Counted from the first letter of the stretch, positions 1 through 64,000 are shown. The stretch is 64,000 bases of DNA from Calditrichia bacterium (GCA_050633245.1 JBOEGD010000009.1:64001-128000); one strand, 5' to 3'. Program-made: numbers and translations. The notes: generated by a model from the letters alone, not told the origin.

Positions 1-261
1 GCCGAGTGGATTGATGGTAAACTCAAGCTGCATAGTAATGAACCGGCAGACGACATTCGCGTTTGCGCGCATTGGCCCGAGGGCCGCACCGAGCTGCACA
101 GCTTTAATCCGGAGATTACTCCCGTTGCAATTGACTATAAATTCCGCATCAAAATGGCGGGAAAAGAGTTGCACCCTGAAAAAGACCCCGAGCTTAATCG
201 CTACACCATGCGCATGTTAAGGCACGATCTGTTTTGGCATTACGGGAGGCTAAAGCAATGA
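1..261 (+). CDS. 3' end of an upstream CDS truncated by the window edge (unknown product)
   Basis: Frame 1 is open from base 1 (AEWIDGKLKLHS...HYGRLKQ*). Its TGA at 259-261 overlaps the ATG of the next gene (ATGA coupling). Confidence 0.6.
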   Translation, partial: AEWIDGKLKLHSNEPADDIRVCAHWPEGRTELHSFNPEITPVAIDYKFRIKMAGKELHPEKDPELNRYTMRMLRHDLFWHYGRLKQ

Positions 262-1298
262 AGGTGCTTTTTGCCACCCACGAGGGCGTTCCGCTATATA
301 AAGGCGGCCCATTTGTAAAAATTCAACGTTTGCAGGAGCATCTTACCGAGCTCGGCGTCGAGGTTCAGCTGTTCGATCCATGGAAGGCCGCAGAGCAGTT
401 CGAATGGTGCGACTTTGTGCATCTGTACGGCGCAAACTTTGCCGTTTACAATCTGGCACGCAATCTGACCTATAAAAACGTGCCCTTTGTGGTGAATCCC
501 ATCTTCTACACTCGCCGGTCAGCCAAAGCAGTGCGCATGATGAATCGCGTCGACAAGCTAACCCGTGGTCGCATTCCCGGTCTATGGTGGGAATGGGGGT
601 TTACCCGCGACATATGCAATTGGGCAAAAGCTGTTTACCCAAATACTCAGGCCGAGCAGGAAATTATTCAGCACGGCATGGGGATTCCGGCGGAGAAGTT
701 TACCGTCATCCACAATGGCGTCTCGCCGGAATTCATGAATGGTGATCCATTGCTATTCGAAAAAGAATATGGCTTGAAACACTTTGTGCTGTGCGTAGGA
801 CATATCGGACCGGCGCGTAAGAACATGCTGCGAACCGTGCAGGCGATGGAAAAGATTGATCGTCCCTGCGTGATTATTGCGCGCTTATTCGATACCGGTG
901 AAACGAAACAGGTTTTGGAAATTATTGAGCGCAATGAGCACATCACGCTGATTAAAGGATTGGAAAACGCCTCTCCCCTATTGGCTTCCGCCTATGCTGC
1001 CTGTCATACTTTTGTACTGGCTTCGCAGTTCGAAACGCCCGGTCGCGCGGCTTTGGAAGCAGCACTTGCCGGAGCCAATATTGTGATTACGCCATTCGGT
1101 GGCACCAAGGACTACTTCGCCGACATGGCAATCTATCCCGATCCGTATAGCAGCGATTCGATAGCCAACTCTATTACACAATCGCTCAGCACACAAAAAA
1201 CAAGTAATTTATGTGTAAGTATTCAGCAAAGTTTTGTGTGGAAAGAAATTGCAAAGAAAACCAAATTAGCTTATCAGGAAGTGCTCCGCTCACTTTAA
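258..1298 (+). CDS. Glycosyltransferase family 4 (GT-B)
   Basis: MKVLF start; VIHNGV, RKN and FVLASQFETPGRAALEAALAG (ExF/PG..LEA) motifs. The ATG at 258 is coupled to the upstream stop. Confidence 0.9.
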   Translation: MKVLFATHEGVPLYKGGPFVKIQRLQEHLTELGVEVQLFDPWKAAEQFEWCDFVHLYGANFAVYNLARNLTYKNVPFVVNPIFYTRRSAKAVRMMNRVDKLTRGRIPGLWWEWGFTRDICNWAKAVYPNTQAEQEIIQHGMGIPAEKFTVIHNGVSPEFMNGDPLLFEKEYGLKHFVLCVGHIGPARKNMLRTVQAMEKIDRPCVIIARLFDTGETKQVLEIIERNEHITLIKGLENASPLLASAYAACHTFVLASQFETPGRAALEAALAGANIVITPFGGTKDYFADMAIYPDPYSSDSIANSITQSLSTQKTSNLCVSIQQSFVWKEIAKKTKLAYQEVLRSL

Positions 1299-1328
1299 GA
1301 ACCTCGTTGACACCTGACACCCATATTA

Positions 1329-2921
1329 TTAAGGCAGCTTAAGCAAGCGCCAGGATTCATCCTGGAAGAGAACCTCGCTGCTACTATCTGCATACTCAAT
1401 CTTATTGGGAATCAGGAGATGCGTCACCTTCTGGTCTCGTCGGATAGACTTTAGTGCTTCCATATCCAGAGAGTTTTCACCGTATAGCTTTTTCACCTGT
1501 CGAAGACGTGCATACCACTCAAAGACATCGGCGCTTTTATACGGGATGCTTTTGAAATCAACAAGTATAGGGGCACCGGTTTCCAGACGAAAATTTTCCA
1601 GTTCCTCTAGCTCATCTCCCGGAATCACGTAGCAATCGCCAGGCCGCTTATTCTGTTTAACAAATTCCATAACCGGCATTGCATCATCGTTGTGATAACG
1701 TTTATAGGCGCCATTCATCGAGTAAACGCCGAATAGAACGGCTAAGCCCACGCTAATCCAGGACTGAAAAAAAACAATTTGCTCTGCTTTTCGAAATCCG
1801 CCAAAGCTATGCAGCTTCCGCAATGCCCATGCAAAAAACAGCGATATACTCAGCGGGATAAGAATGGTTGAAACCCGCCAGGGGAAGACAAGTGCAATAA
1901 AATTACTATTCCAAAGTATCTTTGCCAGCGTTAAAGCAGCACCTCCGACAAACAATATAATCAGAACGTGAAATAAACGCGTTCTACGGATCAGATAAAG
2001 ACCGCCAATCATCGTTAAAATGCGAAGATAAAACCATTCTCCATGTGCCCAGGTGTTTTGGATAATGTGGTGAGGAATACGAAAATTTACCAGAATACTT
2101 TGCGCCTCAGCGAGTGATACACGCGATTCATCTCCAAAGGTGAGGAAAGTATAAACCAGAATAGGAGTCACCAGCAGCTGCGCAACCAAAGCGATTTTCA
2201 GTGTTCCGGTCAACTTTTTCTCTGAAATGAAGTAAGACAACATAAAGCCCATTGTCAAAAGCGCCGATGGCAGTAAATAGGTGGGATGGATTGTCGCAGC
2301 GAGCGGCAAGAGGGCTGTTGCAAGCAACCATTTTCTCTGCAAGAACAGATAAATCGACAGCAGTAACAACACTCCAAATGCACTGGGTTGAAAAAATCTT
2401 CCCAGCAGAAACTGAGACTTCACTCCCCTGCTTAACAAGTGCTCCTGAGTAAAACCCAACATTACATTAGTTATCTCGTCGAGAATCATGGCATGAGCAA
2501 AAATCACCAGCCCGATCAAAATGCCCTTCAGCCAGCGAGAATCGGACAGCGGGAAGCAAAACGTTGCGATGCGTACCAGACAAAACAAATAAAGCCCGGC
2601 CAATATCAAGTGATAGAAATAAAACAACCCATCTGGCAATAAAACATTATGCGCTTTTACGAATGCACTAAAAACCGGTGTTGGATCAGCTGTTTGGGCC
2701 AGCCAATCTTCTGCAAGGAATCCGGTAGACTCCGCATAGCCATGTAGTAGATATTGATTCTGATTAGAGGCATACATCGGCAATTGGGTATAGGAAAGAC
2801 CAAATAGAACGGCCAGGATCAACCACTTCCCGAGCCCCATGCGCTCCATGAAAAAACGTTCTTCAAAACTTGGCAGCATACTGAACATATCCTCTGAATT
2901 TTCTTCCCGTCGACGCGACAC
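1329..2921 (-). CDS. Polytopic membrane protein, DUF6798-like (GT-C-like); true start probably ~2849
   Basis: Many TM segments; YASNQNQY, FQPSAFG, RIPHH and FRLETGAPILVDFKSIPY motifs. Confidence 0.6.
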   Translation of the reverse strand: MSRRREENSEDMFSMLPSFEERFFMERMGLGKWLILAVLFGLSYTQLPMYASNQNQYLLHGYAESTGFLAEDWLAQTADPTPVFSAFVKAHNVLLPDGLFYFYHLILAGLYLFCLVRIATFCFPLSDSRWLKGILIGLVIFAHAMILDEITNVMLGFTQEHLLSRGVKSQFLLGRFFQPSAFGVLLLLSIYLFLQRKWLLATALLPLAATIHPTYLLPSALLTMGFMLSYFISEKKLTGTLKIALVAQLLVTPILVYTFLTFGDESRVSLAEAQSILVNFRIPHHIIQNTWAHGEWFYLRILTMIGGLYLIRRTRLFHVLIILFVGGAALTLAKILWNSNFIALVFPWRVSTILIPLSISLFFAWALRKLHSFGGFRKAEQIVFFQSWISVGLAVLFGVYSMNGAYKRYHNDDAMPVMEFVKQNKRPGDCYVIPGDELEELENFRLETGAPILVDFKSIPYKSADVFEWYARLRQVKKLYGENSLDMEALKSIRRDQKVTHLLIPNKIEYADSSSEVLFQDESWRLLKLP

Positions 2922-3124
2922 GAAAGAAGTGGCTTAATATAGCGACTTTTTACAATACGCCGAAATGAAAAAGGCATTAAAGAACTGACCGATGCATCCG
3001 ATGATAAAGTGTATCCCTGCCCCCATCCAGGTCTTTCAGGCGGGCATATATTTGAAATAGCGCGAAAATGTTCACCTGCTGCCGGTAAGCATTTGTATTC
3101 CTATTCATCTAAAATTGGTAAACT

Positions 3125-6100
3125 ATGAATCGGGCGATACTTAAAAAGTGGAATAATGCTCTCCGGAGCGAACGTTATTTCGACCGTCACTTTTTAACTC
3201 AAAAACCTTTGCTGGCAGAGCAGCTACTGACAGGACTTAGTGCAGGATTCCCATCTGCCGAGCAGCAGGTAGAAGAGATTGTAAATTTTGTGCGTACCTC
3301 CGCCCTTGCGAAAAAGGAAGTGTTTCGCTCTCTCTTCTTATTGCGTGATGTTCTTTCAGACCTGCTTATTGAGCGTCCGCTATTGCCACGTGCCCCTCTA
3401 ATTTTATACCGTAAGAACACTGAAGATTTAATTCTTAAACTGACCGTGCGCTTCTCGGAGATAAACAAACAAGTTGAAAAAGAAACCGGCCTGAGTATCG
3501 CCAGGTTCAACAATGGTGAAATAGCACTAAGGCTTTCCGATGACTTTGTGATTCAAACGGTGCATGCCGGCCTGCCGAAACTGTTCGGCTATCAGCCGTC
3601 CGAATTAGACGGCAAATCTCTTTCACACCTTTTTGCCCCTGCAAGCCACAGCTTATTGCGATTTGCTGAAAAGCAATTTGCTGAAGCAATGCGCATGACG
3701 GTTTCACTCGATCTTGAAGCAATATCCATAAAGGGGCGCTTCTTTCCTGTTGCCGTTAGCATACGCAGAATAGCGAATCAGAAAGCCGCAGGCTTTCAGG
3801 TGCTAATTCAACAGCAGGATAACAGGGCAGCAACCCAAAACGTACTAAATCTTGTTACCATGGCGCTGGAGAGTGTTAGAGAAGGCATCGTAATAACCGA
3901 ACCAGTCGTTAATGGGCGCATTTTATTCATTAATAGTGCAATGACCCAATTAAGTGGCTTTAAACAGGCTGAGCTTAATTCTCAGGCCTTTTCGACCCTG
4001 TTTGGAGACATTTCTCCCGATCAACTGCAGGATATTTTTCAGGCATCTCTGGAAGATGGCTGGGAGGGAGAGTTTATGCTGCACTCCTCCGCGGAAAAAG
4101 AAATTCCGGTGCAGTTAAGAACGCATCCCATTCGCACTGATGACAATGAAATTGTTGCGGTTGTAAGTGTCTTAAGTAATCTTGAACGACGTAAGAAACA
4201 TGAAGCGCGAATCAATGAACAAAATATGCATCTTACATTTTTGCAAGAACTCTCCGCTATCCTCGGAAAGAATCTCGACCTTACGGTTACTCTGGATGGT
4301 TTTACAGCACACCTGCAAAATGTATTCGACCATAAGGGTGTCGACATCCTCCTTCCTCTGGAGGAACAGGGTCATTTTTTTCGCTTGTTTTACACATCGG
4401 GATTTCAGGAAGCAGCAATGCTGCGTAAAGAGATTTTTACTCTGACAGAGCTTCCATTCTTTGAAGACATTACATCTGGTGAGGAAGCAATGTTTAGCTT
4501 AACGGCCGAGAACTATCCCCGTGCATCTTACTATCGCTGGATGAAACTCAACAATGTACGTCACCTCGTTTACTTACCGGTGATTTTTTCCGGGCGTTTA
4601 ATCGGAGTTGTCGTACTTCGCTTTCAGGACTGTCTGCCATTTAGCAAAGAAGATTGCGACCTCTTAAATCAGGTGGTTGGCCAGCTCACGATCGCGATGA
4701 AGAACTTTATTCATTTTGATCAGATTCAGAAGACCAATAAAAAACTACAGTTGATCAGCAGTTTATTTTCTCAGGCTCGTAGCAATCAATCGATTACTTC
4801 AATCCTAAGTACGACTGCCGCAGAGATCTCAGAGACTTTTGGCTATGACAAGCTGGGATTTTATCGAGAGCGCAAACCCGGAGAGTGGCGCTTGATTTCG
4901 GCTTTTTTAAGTAAGGGAACCCCCTACCCTACAAATCTGATTGCAGCTGAAAAGGTAACCTTTCCGGGGATATGGCTGGACTGTCTTTCCTCCAAGCCAT
5001 TCGGCCAATTTTTTGATGACCAATTATCCGGTGAGCAAACGCGCTTTGCACTGTGGTTAACCGAAGAGTCTGCCTTTCGTGGCAAAATTGCCGTTTTGGG
5101 CATGTCTGAGTCTTACGTATCCGATCTTTCCTACGCCTTTCACGTAGACATTATTCAATCTCTGCTAAGAGAATTGACGCTGGCGATAGATCATATTACT
5201 CTTTTCCAACAAACTGTAGTTGCCGAACAGGAATGGCAAACCACCTTTGATGAGGTACAGATTGGTCTGGCAGTAGTTGATCAGCGTTTTTTAATTCAAA
5301 GAGCAAACAAGGCATTTTGGAAGATGTTTCAACAAGAAGGCTCACCACCCACTACGCCACAACATTCGCGTGAAATAATGATAAGCGAAGAGTTAAGAAA
5401 TGTTCCGGAAACCCATGCCGATGTGTATTGGAAAACACCGGTTGAATGGTTCGATAAGAAACGCAATAAATATTTTTATCGCCGCTTCTTTCCTCTCTCG
5501 TCTGTGGGAAAATCTTTTCAGGGCGGAATATTCACGGTAGAAGACGTGAGCGAGGCCCGCTCGAAGGAAAAGCATATACGCTATCTGTCGCGTTTTCCTG
5601 AGATTAATCCCAATCTGGTAATGAGTCTGCTAAAAAATGGACAAATCCGCTACTTCAATCATGCTACGCGTGCTGCGTTACGCAGTTTGGATTTACCGGA
5701 AGATGAACCACGTCACCTCATTCCGGTTACGCTGATGTTTGAATTGGAAAGTGACAAATTCACCCGCCATAGGGCGCATGATTATGTTCAGGAGGTGCAG
5801 GGTAAAGTATTTCAATTTGCCGCCTTTATGCCGGAAGGTGATGATCAGATTTACCTCTATGGCATGGAGATAACCGAACGCCTGGAAATGCAGGACCGGC
5901 TGATTCAAACCGAACGCGTTCGTGCTACCGGTGAAATGGCTACCGGTGTGGCGCACGACTTCAACAATTTACTTACCACAATAATTGGACGGACGCAACT
6001 AACGCAGCTGAATCTTTCTCAGAACAACACGGTCGACTTGAATGAGCAACTGGGAATTATTGAAAAAGCGGCGCTGGAAGGTGCCCAAATTGTGAAGCGC

Positions 6101-7063
6101 TTGCAGGAGTTAACTCGTAGAAAACGACAGAAAGCGTTTGAAGACATTTATCTAAGCGACATTCTAAATGACAGTCTGCTCTTCTCCACGCAAAAGGTGA
6201 AGGTCAACAATCAGGTTCGCGGCAAAAAAACCCGCGTCACCTCAGACTTCCAGTCTGACCTTGTAGTCAACGGCAATCCGATTGAACTAAAAGAAGTTTT
6301 CACCAATCTCATCTTCAATGCCTTTGATGCCATGCCGGAGGGTGGCGAATTGTTTCTAAGAACAATTAGCCGACCGGATAACATGATAGAGATTGTGGTC
6401 CGCGATACAGGAATCGGCATGTCCAATGCAATCCGGCAAAAAATCTTCGATCCGTTCTTTACGACAAAGGGCGAACGCGGCACCGGCATCGGTTTAAGCC
6501 TGGTATTTAACATCATTACGGCACACAAAGGGCGAATTAGAGTAGAGAGTAAACCCGGTAAGGGCACCACATTCAAAGTCTGGCTTCCGGCATCTAATGC
6601 CGTTCCGCAAGAAAAATCGAAAAGTGCTCCGACACAGCTTAATAACATTAGCGATTTAACATTACTGGTAGTGGATGATGAGCCTGAGTTATTGGAAACT
6701 ATCAACGACATTTTGCGGTTGAAGTTCAAACAGGTTGATATGGCAAATTCGGGAGAAGAGGCTCTCAAGATGGCCTCAAAAACAAACTACGACATCGTCT
6801 TGACGGATCTGGGAATGCCGGGGATGTCTGGTTGGGAAGTGGCGCGTGAGATGAAACTGCGTCTCCCGAACTGTCGGGTTGTATTAGTAACTGGCTGGGG
6901 ACTTCAGGCTAAGGACGAGCTGGGCAATCATCTATATGTCGATAGCATAATCGCAAAGCCTTATGATGTTCAAAGTTTATTGCAAACTCTTGTGACGATA
7001 TCCGGGTTAGAGGCTGCAAAAGATACGAAATCAGAGGCGAACGAAATCACCTCCGGCTCTTAA
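3125..7063 (+). CDS. Hybrid sensor histidine kinase (PAS-PAS-GAF-PAS-HisKA-HATPase-REC)
   Basis: H-box GVAHDFNNLL, N-box NLIFNAFDAM, DTGIGM, FDPFFTTK, GTGIGL; receiver LVVDDE...LTDLGMPGMSG...KP. Confidence 0.93.
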   Translation: MNRAILKKWNNALRSERYFDRHFLTQKPLLAEQLLTGLSAGFPSAEQQVEEIVNFVRTSALAKKEVFRSLFLLRDVLSDLLIERPLLPRAPLILYRKNTEDLILKLTVRFSEINKQVEKETGLSIARFNNGEIALRLSDDFVIQTVHAGLPKLFGYQPSELDGKSLSHLFAPASHSLLRFAEKQFAEAMRMTVSLDLEAISIKGRFFPVAVSIRRIANQKAAGFQVLIQQQDNRAATQNVLNLVTMALESVREGIVITEPVVNGRILFINSAMTQLSGFKQAELNSQAFSTLFGDISPDQLQDIFQASLEDGWEGEFMLHSSAEKEIPVQLRTHPIRTDDNEIVAVVSVLSNLERRKKHEARINEQNMHLTFLQELSAILGKNLDLTVTLDGFTAHLQNVFDHKGVDILLPLEEQGHFFRLFYTSGFQEAAMLRKEIFTLTELPFFEDITSGEEAMFSLTAENYPRASYYRWMKLNNVRHLVYLPVIFSGRLIGVVVLRFQDCLPFSKEDCDLLNQVVGQLTIAMKNFIHFDQIQKTNKKLQLISSLFSQARSNQSITSILSTTAAEISETFGYDKLGFYRERKPGEWRLISAFLSKGTPYPTNLIAAEKVTFPGIWLDCLSSKPFGQFFDDQLSGEQTRFALWLTEESAFRGKIAVLGMSESYVSDLSYAFHVDIIQSLLRELTLAIDHITLFQQTVVAEQEWQTTFDEVQIGLAVVDQRFLIQRANKAFWKMFQQEGSPPTTPQHSREIMISEELRNVPETHADVYWKTPVEWFDKKRNKYFYRRFFPLSSVGKSFQGGIFTVEDVSEARSKEKHIRYLSRFPEINPNLVMSLLKNGQIRYFNHATRAALRSLDLPEDEPRHLIPVTLMFELESDKFTRHRAHDYVQEVQGKVFQFAAFMPEGDDQIYLYGMEITERLEMQDRLIQTERVRATGEMATGVAHDFNNLLTTIIGRTQLTQLNLSQNNTVDLNEQLGIIEKAALEGAQIVKRLQELTRRKRQKAFEDIYLSDILNDSLLFSTQKVKVNNQVRGKKTRVTSDFQSDLVVNGNPIELKEVFTNLIFNAFDAMPEGGELFLRTISRPDNMIEIVVRDTGIGMSNAIRQKIFDPFFTTKGERGTGIGLSLVFNIITAHKGRIRVESKPGKGTTFKVWLPASNAVPQEKSKSAPTQLNNISDLTLLVVDDEPELLETINDILRLKFKQVDMANSGEEALKMASKTNYDIVLTDLGMPGMSGWEVAREMKLRLPNCRVVLVTGWGLQAKDELGNHLYVDSIIAKPYDVQSLLQTLVTISGLEAAKDTKSEANEITSGS

Positions 7064-7065
7064 TT

Positions 7066-8049
7066 CTAACCTTCTTTCCAGGAACCCATCGCATCGTATT
7101 TACTGATTCGGGTAGTAAGCAAATCTTCAACCGGGATCTTAACCAGGCGTTCAAGCTGCCGGCTGATCTGTCCCTTTAGAGACTTCGCTGCTGCATCATA
7201 ATCCCAATGCGCGCCACCTGCCGGTTCCGGAACAATCGAATCGATCAGTCCAAGCTTCAACAAATCCGGTGCGGTAAGCTTCATCGCATCTGCAGCGATT
7301 TCGGCTTTGGCGCTGTCTTTCCACAAGATCGTTGCACAGCCTTCCGGTGAGATAACAGAATACCAGCAGTTTTCCATCATCAACACCACATCGCCTACAC
7401 CAATTCCCAGAGCACCTCCTGAAGCACCTTCTCCGATAATCGTTACCACAATCGGAACCCGCAAGCGCGCCATTTCCAGAAGATTTCGTGCAATTGCTTC
7501 ACCCTGTCCACGCTCTTCAGCGCCGATACCGGGATCCGCCCCCATCGTATCGATAAACGTAACAACGGGAATATTAAACTTCTGAGCCAATTTCATCAGG
7601 CGTAGTGCCTTACGATAGCCTTCCGGTTTAGCCATTCCAAAGTTGCGCAGCACCTTTTCTTTGGTATCACGTCCTTTTTGATGGCCGATCAGCATAACTC
7701 GCTGACCGTTAATTTCTCCGATTCCGCCAACCATCGCCGGATCATCAGCAAACGAGCGATCGCCATGCAGTTCAACAAAATTATCGGCGATGCGCTCGAT
7801 ATAATCCTGCGTATAGGGGCGATCGGCATGTCGGGCAAGTCTTACACGCTGCCAGGGAGTCAGGTTAGAGTACGTATCTTTTCTAAGCGCGTCGGCTTTA
7901 CGGGTAAGACGCTTAATGTCATCACGAAGATCGACACCGCTTTCCTTCGCGGTCTCTTCCATCTCCACAATTTTCTTCTGAAGCTCTACAACAGGCTTCT
8001 CAAAGTCGAGTATTTCGCGAAACGTTGTTTTCAAGATATCCCTCATCAA
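7066..8049 (-). CDS. accA: Acetyl-CoA carboxylase carboxyltransferase subunit alpha
   Basis: [44 protein letters not shown] and [14 protein letters not shown] motifs. Confidence 0.97.
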
Positions 8050-8131
8050 TGGTTATAGCCATGTTCTCCCTCCCGTGAGAACGGATAAATATAAAGGCTT
8101 AAGCTCGGAAATCAAATCGGAAGATTAATGA

Positions 8132-8863
8132 TCAATATTTTCCCATCAGGCTACGCAGCTTCAGCTTCCATACCATGAAGGCTGCTTCATAGACAATGCT
8201 GCGAGACATTTTCGAACTTCCGACTTCCCGATCGGTAAAGACTATAGATACTTCGCGAATTTTGAATTTGCGTTTCCACGCTTTGAAGTGCATTTCTATT
8301 TGAAAAGAGTAGCCGTTAGAGCGGATTTCTTCAAGAGGAATAGCTTCGAGAACTTCACGTCTAAAGCATTTGAACCCACTGGTGCAGTCCGTAAGCGGCA
8401 GTCCGGTAATAATGCGCGTATACTTACTGGCAAACATGCTTAGGATTAACCTTGAAAGCGGCCAGTTGATAACGTTCACACCTATCAAATAGCGCGAACC
8501 AATGACTAAGTCCACTTCCTGGATTTCCTTAAGAAAAACCGGCAAGATAATCGGGTCATGAGACAAATCGGCATCCATTTCCATAACATAGTCATAACCA
8601 TGTTCAATGGCGTAACGAAAACCGGCAATATAGGCGGTGCCAAGCCCTAACTTACCCTCGCGCTCGAGAAGGAACAATCGCTCGTTGGTCTTTTGCATAT
8701 CCTTGATGATATCGGCGGTGCCGTCGGGAGAGTTATCATCGACGATAAGAACATCAATTGTGGTATCGTAAGCGGAGGTATCCAGAGCAAATACCTGCTC
8801 CAGTAGTTTAGGGACATTTTCGCATTCATTATACGTTGGGGTAATTACCAGCGCTCTCTTCAT
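8132..8863 (-). CDS. Polyprenol monophosphomannose synthase (DPM1-like GT2)
   Basis: PTYNE, VDDNSPDGT, GKLGLGTAY, EMDADLSHDP, SNGYSFQIEM and FTDREVGSSKMS motifs. Confidence 0.92.
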   Translation of the reverse strand: MKRALVITPTYNECENVPKLLEQVFALDTSAYDTTIDVLIVDDNSPDGTADIIKDMQKTNERLFLLEREGKLGLGTAYIAGFRYAIEHGYDYVMEMDADLSHDPIILPVFLKEIQEVDLVIGSRYLIGVNVINWPLSRLILSMFASKYTRIITGLPLTDCTSGFKCFRREVLEAIPLEEIRSNGYSFQIEMHFKAWKRKFKIREVSIVFTDREVGSSKMSRSIVYEAAFMVWKLKLRSLMGKY

Positions 8864-8877
8864 ATAGTTCCATATAG

Positions 8878-9768
8878 TTAGTGGGATAACTCTATTTTTA
8901 AAAACTCAAATGCTTCTCGTAACGTCCGGGGCGAATAATCCAGCTCTTTTTTTGCCAGCTCAATGCTCAAACCGCCCTTTAGAGGACGTGGAGATTTTTG
9001 CTGTAAATCCGACGTGAGGATCGGGCTAATCTGATCTGTTGGAAATCCGAAAACTTCGCCAACAACTTTAGCGAAATCGAAACGGTTTATATAATCCTCG
9101 CCGGAAAGATGATACACGCCATAAGCGGATTGTTCAACAAGTAATTTTATTCCCTCAGCAAGATCGTCTGCGAGCGTCGGATTGTTATACTGATCAGTCA
9201 CAATGCGAACCGGCTTACCTTCCTTTAGTTGATTATACACCCAGAGGAAAAAATTGTTTTTAACACCATTGCCAGTGCCATAAACAACATTTGTTCGAAT
9301 AATTGCATAGGGAATGCCCGCCATGCGAACGGTGTTCTCGGAGGCTAATTTGGCTTTTCCATAGTAGCCAAGTGGACTGGGGTGAGCATCTTCCGAATAA
9401 GGCCCGTTGTCGCCATCAAAAATGTAGTCTGTAGAAATATGTACCAGTTGTGCCATGCATTTTCGTGCGGCAACCGCCAGGTTCTCTACACCTTTTACAT
9501 TTACCCGCCAACAGGTCTCTCGCTCTGTTTCACAGCCATCGACATTGGTATATGCCGCCGCGTTAATAATAACGTCCGGAGATATCCGGGTAATCAATTC
9601 CTTGCAGGCAGACGAATCTGTAATGTCCAGCGGAATATAACGCGAATTCTTATCCGGAAAGCGGGGTTCCGAGCGATATCCGGTAGCGGTAACGCTATGT
9701 TTGCTAAATGTGCGAACCAGTTTTTGTCCAACTAAACCATTTGCACCGGTAATTAAGATATTTTTCAT
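8878..9768 (-). CDS. rfbD: dTDP-4-dehydrorhamnose reductase
   Basis: ITGANGLVG, NAAAYTNVDGCE, HISTDYIFDG, YGKAKLASE and DQYNNPT motifs. Confidence 0.88.
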   Translation of the reverse strand: MKNILITGANGLVGQKLVRTFSKHSVTATGYRSEPRFPDKNSRYIPLDITDSSACKELITRISPDVIINAAAYTNVDGCETERETCWRVNVKGVENLAVAARKCMAQLVHISTDYIFDGDNGPYSEDAHPSPLGYYGKAKLASENTVRMAGIPYAIIRTNVVYGTGNGVKNNFFLWVYNQLKEGKPVRIVTDQYNNPTLADDLAEGIKLLVEQSAYGVYHLSGEDYINRFDFAKVVGEVFGFPTDQISPILTSDLQQKSPRPLKGGLSIELAKKELDYSPRTLREAFEFLKIELSH

Positions 9769-9794
9769 GTTAGGTCTCCATTTGGATGAATCTT

Positions 9795-10748
9795 TTATAG
9801 AGTCGTCCAACCAGAGATAACCTTGTGTTTGTTTTCCGGAAGAGCAATAATTTTTTTCATCGTCTCGGGCAATTTATCCATCTCGTTGGTTCCTTGCAAC
9901 ATGGTATTCGCAGCGGCAACACAATTCGCAAAATCCACGGCGGCCTTAAGCGAAGCGTTCTTCATGAAATGTGCCGCAAAGCCAGCGCCAAAGGAATCCC
10001 CACAGCCCGTGGTATCAATGAGATCCGGAACTACATAAGCTGGCACCGCATGCTGTTGAATTTCCCCACCCTCCCGATACACCAACAGCGTATCTCCTGC
10101 ACCTTGCGTAACGAGTAAAATCTGGTTGCCACGCAGTTTGTCCTTATGCAACTCAATGGCACTGCTTTCAGGCCCGGCAATTTGGCTAAACTCATTTTCA
10201 TTCATCTGCAGCCAGGTTGGAGCAGCGAGCCATTTATCAATATTTGTCGGAAGTTCCGGGTAGCGCTTACCGATCTTATCTCGCCCCATCGACAGGTAAT
10301 GCACATCCATATATAATCGATCTCCGGCAACCTCTGAAAGGTATTCAAGTGCGGAGAGCTCCAAGTCCCACCCGCTGATGAAATTAACAATAATCAGATC
10401 AGCATCTGCTACCACCTCTACCTGTTCTTTGGTAAGAGGAGGAAACGGAAAGAGCGACTTCTCGTTGCGCTCTTCCAGTGTATGGTATTCGATTATGACA
10501 TTGTGATTGCGTTGATCGATGGGAATAATTCCTGCTGAAGAAACGTTTGGTCTATTTTGACAATAGGAGATCATCGCATCGTACAGGTCGAAGCCAACGT
10601 ATGAAACGGGGATAATTTCGTCCTCACTTTTGAGTATCGCAGACAGCACCGAGATATCGTACAGAATACCGCCGATACTTTCAATTGGCGAATGACGAAA
10701 GGGAAGGATGAAATCTTTGTTAATAGTACCGATTATGCCGATTTTCAT
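9795..10748 (-). CDS. PfkB/ribokinase family carbohydrate kinase
   Basis: DTTGCGDSFGAGF anion-hole motif and MNENE. The ATG overlaps the purE stop. Confidence 0.85.
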   Translation of the reverse strand: MKIGIIGTINKDFILPFRHSPIESIGGILYDISVLSAILKSEDEIIPVSYVGFDLYDAMISYCQNRPNVSSAGIIPIDQRNHNVIIEYHTLEERNEKSLFPFPPLTKEQVEVVADADLIIVNFISGWDLELSALEYLSEVAGDRLYMDVHYLSMGRDKIGKRYPELPTNIDKWLAAPTWLQMNENEFSQIAGPESSAIELHKDKLRGNQILLVTQGAGDTLLVYREGGEIQQHAVPAYVVPDLIDTTGCGDSFGAGFAAHFMKNASLKAAVDFANCVAAANTMLQGTNEMDKLPETMKKIIALPENKHKVISGWTTL

Positions 10749-11209
10749 TTGGGCAGCTTGCACTCGTTCTTTTTGAACTCGACAAGCTTTTGATGAATTG
10801 AGTCATCGGCCAGGCTAAGAATTTCGGCACACATTACGGCGGCGTTTCGCGCACCGGATTTTCCAATAGCCATAGTTGCAACTGGCACACCAGCGGGCAT
10901 TTGAACAATTGCGTAGAGTGCATCAAGTCCACGCATGTCACCGGCTGACAGCGGCACACCAATTACCGGCAGCGTTGTATATGCGGCGACAACACCAGGT
11001 AAATGAGCAGCCATTCCGGCACAGGCAACGATTACACCATAGCCGTCATCACGTGCACCGGTAACAAAATTGTGCACTTTTTCCGGCGTGCGGTGCGCAG
11101 ACATCACGTGCATTTCTGCAGGGATACCAAAAAACTTAAAATAATCCATCGAGCTGCTTACAACCTCGCGGTCCGATTCACTTCCCATCAATATTGCAAC
11201 TTTCTTCAC
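10745..11209 (-). CDS. purE: N5-carboxyaminoimidazole ribonucleotide mutase
   Basis: ILMGSESD, SAHRTP, AGMAAHLPG, PVIGVP and QMPAGVPVATMAIG motifs; GTG start after a GGAGG RBS. Confidence 0.96.
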   Translation of the reverse strand: MKKVAILMGSESDREVVSSSMDYFKFFGIPAEMHVMSAHRTPEKVHNFVTGARDDGYGVIVACAGMAAHLPGVVAAYTTLPVIGVPLSAGDMRGLDALYAIVQMPAGVPVATMAIGKSGARNAAVMCAEILSLADDSIHQKLVEFKKNECKLPK

Positions 11210-11235
11210 AGCGGTAGTTCCTCCAGGAGTAGTAT

Positions 11236-12276
11236 CTATTCTGTTTCCCACTGGCTTTTTGGGATAAAGGTATTTGCCATAACATCCAGTTGATCTAAAT
11301 AATAACGTTTTCGCAAGCCAATTGCCTGCACATACGCATCAATAAAGTATACCATTTTGCTCTGCTTATCATTCACAACAATTGTACGGAACGGTCCACC
11401 TATAAAGTGGGTGGGATTCATCCAGGTGCCTATCAAGCGCTTCGAGTTCGGGTAGCTGAACTTGACATCTTCCAATGCGGTTTCCTCTTCAACGACAATA
11501 TCGCCTTCAAAAATCTTCGCACCCAGCTTATTGCGTTCCTTCACCACCCAGTCGAAGTCGATAGTGACTGAATCTTCATAGGGAATCCACGTCACTGCTA
11601 TTGAGCGGTCAGGATTTAATCGACGCAGCCAGACATAATTATCTTCTAACGACTCATCTACAAGACGATAATCTTTTTGCACAGTAATACTAAACGGAAA
11701 GTTCTTGCGGAGATAATCAACCATCTCAAAGTTACGGTTGTTGTCGAAGACTTCCTCATTCAAGCGCTTAAAATAGGATTTCTTAAAATCCGTATAGGCC
11801 AGCTTACCCAAATCGTGAATGCGCTGTATCATAGTTGCGTTGTCAGGGGCGATAAGAAACAGCACGTACTGATCATGTGCCCAGGTGTCTTCCTGCGGGA
11901 TATGGAAATAATCCCCGTTCTTTATACCCTTAACAATTGTTGGGTCGCCGGTTACAAGATCATTTACTTCGGTAGATACCGGTAGTCTGGAATCGAGACG
12001 AGATAAAAAGAAGACGTTCTTAAAACGCTTATATTTTTCGATATCTTCGTAGGGGTGCCATTTTAAGATATATTCACTTTCAGCAACCGGCATTCTAAAC
12101 TGTTTACTGAAGACACTTCGCAGTGCATCTTTCCACTCAGGCCAGTCTTCCGCGTCAGCAAAGACATGAATCTCATCAAGCTTGCCGTATGCAAACGACT
12201 TGTTTCTACTACATCCCGCTAATATCAGTAGCGCCAGAACAGTGCTTAGTGTAACAAGTACCGCACGATTTTTCAT
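11236..12276 (-). CDS. DUF4837-family lipoprotein
   Basis: Lipobox LAGC; DTWAHDQ, GTW...GGPF and KRYYL pattern typical of this FCB family. Confidence 0.7.
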   Translation of the reverse strand: MKNRAVLVTLSTVLALLILAGCSRNKSFAYGKLDEIHVFADAEDWPEWKDALRSVFSKQFRMPVAESEYILKWHPYEDIEKYKRFKNVFFLSRLDSRLPVSTEVNDLVTGDPTIVKGIKNGDYFHIPQEDTWAHDQYVLFLIAPDNATMIQRIHDLGKLAYTDFKKSYFKRLNEEVFDNNRNFEMVDYLRKNFPFSITVQKDYRLVDESLEDNYVWLRRLNPDRSIAVTWIPYEDSVTIDFDWVVKERNKLGAKIFEGDIVVEEETALEDVKFSYPNSKRLIGTWMNPTHFIGGPFRTIVVNDKQSKMVYFIDAYVQAIGLRKRYYLDQLDVMANTFIPKSQWETE

Positions 12277-12420
12277 TCAGTTACCCATTTTGCTTAGTCA
12301 ATTAAGGGAGGATTAAAAGACGCCTCCCATATCGCCCAAATATGCCTACTTTTGGGTATACGAGCAATAGTAAATATTTCTTCCGAGATAATTTTATTGG
12401 TATTTGCGAATGGAGCCGGA

Positions 12421-13392
12421 TTAGTTTACACCTGCCTGCTGCTTTTTTTCATTCTTGCGTTGAAAAAGCAGACAAATTCCACCCGCTACACCGGCACTAA
12501 GAGGAATAATAGTATTGAGAAAGGAGAGCGAAAGCGCTTCAGCCGAGGTAACGCCAACGCGGGTAAGCAGCGTTTCATATCCCAGATCCCGCACCCCCAG
12601 ACCGTTGATTGAGGGTAACAGCCCAATTGCAAAAGTAACTGGCACCACCAGCATTAGGTAAGAGAAGTCGACATCCAGCCCCAAAGAAAGAGCAAGAACA
12701 TAATTCATCCAAACCAACAGGAGTTGGCAAGCCAGAGAAAGTAAAAAGCCTGCAATTACGGTCTTAACAGAATTTCGATATGCATGAATAGATTCAAGCA
12801 GCTGCACAATTTTCCCACCGATCCCCATAATGCTAATGCGAGAGAACAGCTTACAGGCATGACTGTAAAAATAAGGGTGCAGAAGAGCAAGAAAGAACAT
12901 CAGTGCACCAATCAACATCATCAGCACAACCGTAGCTATCGCAAATCGCATAGAGCTGCTAAATCGGTTGAGCACCAAAAGCAGCGCAACTGCGGCCAGA
13001 CTTAGCGTCGCCAGCAGACCAAGAATACGCTCCATTAGTACAGAGGCAATACTATCAGATTTTTGGTCTGTGTGCAGTGCCAGATTATAGGCGCGACTAA
13101 CGTCTCCACCAATGGTTGTCGGAAGGAAATTGTTAAAGAAGTAGCCAATCAGATAGTAGCGCATCAGGCTACCATAGGGCACTGAGATACCGACACCTTT
13201 TAACAGCAGCTGCCAGCGCACAGTAAAGAGGAATACCGAAACGACAAAAATTGCCAGCGCAAGCGTCAGCCAGACTTCATCTGCCTGACGCAATGCGAGA
13301 ACAATCTTATCAACGTCTGCCAAATATACCAGGTATACCAGCAGACCGATGCTGACGCCGAAGCGCAGCAGGTTAAACGCAAGCTTTTTCAT
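12421..13392 (-). CDS. Lysylphosphatidylglycerol synthase TM / flippase-like protein (AglD2/GT-associated)
   Basis: RWQLLL, FFNNFLPTTIGGD, ERILG and LPSINGLGVRD motifs. Confidence 0.85.
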   Translation of the reverse strand: MKKLAFNLLRFGVSIGLLVYLVYLADVDKIVLALRQADEVWLTLALAIFVVSVFLFTVRWQLLLKGVGISVPYGSLMRYYLIGYFFNNFLPTTIGGDVSRAYNLALHTDQKSDSIASVLMERILGLLATLSLAAVALLLVLNRFSSSMRFAIATVVLMMLIGALMFFLALLHPYFYSHACKLFSRISIMGIGGKIVQLLESIHAYRNSVKTVIAGFLLSLACQLLLVWMNYVLALSLGLDVDFSYLMLVVPVTFAIGLLPSINGLGVRDLGYETLLTRVGVTSAEALSLSFLNTIIPLSAGVAGGICLLFQRKNEKKQQAGVN

Positions 13393-13404
13393 CCCTGACG
13401 AATC

Positions 13405-16194
13405 CTAACTTGCCTCCTGAAGCAACTTATTCAGGCGCTCCCGCTCTTGCGGAATGGTATTATTGTTAGGGCTTGTTTTCTCCCACTCATCCAGAAAGCG
13501 GAGGGCCTCAGAATACTTGCCGCCTTCGCGCAGGCTACGAACAAGTTGCTGCTTGCTCATATCCAGTCGGTTATTCAACAGACTCAGTCGCTCTGCAGGA
13601 GACGAATTGGTGAAATATTCCGGACGGCGAAACAAGCTACGCATATAGTCCTGAACAGCAGGAGATTCTTTGTCGATCTCAGCTGCATCTATAAAGATCT
13701 TAAATGCTTTTGCTGCAAAGTCAAAATTCTTATAGGTGTAGGCAATTTGGGCATACGACTCCAGATCGAACATGGATACGTTGTCGGCATTAAACTCCGA
13801 CATCGGATAGACATTAGCCATATAGCCAAGACCAACCATCACCTGACGGAACTGATCGCTGGTGTAAGGAATAACTTCCGGCGGCATTACTTCAAAACAC
13901 TTCTTCATTACTTCTTCGAAGCGCTCCATATTCCCACGCTCCATGTACTGCGCGCCGAGACGAAAGAATGCGGATCGATAGTTTTGCAGAAGTCCGATAA
14001 TGTTGTCATTATAGAATACATCCGGGTTGTCCAGATTGCGATATTGAAACTTATTCATCAAGTTTTCATAGATGATTTCCGGATCAACTTCCCAGTTTTT
14101 GATTGCGGTTACTTTAAACAACAGTCCTTCCATACGAAGATAATCGCGCAGGCCGTCGAGCTGATTTTGCGTAGATGTTGTCACTGCAAAATACAGAGGC
14201 TTTTTGAATTTATTCGCTGTCAGAATATTCAGTATCATCAGATCCTGCACACGCAGTAGTCCGACACGCTGACCATTTGCCTGCGGCACGTAGTGCTTCG
14301 GCTTTACTTCAAAGCTCATGGTGCGCGGCATTTCCAATGAATCAAGTCCCATCAGAATCTTATAGCGATCAGCTTCGGCACGCATTGAGGCATCAAGCGG
14401 CAGCGGCACATTAAAGCGCTGTGCTTCCGGCCAGAACTTCACCTGAATGTCTTGAATCTGCTTATCGGATAACGTCATTGGCACTTTAGGTTCCATGTCT
14501 TTCAACTGCTGGATATACCAGGGGGTATTTAGCAGACTTAAGTTCGCAACGCGAACGTCTGTGCGAATGTCTTCTACTTCCTGAAGATACCAGAGCGGAA
14601 ACGTATCATTATCGCCATTCGTGAGGATAATGCCGCCCTCATCTGCTGCTTGCAGCATGTTATAGGAGTAATCGTAAGCGACAAAGTTGCCACTGCGGTC
14701 GTGGGTGCGATAGTTTTTACTGCATACCATAGCCGGTACCAGAAGCAATAGCGCCGCGGTTACCCAGCCTACGGCGCTGTTGCCGCCATCATCATCATCC
14801 CCGCTAACCAGGTCTGAGGCAATCTCGAGTATTGCAGCGGCACCAATGCCAATCCATATTGAAAAGGCAAAGAACGACCCGACATAACTATAGTCACGTT
14901 CTCGTGGTTGTGGATCCGGTTGATTCAGGTATAGCACAATCGCCAAACCAGTCATAAAGAACAGCACAAAGACACCAAGAGCACGCTTCCAGTCTTTCAT
15001 ACCGTGATAGAACATACCAACAAGTCCCAGCAATAGTGGAAGGAAGTAGAACTTCATGGGCTCTGTCCGCATTCGGCCTATCAAGCCGGTGCCGTCTCCT
15101 TCGAAGGTTCCCAAAAAATTGCACTTGAAGTAGCGGATGTACATATCATTAATCTGATAGTTCCAGAAAAAGTCCGAGGAATTAGCGTATTTATTCCCGT
15201 TGGGAGACTCCTGAAGTCTTCGCGCGCGATCGAAGTGGTGATCGCCATACTGCTCGCGATTCATATAGCTGATGAATTTTTCGATCGTCTCAGGATTGTT
15301 CTCATCGATATTGGGATTCAATCCGGAGCGCACGTAAATCATTAGGTAGGAGGAATAGCCCATTGTAATAAGAATTGATCCCAACAAGACCAATGAAAGA
15401 ATCGACTTCTTACTTTTGATGGTTTGATTAAGTGCAAAAATCGTTATCAGGATTAAGGCCATCATCCCGCCAAAGCCAAACACGCCGATAATCTGCGGGA
15501 TGCCTTTAACAATACCTGGGTAGAAAAACAGCGTTAACCCCACGCCAATGACGGACATAATAATGAAGTTTGTCAAATTGACGTCATATTTTTTATAGTA
15601 AATAAACATAACGACAGTAGGCAATACCAGAGCATTTAGAATATGTACGCCCATAGCCAGTCCCATTAAATAGGTAGCTAAAATAAGATAGCGTTCATTT
15701 CCGGGTTCATTATGACGTTCGGTCCAATACAGAGCAAGCCATACGATACAGCTGGAAAAGAACATGGACTGTGCATAAACTTCTGCTTCTACGGCGTTAA
15801 ACCAGAAGCTTTCGGTAAAAGCAAAGGTAAGCGCTCCAACCATTGCAGCGATAGCCGGGATATAAGACCGAAAGTTTTTCAGGCGATCCATATATTCCCG
15901 TACCAAGCTGGCTATAATCAAGTGTAGGAACATAATTGTAAGGGCACTTGAGATTACGGAGAACATGTTGATCCGCCATGCAATGTTTCCAATTGGAATC
16001 ATTGAAAAAAAGCGGCCCATCAGCAAATAAAACGGCGCACCCGGTGGGTGTGGTATAGACATGCGATAGGAACAAGCGATAAATTCTCCACAATCCCAGA
16101 ACGAGACGGCTGGCGCGACCGTCATGAAATACACGACGAACGAGATCAAGAAGGAAAGCGCCGCGGCAAGGCGGTTAAACATCCTGGTATCCAT
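13405..16194 (-). CDS. DUF2723 (TMEM260-like) membrane glycosyltransferase with C-terminal TPR-like region
   Basis: SFWDCGEFIA, PHPPGAP, FWFNAVEAEVY, PRERDYSYVGS and NGDNDTFPLWYLQEVE motifs. Confidence 0.9.
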   Translation of the reverse strand: MDTRMFNRLAAALSFLISFVVYFMTVAPAVSFWDCGEFIACSYRMSIPHPPGAPFYLLMGRFFSMIPIGNIAWRINMFSVISSALTIMFLHLIIASLVREYMDRLKNFRSYIPAIAAMVGALTFAFTESFWFNAVEAEVYAQSMFFSSCIVWLALYWTERHNEPGNERYLILATYLMGLAMGVHILNALVLPTVVMFIYYKKYDVNLTNFIIMSVIGVGLTLFFYPGIVKGIPQIIGVFGFGGMMALILITIFALNQTIKSKKSILSLVLLGSILITMGYSSYLMIYVRSGLNPNIDENNPETIEKFISYMNREQYGDHHFDRARRLQESPNGNKYANSSDFFWNYQINDMYIRYFKCNFLGTFEGDGTGLIGRMRTEPMKFYFLPLLLGLVGMFYHGMKDWKRALGVFVLFFMTGLAIVLYLNQPDPQPRERDYSYVGSFFAFSIWIGIGAAAILEIASDLVSGDDDDGGNSAVGWVTAALLLLVPAMVCSKNYRTHDRSGNFVAYDYSYNMLQAADEGGIILTNGDNDTFPLWYLQEVEDIRTDVRVANLSLLNTPWYIQQLKDMEPKVPMTLSDKQIQDIQVKFWPEAQRFNVPLPLDASMRAEADRYKILMGLDSLEMPRTMSFEVKPKHYVPQANGQRVGLLRVQDLMILNILTANKFKKPLYFAVTTSTQNQLDGLRDYLRMEGLLFKVTAIKNWEVDPEIIYENLMNKFQYRNLDNPDVFYNDNIIGLLQNYRSAFFRLGAQYMERGNMERFEEVMKKCFEVMPPEVIPYTSDQFRQVMVGLGYMANVYPMSEFNADNVSMFDLESYAQIAYTYKNFDFAAKAFKIFIDAAEIDKESPAVQDYMRSLFRRPEYFTNSSPAERLSLLNNRLDMSKQQLVRSLREGGKYSEALRFLDEWEKTSPNNNTIPQERERLNKLLQEAS

Positions 16195-16307
16195 TTATTC
16201 AAGCACTCCTCATTAAAATGACATTTATAATCTATATATTCTGTATCTGTATCAACATTTATTGCATCGGCAATCGTGACTAAATCACCGTTTTCCTGAC
16301 TCCTGCC

Positions 16308-17366
16308 CTATAACAGCTTCCGGTGAAACATCAGATCACTGAACTTCTGCTTCTTCAACAGAAAATATTCAAATACAATACTTCCCGGATACATGCGTTC
16401 GAGAACAATCTTGTCTTTCACTCGCCTTCGCGATTGCGCCTTGCGACGTTTACGCGCAATCAGCAACGGGTGCGTTAGTAACCATCCATATGCGCGCAAA
16501 ACTGCCCCGGCGTTCGCAAAATGTCCTTTAAGCAGTTCAACCGTTAGCGCAAGAAGGTCGAGCGGAATACGAAAGATCATCCTCAGCAGCAAATTGGGTA
16601 GCGACAAATTTTTTGCCAGCAAGAAAATATTATTGCGGAAATTCCAGTAGGTTTTTCGTGGACTATCCTGATCGAGAGTTCCACCCACATGGTGCCAGAT
16701 TCGTGATTGTGGCACACAGCGAATATTCCAACCTGCCAGCCTCATGCGCCAGCAAAGATCAATTTCTTCCTGGTGCAGCATAAAATCTTCATCGATCGTG
16801 CCGACCTGCTCCAGCGTATCGCGGCGAATAAAAAAGCAGGCCCCGCTTGCCCAAAAAATATCCAGCGGATCATCGTATTGGCCGTCGTCTTTTTCAATTG
16901 TAAAGAAAACGCGGCCACGTAAGAAGGGATAGCCCAACCAGTCGATAAAACCACCGCAGGCTCCGGCATATTCCAGATGATCGCGCTTTTGTTGTCCCAA
17001 AATCTTTGGCTGAACGGCACCCAGATTAAAATCCGCCTCAAAAGCAGCAACAATCGGCTCGATAAAACCAGGCTCAACATCAACATCATTATTCAATAAA
17101 CAGATGTATTTGCCGTCCGCAATTTTCAACCCTTCATTGTTGCCTCGGGCATACATATAATTATCCGGGTTTTCCAGCAGCTTCACTTCGGGATAATTTT
17201 CCCGCACAAATGCAACACTTTCGTCGGCTGAGCAATTATCCACCATGATAATTTCAAGATTGGGATAGGTGCATTGCCTGAGCGAATCGAACAGCTCCTT
17301 CAGAAAACGCAATCCATTATAATTCAGCGTTACCAGAGACACCTTGGGATACTGCTGTTCGTCCAT
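16308..17366 (-). CDS. Glycosyltransferase family 2
   Basis: LNYNG, VDNCSAD, LLNND, WASGAC, EEIDLCWR and HHVGGT motifs. Confidence 0.92.
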   Translation of the reverse strand: MDEQQYPKVSLVTLNYNGLRFLKELFDSLRQCTYPNLEIIMVDNCSADESVAFVRENYPEVKLLENPDNYMYARGNNEGLKIADGKYICLLNNDVDVEPGFIEPIVAAFEADFNLGAVQPKILGQQKRDHLEYAGACGGFIDWLGYPFLRGRVFFTIEKDDGQYDDPLDIFWASGACFFIRRDTLEQVGTIDEDFMLHQEEIDLCWRMRLAGWNIRCVPQSRIWHHVGGTLDQDSPRKTYWNFRNNIFLLAKNLSLPNLLLRMIFRIPLDLLALTVELLKGHFANAGAVLRAYGWLLTHPLLIARKRRKAQSRRRVKDKIVLERMYPGSIVFEYFLLKKQKFSDLMFHRKLL

Positions 17367-17449
17367 AATCGTTCCATTTATGCATCAGCAAAAGACAGCA
17401 ACCAGTTTAAGCAAAACGCCCTGATTTCGCAAGAGATAAAATCGGCTGG

Positions 17450-18817
17450 TTGCCTATTCACTGCCTCATGATACACCTGACCAGTGTATTGGTTTTAGGG
17501 AAAACCTGTTTGGATCTTTACACGAGGTTGCGGAAAAAAGAATCGTTTGACAAACTCCATCATCAAAGTCGATATTGGCGCAATACTTCTGGCGGATCTC
17601 TTTTGAAACAGTTTATCACTCATTATACTGCTGCCTATCGCGGACTCCCACGAGAAGCATGGATGCTGTCGATTATTTTGCTGATTAATCGCAGTGGCTC
17701 CATCGTGCTTTTTTTTATGTCACTTTATCTCACGCAGGAATTAGGCTACAGTATTGCTCAGGCTGGTTATGTGTTAAGCAGTTACGGTCTGGGAATGATG
17801 TCCGGAGCCTTTCTGGGCGGTGCGCTTACAGACCGCATTGGCGCGCGAAAGGTTCAATTCTTCGCACTGTTAACAGGTGGCCTTTGCTTTCTGATTCTGG
17901 GTTATCTTACCGATATAAACTCCATTTTAGTCATGATGTTTTTTGCAGCCCTCACCAGCGAGTCACTAAGACCGGCAAATGCAGCGGCGATTATCCACGT
18001 TTGTTCACCGGAACAACGTGCGCGTGGATTCGGATTATCACGCCTTGCTATTAATCTTGGAGTGAGCATCGGTCCAGCCGTCGGCGGCTTTCTGGCGACT
18101 ATCGATTATATGTTTCTTTTCTGGCTGGATGGCTTTACCTGCATCGGCGCCTCAATTTTTGTCTGGCTTTTCCTGCCAGATATACGCCATGACGATACGC
18201 AATCACAACCGGAGGACCTGCCCGAAACCGAAACAGTCCCTACCCCGCCCTGGCGCGATCCGATTGTGTTGCTCGTGATGTTTCTGGCCTTTTTGTGCAG
18301 CGGCGTCTTTCGCCAGCTCTATAACACCTGGCCAATTTACGTTCGCGTCATTGAGCAGCTTACCGAAGATCAAATTGGCCTGCTGATGGCGTTTAATGCC
18401 GTTTTGGTCATTGCCATAGAAATGCCGCTTCTTCATTATCTGGAGCGCAAGTCTCAGCTGGTGGTTTTATCAATCGGTGCGCTGTTTATCGGCGGCGGTT
18501 TCGGGATTATGCCGCTTGCATCGGGAATTCCACATCTTGTATTCACCGTATTTATTTGGACAATCGGTGAAATTCTGTTCTTTCCCCTTCTCGGCGTCTT
18601 TATCGCAAGCCGCGCGCATAGCAGCAATCGCGGCCAGTATATGGGCTTTTATACGTTCACCTTGGCCCTTGCAATGGTGGTAATGACCCCGGCCGGAAGC
18701 TGGGTGTATGATGTGTTTGGTCCAGCTATTCTTTGGTATACTGCAGGACTTATCGGGATATTCTCAATGACGGGATTTTTAGGCATCAATGCGTATATGA
18801 AGAACGGTGAACTCTGA
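17450..18817 (+). CDS. MFS transporter (likely start TTG ~17603)
   Basis: 12-TM pattern; motif A GGALTDRIGARK; NLGVSIGPAVGG and RGQYMG. Confidence 0.9.
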   Translation: MPIHCLMIHLTSVLVLGKTCLDLYTRLRKKESFDKLHHQSRYWRNTSGGSLLKQFITHYTAAYRGLPREAWMLSIILLINRSGSIVLFFMSLYLTQELGYSIAQAGYVLSSYGLGMMSGAFLGGALTDRIGARKVQFFALLTGGLCFLILGYLTDINSILVMMFFAALTSESLRPANAAAIIHVCSPEQRARGFGLSRLAINLGVSIGPAVGGFLATIDYMFLFWLDGFTCIGASIFVWLFLPDIRHDDTQSQPEDLPETETVPTPPWRDPIVLLVMFLAFLCSGVFRQLYNTWPIYVRVIEQLTEDQIGLLMAFNAVLVIAIEMPLLHYLERKSQLVVLSIGALFIGGGFGIMPLASGIPHLVFTVFIWTIGEILFFPLLGVFIASRAHSSNRGQYMGFYTFTLALAMVVMTPAGSWVYDVFGPAILWYTAGLIGIFSMTGFLGINAYMKNGEL

Positions 18818-18831
18818 ACAACCGAAACCGC

Positions 18832-18853
18832 GGCGACTAAATAAATAGTCGCC
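18832..18853. terminator. Hairpin between convergent genes (probable terminator)
   Basis: GGCGACTA-aataaa-TAGTCGCC perfect 8-bp stem. Confidence 0.55.
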
Positions 18854-18902
18854 ACTAAGTTGATTTTATCAAAAATAATTAATAACTGAATTCATTTGCA
18901 GA

Positions 18903-19490
18903 TCAGAACTCTTCAAAATAGATGGGGTAGGTTCCAAGAAGGGGACCTCCTGCATACTCATAGGCATTTAATGTAACCCGGAACTGCGGAAATTGATCGT
19001 AATAAACGAAATTCACCTTATCACCAGTTTTACTGGTTGTCGTGTAAATATACTTTGTAAATTCCCATTCCAGGTGCACAGCTGACGGCCAACCTGGTTC
19101 CTGTGTGTAATCGGCTTCAAAGCGGTGACGAATATGTAAAGGCATTGGCAGAGGTTTCGTTCCCCAGATTATAACGAACCCCGGAGGCCCAAACTGATGA
19201 TCACCGGCAACCAGCGTCAATTCAAGCTGACCCGGTCCATTATAAGGCTCTGCTTTATATTCGATTTCAAACGGTCCACGGTTAGTTGTTAAGACATAGA
19301 TAGGCTGACCACCTTTAGTATTCGCATCTACTCCCTCATCCCAGTTAGTAGTATTGCCACTACCTGAATGTGGATCCATAATATTTGCAGCAGATTCGTG
19401 ATCCGTTTGCTGAGAACATCCCCAAATCAGTCCCCCCAAGAGCAATAAAAAAAAAACCAGCCTATACTGTAAAATTATTTGTCGCTTCAT
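18903..19490 (-). CDS. Hypothetical lipoprotein
   Basis: Basic N-terminus, hydrophobic core and IWGC lipobox; GGAG RBS. Confidence 0.7.
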   Translation of the reverse strand: MKRQIILQYRLVFFLLLLGGLIWGCSQQTDHESAANIMDPHSGSGNTTNWDEGVDANTKGGQPIYVLTTNRGPFEIEYKAEPYNGPGQLELTLVAGDHQFGPPGFVIIWGTKPLPMPLHIRHRFEADYTQEPGWPSAVHLEWEFTKYIYTTTSKTGDKVNFVYYDQFPQFRVTLNAYEYAGGPLLGTYPIYFEEF

Positions 19491-19729
19491 AACACTCCTC
19501 CGAACGTTCCGTTAAGAGCCTTGAACCGCAGCAAGAGAAGCAATCTCCCAAAAATCCATTTCGACTGCAGTAAGGCATTTTTTGTTTTATAGATTTTGCA
19601 GAATTTCTCCCGGATAAATTCTGCTCGTCACTTTTTTGTTCGATTGGTTATAGACATCTCCTGTAAATAGCAACTTCTGTGTTAGGCCGAGTTGAGCATT
19701 TGCAGAGAGTCATCTACCACTGAGAACTA

Positions 19730-19870
19730 AGACAAAAACAAAGCCAAGAAAAGGAAAAGGCATGCATCTTATTGTTTTACAAGCACTTAAAGTCCAAGAG
19801 AACAATTTTTTAAATGTCATTATGTTGACACTTCCATGATCCCGCTTTAGTAGGCGTCAAAATAACGACA
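19730..19870 (-). promoter_or_regulatory. Putative sigma54 promoter with IHF-like site and two palindromic UAS boxes
   Basis: Minus strand TTGGC-tttgttt-TTGTC (19730-19747); TACAAgcacTTA near 19777; TGTCA-N6-TGACA (19815-19830) and CGTCA-N6-CGACA (19855-19870). Confidence 0.45.
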
Positions 19871-19887
19871 AAAAGCCCCTTTAAAGA

Positions 19888-20832
19888 TCACTCAGAATGC
19901 TTAATCCGCCGCAGCCGATGCTGCAACGCCTGGCGCGAAAGACCCAGTTCCTGTGCGGTATGCGTAATATTGTCATTCCGGTTTTTAAGAGTGCTTAATA
20001 TTTTCTGCCTTTCCATGCGACGTAAAAAATCCTGTAGCGACTCGCTTCCCCTCTCCCGATCGTTTTCGATATTATGTACAGGCCCGATTAAATCCTCAAT
20101 CTGTTCACGAATCGATCGTTCAGGCAAATTTAAAATGAAGCGCTGAACAATTGTCATCAAGTCCCTCACATTCCCAGGCAAAGATAATTCGCAAAGCTCA
20201 CAGAGCTCCTCAGGCTTTTCCCAAAACACAGAGTTCTTCTCCCCAACCAACTTTTGCCGAAGTAAGTAAGCCGCAATATGTGGAATATCTTCCCTGCGTT
20301 CATCCAATGGCGGCAAGTGCAGGTGAAAGGTGTTCAGACGATAAAACAAATCGTTTCGAAAGGCACCGGAATTGATTTCAGCCGGCAAATCGCGATTCGT
20401 CAACGCAATAATTCGTACATCCACACGTGTTATCTGCTCGGCTCCAATGGCGAAAAGCTCGTTATTTTCGATGGCGCGAAGTAGCTTGGCCTGAAAACGC
20501 GGTTGAATTTCGGCGATTTCATCGAGCACCAGTGTTCCGCTATCTGCCAGCTGAAAATGGCCTTTGTGCGCGCGCATTGCTCCGGTAAAGGCCCCTTTTC
20601 CATAGCCAAAGAATTCCGCCTCAAATAAATCAGCGGAAATCGCCGCACAGTTCACTATACGCAGCGGCCTCGATTTGCGCGGACTATTTATGTGAATGAA
20701 GCGGGCGAATAAATCTTTGCCGGTTCCGGTTTCACCGGTAATTAAGACCGGGGCATTCAGCCTGGCTATGCGAATGGCGTCTGCCTGCAGCTTTTTTACG
20801 ACTGCACTGACACCAACGATATCTGTTTCCAT
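19888..20832 (-). CDS. Sigma54-dependent enhancer-binding protein lacking an N-terminal input domain (PspF-like architecture)
   Basis: Walker A GETGTGKD begins ~33 aa from the start; GAFTGA, LDEI, RNDLFYRL, PGNVRDL and a C-terminal Fis HTH. Confidence 0.92.
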   Translation of the reverse strand: METDIVGVSAVVKKLQADAIRIARLNAPVLITGETGTGKDLFARFIHINSPRKSRPLRIVNCAAISADLFEAEFFGYGKGAFTGAMRAHKGHFQLADSGTLVLDEIAEIQPRFQAKLLRAIENNELFAIGAEQITRVDVRIIALTNRDLPAEINSGAFRNDLFYRLNTFHLHLPPLDERREDIPHIAAYLLRQKLVGEKNSVFWEKPEELCELCELSLPGNVRDLMTIVQRFILNLPERSIREQIEDLIGPVHNIENDRERGSESLQDFLRRMERQKILSTLKNRNDNITHTAQELGLSRQALQHRLRRIKHSE

Positions 20833-21302
20833 ATATTATTTCGTCTGTATTCATTTCTTTGGGGGAATGACAACGGTGAACGGTGAATGAGTAACCGCTA
20901 CATTACCTTACTGCCTTACTGCCGATCACTTATGACTAAAGCCATAAGCTTCCTAAGCTTTTCACCTTTCACTTCTCGCGTCTTGCCTCTCGTTTCTTGC
21001 GTCTTGCCTCTCACATTTCCACAATATTTCCGACTCATCATCACATTACCGACAAGAATTCAGCGGTCGAACTTTTCATACCTAAGGAGCCTGTTTTCAA
21101 TCATTTACACGTAAGCCGAGTGATTCTAAACTACGCTAATTTTGCGTTTAGCAGTGGCCAATACTTGACGAACGCCGTTTTTGTTCTTATATTAATTCAC
21201 CCATCACATCTATTCATTCGCAAACAGCCTTCTTTTTTTGAATTTATTTTCGCCACTCGGACATGCTACCCCCACATGCCCAGGCATTAACCGGGATAAG
21301 AT

Positions 21303-21851
21303 ATGAGAGACCTTATGGCGACCGAATCTGATTTGCTGTACCAAATTCAATGCGGTGATCACACTGCTGAACGCGAAATTTTTCGACGGTATGAAGTTTT
21401 ATCACGCGTCGAAACGATGGTTCATTCACGCATCCGCGCCCCCCTTTCTGATCGCAATGATCTGATTGGCGAAATTCTATTGTCCATTTTGTTAAGCCTG
21501 CGCAAAGGCAAATTTGACCCTGCACGAGGCGAGATCGGCTCCTATATTTGGGGAATTGCGCGCAACAAAATCCGAGATTATCTAAAACCCACTCCAAATC
21601 GTTACATGCTCAGTTTAATTGAAGAAATTTTGGTTGAAGATGAACGAGACAAGGAGATCCAGGAGCGCAGGGGTCGCCTAAAACTGGCGCTCGCGAAGCT
21701 GGACAATAAGTACCGGCAGGTTATTTTCATGCGATATTATGAGGAGTTCACAATCGAAGATATGGCTCGCAAGCTACAGCTAGAGCCGAGTCAGGTCTAT
21801 AATCGCATCCACTACTCGATTAGTCTGATTCGCGAAATAGTGAAAAAATAA
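21303..21851 (+). CDS. ECF RNA polymerase sigma factor
   Basis: Region 2 (SYIWGIARNKIRDY) and region 4 (LDNKYRQVIFMRYYEEFTIEDMA); 182 aa. Confidence 0.88.
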   Translation: MRDLMATESDLLYQIQCGDHTAEREIFRRYEVLSRVETMVHSRIRAPLSDRNDLIGEILLSILLSLRKGKFDPARGEIGSYIWGIARNKIRDYLKPTPNRYMLSLIEEILVEDERDKEIQERRGRLKLALAKLDNKYRQVIFMRYYEEFTIEDMARKLQLEPSQVYNRIHYSISLIREIVKK

Positions 21852-22030
21852 AAAAAAATTAAAAAAAACACCAAGTTTTGAGAAGTATATAGTAGAGGCT
21901 GCCGGGAAATGTAGACAAATTTGAGATTTGTTTACTATCCCCGGAACACATGGGGGTTAGTTATCGTCTGGAATATTGTAGTTACAGTATTCTATGCGTC
22001 AATTGTGTATGCTTAACAAAGTAGGCAACT

Positions 22031-22789
22031 ATGGAACGTTCACAGCAAACAGGAAGCAAGTGCCCCGAGAAGTTTATTAGTCAAATAGATACTTATCTGC
22101 GCGGCGATTTAGACGAGGCGGAGATTGATGAATTTGAGCAGACTTTTTTTGAAAATGATGATTGTTTAAAAGAGCTTCAGCTGAGGAAAGATCTTCGTGA
22201 CTTGGTCAAGCAGGATGGAAAGACGTTATTCCCCGAGTTCATGCCGTCCGATGGTGTTGGTGCCGTCGCTCTCGGCTCAGGAGCGCCTGTAAAAGCAGCA
22301 CCGGCTAAAGTTTACTGGCCCTTAAGCGTTGCAGCAACCGTTCTTTGTTTAGTCTTCTTTTTAGTTCCTGATACACATCAAAAGCCTCTGAAGCTAAGTG
22401 AAAAGGCGAATAGCTTTTCTGCCGCATTTCTGTCCTCACAGAAGGATCTGCGTTTTCGTGGATCATCCTATTTTGACATCGTTTCCTCGCAGGTATCACG
22501 AAATCAGACTATCGAACTGCTCGAACCGATAAAGAACTATGTCTACCGTGGCAAGCTTGCCTTTCGCTGGCGCTTGCTAAAATCCGGTTCCAATCCCCTA
22601 CCCGCTTTGCGTCTGGCCATCTTTACAAATAAAGACCAAGAAATTCTACGCGCGAACATCATCGGTGGAGAATTTGTTCTTCGCAATGAGCTTGAGCCGG
22701 GGCTTTACTACTGGTCGCTGGAGGATGAGGAAGATACCGTGGGCGTTGGACGTTTTCTGGTGCCGGCGGAGGATATGATTGAGGAATAG
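22031..22789 (+). CDS. Putative membrane anti-sigma factor
   Basis: Degenerate zf-HC2-like N-terminus (C...IDTYLRGDL...FEQ...C), one TM (LSVAATVL), periplasmic beta domain; follows the ECF gene. Confidence 0.65.
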   Translation: MERSQQTGSKCPEKFISQIDTYLRGDLDEAEIDEFEQTFFENDDCLKELQLRKDLRDLVKQDGKTLFPEFMPSDGVGAVALGSGAPVKAAPAKVYWPLSVAATVLCLVFFLVPDTHQKPLKLSEKANSFSAAFLSSQKDLRFRGSSYFDIVSSQVSRNQTIELLEPIKNYVYRGKLAFRWRLLKSGSNPLPALRLAIFTNKDQEILRANIIGGEFVLRNELEPGLYYWSLEDEEDTVGVGRFLVPAEDMIEE

Positions 22790-22962
22790 TGAGCGGTGAG
22801 CGGTGAGCGGAACCTTTGCAGATAGAAGGTTCTAAATGAGTATAAAAATTTCAAGCCGCAGATAGCTAACAAGAAGCAATTGCAGAGAAAGCTCACATCC
22901 AGGAAGCTGTCTTTTCTGACACATGGCAGCGAAGCGGTCTCACAGCGCAGCGGTCTGTCTTC

Positions 22963-24210
22963 TCACAGTACCAAATCCTCATCATCAGGTAAGTCGGAGA
23001 TCTTTATCGTTTCGACGCGTTCGATGACCTTGTATTCCAAAAGCTCTTTTTCTTTCCTTAACGCCCGGTTAATAATTCCCTTGCGAAAGTTCGCTAACAA
23101 CTCTTCCAATGAAGCATATTCAAGTGGCTTCAGAACCCACTTCTCATACTTTTTCCATAGGTCGACAAACATCGAAAAAGGTCTTTCTCCCTGTTGAATA
23201 ATCGTCACGAAGGGCACCATATAATTTGGAACGGTGGCCTGAAGTTCAAGCGGACTACTTTTAGGCTCGGAAATATCCGCAATAACAAAGCGCGAAAGCC
23301 CGGCCAATATCTTAATCGTTTCCGTAACATCTTTTTCAGTTGCTCTATCGAAATCAAAAACAATCGGTAGTAAATTGTAATTATTGCGCAGCTCTTCCCG
23401 GATCGAATCCAGAATAATTTTTCGTTCCGGTGTAAAACGTCCGAGAATTAAAACGCCTTTTTTACCAATGGTCGAGATAGCATTTGTTATATTGTTATTG
23501 TTCAACAGCATGTAAACAAACTGTGCAATTTCCAGATCGTCGACAGAAATAACATCATTCGCCGGCTCAATCAGCAGGTTCTTCTGAACAGTCCCTTCTT
23601 TATTGAGATTCCAGGCAGCAACACCAAAGACCCTGCTATTACTCAATGTCGCATTTTGCAGGTTCGAAGACGTAAAGACCGAATTACTTAGATTTGCATG
23701 AGACAGATCGGTACCGACCAACAGCGTCTCCTTAAAAGTAGAATCCGACAGATCGGCAGACTGTAGTTTGGCACCTGTTAAATCGCAATAATTAAAACTC
23801 GCCTCCATCATCCGGGAATTTCGCCCACCAATCGGCTGAAAGTCAACTCCCTTAAGACTGGCATCCTGAAACGAAACGCCTTTCATCCACGCACCGCGCA
23901 TGGAGGCATTATCTAATATCACGCCGCGCATATCGGCATAACCGATTATGAGGTCATCTAAACTGGCACCGCGCAGATCGATTACCTGCATTGACAGGGA
24001 ACTGATATAGCCCCCCTTGGTGAGCACACGTTCAGATTTCACTGTTTTTTGCAGTTCTTCTACCTGGCGTTTCTTTTTGTAAGCAGACCAGTCTTCCAAA
24101 GCCTGTTCCCGTTCCGGTGAGCGAATGGGAGAATGTGCAAGCTTTAGAAATTGCCGGAGATCTTCCCAATTGCCCTGAAAGTTTGGGTGGTCTTGTTTTA
24201 AGTTTTCCAA
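22963..24210 (-). CDS. Pentapeptide-repeat protein with C-terminal TIR/NDT-like alpha/beta domain
   Basis: A(D/N)LxG repeats, then VLILGRF...PIVFDF...SRFVIADISEPKSSPLEL. Confidence 0.75.
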   Translation of the reverse strand: MENLKQDHPNFQGNWEDLRQFLKLAHSPIRSPEREQALEDWSAYKKKRQVEELQKTVKSERVLTKGGYISSLSMQVIDLRGASLDDLIIGYADMRGVILDNASMRGAWMKGVSFQDASLKGVDFQPIGGRNSRMMEASFNYCDLTGAKLQSADLSDSTFKETLLVGTDLSHANLSNSVFTSSNLQNATLSNSRVFGVAAWNLNKEGTVQKNLLIEPANDVISVDDLEIAQFVYMLLNNNNITNAISTIGKKGVLILGRFTPERKIILDSIREELRNNYNLLPIVFDFDRATEKDVTETIKILAGLSRFVIADISEPKSSPLELQATVPNYMVPFVTIIQQGERPFSMFVDLWKKYEKWVLKPLEYASLEELLANFRKGIINRALRKEKELLEYKVIERVETIKISDLPDDEDLVL

Positions 24211-24628
24211 AAGAGTGCCTTCCTGTCTTTTACAGTATGCTATCAGATGTGATGGATATTTCTAATTATGAGGAGGGTCAGCCAAAATGCAAATTATTTC
24301 TCGAAGAGTTTCAAAAACCACAGCTTTATTCTCTGGATCACAAACAGGAAGTTGAGGCCTGAGCTCCCAAATCAATGAGGCGGCCATATGGAAAATGTGT
24401 AGTTATCTTTCTAATCGAGAATGGTGCGGGTTACGGATTAAAGTTTTAGGCATTTTTTTAAACGAAAAAAGTGGGCAAAATTTGTCTTTTTTTGGCACCT
24501 CGACTCAGCTCGGCGTAACACTAAAAGCTGATTCTCGCTCAACACCTAATAGCATTTTTGAACTAAAAGTCCAACTTCTCACGCCGGTCAGCGAGGTGGC
24601 CTGACGTCTACCCGTAAGTCTGCGGGTA

Positions 24629-26794
24629 TCATTTTAAACCGAGTTCTACCATTTTGAGATCACTCTCAGCATGATCGTTTAAGGAAAAATAAATCTCTGC
24701 TCCGTCCGGAGACAGGCTTAGTCCATCGTCCAGCTGGTGTTCGCTCAACATAGCATGGGAAAGCAACATAATCGATTTATCGGCAAAGCGATAGAACATT
24801 AATTGTGCCATTCGATTCTTCAACCGCTTGAAATAATAGATACCATCTTTAACAACGATCCAGTTCTGCGTCTCATAGATTTCCAAATCTGCAATGACTC
24901 GCACTTCTCTCGCCTCGCCGGTCTTTTCCCAGATTCCCGGGATACCGCGTTTAGAATAGAATAGCGTTTTTCCGTCTACCGATTCCATAGAGGCAAAGCT
25001 ATTGGCCTGAGTCACCTGAACAGCAGTGCCGCCCGAGGCTGGCACCTTCCAGATACGCCAATCGCCGCTACGCGTCGAGGAGAAATATATCCAACGGCCG
25101 TCGCGAGAGTGCATCGGTGCAGCAGCATCGGATTCCAGTAACTCGATGTGCGCCTCGCCCGGTACAAACCGATAGGTGGCATATGCCTCGCCCGGTTTCA
25201 CAGCAAACACCATGCTGCGACCATCAGGTGCCCAGGAGGGCATGCAATTGTAGGGAACCGAACCCTCGCTAATTCGCATCAGCCCAGTGCCGTCGATATT
25301 GCAAAGCCACAACTCATTGCTGCCAGAACGATCCGAAACAAAGGCAATATATTGCTGATCTGGCGATACCTTGCCATTCCATTCTGCACCTGAGGAAATA
25401 ACAATCGGCTTGATGTTTTCCAGCATCCCGGCATCCTGATTGATAGACGCCTTGTAAATATTTTTCCGCATTATCCTCTGTTCATAGGAAAGCAGTTGAC
25501 CGGACGGCGAAATCACTGGGAAAGTGCCAATTGGGTTCAGGAAAGCAAGGTCCAACAGCCGAGATTTCCCATTCAGGTCGACCGATTTAAGCCGGTACAC
25601 TCCATTGTCGTATATACAATAAATAATTTCGTTGGTCAATGGCGACCAGCCCAGTCCAAAAATGATTTCATTTTCGTGCGTCAGCCGTCGCACTTCCCAA
25701 TCTGATGTCGACATGATATAGACGTCGTCATTATATCGCGAATCCAGCCGCGCAAAAATCAGCAGCTTGCCGTCCGGGGAGAAAACCGGATAGCGGTCGG
25801 CATAAATATTCGCCGCCGGGGTGGTCAATTGTTGCTTTCTAGCCGGCAGCGGGGAAAAAAGATATAGCGCAAATGGCGCATTGCTGGAGGTTTGCATGGC
25901 GTAGGCGAGAGTCTTACCATCCGGTGCCCATTCAAGGCCAACGATGCTCTTGCCTGCTTCCATCAGCAGTTCAGTGCGCACCCTATCCATCAAAGAAAGC
26001 GAAATGATGCGGCTGCCGGCATCGGAAGACTCTATATATGTGACTGCCTTGCCATCAGGTGTAAAGCAAGCCGTTCGCTCCATATATGGAGTGTCTGTTA
26101 GTTGGGTTTCCGCGGCACCATCGATGTCTTTTAGAAAGAGATCCCATTGCCGGGTTTCCGGACTCTTGTGAGCGTATAATAACTTTTGATTGTTTGGTGA
26201 AAATGCAAGCCCGTGTTCAAGCCCCAGGGATGCAGTAAGGGGAATTTCATTGCCGGAAGCCTGCAGTCTGGGTGGAGCCTGAAAGGTTTCATTGAAAAAA
26301 ACACCAACACCCACCACCGCGCAGAAAGAAATAGCGGCCCAAAATCTTAAGGGCATGCGCTTTGGGACCATAGGTTGCGTATTCTCCCGTTGTGGTTGGT
26401 CTTTTTTCTGCGGTCCCTGAGGATCCGATAAACTGCCTGGGTTCCCACGCGCAGGTTCCTCAGACCAAACAGGGCAAATCAGCCGATAGCCTTTCTTGGG
26501 AATTGTTTCAATTACCCTTGCATTACGTGCATCATCCTCAAATATGCGCCGCAGGCGGTAAATAGAGCGATTTATAGGATGATCGGTAACTGTAACATCC
26601 GCCCACACCCATTGGGCAAGTTGATCCCTGGAGATGATCTCCCCCTGTCGCTCAATCAGGTAGAGCAGCACTTGCATTACCTTCGGCTCCAGCTTGATTT
26701 TTGTCGATTCCCGGCTGAGACTATCACTCTTGCCGTCCACCAACCATCCCGCAACATAATAAGTATGCACACGATCTACGGGTGTTTGTTTCAT
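24629..26794 (-). CDS. CadC/ToxR-like winged-helix membrane regulator with TolB-like (PD40) beta-propeller
   Basis: LEPKVMQVLLYL...SRDQL...IETIPKKGYRL wHTH, one TM, repeated FSPDG/WAPDG blades. Confidence 0.88.
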   Translation of the reverse strand: MKQTPVDRVHTYYVAGWLVDGKSDSLSRESTKIKLEPKVMQVLLYLIERQGEIISRDQLAQWVWADVTVTDHPINRSIYRLRRIFEDDARNARVIETIPKKGYRLICPVWSEEPARGNPGSLSDPQGPQKKDQPQRENTQPMVPKRMPLRFWAAISFCAVVGVGVFFNETFQAPPRLQASGNEIPLTASLGLEHGLAFSPNNQKLLYAHKSPETRQWDLFLKDIDGAAETQLTDTPYMERTACFTPDGKAVTYIESSDAGSRIISLSLMDRVRTELLMEAGKSIVGLEWAPDGKTLAYAMQTSSNAPFALYLFSPLPARKQQLTTPAANIYADRYPVFSPDGKLLIFARLDSRYNDDVYIMSTSDWEVRRLTHENEIIFGLGWSPLTNEIIYCIYDNGVYRLKSVDLNGKSRLLDLAFLNPIGTFPVISPSGQLLSYEQRIMRKNIYKASINQDAGMLENIKPIVISSGAEWNGKVSPDQQYIAFVSDRSGSNELWLCNIDGTGLMRISEGSVPYNCMPSWAPDGRSMVFAVKPGEAYATYRFVPGEAHIELLESDAAAPMHSRDGRWIYFSSTRSGDWRIWKVPASGGTAVQVTQANSFASMESVDGKTLFYSKRGIPGIWEKTGEAREVRVIADLEIYETQNWIVVKDGIYYFKRLKNRMAQLMFYRFADKSIMLLSHAMLSEHQLDDGLSLSPDGAEIYFSLNDHAESDLKMVELGLK

Positions 26795-26950
26795 ACGCTT
26801 CCGCCTGCACAGTATGGGAAATCCTGTTCTATTATATCAAGATTACTAATCACTCGCGGAAAGATCAATCCCCCAATTATGGCATTTATCGTCTTTCAGC
26901 TGTCCGGTGAACTACAGAATATGCCTGAAAAGGCACTTCATCAAAAAAAA

Positions 26951-26978
26951 CACAAGGATTCCACAGGTTTCCCACAGG
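26951..26978 (+). promoter_or_regulatory. Direct repeats (C)CACAGG at 10-11 bp spacing; probable wHTH operator
   Basis: cacaagg-att-ccacagg-tttc-ccacagg, between the divergent CadC-like gene and the secreted-protein gene. Confidence 0.45.
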
Positions 26979-27036
26979 CAATTCCGCCGGCCCTCATTTA
27001 CCTTATTTGCCATAACAAACGAATAACGTTGTTTTA

Positions 27037-28200
27037 ATGATTCCGGAGGATTATATGAATCGTATGTTTACAATTTTAGCAGTGCTTATATTTTGTGGGG
27101 CCCCGGCGTTACATTCGCAGACGGTGGAAACCGTTCTCCAGACAAATAATTTCATCACCGACTACCTGGTTGTCGGACCGGAAGGAAATGTGTATCACGC
27201 AGATCGTTCCCAGACAATTCACAAGATTACACCGGACGGCGTCGCCTCAGTATTCGCCAGCAGCAGCAGTTTCAACTTTGTTACCGGAATGGCATTCGAC
27301 TCAAACAACAATCTTTACGTCGCCAGTTCTAATAGCTCAACTATTTTTCGAGTGGCACCGGACGGCACGATCAGCAATTTTTATTCGGGGCTGAGCGATT
27401 TCGGATATGGTTTGGATATCGATAATCAGGATAATGTATATATCGCTTTGTGGTTCACCGGTACGGTGGCTAAAATCACCCCGGGAGGAACGTTGACCAC
27501 TTATGCTACCGGATTAGGTGAAGGTGCGGTAGACGTTGTCTTTGATGAAAACGGTGACATGTACAGCGCAAATTTTCTGAACGGTAACATTTTTCATACC
27601 GATTCCAATGGAAACACAACAATGATCGCCTCCATCGGCACAGTAGCCGGTTATTTGACGTATGCTGCGGGCAATCTTTACGCAAGTGGCTATCAATCGC
27701 ACTATATTTACCAAATATCTCCGACCGGGCTGATCACACAATTTTCCGGCACCGGGACGCCCGGCACAGATGACGGACCTATTGCAGCAGCACAATTCAA
27801 CGTGCCAAACGGCATTGCCGCCACTGCATCCGGGGACACCATTTACATTTCGCACGACAGCGGAGATCGCCGACTGCGCAGGATTGTCGGAGTAAACGTC
27901 AGTACGTCGTTGGAAGACCCTGCCAGTCCGGCTCCACAGGAATTCCAATTATTCGCAAACTATCCCAACCCCTTTAATCCTACGACACGTATCCAATACA
28001 GGATTCCAACCACCGCGGCAGTTCAATTGCAGGTTTATGATGTATCGGGGAGAGAGGTCGCTACACTGATCGATGCGGTTCAGGCAGCTGGAACGCACGA
28101 AGTGGACTTCTCCGGTGAGGAACTGGTTTCCGGTATCTATCTGTATCGCTTAACCACCGGCGAGTTTTCAGCAATGCGGCGCATGGTTCTGGTCAAATAA
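27037..28200 (+). CDS. Secreted NHL/SMP-30-type beta-propeller with C-terminal T9SS-like sorting domain
   Basis: Signal peptide, FDSNNNLYV/FDENGDMY blades, AQFNVPNGIA; ends NYPNPFNP...SGIYLYRL...MVLVK. Confidence 0.85.
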   Translation: MIPEDYMNRMFTILAVLIFCGAPALHSQTVETVLQTNNFITDYLVVGPEGNVYHADRSQTIHKITPDGVASVFASSSSFNFVTGMAFDSNNNLYVASSNSSTIFRVAPDGTISNFYSGLSDFGYGLDIDNQDNVYIALWFTGTVAKITPGGTLTTYATGLGEGAVDVVFDENGDMYSANFLNGNIFHTDSNGNTTMIASIGTVAGYLTYAAGNLYASGYQSHYIYQISPTGLITQFSGTGTPGTDDGPIAAAQFNVPNGIAATASGDTIYISHDSGDRRLRRIVGVNVSTSLEDPASPAPQEFQLFANYPNPFNPTTRIQYRIPTTAAVQLQVYDVSGREVATLIDAVQAAGTHEVDFSGEELVSGIYLYRLTTGEFSAMRRMVLVK

Positions 28201-28215
28201 CGGTGCTGCTACGAT

Positions 28216-28256
28216 TGTTCCAGAAGCGGGATTCACCTCACTTCCTGTGCTGAACC
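28216..28256 (-). pseudogene. Highly decayed tRNA-Leu 3' fragment (possible older att site)
   Basis: tgttccagaagcgggattc matches tRNA tgtaccgggagcgggactc at 15/19. It is followed by cacttcctgt (shared with the insert in the 30873 fragment) and gaacc. Confidence 0.4.
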
Positions 28257-28270
28257 TCCCAGGATGCCCG

Positions 28271-28350
28271 ATCTTGCCTGAATAGATTCAAGCAAGATTT
28301 TTGTACAAGGCCAGAGCAGGCATATTAAAATGTCTGCTCTGGCCTTGTAC
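28271..28350. terminator. Two adjacent stem-loops
   Basis: atcttgcctgaat/attcaagcaagat, and a perfect 17-bp inverted repeat gtacaaggccagagcag/ctgctctggccttgtac (28303-28350). Confidence 0.5.
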
Positions 28351-28822
28351 CGGGAATGAGGTACACCAGGATGCATATACTTCACGAACAGATCCAGGTG
28401 ATCAACCTTTGCATTGCTCTGGGGTTAGTTTTTCTCGATTCACTTCTAGACACCCAAAAACCTGCATTCTCGCTTGGCTTAAATAGCCCCACCTCCCGCT
28501 TGATACTTTCCTCGGATATATTTATTATTATGGACTTCCCGGACTTAACGGGATTTTCTAGATACTGCTATATATAGTACTGAACAGGAGCCGGCGTAGA
28601 GTAGATTGTAATAGGTGATTGGCATAGTTTATTTCTCTTATTTGCTATTTCTTGCTTCAAAGTTAAAACCCCAAAATACAACCAACAATCCACTTTTAAG
28701 TTAGTTGGGAAAATCAGTTTTTAACTTTTGTTCAAAAGTTGGACAGTATTTCCAAAAAGAATAATTAAATGATAACAGAGTGAGGCCTAATTTTCGCTCT
28801 AACTGTTAAACAGGATTATAAT

Positions 28823-29362
28823 ATGGATGTTATTAAAGAATTGTACAGTAGAATTGAAAACGTAAATTTGTGGGACGGAAGTGTTTTATTAAAGAGAAAT
28901 GAATTTTTGAAAGATGCCGGAGCTATAGATAACAACCTATATTACATTTTATCTGGTAGCCTAAAAATGTCAATCATAAATAAGAATAAAGAAAACATTA
29001 TTCGTTTGGGGTATAAAAATAACTTTATGGCATCTTTAGATAGTTTTATTACTGGAAAACCATCTGATTTTTGTATACAGGCTATTAGAAAAACCAAATT
29101 AAAATTTATCTCAAAGGAAAGTCATTCAAAATTGATCAATCAAAATGCGGAGACACAACTTCTTTGGAGTAAAATTCTGGAACAATTGGTCTTACAACAG
29201 ATAGAAAGGGAAAAAGACATATTTATTACTTCTCCAAAAGAGCGGTTTAAAAAAGTACTCGAAAGGAGTCCAAATCTATTTCAGGAAGTTCCCGCTAAAT
29301 ACATCGCCTCTTACTTGAGAATGACCCCTGAGACACTTTCAAGACTAAGAAGTCTTGATTAG
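28823..29362 (+). CDS. Crp/Fnr family transcriptional regulator (Bacteroidota type)
   Basis: cNMP-binding fold and C-terminal IASYLRMTPETLSR HTH; AT-rich. Confidence 0.88.
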   Translation: MDVIKELYSRIENVNLWDGSVLLKRNEFLKDAGAIDNNLYYILSGSLKMSIINKNKENIIRLGYKNNFMASLDSFITGKPSDFCIQAIRKTKLKFISKESHSKLINQNAETQLLWSKILEQLVLQQIEREKDIFITSPKERFKKVLERSPNLFQEVPAKYIASYLRMTPETLSRLRSLD

Positions 29363-29368
29363 GATCAA
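29355..29368. promoter_or_regulatory. Perfect Fnr/Crp-type box
   Basis: TTGAT-tagg-ATCAA overlapping the Crp gene stop, upstream of the monooxygenase. Confidence 0.55.
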
Positions 29369-29538
29369 TAAATAGCCCCCTCACCAGAAAGTTCTTAAGC
29401 ATCGAAGAACAAACTCTTATATTTGAACCTCAGAAAATATTTCAATTAATAAAGCCCTTCGGAGATCCAAGTGTTTGTTTGAGAATCCTTACAGGTAGTT
29501 GTTTGTAGTTTTGAACATTCCTCTCCCAAATAATACTG

Positions 29539-30624
29539 GTGATAAAAATGAACAAAGAAATATTAATTGTTGGAGCCGGTCCCTCAGGCCTTTCTATGGC
29601 AATTTTTCTAAATGAACTAGGGTATAGACCTAGGATTATAGACAAAAAGAGTAAAATCAGCGAATATTCAAAGGCGTTGGGTGTTAATCCAAGAACACTT
29701 GAAATCTTTGAATCCTTCGGTATTACAGAAGCCTTTTTGAGTAATGGGAGACAAATGAATGCAATAAATATATGGCGTGAAGATAAACATGTTTTGAGAA
29801 ACGACTTTCGAAAGGCGAAGCACAAATACCCATTTATGCTTATTCAACCCCAAAAAGAATCAGAAGAAATCTTATTGAATGAGCTTAATAAGAGAAATAT
29901 AAAATTAGAATATGACACCGATTTTACTTCGGTAAAAGTTGATAAAAATCAACACAAAGCTTTAATTCAGAAAAGTTCTCAGCACCATGAAATTCCGTAT
30001 GACTATTTGATAGGCGCAGATGGTGGGCAAAGCAAGGTTAGAGAATTATCAGGCCTTAAATATGAAGGGCTCCGATATGATGAAGAATGGGAATTATATG
30101 ATATTGAATTAGAAATGGAACTAGATCAGGATGAGGGACATATCCGATTATTTCCTGAAGGTGGTGTGTTAATGATTAGGCTAAAAGGTAATGTATGGAG
30201 AGTGGCTGGCAGGATGAATTCAATTCTAAATTATTTGCCTAAAAATACAAAGTTAGGGACGATAACGTGGGAATCTAAATTTAGAATTCATCATAAAATA
30301 GCTACGAAATTAATTTCTGAAAATACTGGAATAATAGGCGATGCTGCTCATTTGCACTCGCCTGTTGGAGCAAGGGGAATGAATTTGGGAATTGAGGATG
30401 CTTATATTCTGTCAAACTTAATTAAAGATGGCAATTTTAGCATGTTCGATGAGGTGCGAAGACCCTATCTTGTCAACACCGTTAATAGGATAAATAATTT
30501 AACAATGGGATTAGCGGGCACTTCCAAAATGTCAAAAATTATGCGTAGTAATATTGGAGTTTTAAAGTTTTTTGCTCCTTTGATTATGCCAAAAGCAAGG
30601 AAGTTTATTTTGGGAATAAACTAG
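29539..30624 (+). CDS. FAD-dependent monooxygenase (PheA/TfdB/UbiH-like)
   Basis: IVGAGPSG, GADG and GDAAHLHSPVGARGMNLGIEDA motifs. Confidence 0.9.
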   Translation: MIKMNKEILIVGAGPSGLSMAIFLNELGYRPRIIDKKSKISEYSKALGVNPRTLEIFESFGITEAFLSNGRQMNAINIWREDKHVLRNDFRKAKHKYPFMLIQPQKESEEILLNELNKRNIKLEYDTDFTSVKVDKNQHKALIQKSSQHHEIPYDYLIGADGGQSKVRELSGLKYEGLRYDEEWELYDIELEMELDQDEGHIRLFPEGGVLMIRLKGNVWRVAGRMNSILNYLPKNTKLGTITWESKFRIHHKIATKLISENTGIIGDAAHLHSPVGARGMNLGIEDAYILSNLIKDGNFSMFDEVRRPYLVNTVNRINNLTMGLAGTSKMSKIMRSNIGVLKFFAPLIMPKARKFILGIN

Positions 30625-30872
30625 TGCAAACTGTGCCAATCGGTAGATGAAAAGTGTTGCGCGTTTTTAGCCTCTGGAAAGGTAAAAAGGGTTATAAAGC
30701 ACTCTTACAGCTTTTCAGTTCGCAATTGTACGATAGCAGATGAGGGATGATATGTCAAAAAAAAATTACCTCTGACGGTCAAATTATAGCACAAACAGAG
30801 TATTTTAGAAGAAGAAAGAGAAGGTTTTTAAAGCACAAAGAATACTGCCAAGTACCTGTTTTTTCCTGACTA

Positions 30873-31000
30873 TACCGGGAGCAAAACTCACTCGGCACTT
30901 CCTGTACCTCGCCCTACGGGCTGCCCATTCGAGTAGTGCAAATGTGCAATCCTGCACCTTTGTCAAACCCGCACTTGCTTGCCCATACTGGATTTTGAAT
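30873..31000 (-). pseudogene. Displaced 3' half of tRNA-Leu (att repeat) interrupted in the T-loop by a ~75-bp palindromic insert
   Basis: taccgggagcaaaactc [insert 30890-30964] aaacccgcacttgcttgcccatactggattttgaat is a degenerate direct repeat of 48777-48829. Confidence 0.75.
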
Positions 31001-31059
31001 ACTATTTTTTAAATGTGGATTCGCTTTATCTTACTCAGCGCCTGACCCGGCAGAAACAT

Positions 31060-31360
31060 CTATAAAATTGTGCCAATGGAATACTGATAGTCGTGCCTGA
31101 TTACGTCTGGGAGGTCTTTGCGGTTATGAGTATATGAGGTATTCTTCCATAGCTTCGTAAAGCTGTTTGGAGTTCTTTTGGAAGCTAAGGAGACCAGTAG
31201 GATCGAGGGCACCGCGCTGGATGAGGAATTCGATGTCGGTCTTAAGTTTATGGGCGCTGCGCTTATCTTCAACCCGAAGCGAGCGGCGATAGCGCTTGCC
31301 CTCGATGTAGAAGGTAATCTTCCAGTACTTCTCACCTTTGGGTTTGTCTATGCTGCTCAT
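31060..31360 (-). pseudogene. Tyrosine integrase N-terminal (arm-binding) remnant
   Basis: MSSIDK...YWKITFYIEGKRYRRSL...A pattern of phage integrase N-termini; ends after 78 aa with no catalytic domain; abuts the att fragment. Confidence 0.6.
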
Positions 31361-31404
31361 TGGGGTGCCTGAATTTTAGTTACATGACAAACATCTTCTA
31401 ATGA

Positions 31405-31812
31405 TTATCGGTTTAGTTTCAGATCTAGTTGACCAGGCTCTTTATGTAAGTAAGCAAAAGATTGTGGAGGCTTAATTCCATATTCTTGTTCAATAGACAA
31501 TTGATCAGGATACTTTTTTGTCTTTTTAATCTTTATAGCATACCCAGCTTCTTTACCATCAAAGTAGCTCATGTAGTACTCTTTGCTAATCCCAGCATGT
31601 TCTTCTGTTGTTTGCCATAACTCATCAATATCAGAGTGAATTACATGATCAATTTCAAACTCACCTATAACTTTACTTATTGGAGCAGAAGCATACACTA
31701 CAACCTTATTCACGGATGGATTCTTAAAAAGAGATCTTCTAAATTCATACTTTTTTGAGCCATTGAAAATCTTCGTTGCAAATTCAGGTTTAATCGATAA
31801 AATAACTTTCAT
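31405..31812 (-). CDS. ASCH (PUA-like) domain protein
   Basis: ILSIKPEFA...IFNGSKKYEFRR, VYASAP...IGEF and PPQSFAY motifs; overlaps the upstream gene. Confidence 0.88.
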   Translation of the reverse strand: MKVILSIKPEFATKIFNGSKKYEFRRSLFKNPSVNKVVVYASAPISKVIGEFEIDHVIHSDIDELWQTTEEHAGISKEYYMSYFDGKEAGYAIKIKKTKKYPDQLSIEQEYGIKPPQSFAYLHKEPGQLDLKLNR

Positions 31813-33298
31813 CTGCTTTAGACTCCTTTAAGATCGTGTTAAAGTGATCTAATGTGAGGGGCTCAAACCCTCTTGGCGCACTATTAATGTCTTTAATGAT
31901 CCCAAGCTCGATCAATCTAGCTAAATTAATCTTATTAGGAAACGTTTGAACATAAAGAAAATTAACTATAAACGGAGGATGTTTTTTATTGTAATACCAA
32001 TGCTTTAGAAGTTCCTCATCTGTAAAGACGCTTCGCTTTCTGCAAAGTTCTAAAAATCGTTTTTCTGATGAAATATTATCATACATACTATCAACAATAC
32101 CAAGTGTTGTAATGACACTTTTATAGTACCCACCTGTTCTGTAGAAAAGAATTAAATCTCCTCGATTAAGGTCTCTATTAAATGAGCGAGAGATATATAC
32201 TTTTTGTAATGCGTTTCTATGTGGCTCATTCTCTATATAGTCATCAGGAGTTTCATTCGTTAAGACTGAATCAGGCAATAATTCCGTATGATATCTAGGA
32301 TAAATTGGTACTATGTAATTTGTATTATTTCGAGAAACAAATGGAAAAATAAGTTTGGGATTAGTCATGTTAAATGTTGGCGAAAAATCCCTTATAAACA
32401 CCTTTTCTGTACCATTACGAGTATTTTTTGTTCCCCAAAACACAAAGCCCCAATCCTCAAATAATTTCATTAACCTAATTTGATCTTCCCGCTTGTCAAA
32501 AATTGTTACATATATCTCATCTACTTTATAATTCTGAGCATTATCAAAGACTATCTTTAAGAATCGCTCACCCAACTTATATCCATTTGAAGTGACTTTT
32601 AATGTACCAATTTTTAATCTCTTCTTTGGCCTGAATGCGGGTTCAATATCCCCATAGCCTTCATTTTTATCTTCAACTTTGAGATATAAAAAGGCCCCAA
32701 TAGCATTATCTGTGTCACAGACATAGCATATTTCTCCTTCTTTTCTATTAAACCATTTTTCAAATTCTTGGTAATCTGTTTTGAATGAATCAAAGAATTG
32801 GTCTTGTAGATTTACTTCACCAAAGTGTTTTTTTCTAACAGCTAGAACTTTGTAATCTTTTAAATCAGGATTTTCCGCTGTTACCTTTTCAAGGTATGAG
32901 TCTATTTTATAGACTTTTTCAGATATTCCTAGCCGATCTGCCTTAGAGTGAATACCCCTGTCTTCTGTAATGATTAGGTCAACCCTACCATTATAGAGCT
33001 CCTTAATCAGGTCAGTATCAAACTTATCATTTTCTGAATTGTCGTATTCTCGGATTTGAGTTATCGCTTCTGAGTCATCTGAGAGTGTTCTCAAGGACTC
33101 ATAATTTTGTATCTTTATTGCCATCGTCTTTATAACAGACTCATTGGCGTGTCGCCTAATTTCAGTCATGGTATTTGGATGAACAATTTTAGTTGCACCC
33201 GTTTTATCAAGCCAATTAAATAATAAGCCTATATCTTGGTTTACTACAGTAACCGCTTCACGATGAATAATGATGTTTGTATCTAGTAGAATCCGCAT
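31790..33298 (-). CDS. PIN-GNAT-PUA(EVE/ASCH-like) fusion protein
   Basis: PIN: ILLDTNIII...LIITED; GNAT: LKIGTLKV...GYKLGERF...IYVT; C-terminal PUA-like IVPIYPRYH...KVYIS...GDLILFYRT. Confidence 0.82.
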   Translation of the reverse strand: MRILLDTNIIIHREAVTVVNQDIGLLFNWLDKTGATKIVHPNTMTEIRRHANESVIKTMAIKIQNYESLRTLSDDSEAITQIREYDNSENDKFDTDLIKELYNGRVDLIITEDRGIHSKADRLGISEKVYKIDSYLEKVTAENPDLKDYKVLAVRKKHFGEVNLQDQFFDSFKTDYQEFEKWFNRKEGEICYVCDTDNAIGAFLYLKVEDKNEGYGDIEPAFRPKKRLKIGTLKVTSNGYKLGERFLKIVFDNAQNYKVDEIYVTIFDKREDQIRLMKLFEDWGFVFWGTKNTRNGTEKVFIRDFSPTFNMTNPKLIFPFVSRNNTNYIVPIYPRYHTELLPDSVLTNETPDDYIENEPHRNALQKVYISRSFNRDLNRGDLILFYRTGGYYKSVITTLGIVDSMYDNISSEKRFLELCRKRSVFTDEELLKHWYYNKKHPPFIVNFLYVQTFPNKINLARLIELGIIKDINSAPRGFEPLTLDHFNTILKESKADESYFID

Positions 33299-33413
33299 GC
33301 TGACTCCTTTGCAATAGAGAATTAGGGGTTAGTCTCTAAAAACTTTTCCAGCATATAAAGGGGAGTAACTAATGATACTTGCACCGCCCACTGAATGCAA
33401 CTTGATTTCTAAC

Positions 33414-33813
33414 TCAATACACTGCAGCTACTAAACATGTAATAATCCCAAACACCATGAGCAGAAAATACGGTAAGCTGTGAGAAATGTAATTTCGCGT
33501 ATAGACTCCCATTCCAAGTTCTTCTTCAAGCTCGTTCATGTTTTTAACGGTTCTGGAGTAACCTTCATAGGCACCGAACAAGCACCACAGAAGGATAATG
33601 CCTAATATAATTAATGCAATGAATAACGTCAGAAAGATGAAAATTTGTTTTGTTACCGGTTGTGGCTGATAAACTGATAGCAATTGTAGCTAGGTAAGTC
33701 AGGGGTAATTGCCACATACGATTACCATGAACGTTGAGGCGTGATTGAAGCGTTGAGAATTGTTGTCGCTTTGATTCAATTTGCCTTTGCTTCTTCATTT
33801 TAGTCAGCTCCAA
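33414..33813 (-). pseudogene. Frameshifted small multi-TM membrane protein
   Basis: ORFs 33565-33813 and 33414-33683 overlap in different frames and join into one plausible protein (…MWQLPLTYLATIAI… / …LFIALIILGIILLWC…LEEELG…TM) with a shift near 33630. Confidence 0.5.
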
Positions 33814-33859
33814 TTGATTAGCATATATTTGCTTCGATTATGATATTGGAATCGTATAA

Positions 33860-34369
33860 TTAGAACATCGCTATAATACCAGAATAAATAACATTAACTA
33901 TAAGGAAAAAAGAGAGAAAGATTACTCCACGTAAAACGAACTGGTAAATCGTTCTTCTGATAAGTGCCTCTAAATGCCAATAGTCTGCCAAATCTTCGAT
34001 GTCATTTACTAATGGACGATATGGTGGACCCAAGATGTCGACACATCTGAGAAGAAGGGTTGCTAAAGCCGCATATAGAACAAACTCAATAACAAAAAAG
34101 ATTTTCGCTGGTCCACCAATATTTATTAGAATGCCCAGAACAGCTAGAATTATAGAGGTGTGGCTAAGTAGTGCAGAACTTTTACTATCGATTACTCCCA
34201 TATCATAGACAGCACCACCTGTGTCGGTATCGCCAGATCGCCTGGCCTTCACATACATTTTATTATCTGCGGCTTCGAGCTTCCAAACTTTGACTACAAG
34301 CTTATCAAACCACTTGATCAAAGGGATGTTGAGCATAAAACACCTCCAAGTTGTAGAGGGGAAAATCAA
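33860..34369 (-). CDS. Small 3-TM membrane protein, Pycsar-effector-like (tentative); likely start ~34336
   Basis: IDSKSSALL followed by two TMs, a loop and a C-terminal TM; GGAGG RBS before MLNIP. Confidence 0.5.
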   Translation of the reverse strand: MIFPSTTWRCFMLNIPLIKWFDKLVVKVWKLEAADNKMYVKARRSGDTDTGGAVYDMGVIDSKSSALLSHTSIILAVLGILINIGGPAKIFFVIEFVLYAALATLLLRCVDILGPPYRPLVNDIEDLADYWHLEALIRRTIYQFVLRGVIFLSFFLIVNVIYSGIIAMF

Positions 34370-34451
34370 ATTTCATCCAGGGGAGTATTTTCGGGGGAAT
34401 TGTATAATTATACGGCTTGAAGAGCCAAGAGTTCCAATTCGATGGTATCTA

Positions 34452-35585
34452 CTACAACCTCCCCACCGGCGGCCGCTCTCTGGCCCCATCATCAGCCCGC
34501 AGCGCCTTGATAACCCGCTCCACCTGCGCCTCAAAGATCCTCTCATCCTTCTCCCACCCTCTGAAATCTGCCGCCAACCTCGAGCGCACCTGCGTCTTCT
34601 TTGCACTCTGCCACCCGTCTCCCAAGTAACCATCCAAGTCCAGTGGAATCAGTGAGAGCACCTTCTTCTTGCGCTCTCTAAACAGTTTCTGCTCCTTATT
34701 AAAGGCCGTCTCGATCTCATTGTCCACCCACCAGCTGGTCAGCGACTGCTCAGTGCAGCAAAGAAGAACCTTGTCCCAGCCCCGGATACCTCGATCGACC
34801 TGCTCAAAGATATCATCCCCTGGCAGCATCTGCTTCTCATCCAGCCAGCAGCGGATGCCTTTATCCTGGAGAGTGTTGTGCAGCCGGCGGGCGAAGTCTT
34901 TATTAGCATGGCTGTAGCTGATGAAGCATGAGTAGAATTGGATGGGGTAATCGTTGAGAATGTGATCAATCTTGTAGAGAATATCGGTGACTAGGTTTCT
35001 AGTGAGGTTTTTTTGATATAGCTTTGTTGCTTCAATTTCCCAATCCGAAAGGCCGCAGCCTCTAAGGAATTCTAGTGGAAGTGGACCACTGCGAGAAAGT
35101 GTTCTAAGGTCCAATGTGCACGGTCCAGTAAATTTACAGTGCTCAAGGTTTAAAGCCTTGCTAAGGTCAATGTCGCTAAATACTGTTTCATCTAGATTTG
35201 CATCACGCATATCTACAAAATCTAAGACTGTTTTAGAGAAAATCACACTCTCAAGGTTAGCATAAGTGAGATTTGATTGACTTAAATCAGCTGACTCGAA
35301 GTTAGCACCGGAAAACTTTGCTCCACTAAGGTTTGCATTTATACATTTTATAATCCTAAGATTAGCATCAACAAGAAAGGCCTGACTTAGATCAGCTCCA
35401 ATGAGGATTGCTCGAGGTATATCGGCTTGAATTAAATCTGCCCTGGAAAGGTTCGCCCCTTCAAGATTAACCCCGGTGAATTCAATTCTCCTCAAATCCG
35501 GCTTGACAATTGGTTCTTGAGATCGCCACTTATTCCAAACCTCAACACCCTGCTTCAGAATGTCCACGTGTTTTGGATTCGCCAT
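34452..35585 (-). CDS. Pentapeptide-repeat plus TIR domain protein (copy 1)
   Basis: A(N/D)LS repeats; TIR box CFISYSH...[11 protein letters not shown]...SWWVDNEI (putative catalytic Glu). Confidence 0.9.
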
Positions 35586-35743
35586 ACGCTGTTCCTTAGG
35601 GGAGTAATGTGATTGGATATCCTAATTATGAGGCGGGCTGGACTAAATGCAAATTATTTTTCGAAAGAAATTCATAATATTTCGATTTACCTATAATTGT
35701 CAGGTAAAGAGGAAAACATATAAATGACCGCCAAAAGAGCTTT

Positions 35744-36142
35744 TTGGGATTAGGGAAATACAGGGTTATTTTTTACTCATCAATTGTAGTGAGGTTACTA
35801 ATTTTAGCCCCGTCAGATGATGAATATAATACGGCAAAACCCATTGATCCAGAAATTAGAGAATTGCAAGAAAAGAAGAAGAAAAAGGAAGCTGAATATA
35901 AATCTAAGCTTTCTGAACATGATCGTGGCGCTATTGACAAGCTAAAAGAAGATAAAGTGTTTAAGAATATGGTTCGCCTGGCGTTTATCCTCCCGATTCT
36001 TGATGCAATTTTCGCTGGTTATACTACCAGAAAATTAGGTTGGTTATCCGAAGGTATACTAGAATCGGTAAAGATAATTCTTGAAATTATTCCAGGTAGC
36101 CGGGAGGTCGCTATGGGGCGAGAGCCCCTGTCCCCGAATTAA
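35744..36142 (+). CDS. Hypothetical protein (possibly a 3' fragment)
   Basis: 132-aa ORF with a weak TTG start, closely followed by an RBS-led membrane ORF. Confidence 0.35.
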   Translation: MGLGKYRVIFYSSIVVRLLILAPSDDEYNTAKPIDPEIRELQEKKKKKEAEYKSKLSEHDRGAIDKLKEDKVFKNMVRLAFILPILDAIFAGYTTRKLGWLSEGILESVKIILEIIPGSREVAMGREPLSPN

Positions 36143-36163
36143 CCTGATTAGGAAGGTGACATT

Positions 36164-36433
36164 ATGAGTGCAGAGCAAGAGATTAGTATTAGGCAGGCTT
36201 TGAAGATTGCATTACTTATGATCATGGTGTTCTTCTATGCGGTATTGTTCGTTGCTCTCTTTGCAGCAATAACACGAGACATCATTGCCATACAATACGC
36301 AGAATGGTCTTCTTTGATTTTTGGAGGAGCGATTGCAATTGTGTTTTTTCGCAATAAGGGTAGAGTGTTTTACATTATAGCAGCAGGGCTCTGGGTAATT
36401 CTTTACATACTCCTAGAAGTTTTTTATTCCTAA
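36164..36433 (+). CDS. Small 3-TM hypothetical membrane protein
   Basis: GGAAGG RBS, three hydrophobic segments. Confidence 0.55.
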   Translation: MSAEQEISIRQALKIALLMIMVFFYAVLFVALFAAITRDIIAIQYAEWSSLIFGGAIAIVFFRNKGRVFYIIAAGLWVILYILLEVFYS

Positions 36434-36531
36434 AATCAGACCCTAGCGACGCTAACCGCCTCAATTCCCCTTGCATATTTCCTCACTCCTTCGTTTTTTA
36501 TATCACTCCCCCTCACTAAACCGGAATAGCT

Positions 36532-37602
36532 ATGTCCGAGAAGAAACCACCCAGCGAGACAGATCAGCTCCGAGAAGAACTTGAGGTGCAACAGGCTGAA
36601 CTCAAGAAGCTCAAAGAGCAACTCCAAGATCAGAAGAAGCAGCTGATCCAACAAGATCATCGTCCGCTTACTGTGCTTAAGAATTTAGTGGTTTCCCACA
36701 TGAATGAAGGTGCAAAGGACACTCGAGAGGCTTCCATAATGGCCGCCGGTAGTTTAGTTTATCGAAAACTTGCACAGCGAACGCGAGTAATTATTGGCGC
36801 AGGCCTAGTTGGAACTCTCATCGGCTTGGGTACTTTGTATGTCACCTGGTCAACACTTACCGAGCTGAAATCCCAGAATCAAGAGTTTATTAAGCAAAAT
36901 GAGTTGGTCACAAGCCAGAATAAGCTGTTTCAGCAGCAGATGGTCGATCAACAACGCTCAACCAATGCGCAGTTGCTTTCGGATATTCTTGCTGAAATTG
37001 AGGATGCAGAACGTGAGGTGAAAAAGACTATAAGGAATTTAGATGGGTATTGGAAACCTAGTCGCCAGCTCTTGTATCGAATTCACACTTCCGCGAGAGC
37101 CTTTGAAACAAATCATCAAGGTTCATATAATTATGAACGCGGTCAGCTATTGCAGGCGCTGGTAGATGCTAGAGTAAGATTTCCCCTTAGACCTAATCCA
37201 CTCTTTCGTAACGCAGATTTAAGGTTGGCTGATCTGAGAAATGCTAGCCTCTCATCCGTAGATCTACCTTATGCAAATCTACAGAAGTCACGACTTGATA
37301 ATACTGATCTAAGTCATTCAATGCTATCAGGGAGCGACTTAAGAATTGTTAATTTCTCTGGAGCAAATTTAATGCACGCTAACCTGTCAGGAGCTGATCT
37401 TGGAGAGGCTTATTTCTATGCTACAGATTTGCGAAACGTTCGTGGTCTTAAAGTTGAACAATTATCTAGAGCTGCAACACTTTATTTGGCACAGATTAGT
37501 GATACAATGTTATTGAATCCATTAAGAAAGTACTGGCCCAATTTGTTTTTGCACCCAGATTCCGTTACAGATTTTTCTCCTTGGTGGAAGAAACCTCAAT
37601 AA
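36532..37602 (+). CDS. Membrane-anchored pentapeptide-repeat protein with coiled coils
   Basis: N-terminal coiled coil, TM (IIGAGLVGTLIGLGTLYVTW), Q-rich coil, ADLR/ANLS repeats. Confidence 0.8.
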   Translation: MSEKKPPSETDQLREELEVQQAELKKLKEQLQDQKKQLIQQDHRPLTVLKNLVVSHMNEGAKDTREASIMAAGSLVYRKLAQRTRVIIGAGLVGTLIGLGTLYVTWSTLTELKSQNQEFIKQNELVTSQNKLFQQQMVDQQRSTNAQLLSDILAEIEDAEREVKKTIRNLDGYWKPSRQLLYRIHTSARAFETNHQGSYNYERGQLLQALVDARVRFPLRPNPLFRNADLRLADLRNASLSSVDLPYANLQKSRLDNTDLSHSMLSGSDLRIVNFSGANLMHANLSGADLGEAYFYATDLRNVRGLKVEQLSRAATLYLAQISDTMLLNPLRKYWPNLFLHPDSVTDFSPWWKKPQ

Positions 37603-37945
37603 ACACTCCACCTCCCCACCTCCCACCCAATACACCCGGCAGCAATAATGTCATCCTTGATCTTTTTTCTGGCCCACGCCTGCCTTAGATGCGGCACACA
37701 CAAGTTTCGAAAGATCCTCTCGAAGAACAGATACTTGGTGCGCTTCCACTGCGCATTGGTCATGCCGGGTCTTCTCTTTGCCGGATAGAGTTTCCCTTTG
37801 CAACACTTCACTGGCTACCTCGACAACCGGAATACCCGCATCCTCAGCGTAGATTTTAACCCGCGTTGCCACTTCCTCGAGAACTTTTAGCGTCTTGACA
37901 TTGCGTTCCAGGTGCCTATGTTCGATCGCAATGGCTTGCTCTCTG
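37596..37945 (-). pseudogene. RuvC-like (phage-type) Holliday junction resolvase remnant
   Basis: Joined frames read IAIEHRHLERNVKTLKVL...AGIPVVEVA.../...KDDIIAAGCIG, matching the RuvC E and D-x2-D(A) motifs; N-terminus missing. Confidence 0.45.
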
Positions 37946-38052
37946 CAAGAAGGGCTGGAAGGTTTTATTGTGACAATTAGTTTTAGAAAGGGGTATGCTT
38001 ACTACGACATTGATTATCGAAATGAGCATACCAACCAGCTTAAGAACCCAGG

Positions 38053-40182
38053 CTATGTATATTGCTCAAATGGCCCCATACTGTTCAAGAAGTCATCAAA
38101 GTTACTCTCCAGTTGAGAATCAGATTTTCTAATCACAGCTTTATCTGTAATAATCAGGTCGATTAAATCTGGTTTAGATAAATATGTATTCTCTAGTTTA
38201 TCCTGATAAAATTCTGGCAATTGAGTTAAGCTTGGGTAATTCTTGTATGACTCACCAACAACAACGACAAATACCTCACTTCCATTTTCCTGCGCAAAGT
38301 TCTTCAAGGATCGCAACCTGCTAGCATCTCTTGGTGGATGAAATACCCAACGGTCATTGTCAAAACCTTCTGCACCTATAACAACCATAATTTTAGTATT
38401 CGTTAGTACATTCTTGTTATCTGGAAAAGCATCTTTTAGATCAGGTAGAGAGTAGTCTTCTTTTAATTCAAACATCATTAAACGCGCTTCAAATGATTCC
38501 TGGTCGTCTGACTTCATGACAAACAGCTTAGGGGGTATTCTCTTGTTAATTGATTCTGCGTCTTTAAAGACCACGGTCTTAAGCATTTCTAACACTGTTT
38601 TGCTATATCCATGAGTAACCAAAACTTTATCGTTTTTATCTTCCTGCTTCTCAATAGAGCTCAGCCAGGAAGAATACTCTTGAGAGAATTTCTCGACAAT
38701 CCTCTTTCTATTTATATTTATAACCACATTGGTGCTACCGTAAAGCTCTGAAAGAAGCGTTAGCTCATTTGTAGCTCGTTCTTTGTTTATGTCAAATATA
38801 TTGGGAATAGAATTGTCCTGAATCCTTTCCAATAAGGTTCTTGTAGTCCTTAGCTTCGTATTATCTGTTTCAGTTGCACAGAGCCTGAGCGCAGCGACAT
38901 GTAAATCAAAGCCGATGTAGGCTTTTTGTTTATGAAATAGGTAGCGTAGTTGCTCAGAGACTATTGCAAAGACATTATACTTCTCTTGTTCCACCCTTTC
39001 AGTCATTGCTTGATTTGCAACAAACGAAATGGCTCGAACATAGTTAATTAATGAGCTTGAAGCCGACGCATTCGGAATAAAGTCTAATATATAGTTATTA
39101 AGATCCGAATATTTTAAAACCTGCAGCTGGAAAGAGGTTCTGCTTCGAATTTTCTCATGGTCTCTATTGTTTTTGCGAAGAAGCTTTACTATGCTCTCTT
39201 CAAATATTTCCTCTCCGTAGTCACCACGAATTCCATGCAGAAGTATTCTCCAGTTTTCAATATATTTCTCCATACGATTCTTATACATATCTGGACTAAA
39301 CTGAATAATATGATCGCAAAATCTACGAATTGGGATTCCACATTCATCTGCAGCAAAACATTTCATAATCTTCAAACGCTGAATGGAGCTATGACTTTTA
39401 CGGGAAAGCTTGTCCAGCTTTTCCACCGCTGCCAAAATTAGTTTTCGCTCTTCGACTAAAAATTGCAAAAGCTCTGTCCTGGATTTTGCTTTCAGCAATT
39501 TCTGATTAGCAACATTTTGTAAGAAAAGTGTATTTCTGTCTTCCAGAAACGAATTGCCAAGTTTCCATATCTCGTAACTTATTATTTCAAGAATCTCTGA
39601 CTTAGCCCACCCCCTGATTGTTGTCTTGGCATATTCTTCAGGAGAGACTCTCCCAAGAAGGCGCAAGGTGCAAAATGTAGCACCGAGCAAAATTGAAAAA
39701 AGTAAAGATACGGCTATTAGAGCGCTCGCAAATAAACTTGAGTCCAGCGCATTTAACAAAAAGCTATAGAGTGGAATAAACGCTATGATGATAGTGGCTG
39801 CTGCAATAAATGTGATGGTATTACCCAGAGCCAAAGCTCGGATCATTTGCTGAGATCGGATTTTTAATATCCAGGATAAACTTGGGCGAAAATATTCTGA
39901 AGGCATTGCTATTCTTTGCTGAGAACTCGGTCGATTTTTAAATCGATTCCAAGCTGCTTCAATATCTGTATCCGGATCATTGTTCACAGGATTGGTAATT
40001 GCACCAAACAAAATCTCCCCCGACATTTGTTCCTCATAAGCGCATATCAATTCCGCCTTATATTCAGGATACTTTGCTAAATAGTCCTTAATATCGGGAT
40101 TATCTCCGTTGAGTTTTCTAACTGCAATACCATCCAAAACTTCAGTAATCAAGTTTTCAACTTCTAATTTACTATCACTCAT
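38053..40182 (-). CDS. 2-TM protein with N-terminal anti-sigma-like helical motif and C-terminal eIF2B/IF-2B-like domain
   Basis: C-terminus VLVTHGYSKTV...VVIGAEG...VVGESYK...PDLIDLIITD parallels the IF-2B family order; ATGA overlap with the sigma gene. Confidence 0.7.
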   Translation of the reverse strand: MSDSKLEVENLITEVLDGIAVRKLNGDNPDIKDYLAKYPEYKAELICAYEEQMSGEILFGAITNPVNNDPDTDIEAAWNRFKNRPSSQQRIAMPSEYFRPSLSWILKIRSQQMIRALALGNTITFIAAATIIIAFIPLYSFLLNALDSSLFASALIAVSLLFSILLGATFCTLRLLGRVSPEEYAKTTIRGWAKSEILEIISYEIWKLGNSFLEDRNTLFLQNVANQKLLKAKSRTELLQFLVEERKLILAAVEKLDKLSRKSHSSIQRLKIMKCFAADECGIPIRRFCDHIIQFSPDMYKNRMEKYIENWRILLHGIRGDYGEEIFEESIVKLLRKNNRDHEKIRSRTSFQLQVLKYSDLNNYILDFIPNASASSSLINYVRAISFVANQAMTERVEQEKYNVFAIVSEQLRYLFHKQKAYIGFDLHVAALRLCATETDNTKLRTTRTLLERIQDNSIPNIFDINKERATNELTLLSELYGSTNVVININRKRIVEKFSQEYSSWLSSIEKQEDKNDKVLVTHGYSKTVLEMLKTVVFKDAESINKRIPPKLFVMKSDDQESFEARLMMFELKEDYSLPDLKDAFPDNKNVLTNTKIMVVIGAEGFDNDRWVFHPPRDASRLRSLKNFAQENGSEVFVVVVGESYKNYPSLTQLPEFYQDKLENTYLSKPDLIDLIITDKAVIRKSDSQLESNFDDFLNSMGPFEQYT

Positions 40183-41126
40183 GTCAACTCCCTATTGAAA
40201 GATAGGTTCGTTAATGATGCAAGTTCGCTGACGATTAATTGCCTACTTTGCGAGGCGGCAATTTTGTTGCCGGCTATTTCTCTATATGTCCTTTTACTCT
40301 GAAAACGTTGCTGAATTAGTTTCGCCTTTCTTGGGCTTGTTCTTGCGAGAATCTTCGCCAAAATCATTTTGTCCTGTTCATCGAACCACTTAAACCTATA
40401 TCCTTCTTCAACGATTATTGAATGCAGATACGGGCCTAGTTTTTCCCCTAATGGGTGGTGGGCAATAAACTCTTTTATAGATGGGGGTTTGCCAGCCTGC
40501 TTCCTTTCACAAAAACTATCAAGGGTATCGGTTATAATGAAATCACCGATTTTCTTAAGACATCTTGCATTTCGCTTGCGTAATCTAACTGCTCCATTCA
40601 AGTCACCTATCTTTTTTGCAATCTCATTGTAGGGTAAACCATGTAAAAATCGTAGCTCAATAAGCTCTGAATCCTCGGGTGAAACAACCCTTGTTATATA
40701 ATCCCAGGCTTCATTCTCAATGAGTTTGATATCTATTGATTTTTCAAACCCTCCAATGTCTTCAATAAGTGGTATTTTCGTGAGTGAGTTCTTCATCTTG
40801 GGATATATTGATGAGAACGGCTTCGGTAAGCGATTATTGAGGTTAAAGTAATCTACACATTTGTTGCGGGCGATCTTGAACAACCATCTTTCAAATGACG
40901 CCCTTATTTGATCTTCTGTATCTTTTTGGTGCGGAGTAAAGGTTGCTATGTTAATAAAGGCCGCAATAAGCACATCCTGGGAAACATCTTCAACTATAGC
41001 TATTGGAATACCCAGATATCTTACAAAGTTGTTTAACCTCTTATAATAATGTTTAAAGAGAATCTCTTTGCTCTTTACATTGCCTCTTCGACAGCCTTCC
41101 AATATTGAGCTAAAGCCTAGTCCCAT
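40179..41126 (-). CDS. ECF sigma factor with ~120-aa C-terminal extension
   Basis: VEDVSQDVLI...WLFKIARNKCVD (region 2); LIELRFLHGLPYNEIA (region 4); extension ending in a second region-4-like LIQQRFQSKRTYREIA; AGGAGG RBS. Confidence 0.82.
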   Translation of the reverse strand: MGLGFSSILEGCRRGNVKSKEILFKHYYKRLNNFVRYLGIPIAIVEDVSQDVLIAAFINIATFTPHQKDTEDQIRASFERWLFKIARNKCVDYFNLNNRLPKPFSSIYPKMKNSLTKIPLIEDIGGFEKSIDIKLIENEAWDYITRVVSPEDSELIELRFLHGLPYNEIAKKIGDLNGAVRLRKRNARCLKKIGDFIITDTLDSFCERKQAGKPPSIKEFIAHHPLGEKLGPYLHSIIVEEGYRFKWFDEQDKMILAKILARTSPRKAKLIQQRFQSKRTYREIAGNKIAASQSRQLIVSELASLTNLSFNRELT

Positions 41127-41272
41127 AGGAACCTCCTGTTAAACCCCAAACTGAAAAAGCGTCCTCCAAACTCCCTGTTTAAAGAATACCTGTTACCTCT
41201 AGATTTATATTATTTCATCCTGATCTATAATTGTGCGTGATGAAAGAGTTGATTACCCTAATTTTGGTTACT

Positions 41273-41378
41273 AACTGAAAAGAGGTCAGAAACGTGACAT
41301 ACTTTTGAAAAAAAGTGAGAAAAAATATCTCATCATGATCTCCCATTCTTCTGTCACATTCTTCTCCCCTTTAGGGTT
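41273..41378. promoter_or_regulatory. Back-to-back ECF-like promoters TGTCAC-N17-RGTT
   Basis: Minus strand: TGTCAC (41299-41294)-17 nt-AGTT towards the sigma gene. Plus strand: TGTCAC (41352-41357)-17 nt-GGTT towards 41412. Confidence 0.45.
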
Positions 41379-41411
41379 TATACAGTAAATAGCCCAATAA
41401 AGGAGATCTAT

Positions 41412-41693
41412 ATGTTAGCTGATCCAAATTTTCAAAGTATTCTGGCTGGCGCATTAATGGGAGGGTTTTGTGTGTTCGCAACAGTATTCGCTCGACTCAT
41501 TGTAAAGATCCTGGTCGGTGCTCTTATCGTGACTCTGTCTTTTGTAGGCTACAGCCAGGGAGTTGTAGGTCTAGAGAAGCTATTTAGTTCAATAGTGGCC
41601 AGCCTGTTGTATCACATTTATTTTTCTGGCGGGTTTGGATTTACACTGTTTGCACTCATTGCTCTTGGCTTTACTAACAAGTCAGATCCGTAA
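41412..41693 (+). CDS. Small 3-TM membrane protein
   Basis: AAGGAG RBS; almost entirely hydrophobic; followed by a hairpin. Confidence 0.7.
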   Translation: MLADPNFQSILAGALMGGFCVFATVFARLIVKILVGALIVTLSFVGYSQGVVGLEKLFSSIVASLLYHIYFSGGFGFTLFALIALGFTNKSDP

Positions 41694-41728
41694 CCATATC
41701 CCATAATCAGAATAAAGAGATTTCACTC

Positions 41729-41752
41729 AAAGGCTCGCTTTTACGAGCCTTT
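41729..41752. terminator. Rho-independent terminator-like hairpin
   Basis: AAAGGCTCG-ctttta-CGAGCCTTT. Confidence 0.6.
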
Positions 41753-42068
41753 AACATATTCAATCGATAAGCGTGAAACTCATTTAATAAAGTATTCTCC
41801 TGGATGTCTGATTCAAAAATCAGAATGGATGCAATCATTGTTGTAACGAAAAGTTAATACAAGAAGAGGGGGAACGTTCTATTTCTGAAGCTCACTTCCT
41901 GCATTATTGGGGAGTAATTAATAATAGTTCTGCAGCTCATAGATGTCAACCCTTTTCCCTCCACACATACTTTTTTGGTTTGAATTCGAGTTATCGGAAC
42001 ATTTTTTGACTCTCTTGAAATTCTTCAGTAAACTTGTCTAAGAATCTCCCTAGGCCCTATACCTCAAC

Positions 42069-42578
42069 TTGGTAGGTTTTATGATTATTAATGAGCTCGT
42101 AATCGGGATTATTGGCGGTCTAATCGCTTCTCTGATCGTAGGAACGACTCTTCTATTGTATAAAAAAATTATTTTCCCCAAAATCGAAGAGATTATGTAT
42201 AAAGGAGGCATCGATTTCAGCGGAGAATGGGAGTATTCTATAGAGGATAAAGATATAAAAGGGAATAAGGCCGTTCGAGATTTTTCACTCAATCTTGAGC
42301 AGCATGGGTTCAGGATATCTGGAAATTTTATTATTAACAATAAATTTGATGATGGGTCGAAAATCCTGTCTGTTTACAATGTTACTGGCATTGTTGCAAA
42401 TAATTTTATTACTGCACATTACCTTCCAAAGTCACGGAAACGTAATGGTGCTGGTACACTTCTACTAGAGATTGGCAAGGGTGGTAAAGAACTCTTGGGA
42501 ATTAATACAGGCGTAAGTGTTGAGACTGGGAAGGTGAAGATTCGAGATAACTTTATTCTTCTAAGGAAAGGATTTTAA
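42069..42578 (+). CDS. TM plus beta-barrel protein (Cap15/SMODS-associated beta-strand-rich-like, tentative)
   Basis: N-terminal TM (GIIGGLIASLIVG), DFSGEW lipocalin-like motif, alternating beta strands, GxGxL...LxG. Confidence 0.55.
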   Translation: MVGFMIINELVIGIIGGLIASLIVGTTLLLYKKIIFPKIEEIMYKGGIDFSGEWEYSIEDKDIKGNKAVRDFSLNLEQHGFRISGNFIINNKFDDGSKILSVYNVTGIVANNFITAHYLPKSRKRNGAGTLLLEIGKGGKELLGINTGVSVETGKVKIRDNFILLRKGF

Positions 42579-42626
42579 ACCTGCCATCTCCGAATATTGA
42601 TTCGTTCATCTTATTCCATTTGACTC

Positions 42627-43880
42627 TCACAACCTCCCCACCGGCGGCTTCTCCCGCGCCCCATCATCTGCCCGCAGCGCCTTGATGACTTGCTCCACTT
42701 GGGCCTCAAAGATTGAGTCATCGTTCTCCCAACCTCTAAAGTCTGCTGCCAGCCTCGATCGAACCTGCGTCTTCTTGGCGCTCTGCCAACCATTGCCCAG
42801 GTAGCCATCCAAATCCAGCGGAATAAGCGAGAGCACCTTCCTTTGGCGTTCCCGCATCAGCTTCTGCTCCTTATTGAAGGCCGTCTCAATCTCGTTGTCT
42901 ACCCACCAGCTGGTTAGCGACTGCTCAGTGCAGCAAAGCAAAACTTTGTCCCAGCCCCTGATACCACGATCGACCTGTTCAAAGATATCATCACCGGGCA
43001 GCATCTGCTTTTCATCCAACCAGCATCGAATGCCTTTGTCCTGGAGAGTGTCATGCAGCCGGCGGGCAAATTTCTTATTAGCGTGGCTATAGCTGATGAA
43101 GCAGGAGTAATACTGGACTGGGTTGGCGATACGTATTTGAGCAATCTTATAGGTAATATCTATCAACTGTCCATCAGACAAGTCTTTTTGGTAGAGCTTG
43201 GTAGCCTCTATTTCCCAATCAGAAAGGCCACATCCTTTGAGGAACTTCTCTGGTAGAACGCCACTTCTTGAGAATGTGCTGGTGTCCAACATGCTTGGCC
43301 CTTTATGTATACATGTTTCAAGGTTTTTGGTGTTTGAGAGGGCTATATTTAGAAGTTTTGTCTCATTCAAGATAGACTCATAGAGCGACGCGTTGCTTAA
43401 TTTAGAATAATGCAGGTTAGCCCAACTGAGGTCGGCCATACTGAGGTTGGCACTTTCAAGATTGATCCCTTTAAGATTGGCGCCACTAAGGCTGGCGTTT
43501 TTTAGATTAGCACTGCTGAAGTCAGCATCTTCGATGTTAGCCCAACCAAGGCTGGCGCCTTCAAGGTTTGCTAAAGAGAGATTAGCCTCGTCAAGATCGG
43601 CTGCGTGGAGACTGGCTTTTTCGAGGTTGGTTTTAACAAGGTTGCTCTCTACAAGTATGGTTTCCGTGAGCTTTGCTTTTTTTAGGTTACTCATACTAAG
43701 GTCGGCCCAGAGGAGGTTCGCTTCACTGAGATTGACGTCTTCGAAATTAACCTCTATCAGCTTGAACCTTGTGAGGTCAGCCTCTATAAGATCCGGCCTC
43801 ACATCTGGATTTTCCTCCCGCCACTTATTCCAAACCTCAACACCCTGCTTCAGAATGTCCAAATGCTCTGGATTCGCCAT
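42627..43880 (-). CDS. Pentapeptide-repeat plus TIR domain protein (copy 2)
   Basis: Same architecture as 34452-35585, with a nearly identical TIR domain and a longer repeat region. Confidence 0.9.
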
Positions 43881-43969
43881 ACGCTGTTCCTTGGGGGAGT
43901 AATGTGATTGGATATCCTAATTATGGAGGCAGGGAGACCAAATGCAAATTATTTTTCGAAAGAATTAAG

Positions 43970-44321
43970 TTTACCATTAACCCGCAATCATAGGATAGAA
44001 CCGAACGCTCTCTCAAAAACATAAGAAATGTTAGCCCCCTTAAAGGACTCCTACTTTCTGTGGAAACTTGAAGAGTAGATCAGGCAATTTATTTATCATT
44101 ACTATCACCAGCGAAATCCTGAGGTAATGGATAATGTCATGCCGGAAAATGGGTATTATTGAAGAAAAAAATGGATTGTAAGCTGACGAGAGAAAATTAA
44201 ACCAGGGGAGAATTCGACTAAAGTAAGGCAACAAAAAAGACAACTGAAAAACTATTAACACATTCACTAACTGTCTCTTAGATTACTAATAATTCTACCC
44301 CATTTTTTTTGATGTCATTCA
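43970..44321 (+). pseudogene. Decayed IS3-like/rve transposase C-terminal remnant
   Basis: PQS*DRTER...KNIRNV / SYFLWKLEE*IRQFIYHYYHQRNPEVMDNVMP resembles the PQTQGKIER...YNHQRYHESLDNVTP consensus; contains stops and frameshifts. Confidence 0.5.
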
Positions 44322-44387
44322 ACGTTCACTGGCATCCTGGGTGTTTTGTAAGATATAATTATTGTCCATTCCCGATCGGCAGGATTT

Positions 44388-46610
44388 GTGAATATGTGCA
44401 AACACACCTATACCAGCGATAGTGGAAAAGAGTCTCATTCCATGGGCAACCAATGCCCCCATCCAGAATATTACAAAAAAGGTCATGCAACCGCCATAAG
44501 CGAATCAGTAGATGGTCTGGTACCTGTTCTTCCAATAGATAGTAATGGGGTCTGCCTCTTCCATAGTAAGGATGTCATCTGGAAACGCAAGAACGGTTTC
44601 AAGCAAATTTTTCTTCAACTTGTGCAGTTCCTCAATAATGACAGCATCTTAAAATGTTGTGATTTTCGAGAGTTTGTATTTGTCGGCGATGAGCTTACAA
44701 TCAAAAATAATATCGAAGACTATGTACTCCAAATTACGAATACAGTATTCCAGAAACCGGTGTACTTCACGGGCGCATCCTTTATCGATTCATTCGAGCT
44801 TAACGATGTCAGTTTCCAGGATGGTGCCACGTTTCGCAGTACAACCTTCACCCAAGACCTGCAAATAATAAATACTCGCTTCTTTGGGCTCGAGTTTAGC
44901 AACACGACGTTTATGCAGATCGCCTACTTCATTAAGGTAGAGTTCCTGAGCTACGCTCTATTCATAAACAATCGGTTTACCGGAAAGACAGGCGTGTATA
45001 CGGTCAAGTTCGTGGACTCGTGTTTTCGGGGAATAACCGACTTCTCTGGCTCAGCCTTCACTTTGGGAGGTGAATCGACAGTTGGCTTTATAAAAGTTCA
45101 GTTTGAAGATTTCACGGATTTTGGGCGTACCCAGTTCCACTGCCAGGTCATCTTCAACGAAGTATCCTTCGCATTTAACACTGAGTTCATTGATACTTCG
45201 TTCGAAACGGTTAGCTCCTCAGCGCGTTACCGCGGAGCTGCTGTCGAGTTCAAACAAATCGAAGTTATGAAGAATGTAATCCTCACTTTCAAAAGTACGG
45301 ATCCCCAGAAAAGGCTGTTCTCCCATAATGTTCAATTTAGCTTTAAAGAAAAGCTGGATGGGATTATTCGGTTTGAGAACGTTAACTTCAGCCACATCGA
45401 TTCGGCTTCTAAGGATCGGTTAGTGCGGCTTGCAAAGTCAGGGAATGTCGAGATTGGGACAGGGTGCATAAAGTATCGTTTTCAAACCGACATTCGAACG
45501 GTCGCTGTGAGTCATGACAATGCTCCACTTGTTTTGGAGCTCTGCCAGACATTCACCAACTACTTCACGGTGAGCAACGGCCTCAATTTGGGCTTTGAAA
45601 TCGTTGCGCGTGACGAAGCGAAAGTAAGCTTTTTCTACTTTACTGACGAAAACATTTCAGAAGCCACCTTTCACGCACGCCTGGCGCATACGGAACAAAG
45701 TTTGTGGAATCTGCTTAGATATCGTTCCGATGAGCAGCTCAAAGCCTTGGAAGCAGCGTCAGCAACGGCAAAGCCCTCTATCCGGGAAAACGCGATCATT
45801 AACGCAGTCGACGGTATCTCGGCACTTCTCGGCACATTCTTCCGTGTAGGAATGAGAATCGCCTTGGGAACCTGGAAAGAGGCTGACACAAAAGCACTCT
45901 TGGGTGCCGTTCAATTTAATAGCGATGGTGCCGAGAACCGCGCACTGAGCTTGCATCGAGTCTTCACAGAAAATTACACCGCAACTACGCTCTTAGATAT
46001 CAACCGTCAGCAAAACCGGCTATTGTCCCCAATGGTTATGGATAGTCGCTACATGGACACTCCCAAGAAGGTCAAAATTCTTTTTTTGGGTGCCAATTCC
46101 TCGAGTTCACCACTGGGCCTTGACTTAGAAGTCAAGCAGCTACAAACCAACCTGAAGCTTGCCAAGGAGCGCGACACCTTAGAGTTTAGCCAAGAGTGGG
46201 CTATAACTGTCGATTCGTTAATGCAGGCGATGCTTGATGAATCACCGACGATCGTTCATTTCTCGGGCCATGGCAACGAATCGGGTATTATTCTTCAGGA
46301 TGGAATGGGCGAACCCAAGGTCGTGTCGACAGACGCCTTATCTAACATGTTCAAACTCTTTAAGGATAGACTTCAATGCGTTGTACTGAACTCATGTTAC
46401 TCAAAGCCTCAGGCACAGGCGATCCGGATGCATATCCCACATGTCATCGGCATGAGTTCAAGTATTCCTGATCCGGCGGCAATTGCATTTTCCACGGGAT
46501 TCTACAAGGCTGTAGGGGCGGGAAAGGATATCCCATTTGCGTTTGATCTGGGAAAAGCGGCCATTCAATTGGAAGGTATTTCCGGTGAAAACATCCCTGT
46601 CTTACTATAA
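44388..46610 (+). CDS. Pentapeptide-like (F-rich beta-helix) protein with C-terminal CHAT caspase-like protease domain
   Basis: CLFH N-cap; xxFxxxxF repeats; KILFLGAN...IVHFSGHG...VVLNSCYS (His/Cys dyad)...FSTGFY. Confidence 0.85.
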   Translation: MNMCKHTYTSDSGKESHSMGNQCPHPEYYKKGHATAISESVDGLVPVLPIDSNGVCLFHSKDVIWKRKNGFKQIFLQLVQFLNNDSILKCCDFREFVFVGDELTIKNNIEDYVLQITNTVFQKPVYFTGASFIDSFELNDVSFQDGATFRSTTFTQDLQIINTRFFGLEFSNTTFMQIAYFIKVEFLSYALFINNRFTGKTGVYTVKFVDSCFRGITDFSGSAFTLGGESTVGFIKVQFEDFTDFGRTQFHCQVIFNEVSFAFNTEFIDTSFETVSSSARYRGAAVEFKQIEVMKNVILTFKSTDPQKRLFSHNVQFSFKEKLDGIIRFENVNFSHIDSASKDRLVRLAKSGNVEIGTGCIKYRFQTDIRTVAVSHDNAPLVLELCQTFTNYFTVSNGLNLGFEIVARDEAKVSFFYFTDENISEATFHARLAHTEQSLWNLLRYRSDEQLKALEAASATAKPSIRENAIINAVDGISALLGTFFRVGMRIALGTWKEADTKALLGAVQFNSDGAENRALSLHRVFTENYTATTLLDINRQQNRLLSPMVMDSRYMDTPKKVKILFLGANSSSSPLGLDLEVKQLQTNLKLAKERDTLEFSQEWAITVDSLMQAMLDESPTIVHFSGHGNESGIILQDGMGEPKVVSTDALSNMFKLFKDRLQCVVLNSCYSKPQAQAIRMHIPHVIGMSSSIPDPAAIAFSTGFYKAVGAGKDIPFAFDLGKAAIQLEGISGENIPVLL

Positions 46611-47100
46611 CTATAAAGAAGCAATTGAAAAGCATCTTGTTTTATAAGGTCACAAAAGGATAGAGAAGCCATTCAAAAATTAGTCAGAACATACGAAGAA
46701 GAATCCTGGATTACGTGATTCGAGGTGGCTTGATTAGAATCTTTGAAATTGGTTCGCGTCTTTTGGAATAAGTTAGGAAAAGTGTTGTGCGCATGGATAA
46801 TTATGAGAAAAAATCATTCCGTCAAATCAATGGAGCTCCTCTAAAACTACGATCCCGTTTAAGTTGCACTTTGAGCTTGACTCTCCTCCGCCATCCAGCC
46901 AAAAATATGTCATCAAATTTTAGTAGGAGCGGGATTCATTCGGTATTTTCTGTGCCTTGCCCCACGCACGACAATGAATCGGAATGCGAATAAAATATTC
47001 CTGCACATCTATTAGAAGGGTTCAAAACCAGTGAAACTTTACGCAACCGTCACCTGGTTTTGAACGACTCAAGAATAAATCTGATGATGTAAAACTATAA

Positions 47101-48093
47101 TCATAATAACGCCATTTCACGATTATATTTGCGCCGATACTCCAAAGGAGATAATCCGGTAAATTTTTTAAACGTTTTTCTAAAGGCTCTGTCGTCATTG
47201 TATCCAACGCTATACATAACATCAGAAACATTTAAAGTTGAGGATTCCAGGCTCCTTTTCGCAGATTCCACCTTTACTCGCTGTATGTATTCCAAAGGGG
47301 TATTGTAAGTAGCTTTTTTGAATCTCCTTACAAAGTTTCTTCTACTGATTGCAAATGTATTGGCTAATTCTTCGATACTTAGTTTTTTTTGAAAATTCTT
47401 TTCTATATATAGTTGCGCTTCTTTTATCGGCTCATCTGAATGATCTTTCTGTCCATTAAAGATTATAAAGTGGCTCTGATCGCTGCGCTCATAATCTATT
47501 TCCGACACTTTGGCACACCAAATAGCTGATTCTCTTCCATAATACTTCTCAACCAGATAAATCAATAGATTCAGAAATGAATAGGCACCACCACTCGAAT
47601 AGATCCCATTATCTTCGGTGATGATTTTCTCAGCTAAAAGATTTACTTGTGGAAACCTCTTAATAAAGGCTTGATGGACCGTCCAATGAGTGGCACAGGA
47701 TTTACCATTCAATAAACCTGTCTCAGCCAATAAAAACGCCCCTTTACACAAGCTGGCAACCTTCGCACCATTCTCAATTCGCTGCTTTTTTATCCAATTG
47801 ATAAATGGTGAATTTCTTACAAGTGCTTTTTCCAGATCGCCACTAATCCCGGATATTACTATCAGATCCGTTTTAACGACTTGATCAATACTTTTTGTAG
47901 GGGTCACCTGAAAGGCCCCGTTAAAACAGGATGCCTCCTTTGTTAAGCCGACCAAATCTATCTTGTATTTGTCCTCTTGCAGCTGACCGGTATTTCTTAA
48001 GTAAGCATTGGCCATCCTAAACATATTTAGTGACCCGGTAATAGTTTCCAGTATTGCGTCTCCCCGTGGAACCAGAATACTTATATGTTTCAT
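47101..48093 (-). CDS. GlxA-family AraC regulator (DJ-1/PfpI plus HTH)
   Basis: SLCKGAFLLAETGLLNGKSCATHW, SRRNFVRRFK and VGYND...FKKFTGLSPLEYR motifs. Confidence 0.92.
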   Translation of the reverse strand: MKHISILVPRGDAILETITGSLNMFRMANAYLRNTGQLQEDKYKIDLVGLTKEASCFNGAFQVTPTKSIDQVVKTDLIVISGISGDLEKALVRNSPFINWIKKQRIENGAKVASLCKGAFLLAETGLLNGKSCATHWTVHQAFIKRFPQVNLLAEKIITEDNGIYSSGGAYSFLNLLIYLVEKYYGRESAIWCAKVSEIDYERSDQSHFIIFNGQKDHSDEPIKEAQLYIEKNFQKKLSIEELANTFAISRRNFVRRFKKATYNTPLEYIQRVKVESAKRSLESSTLNVSDVMYSVGYNDDRAFRKTFKKFTGLSPLEYRRKYNREMALL

Positions 48094-48232
48094 GTGCTGA
48101 ACCTTTCTGTTTTGCAAAGATAAGCAAAGAATTTGGCACAAACAACCCCGCAAGGTGTCGCAAATCACCCTTTCCATAGAGATGTTTGGGCCATAATATT
48201 AATCAACATTAATTATCACTAAAGGAGATACA

Positions 48233-48619
48233 ATGAAGAATCAAGAAATTATGGTGTTCTATAAGTGGACTGCCAAGCATGGAAAATTGGACGAGCTGAA
48301 AACGATTTATAGTGATGTTCTGAAAGCAATGAAGGATGGTGAACCGGGAACTCTTAAAATGGATTGCTACTTTGCGGATGAAGAAAACGCGATATACGTA
48401 CACGACCTCTTTAAAGATGGCGCTGCCTTAGGTGCGCATCTCGGTGGTACCGCTGCTCACCACTTTCCCAAACTCGCTGAAATCGCATTACCCGGTCCTT
48501 TTTTCTTCTGCGGCGATGTTCCCGAAGAATTGATGCAGGCGGCAATTGGAATGAACATGGGTGCTGAATTTGGCAAGCATGCTTTTGGATTTGAACGAAG
48601 CGCTTCTCAGTCAGGTTAA
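48233..48619 (+). CDS. ABM-like (dimeric alpha/beta barrel) protein
   Basis: AAGGAG RBS; EPGTL...Y...F.D..A...H pattern; divergent from the AraC gene. Confidence 0.7.
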   Translation: MKNQEIMVFYKWTAKHGKLDELKTIYSDVLKAMKDGEPGTLKMDCYFADEENAIYVHDLFKDGAALGAHLGGTAAHHFPKLAEIALPGPFFFCGDVPEELMQAAIGMNMGAEFGKHAFGFERSASQSG

Positions 48620-48733
48620 TCCCAATGGATTTAACAAAATAATAGTGACCTGATTGTAGCTTTCGAAAGAATTGCGTCGGAGAAACGCTCACCAGCCCCT
48701 CAATTTGACAGCTTCAAAGCCACCATAATAATG

Positions 48734-48777
48734 ACAAAGCCCGGTAAGATAATCGGTTTTATCTTACCGGGCTTTGT
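48734..48777 (-). terminator. Long hairpin immediately 3' of the tRNA
   Basis: 19-bp perfect inverted repeat acaaagcccggtaagataa/ttatcttaccgggctttgt. Confidence 0.7.
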
Positions 48778-48860
48778 ACCGGGAGCGGGACTCGAACCCG
48801 CACATAGTTGCCTATACTGGATTTTGAATCCAGCGCGTCTACCAATTCCGCCATCCCGGC
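48777..48860 (-). tRNA. tRNA-Leu(CAA)
   Basis: Reverse complement gccgggatggcggaattggtagacgcgctgga-ttCAAaa-tccag...gcgggttcgagtcccgctcccggta; long variable arm; CCA not encoded. Confidence 0.96.
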
Positions 48861-48970
48861 ATGTAATGGGACGAAAAAATACGCAAGATATGAGTGGAAG
48901 TCAAGCTGAAATAGCTGAATACAGGTGCCAATTCATTACACCTGTGCAGGCGATCCGAAGGAAAAAGAGT

Positions 48971-49282
48971 TTAAAGAAGATCGACACTCTCTTTTTGCAA
49001 TTTAAGGCCGAAAAGAATCCTCTCAACCGGTTCCTCTAATGCTACGGCAAACTTTGCTATTGAAAGAAGCGTCATATTTGCATTACCACGAAGGACCTTT
49101 GTAATATAGGCATTGGATGTTTGCATTCTGGTTGCCAGTGCGGTTCGATTGAGCCCCTTTTGATCCATAATCTGGCAGATAGATTCCGTGATATCCATAG
49201 CCATACCTTCCGCCAGATATTCAGGATCAAATTGCAGTTCTTTATCGAGCCTGTTCAAGCTTTTCTTTAGTGACATCTTCAT
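48971..49282 (-). CDS. XRE-family HTH antitoxin (HigA-like)
   Basis: GLNRTALATRMQTSNAYITKVLRGNANMTL HTH; directly downstream of the toxin gene. Confidence 0.8.
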   Translation of the reverse strand: MKMSLKKSLNRLDKELQFDPEYLAEGMAMDITESICQIMDQKGLNRTALATRMQTSNAYITKVLRGNANMTLLSIAKFAVALEEPVERILFGLKLQKESVDLL

Positions 49283-49712
49283 TCTCCAACAGCATTTTTA
49301 CAAAATCGCTTCCCTTTTGATAAGCCGCCCGCGTTTGTTTCCGAGCTTTGTCAGAGCGCTTTTCAAAACCGTTGAGCAAGATAAGACAGTCTTCATAAGG
49401 GCAACATAGGATACGGCAACCCGGGTTGTGCAGCTTAATCTCCCAAACCCCATAGCTTGCCAAATATTTTAGTAATTCTCTGTTAGTGGTTTCAAATCCA
49501 TAATTATCTGCTATGCGGACAATCCTCACAAGAATGCGTTTTTTCGCTTTTTCATCCAGCTGAGTTAAAAAGTCTTGAAAAGTATTCCGATGGTTCACCA
49601 CAAGCGAAACAACCTTAAAGAGCTGAAATCGCCCTTCTATTTCAAAGAAGTAGCTATGTGACAAATTATTTAACCCACAGGTTAAAATACTCGCCCACTT
49701 AACCGGAAGCAA
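49242..49712 (-). CDS. RelE/ParE-like (Gp49/HigB) toxin; start uncertain
   Basis: FLTQLD...GVWEIK...RIL...ILLNGFEKRSDK pattern. Confidence 0.72.
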   Translation of the reverse strand: MLPVKWASILTCGLNNLSHSYFFEIEGRFQLFKVVSLVVNHRNTFQDFLTQLDEKAKKRILVRIVRIADNYGFETTNRELLKYLASYGVWEIKLHNPGCRILCCPYEDCLILLNGFEKRSDKARKQTRAAYQKGSDFVKMLLENEDVTKEKLEQAR

Positions 49713-49777
49713 GTCATAATATTCAGATCGGGGGTTTACTATTCTATTCGCGATTGAAAGGAGATTTTGGGAGTTTT

Positions 49778-50443
49778 CTACAGAAATTTTTTAACAACGC
49801 GCCAATCTTTCAGCATCTGTTCAAAGCTTCGATGGGTATTTTGCACGGTTCGGCTGGGATGATAGAGAGGAATAATTACGCTATTAGCATTCAAGAAAAC
49901 TGGTTTACCTGCTATCTCTGACATATTGAGACTCATTTTAACATTATAGCAGCGCAAAACAGACTGTATAGCTTTCTTACCTATGCCGAGAACGACTCGT
50001 GGTGAAACAATATCAATCGTCTGGCGCAAAAATGGCTGACAATTTTTATAACAGGCTGCGGGAATATATTGCTGCCGACGACTCTTCCCCTTTACTCCCT
50101 TCTTCATGCAAAGGACCGCATTTGTAAAGAATACTTTATCATTGGGAGCCCCGAGCTGCGGGACTTCAAGATCAATACCAATGCTTTCAAACAGCTTAAT
50201 CAGGGTAAGATTTGTTCCAACATTGTATCCGGCCCAACCTTTAAAAGTGCGAAAACCGGCGACGTCGGCAAAATCTTGCCCTACCAAAACAATCGGCGAA
50301 TCTAGGTTGTCCTGCCAATTGCTATAAGCGCCAATGCGATCCGTATCATAACGGCCATCATCGATTTGGCTGGCATTGGTGAGAATTCCAGCACAATGAT
50401 TGCAGGATCTGCGGGCGGTTGCAAGAGAAGCGTAGGAAGGCAT
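49778..50443 (-). CDS. Uracil-DNA glycosylase superfamily protein
   Basis: CxxC, LVGQD, FFTNAVLC, C..FL...I..V.P and LYHPS motifs. Confidence 0.85.
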   Translation of the reverse strand: MPSYASLATARRSCNHCAGILTNASQIDDGRYDTDRIGAYSNWQDNLDSPIVLVGQDFADVAGFRTFKGWAGYNVGTNLTLIKLFESIGIDLEVPQLGAPNDKVFFTNAVLCMKKGVKGKSRRQQYIPAACYKNCQPFLRQTIDIVSPRVVLGIGKKAIQSVLRCYNVKMSLNMSEIAGKPVFLNANSVIIPLYHPSRTVQNTHRSFEQMLKDWRVVKKFL

Positions 50444-50458
50444 TTTTATCTTGCCTTT

Positions 50459-64000: not shown

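What the first reader, a model, noticed from the sequence alone, without database searches (positions are those of the whole stretch)
38053..41693. Candidate new signalling system: extended ECF sigma plus membrane partner with a non-catalytic eIF2B-alpha-like domain
Seen: translationally coupled (ATGA) genes for an ECF sigma and a 709-aa 2-TM protein whose C-terminus follows the IF-2B motif order THGYS / GAEG / ESYK / LIITD, plus a divergent small TM gene. Known: the isomerases of this family (MtnA, R15P isomerase) use THC and GAD, while regulatory eIF2B-alpha has THAYS/GAEG and binds sugar phosphates. Here the catalytic Cys and Asp and the NKIGT motif are replaced. Inference: a metabolite-sensing anti-sigma. 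Because it sits between two TIR NADase genes, it might sense ADP-ribose/ribose-phosphate products and trigger transcription. I know of no described ECF system with this sensor.
Basis: partly seen in the sequence, partly recalled or inferred. Interest (0 to 1): 0.88.

Follow-up and report, generated by a model that had tools for sequence, protein, structure and literature searches.

The report
Sigma factor partner with eIF2B-like sensor
A bacterial gene pair joins a transcription (sigma) factor to a membrane-anchored protein whose cytoplasmic end has the fold and ligand pocket of the sugar-phosphate-sensing alpha subunit of the eukaryotic translation factor eIF2B, which suggests a so far undescribed way of turning an internal metabolite signal into gene expression.

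Summary
An ECF sigma gene (40179-41126, -) overlaps by ATGA a 709-aa gene (38053-40182, -) with a 2-TM hairpin.

Residues ~354-704 of the 709-aa protein fold as an IF-2B domain:
- AF2 model: pLDDT 83.7.
- Foldseek: top hit eIF2B-alpha, E = 7.8e-8; all listed hits are eIF2B subunits or ribose-1,5-bisphosphate isomerase.
- Family profile vs PDB: eIF2B beta and alpha, E ~1e-3.

The isomerase Cys and Asp are Gly and Glu. Six of seven eIF2B-alpha pocket positions are kept or conservatively changed, and all seven are conserved across 63 relatives.

The protein belongs to an unnamed family: 173 clusters at 50% identity, found in several phyla.

The sigma link is narrow. An ECF-type sigma lies directly upstream in 3 of 3 Calditrichota-clade loci. 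Those members also carry an N-terminal extension. Of 8 other loci scanned, 7 showed no sigma and L009 has one two genes upstream.

A complex test supports binding of residues 1-100 to sigma regions 2 and 4 (ipSAE 0.67; best control 0.00).

The proposed TIR link is not supported: none of 20 neighbour proteins scanned at 11 homologous loci has a TIR domain.

Verdict: a probable cytoplasm-sensing anti-sigma with a new sensor domain. It is a new variant of a known kind. The scan had not met this family on other DNA.

The parts
40179..41126 (-). ECF-type sigma factor, 315 aa, with a ~120-aa C-terminal extension
   Evidence: Pfam Sigma70_r2 1.2e-8, Sigma70_r4 3.1e-7, Sigma70_ECF 6.6e-6. TIGR02937 7.9e-19, 67.9 bits against cut-off 42.9. 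AGGAGG lies before the ATG.
40842..41060 (-). sigma region 2 (residues 23-95)
   Evidence: Residues 17-54 touch the partner in the predicted complex.
40566..40682 (-). sigma region 4 (residues 149-187)
   Evidence: Residues 138-194 form the main predicted interface with the partner's N-terminus.
40452..40538 (-). sigma extension, residues 197-225: a copy of the partner's N-terminal helix motif
   Evidence: BLASTP against partner residues 11-39: 12/29 identical, E = 5e-8 for the single comparison. It is the only other match to the partner's N-terminus in the 6.3-Mb genome, but weak at that scale, E = 0.3.
40272..40340 (-). sigma extension, residues 263-285: second region-4-like segment
   Evidence: BLASTP against sigma residues 148-170: 10/23 identical, E = 4e-5 for the single comparison. 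No Pfam hit above threshold.
38053..40182 (-). 709-aa partner: N-terminal sigma-binding segment, TM hairpin, helical domain, IF-2B-like domain
   Evidence: ORF. Single copy in the genome. AF2 with a 63-sequence alignment gives pLDDT 83.7 and pTM 0.82. GGGAG lies 8 nt before the ATG.
39898..40182 (-). partner residues 1-95: putative anti-sigma segment (cytoplasmic, helical, no Zn motif)
   Evidence: Complex test ipSAE 0.67 in 3 of 3 runs, best of 3 controls 0.00. Low pLDDT as a monomer. No Pfam family. No similarity to the N-termini of 151 other family sequences.
39655..39819 (-). partner residues 122-176: two-helix transmembrane hairpin, N-in/C-in
   Evidence: Hydropathy peaks 2.37 and 2.42, loop LDSSL, 4 K/R on each flank. 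Helices 122-145 and 150-178 in the model.
39124..39654 (-). partner residues 177-353: conserved all-helical domain of unknown fold class, with the motif IP.RRLCDH..QFSP
   Evidence: pLDDT mostly above 90. In the 63-sequence alignment: C289 50/63, S296 52/63, P297 58/63. No family hit.
38071..39123 (-). partner residues ~354-704: IF-2B-like module (helical N-domain plus Rossmann-like C-domain) with an eIF2B-alpha-like pocket
   Evidence: Foldseek against the PDB: 6o9z_G eIF2B-alpha E = 7.8e-8, 3a11 R15P isomerase 1e-7, 71 hits at E <= 1e-3. Atlas model aligns residues 354-704 to eIF2B-alpha, TM 0.72 by target. Profile against the PDB: eIF2B beta 8.4e-4 and alpha 1.1e-3. Pocket columns conserved.
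41273..41299 (-). promoter-like TGTCAC-N17-AGTT facing the sigma operon
   Evidence: The pattern occurs twice in 64 kb, both copies in this intergenic region. Expected 0.16; 1 of 100 shuffles reached 2.
41352..41378 (+). promoter-like TGTCAC-N17-GGTT facing the 93-aa gene
   Evidence: sequence read.
41412..41693 (+). 93-aa hydrophobic protein, possible target gene of the sigma
   Evidence: ORF. Hydrophobic segments at 7-52 and 69-87. AAGGAG before the ATG. No homologue but itself in the word-based search.

Best explanation
The two overlapping genes encode an ECF sigma factor and its membrane-anchored anti-sigma.

The partner's first ~95 residues hold the sigma by contacting regions 4 and 2. 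A two-helix hairpin ties the protein to the inner face of the membrane, so both ends lie in the cytoplasm. A long helical domain links the hairpin to an IF-2B-fold module.

That module has lost the isomerase Cys/Asp pair. It keeps an eIF2B-alpha-like pocket suited to a sugar-5/6-phosphate or nucleoside-monophosphate-like ligand.

Ligand binding would close the two IF-2B lobes, as in this fold's enzymes, or change its oligomeric state. The change would pass through the helical domain and release or tighten the grip on the sigma. The freed sigma would then read the two mirrored TGTCAC-N17-RGTT sites. These would drive its own operon and the divergent 93-aa membrane protein.

Shown: gene arrangement, fold, residue conservation, topology.
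Inferred: sigma binding (in silico only), ligand binding, the direction of the switch, the regulon.
For: 1. Coupling. ATGA overlap with its own Shine-Dalgarno sequence.

2. Fold.
- AF2 pLDDT 83.7, pTM 0.82.
- Foldseek top hits are all eIF2B alpha/beta/delta or R15P isomerase, best E = 7.8e-8, prob 1.00.
- An independent Atlas model gives IF-2B clusters.
- The family profile hits eIF2B beta and alpha in the PDB at 8.4e-4 and 1.1e-3.

3. Pocket.
- eIF2B-alpha residues that hold fructose-6-phosphate are A129, Y130, G196, E198 and N208 (sugar), and R132 and K234 (phosphate) (PMC8187479, passages).
- Through the alignment they map to G525, Y526, G603, E605, H615, K528 and K647.
- In 63 relatives these are G 58, Y 55, G 62, E 62, H 54, K/R 53 and K 62.
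- S527 is invariant. It matches the 5-phosphate-binding Ser137 of the Pyrococcus isomerase by spacing from Cys135 (PMC5789824, passages).

4. Not an isomerase of the known type. The Cys position is never Cys, and the Asp position is Asp in 1 of 63.

5. Anti-sigma role.
- Complex score 0.67 in 3 of 3 runs; best of 3 controls 0.00. Runs agree in at least 56% of contacts; partner pLDDT at least 70.
- That mark was reached by 51 of 78 solved complexes and 2 of 108 mismatched pairs.
- Contacts fall in sigma residues 17-54 and 138-194. This is the dual sigma-4/sigma-2 interface described for class I anti-sigma domains (PMC7406223, passages).

6. Comparative.
- The two other Calditrichota homologues (33-34% identity) each have an ECF-like sigma gene directly upstream on the same strand. 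TIGR02937 gives 2.5e-11 (43.5 bits, over the cut-off) and 3.4e-8 (33.3 bits, under the 42.9 cut-off).
- The three Calditrichota proteins and a fourth of unseen context (P0003) carry 79-106 extra N-terminal residues, and most other members have fewer.

7. Topology. Positive flanks and an uncharged 5-residue loop.

8. Promoter-like pair.
Against: - Pfam IF-2B (PF01008) does not hit this protein. A PF01008 search of the genome finds only two canonical paralogues. Only 2 of 63 relatives hit it, best E = 7.4e-4.
- Profile-profile comparison with 28 MtnA sequences from relatives is not significant: E = 0.03, probability under 2%.
- Foldseek TM-scores are moderate (0.46-0.60 by target) with rmsd 7-12 A.
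- The N-terminal segment matches no anti-sigma family, has low pLDDT alone, and is not similar to the N-termini of the other two sigma-linked homologues.
- The three sigmas are not BLAST-similar to each other across genomes (E = 0.83 and 6.5). The pairing may therefore have arisen or been replaced more than once.
- Sigma/anti-sigma complexes are solved, so the complex pass may reflect likeness to them. Chains were folded without alignments.
- Three genomes of one taxonomic family are not independent.
- Of the 8 other loci scanned, 7 show no sigma. The family's core function therefore does not need one.
- No ligand has been tested.
- The promoter-like motif rests on two copies.
Confidence: 0.45

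Rival explanations
1. The IF-2B-like module is an enzyme with a chemistry other than the Cys/Asp isomerases, for example Glu/His-based sugar-phosphate isomerisation or another transformation at the membrane. The sigma gene is merely co-transcribed, or regulates it.
For: - E605 (62/63), H615 (54/63), E644 (53/63), K647 (62/63) and S527 (63/63) are as conserved as catalytic residues would be.
- The fold's best-known bacterial and archaeal members are enzymes.
- Most family members stand alone, without a regulator partner.
Against: - Both known catalytic residues are replaced, as in the non-enzymatic eIF2B-alpha.
- The conserved residues are the ones that only bind ligand in eIF2B-alpha.
- A TM hairpin plus a long helical linker, and C-terminal PilZ fusions in 2 members, look like signalling architecture.
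- The complex test supports sigma binding.
Confidence: 0.15
2. The IF-2B-like module binds no small molecule. It acts as an oligomerisation or protein-recognition platform, like eIF2B beta/delta or archaeal aIF2B, which bind a protein. The anti-sigma would then respond to a protein partner or to clustering in the membrane.
For: - IF-2B family proteins form dimers and hexamers, and eIF2B beta/delta showed no ligand density (PMC8187479).
- aIF2Bs bind aIF2-alpha (PMC4787765).
- The profile's best PDB hit is eIF2B beta.
Against: E198 and N208, the sugar-ring residues of eIF2B-alpha, are lost in beta/delta. In this family the Glu is kept and the Asn position is a conserved His. The phosphate-binding positions are also conserved. 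That pattern is hard to explain without a ligand.
Confidence: 0.15
3. The family's core (TM hairpin plus helical domain plus IF-2B sensor) is a self-contained ligand-gated membrane effector, of the kind seen in anti-phage systems. Here it has only secondarily gained a sigma-binding head.
For: - Architecture: 2 TM plus a nucleotide/sugar-phosphate-type sensor.
- The window copy lies in a low-GC, tRNA-Leu-bounded island with PDC-M11A, two TIR genes and a CHAT protein.
- Single members give weak hits to PycTM (0.0039), holin-like (0.0028) and STING_LBD (0.041) models.
- A caspase-domain gene follows the Saprospiraceae homologue.
Against: - No PADLOC model hits it.
- Neighbours at other loci are housekeeping-like: sulfatase, FKBP, OEP, lysine oxidase.
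- The weak hits are single members near the noise level.
- The two other Calditrichota copies lie beside an SLT transglycosylase and an SRPBCC-like gene, not defence genes.
Confidence: 0.1
4. Special case proposed by the first reader: the sensor detects ADP-ribose-type products of the two flanking pentapeptide-TIR proteins and switches on transcription.
For: - It lies between two paralogous TIR genes.
- The pocket keeps residues suited to a ribose-5-phosphate moiety.
- eIF2B-alpha binds AMP and GMP (PMC4787765 abstract).
Against: - None of 20 neighbour proteins scanned at 11 homologous loci has a TIR domain.
- The TIR genes are a local duplication (84-86% repeats) on an island, so adjacency may be an accident of insertion.
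- The two closest homologues have no TIR neighbour.
Confidence: 0.07

Closest known systems
eIF2B alpha subunit (regulatory, sugar-phosphate- and AMP/GMP-binding member of the IF-2B family)
   Same: - Two-lobed fold: helical N-domain plus Rossmann-like C-domain.
- Motif order TH(A/G)YS, GAEG, AE(S)(F/Y)K.
- Cys of the isomerases replaced by a small residue and Asp by Glu.
- Four pocket residues identical (Y, G, E, K) and two conservative (A to G, R to K).
   Different: - Bacterial, and fused behind a TM hairpin and a ~175-residue helical domain.
- N208 is His, and the NKIGT loop is HP(R)G.
- Too divergent for Pfam PF01008.
- No eIF2B complex partners.
- Linked to a sigma factor rather than to translation.
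Ribose-1,5-bisphosphate isomerase and 5-methylthioribose-1-phosphate isomerase (MtnA)
   Same: Same fold, Foldseek E = 1e-7 to 3a11. The 5-phosphate-binding Ser and Lys positions are kept.
   Different: - Catalytic Cys135/Asp204 equivalents are absent.
- The genome has its own canonical MtnA with THC and GAD.
- Profile comparison with MtnA is not significant.
Class I ECF anti-sigma factors (RseA, RskA, ChrR, RsiW type)
   Same: - Gene directly after, and translationally coupled to, an ECF sigma.
- N-terminal cytoplasmic helical segment of about 95 residues followed by membrane helices.
- Predicted contacts with sigma-4 and sigma-2.
   Different: - No sequence match to any anti-sigma domain model and no Zn motif (one Cys and no His in residues 1-100, read).
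- Two TM helices put the sensor domain in the cytoplasm, not the periplasm.
- The sensor is an IF-2B fold. I found no such fold linked to anti-sigma factors in searches of the held literature.
ECF sigma factors with regulatory C-terminal extensions (ECF41/42/56 type, as reviewed in PMC8999054 and PMC7826278; seen in search listings and passages only)
   Same: The sigma carries ~120 extra C-terminal residues after region 4.
   Different: The extension matches no Pfam family and has no homologue but itself. It consists of a copy of the partner's N-terminal motif plus a second region-4-like segment. The sigma also has a separate anti-sigma-like partner.

Membership tests
IF-2B family (PF01008: eIF2B alpha/beta/delta, MtnA, R15P isomerase) | Two-domain fold: N-terminal helix bundle plus C-terminal Rossmann-like domain | tested here: met
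   AF2 model pLDDT 83.7. Foldseek gives 71 PDB hits at E <= 1e-3, and the roughly 35 listed are all IF-2B family, best 7.8e-8. TM by target is 0.46-0.60. The Atlas's own model gives TM 0.72 by target to eIF2B-alpha.
IF-2B family (PF01008) | Score above the Pfam gathering threshold for PF01008 | tested here: not met
   No Pfam family at E <= 0.1. Not reported by the PF01008 search of the genome. 2 of 63 relatives hit it, best 7.4e-4. NCBIfam IF-2B alpha model: E = 0.037, 13.3 bits against a cut-off of 339.
IF-2B family (PF01008) | Signature motifs in the family's order and register | tested here: met
   The HMM alignment of the 63-sequence profile to human eIF2B-alpha pairs THGYS/THAYS, GAEC/GAEG and AEsYK/AESFK. 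E-values are only about 1e-3.
Sugar-phosphate isomerases of the family (MtnA, R15Pi) | Catalytic Cys (THC) and Asp (GAD) | tested here: not met
   Position 525: G 58, D 2, S 1, E 1, A 1. Position 605: E 62, D 1, of 63. Catalytic pair per PMC5789824.
eIF2B-alpha-type ligand sensor | Pocket residues that hold the sugar ring and the phosphate | tested here: met
   6 of 7 positions are identical or conservative and strongly conserved. N208 is a conserved His instead. Actual binding was not tested.
Class I anti-sigma factor | Encoded next to its ECF sigma, with an N-terminal cytoplasmic domain before the membrane segment | tested here: met
   Also true of the two Calditrichota homologues.
Class I anti-sigma factor | Sequence match to an anti-sigma domain model, or a Zn-binding HxxxCxxC motif | tested here: not met
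   No Pfam or NCBIfam anti-sigma hit. Residues 1-100 hold one Cys and no His.
Class I anti-sigma factor | Binds sigma regions 4 and 2 and blocks the sigma | tested here: inconclusive
   In silico only: ipSAE 0.67 against a best control of 0.00, with contacts in sigma residues 17-54 and 138-194. The pass may reflect likeness to solved complexes. No experiment.
ECF sigma factor | Regions 2 and 4 only, matching ECF models | tested here: met
   Assignment to a numbered ECF group is not testable here, because no group models are on hand.
TIR-based signalling systems (Thoeris-like sensor/effector) | Conserved co-occurrence of the sensor with a TIR gene; match to a defence-system model | tested here: not met
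   No TIR among 20 neighbour proteins of 11 loci. No PADLOC hit.

The most novel reading that the evidence does not exclude
An undescribed and widespread bacterial family of membrane-anchored eIF2B-alpha-like metabolite sensors exists. In Calditrichaceae it has been wired to ECF sigma factors through an added N-terminal sigma-binding head. That would make this the first case of an IF-2B-fold pocket controlling transcription. In this copy a duplicated [region 4 + anti-sigma helix] unit has been fused onto the sigma as a built-in decoy. The ligand could be a ribose-5-phosphate-bearing signal, including TIR products.
Probability: 0.3. Interest if true: 0.8.

Novelty: new variant of a known kind. 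Interest (0 to 1): 0.62.

Why it matters
The IF-2B fold is known as an enzyme in methionine salvage and the archaeal AMP pathway. It is also the regulatory core of eukaryotic eIF2B, whose alpha subunit senses sugar phosphates.

A bacterial membrane-anchored branch that keeps the sensing pocket but not the catalytic pair would show that the enzyme-to-sensor conversion also happened in bacteria. In one clade that branch is coupled to an ECF sigma, which would add a cytoplasmic metabolite input to ECF signalling, normally thought of as envelope-sensing.

The family has 173 clusters at 50% identity, and every name that any source gave is 'hypothetical protein'. It has no model in Pfam, NCBIfam or PADLOC. 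A profile built from the alignment made here would annotate it.

The pair is small and could be tested directly as an orthogonal ligand-controlled sigma/anti-sigma switch.

Tried and rejected
- Word-based homologue searches. Each found only the query itself: the 709-aa protein, the sigma extension and the 93-aa protein. The exhaustive HMMER search was what revealed the family.
- Direct sequence evidence for IF-2B from the single protein is only marginal: NCBIfam E = 0.037 and PDB 1vb5 E = 0.78.
- hhalign of the family against the genome's own MtnA and its second IF-2B paralogue gave E = 0.018 and 0.019. Against an alignment of 28 MtnA sequences it gave E = 0.03. These are not significant, though the register of GAE/GAD and TH.YS/TH.AS was the expected one. 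One search used a wrong hhalign option (global mode) and its output was discarded.
- AF2 of the sigma alone, without an alignment, gave pLDDT 51.9. That is too poor to say anything about the extension, so no fold search was made on it.
- A DNA-level trace of the proposed [region 4 + N-terminal motif] duplication was not found. The one 24-nt direct repeat is out of register with the protein similarity and I treat it as chance.
- The upstream regions of the two homologous operons do not carry TGTCAC-N17-RGTT.
- The sigma-70 consensus scan found no more promoter-like sites than shuffles did: 10 against 12.2 expected.
- Sequencing runs: none was listed and no RNA holder is listed.
- Earlier-findings look-ups by sequence and by words gave nothing on other DNA that bears on this family.
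- Literature searches: 'anti-sigma' + 'eIF2B' gave 3 unrelated reovirus papers. 'ECF' + 'sigma factor' + 'IF-2B' gave 0. 'PF01008' + 'sigma' gave 2 unrelated papers. The main text of the ECF re-classification paper has 0 occurrences of IF-2B, eIF, isomerase or Calditrich.
- Supplementary tables of PMC7826278 and PMC7406223 list the domains fused to anti-sigma factors.
- Rejected idea: that the pair is a defence-system component by family. There is no PADLOC hit and no conserved defence neighbours.

Full report
WHAT IS THERE

The window is G000:C9:64001-128000, from a 6.3-Mb genome that is 97% complete. Its nearest named relatives are Calditrichaceae/Calditrichota MAGs.

Three genes make up the finding:
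- a 315-aa sigma gene on the minus strand, 40179-41126;
- a 709-aa gene on the minus strand, 38053-40182;
- a divergent 93-aa gene on the plus strand, 41412-41693.

The sigma's stop and the partner's start overlap as ATGA, with GGGAG eight bases upstream.

The sigma has Sigma70_r2 (residues 23-95) and Sigma70_r4 (149-187), and matches the ECF superfamily model at 7.9e-19. About 120 further residues match nothing and have no homologue but themselves.

The 709-aa protein is single-copy. It has no family in Pfam, in PADLOC or, above noise, in NCBIfam.

THE IF-2B-LIKE DOMAIN

The single sequence gives only hints. The NCBIfam IF-2B alpha model scores E = 0.037 over residues 498-538. The archaeal eIF-2B-like chain 1vb5 scores E = 0.78 over 479-549.

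The word-based search found only the protein itself. The exhaustive HMMER search found 173 representatives at E <= 1e-3, 120 at <= 1e-10 and 38 at <= 1e-30, most of them 600-790 aa.

I aligned 63 near-full-length members out of the 150 listed. I left out fragments and members whose match was split or partial.
- The profile's best PDB hits are eIF2B beta (8.4e-4), eIF2B alpha (1.1e-3), the archaeal homologue 1vb5 (5.7e-3) and R15P isomerase (0.09).
- The motifs fall in register: THGYS with THAYS, GAEC with GAEG, AEsYK with AESFK, and HP.G with NKIG.

AF2 with this alignment gave pLDDT 83.7 and pTM 0.82. Residues ~100-690 are confident, and 1-100 are not.

Foldseek against the PDB returned 71 hits at E <= 1e-3. 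Every one of the roughly 35 listed is an eIF2B alpha/beta/delta chain or a ribose-1,5-bisphosphate isomerase. The best is 6o9z_G at E = 7.8e-8, prob 1.00. Alignments span 320-385 columns, so both lobes of the fold are covered. TM-scores by target are moderate (0.46-0.60) and rmsd is 7-12 A.

The Atlas's own, poorer model independently gives IF-2B clusters. Residues 354-704 align to eIF2B alpha with TM 0.72 by target.

Results against the assignment:
- Pfam PF01008 hits only 2 of 63 members, best 7.4e-4.
- PF01008 finds only two canonical paralogues in this genome.
- hhalign against MtnA is not significant.

I conclude that the fold assignment is secure, and that the family is a very divergent branch nearest the eIF2B-alpha/R15Pi side.

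CATALYTIC OR SENSING?

PMC5789824 (passages read) gives Cys135 and Asp204 as the catalytic pair of the Pyrococcus R15P isomerase. It gives Ser137 and Lys240 as 5-phosphate ligands and Asp204/Asn214/Lys215 as sugar ligands. It also notes that the Cys is Ala or Gly in eIF2B alpha.

PMC8187479 (passages) gives the fructose-6-phosphate pocket of human eIF2B alpha: A129, Y130, G196, E198 and N208 for the sugar, and R132 and K234 for the phosphate.

Counting along the alignment, these map as follows, with occupancy among 63 relatives:

| eIF2B-alpha residue | Position here | Occupancy in 63 relatives |
|---|---|---|
| A129 | G525 | G 58, never Cys |
| Y130 | Y526 | Y 55, F 8 |
| R132 | K528 | K 41, R 12 |
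| G196 | G603 | G 62 |
| E198 | E605 | E 62, D 1 |
| N208 | H615 | H 54 |
| K234 | K647 | K 62 |

S527 is invariant (63 of 63). By spacing from Cys135 it matches the isomerase's Ser137.

So the known catalytic pair is absent throughout the family. The ligand-holding positions are the most conserved columns of the protein. This is the eIF2B-alpha pattern, and it suggests a sugar-5/6-phosphate or nucleoside-monophosphate-like ligand. Binding itself is untested. A different catalysis using Glu, His and Lys cannot be excluded.

TOPOLOGY AND THE REST OF THE PROTEIN

There are two hydrophobic segments (about 122-145 and 151-176), a five-residue uncharged loop, and four K/R on each flank. This indicates a hairpin with both termini in the cytoplasm. 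The IF-2B module therefore faces the cytoplasm, as does the N-terminus.

Between the hairpin and the IF-2B module lies a confident all-helical domain. It has a strongly conserved IP.RRLCDH..QFSP motif and no known relatives.

IS IT AN ANTI-SIGMA?

For:
- The translational coupling.
- Of 60 other related genomes searched, 2 have a homologue (33-34% identity, same taxonomic family). Across the phylum, 3 of 86 genomes including this one have a real match.
- In both, a ~195-aa gene lies directly upstream on the same strand. Each matches the ECF superfamily model over its whole length: 2.5e-11 at 43.5 bits, and 3.4e-8 at 33.3 bits, the latter below the 42.9 cut-off.
- These members, and a fourth whose context I could not see, carry 79-106 N-terminal residues ahead of the family core. 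Most other members carry fewer.
- The complex test of the sigma with partner residues 1-100 scored 0.67 in each of three runs, against 0.00 for the best of three controls. Runs agree in at least 56% of contacts and the partner's pLDDT is at least 70.
- That mark was reached by 51 of 78 solved complexes and 2 of 108 mismatched pairs. Contacts fall in sigma residues 17-54 (region 2), 138-194 (region 4) and 226-233. This is the dual interface described for class I anti-sigma domains (PMC7406223, passages).

Against:
- The N-terminal segment matches no anti-sigma model, has no Zn motif, and has low confidence as a monomer.
- It is not similar to the N-termini of the other homologues. phmmer and jackhmmer found only the query among 152 sequences.
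- The window's sigma is not BLAST-similar to the other two sigmas.
- The complex pass may echo solved sigma/anti-sigma structures.
- Outside this clade, 7 of 8 loci scanned show no sigma among the neighbours I looked at. Those were 20 neighbour proteins in all, at 11 loci, taking the nearest larger ORFs only.
- The exception is a Gemmatimonadota locus (L009). There an ECF sigma (PF07638, 1.6e-60) and a Ser/Thr kinase-TPR protein precede the homologue on the same strand.

So the family's core does not need a sigma. In this clade an N-terminal head appears to have been added and wired to one.

THE SIGMA'S EXTENSION

Sigma residues 197-225 resemble partner residues 11-39: 12 of 29 identical, E = 5e-8 for the pair. 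In the whole genome this is the only other match to the partner's N-terminus, although it is weak at that scale, E = 0.3.

Sigma residues 263-285 resemble the sigma's own region 4: 10 of 23 identical, E = 4e-5.

The order [region 4 - motif] [region-4-like - stop/start - motif] suggests an ancient tandem duplication of the junction between the two genes, with the first copy fused in frame. I found no DNA-level trace of it.

In the predicted complex the partner's copy of the motif lies on region 4. The in-cis copy could therefore compete with it, or be a relic. This is inference.

OUTPUT

TGTCAC-N17-RGTT occurs twice in the 64-kb window, against 0.16 expected. 1 of 100 shuffles reached two. Both copies lie in the 285-bp intergenic region on opposite strands. 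One faces the sigma operon and one faces the 93-aa gene.

This fits an autoregulated ECF sigma with one divergent target, but it rests on two sites. The 93-aa protein is hydrophobic and has no homologue in the word-based search.

CONTEXT AND THE TIR IDEA

The pair lies in a low-GC stretch, 0.35-0.44 against about 0.45-0.49 elsewhere. The stretch is bounded by tRNA-Leu(CAA) at 48776-48860 and a 38-nt, 87% copy of part of it at 30963-31000.

The island also holds:
- a PDC-M11A PIN-EVE gene, 5.5e-213;
- two pentapeptide-TIR paralogues whose ends repeat at 84-86%;
- a CHAT protein.

The TIR neighbours are thus real, but they are a local feature. None of the 20 neighbour proteins scanned at 11 homologous loci has a TIR domain. 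The two closest homologues lie between an SLT transglycosylase gene and an SRPBCC-type gene.

A ribose-5-phosphate-bearing TIR product remains chemically compatible with the pocket, but nothing comparative supports it.

COMPARISON WITH WHAT IS KNOWN, AND NOVELTY

It works like a class I ECF anti-sigma with a fused sensor. It fails the sequence test for that family, and its sensor faces the cytoplasm.

Its sensor works like eIF2B alpha. By fold and motifs it is a member of the IF-2B superfamily, but it lies outside Pfam's model.

All members with a source name are called 'hypothetical protein': 3 of 10 looked up had a name.

My searches of the held literature found nothing linking IF-2B domains to sigma or anti-sigma factors.

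I rate it a new variant of a known kind: an ECF/anti-sigma pair with a new cytoplasmic sensor domain, drawn from an undescribed bacterial family.

Two family members carry a C-terminal PilZ domain. That fits a signalling role for the family.

SCORES

- IF-2B fold: about 0.97.
- Sigma binding by the N-terminus: about 0.65.
- Ligand-binding, non-isomerase pocket: about 0.6.
- The whole chain as stated: 0.45.
- Interest: 0.62.

Noticed in passing
L028 1471-2406 (G000:C7, minus strand): A second, soluble IF-2B paralogue of 311 aa has THSAS and GTD where the genome's MtnA (L027 1462-2499) has THC and GAD. It lies directly beside a response-regulator-like gene. 27 of 31 related genomes have two PF01008 matches. 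It may be another non-isomerase bacterial eIF2B-like protein.
   Followed up: partly
window 30963-31000 and 48776-48860: tRNA-Leu(CAA) and a 38-nt, 87% copy of part of it bound a ~17.8-kb low-GC island that holds the finding.
   Followed up: partly
window 34452-35585 and 42627-43880: Two pentapeptide-repeat/TIR paralogues. Their 5' and 3' ends repeat at 84-86% (300 nt and 174 nt) while the repeat cores differ in length, 377 against 417 aa.
   Followed up: no
window 31790-33298: A 502-aa PIN plus EVE-like protein matches the PADLOC candidate system model PDC-M11A end to end, E = 5.5e-213.
   Followed up: no
window 44388-46610: A 740-aa protein with a C-terminal CHAT protease domain (Pfam 6e-7; PADLOC 'chat' 3.7e-12) and a weak pentapeptide-like N-terminal part.
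   Followed up: no
L009 313-5953: In a Gemmatimonadota MAG the family member (753 aa, with a Cys-rich N-terminus) follows an ECF sigma (PF07638, 1.6e-60) and a Ser/Thr kinase-TPR protein on the same strand. This is a second, different association with an ECF sigma.
   Followed up: partly
L008 7926-8621: In a Saprospiraceae MAG a 231-aa caspase-domain (Peptidase_C14, 6.6e-17) gene lies 165 nt downstream of the family member.
   Followed up: no
P0018 residues 665-764; P0068 residues 681-752: Two family members end in a PilZ (c-di-GMP-binding) domain, E = 4.2e-5 and 1.3e-8.
   Followed up: no
L016 4523-6752: A metagenome contig carries a near-copy of the G001-type operon. There the family member is split into two overlapping ORFs of 208 and 553 aa, so it is either a frameshift or an assembly error.
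   Followed up: no
L004 about 5055-5075; L005 about 4525-4545: The upstream regions of the two homologous sigma operons share the 12-mer CGGCATTATATA, and do not carry the window's TGTCAC-N17-RGTT.
   Followed up: no
window 35744-37602 and 42069-42578: Several small hydrophobic ORFs (132, 89 and 169 aa) and a 356-aa pentapeptide-repeat protein with a coiled-coil N-terminus fill the space between the TIR paralogues. The 169-aa ORF has no Pfam or PADLOC family. The 132- and 89-aa ORFs were not scanned.
   Followed up: no
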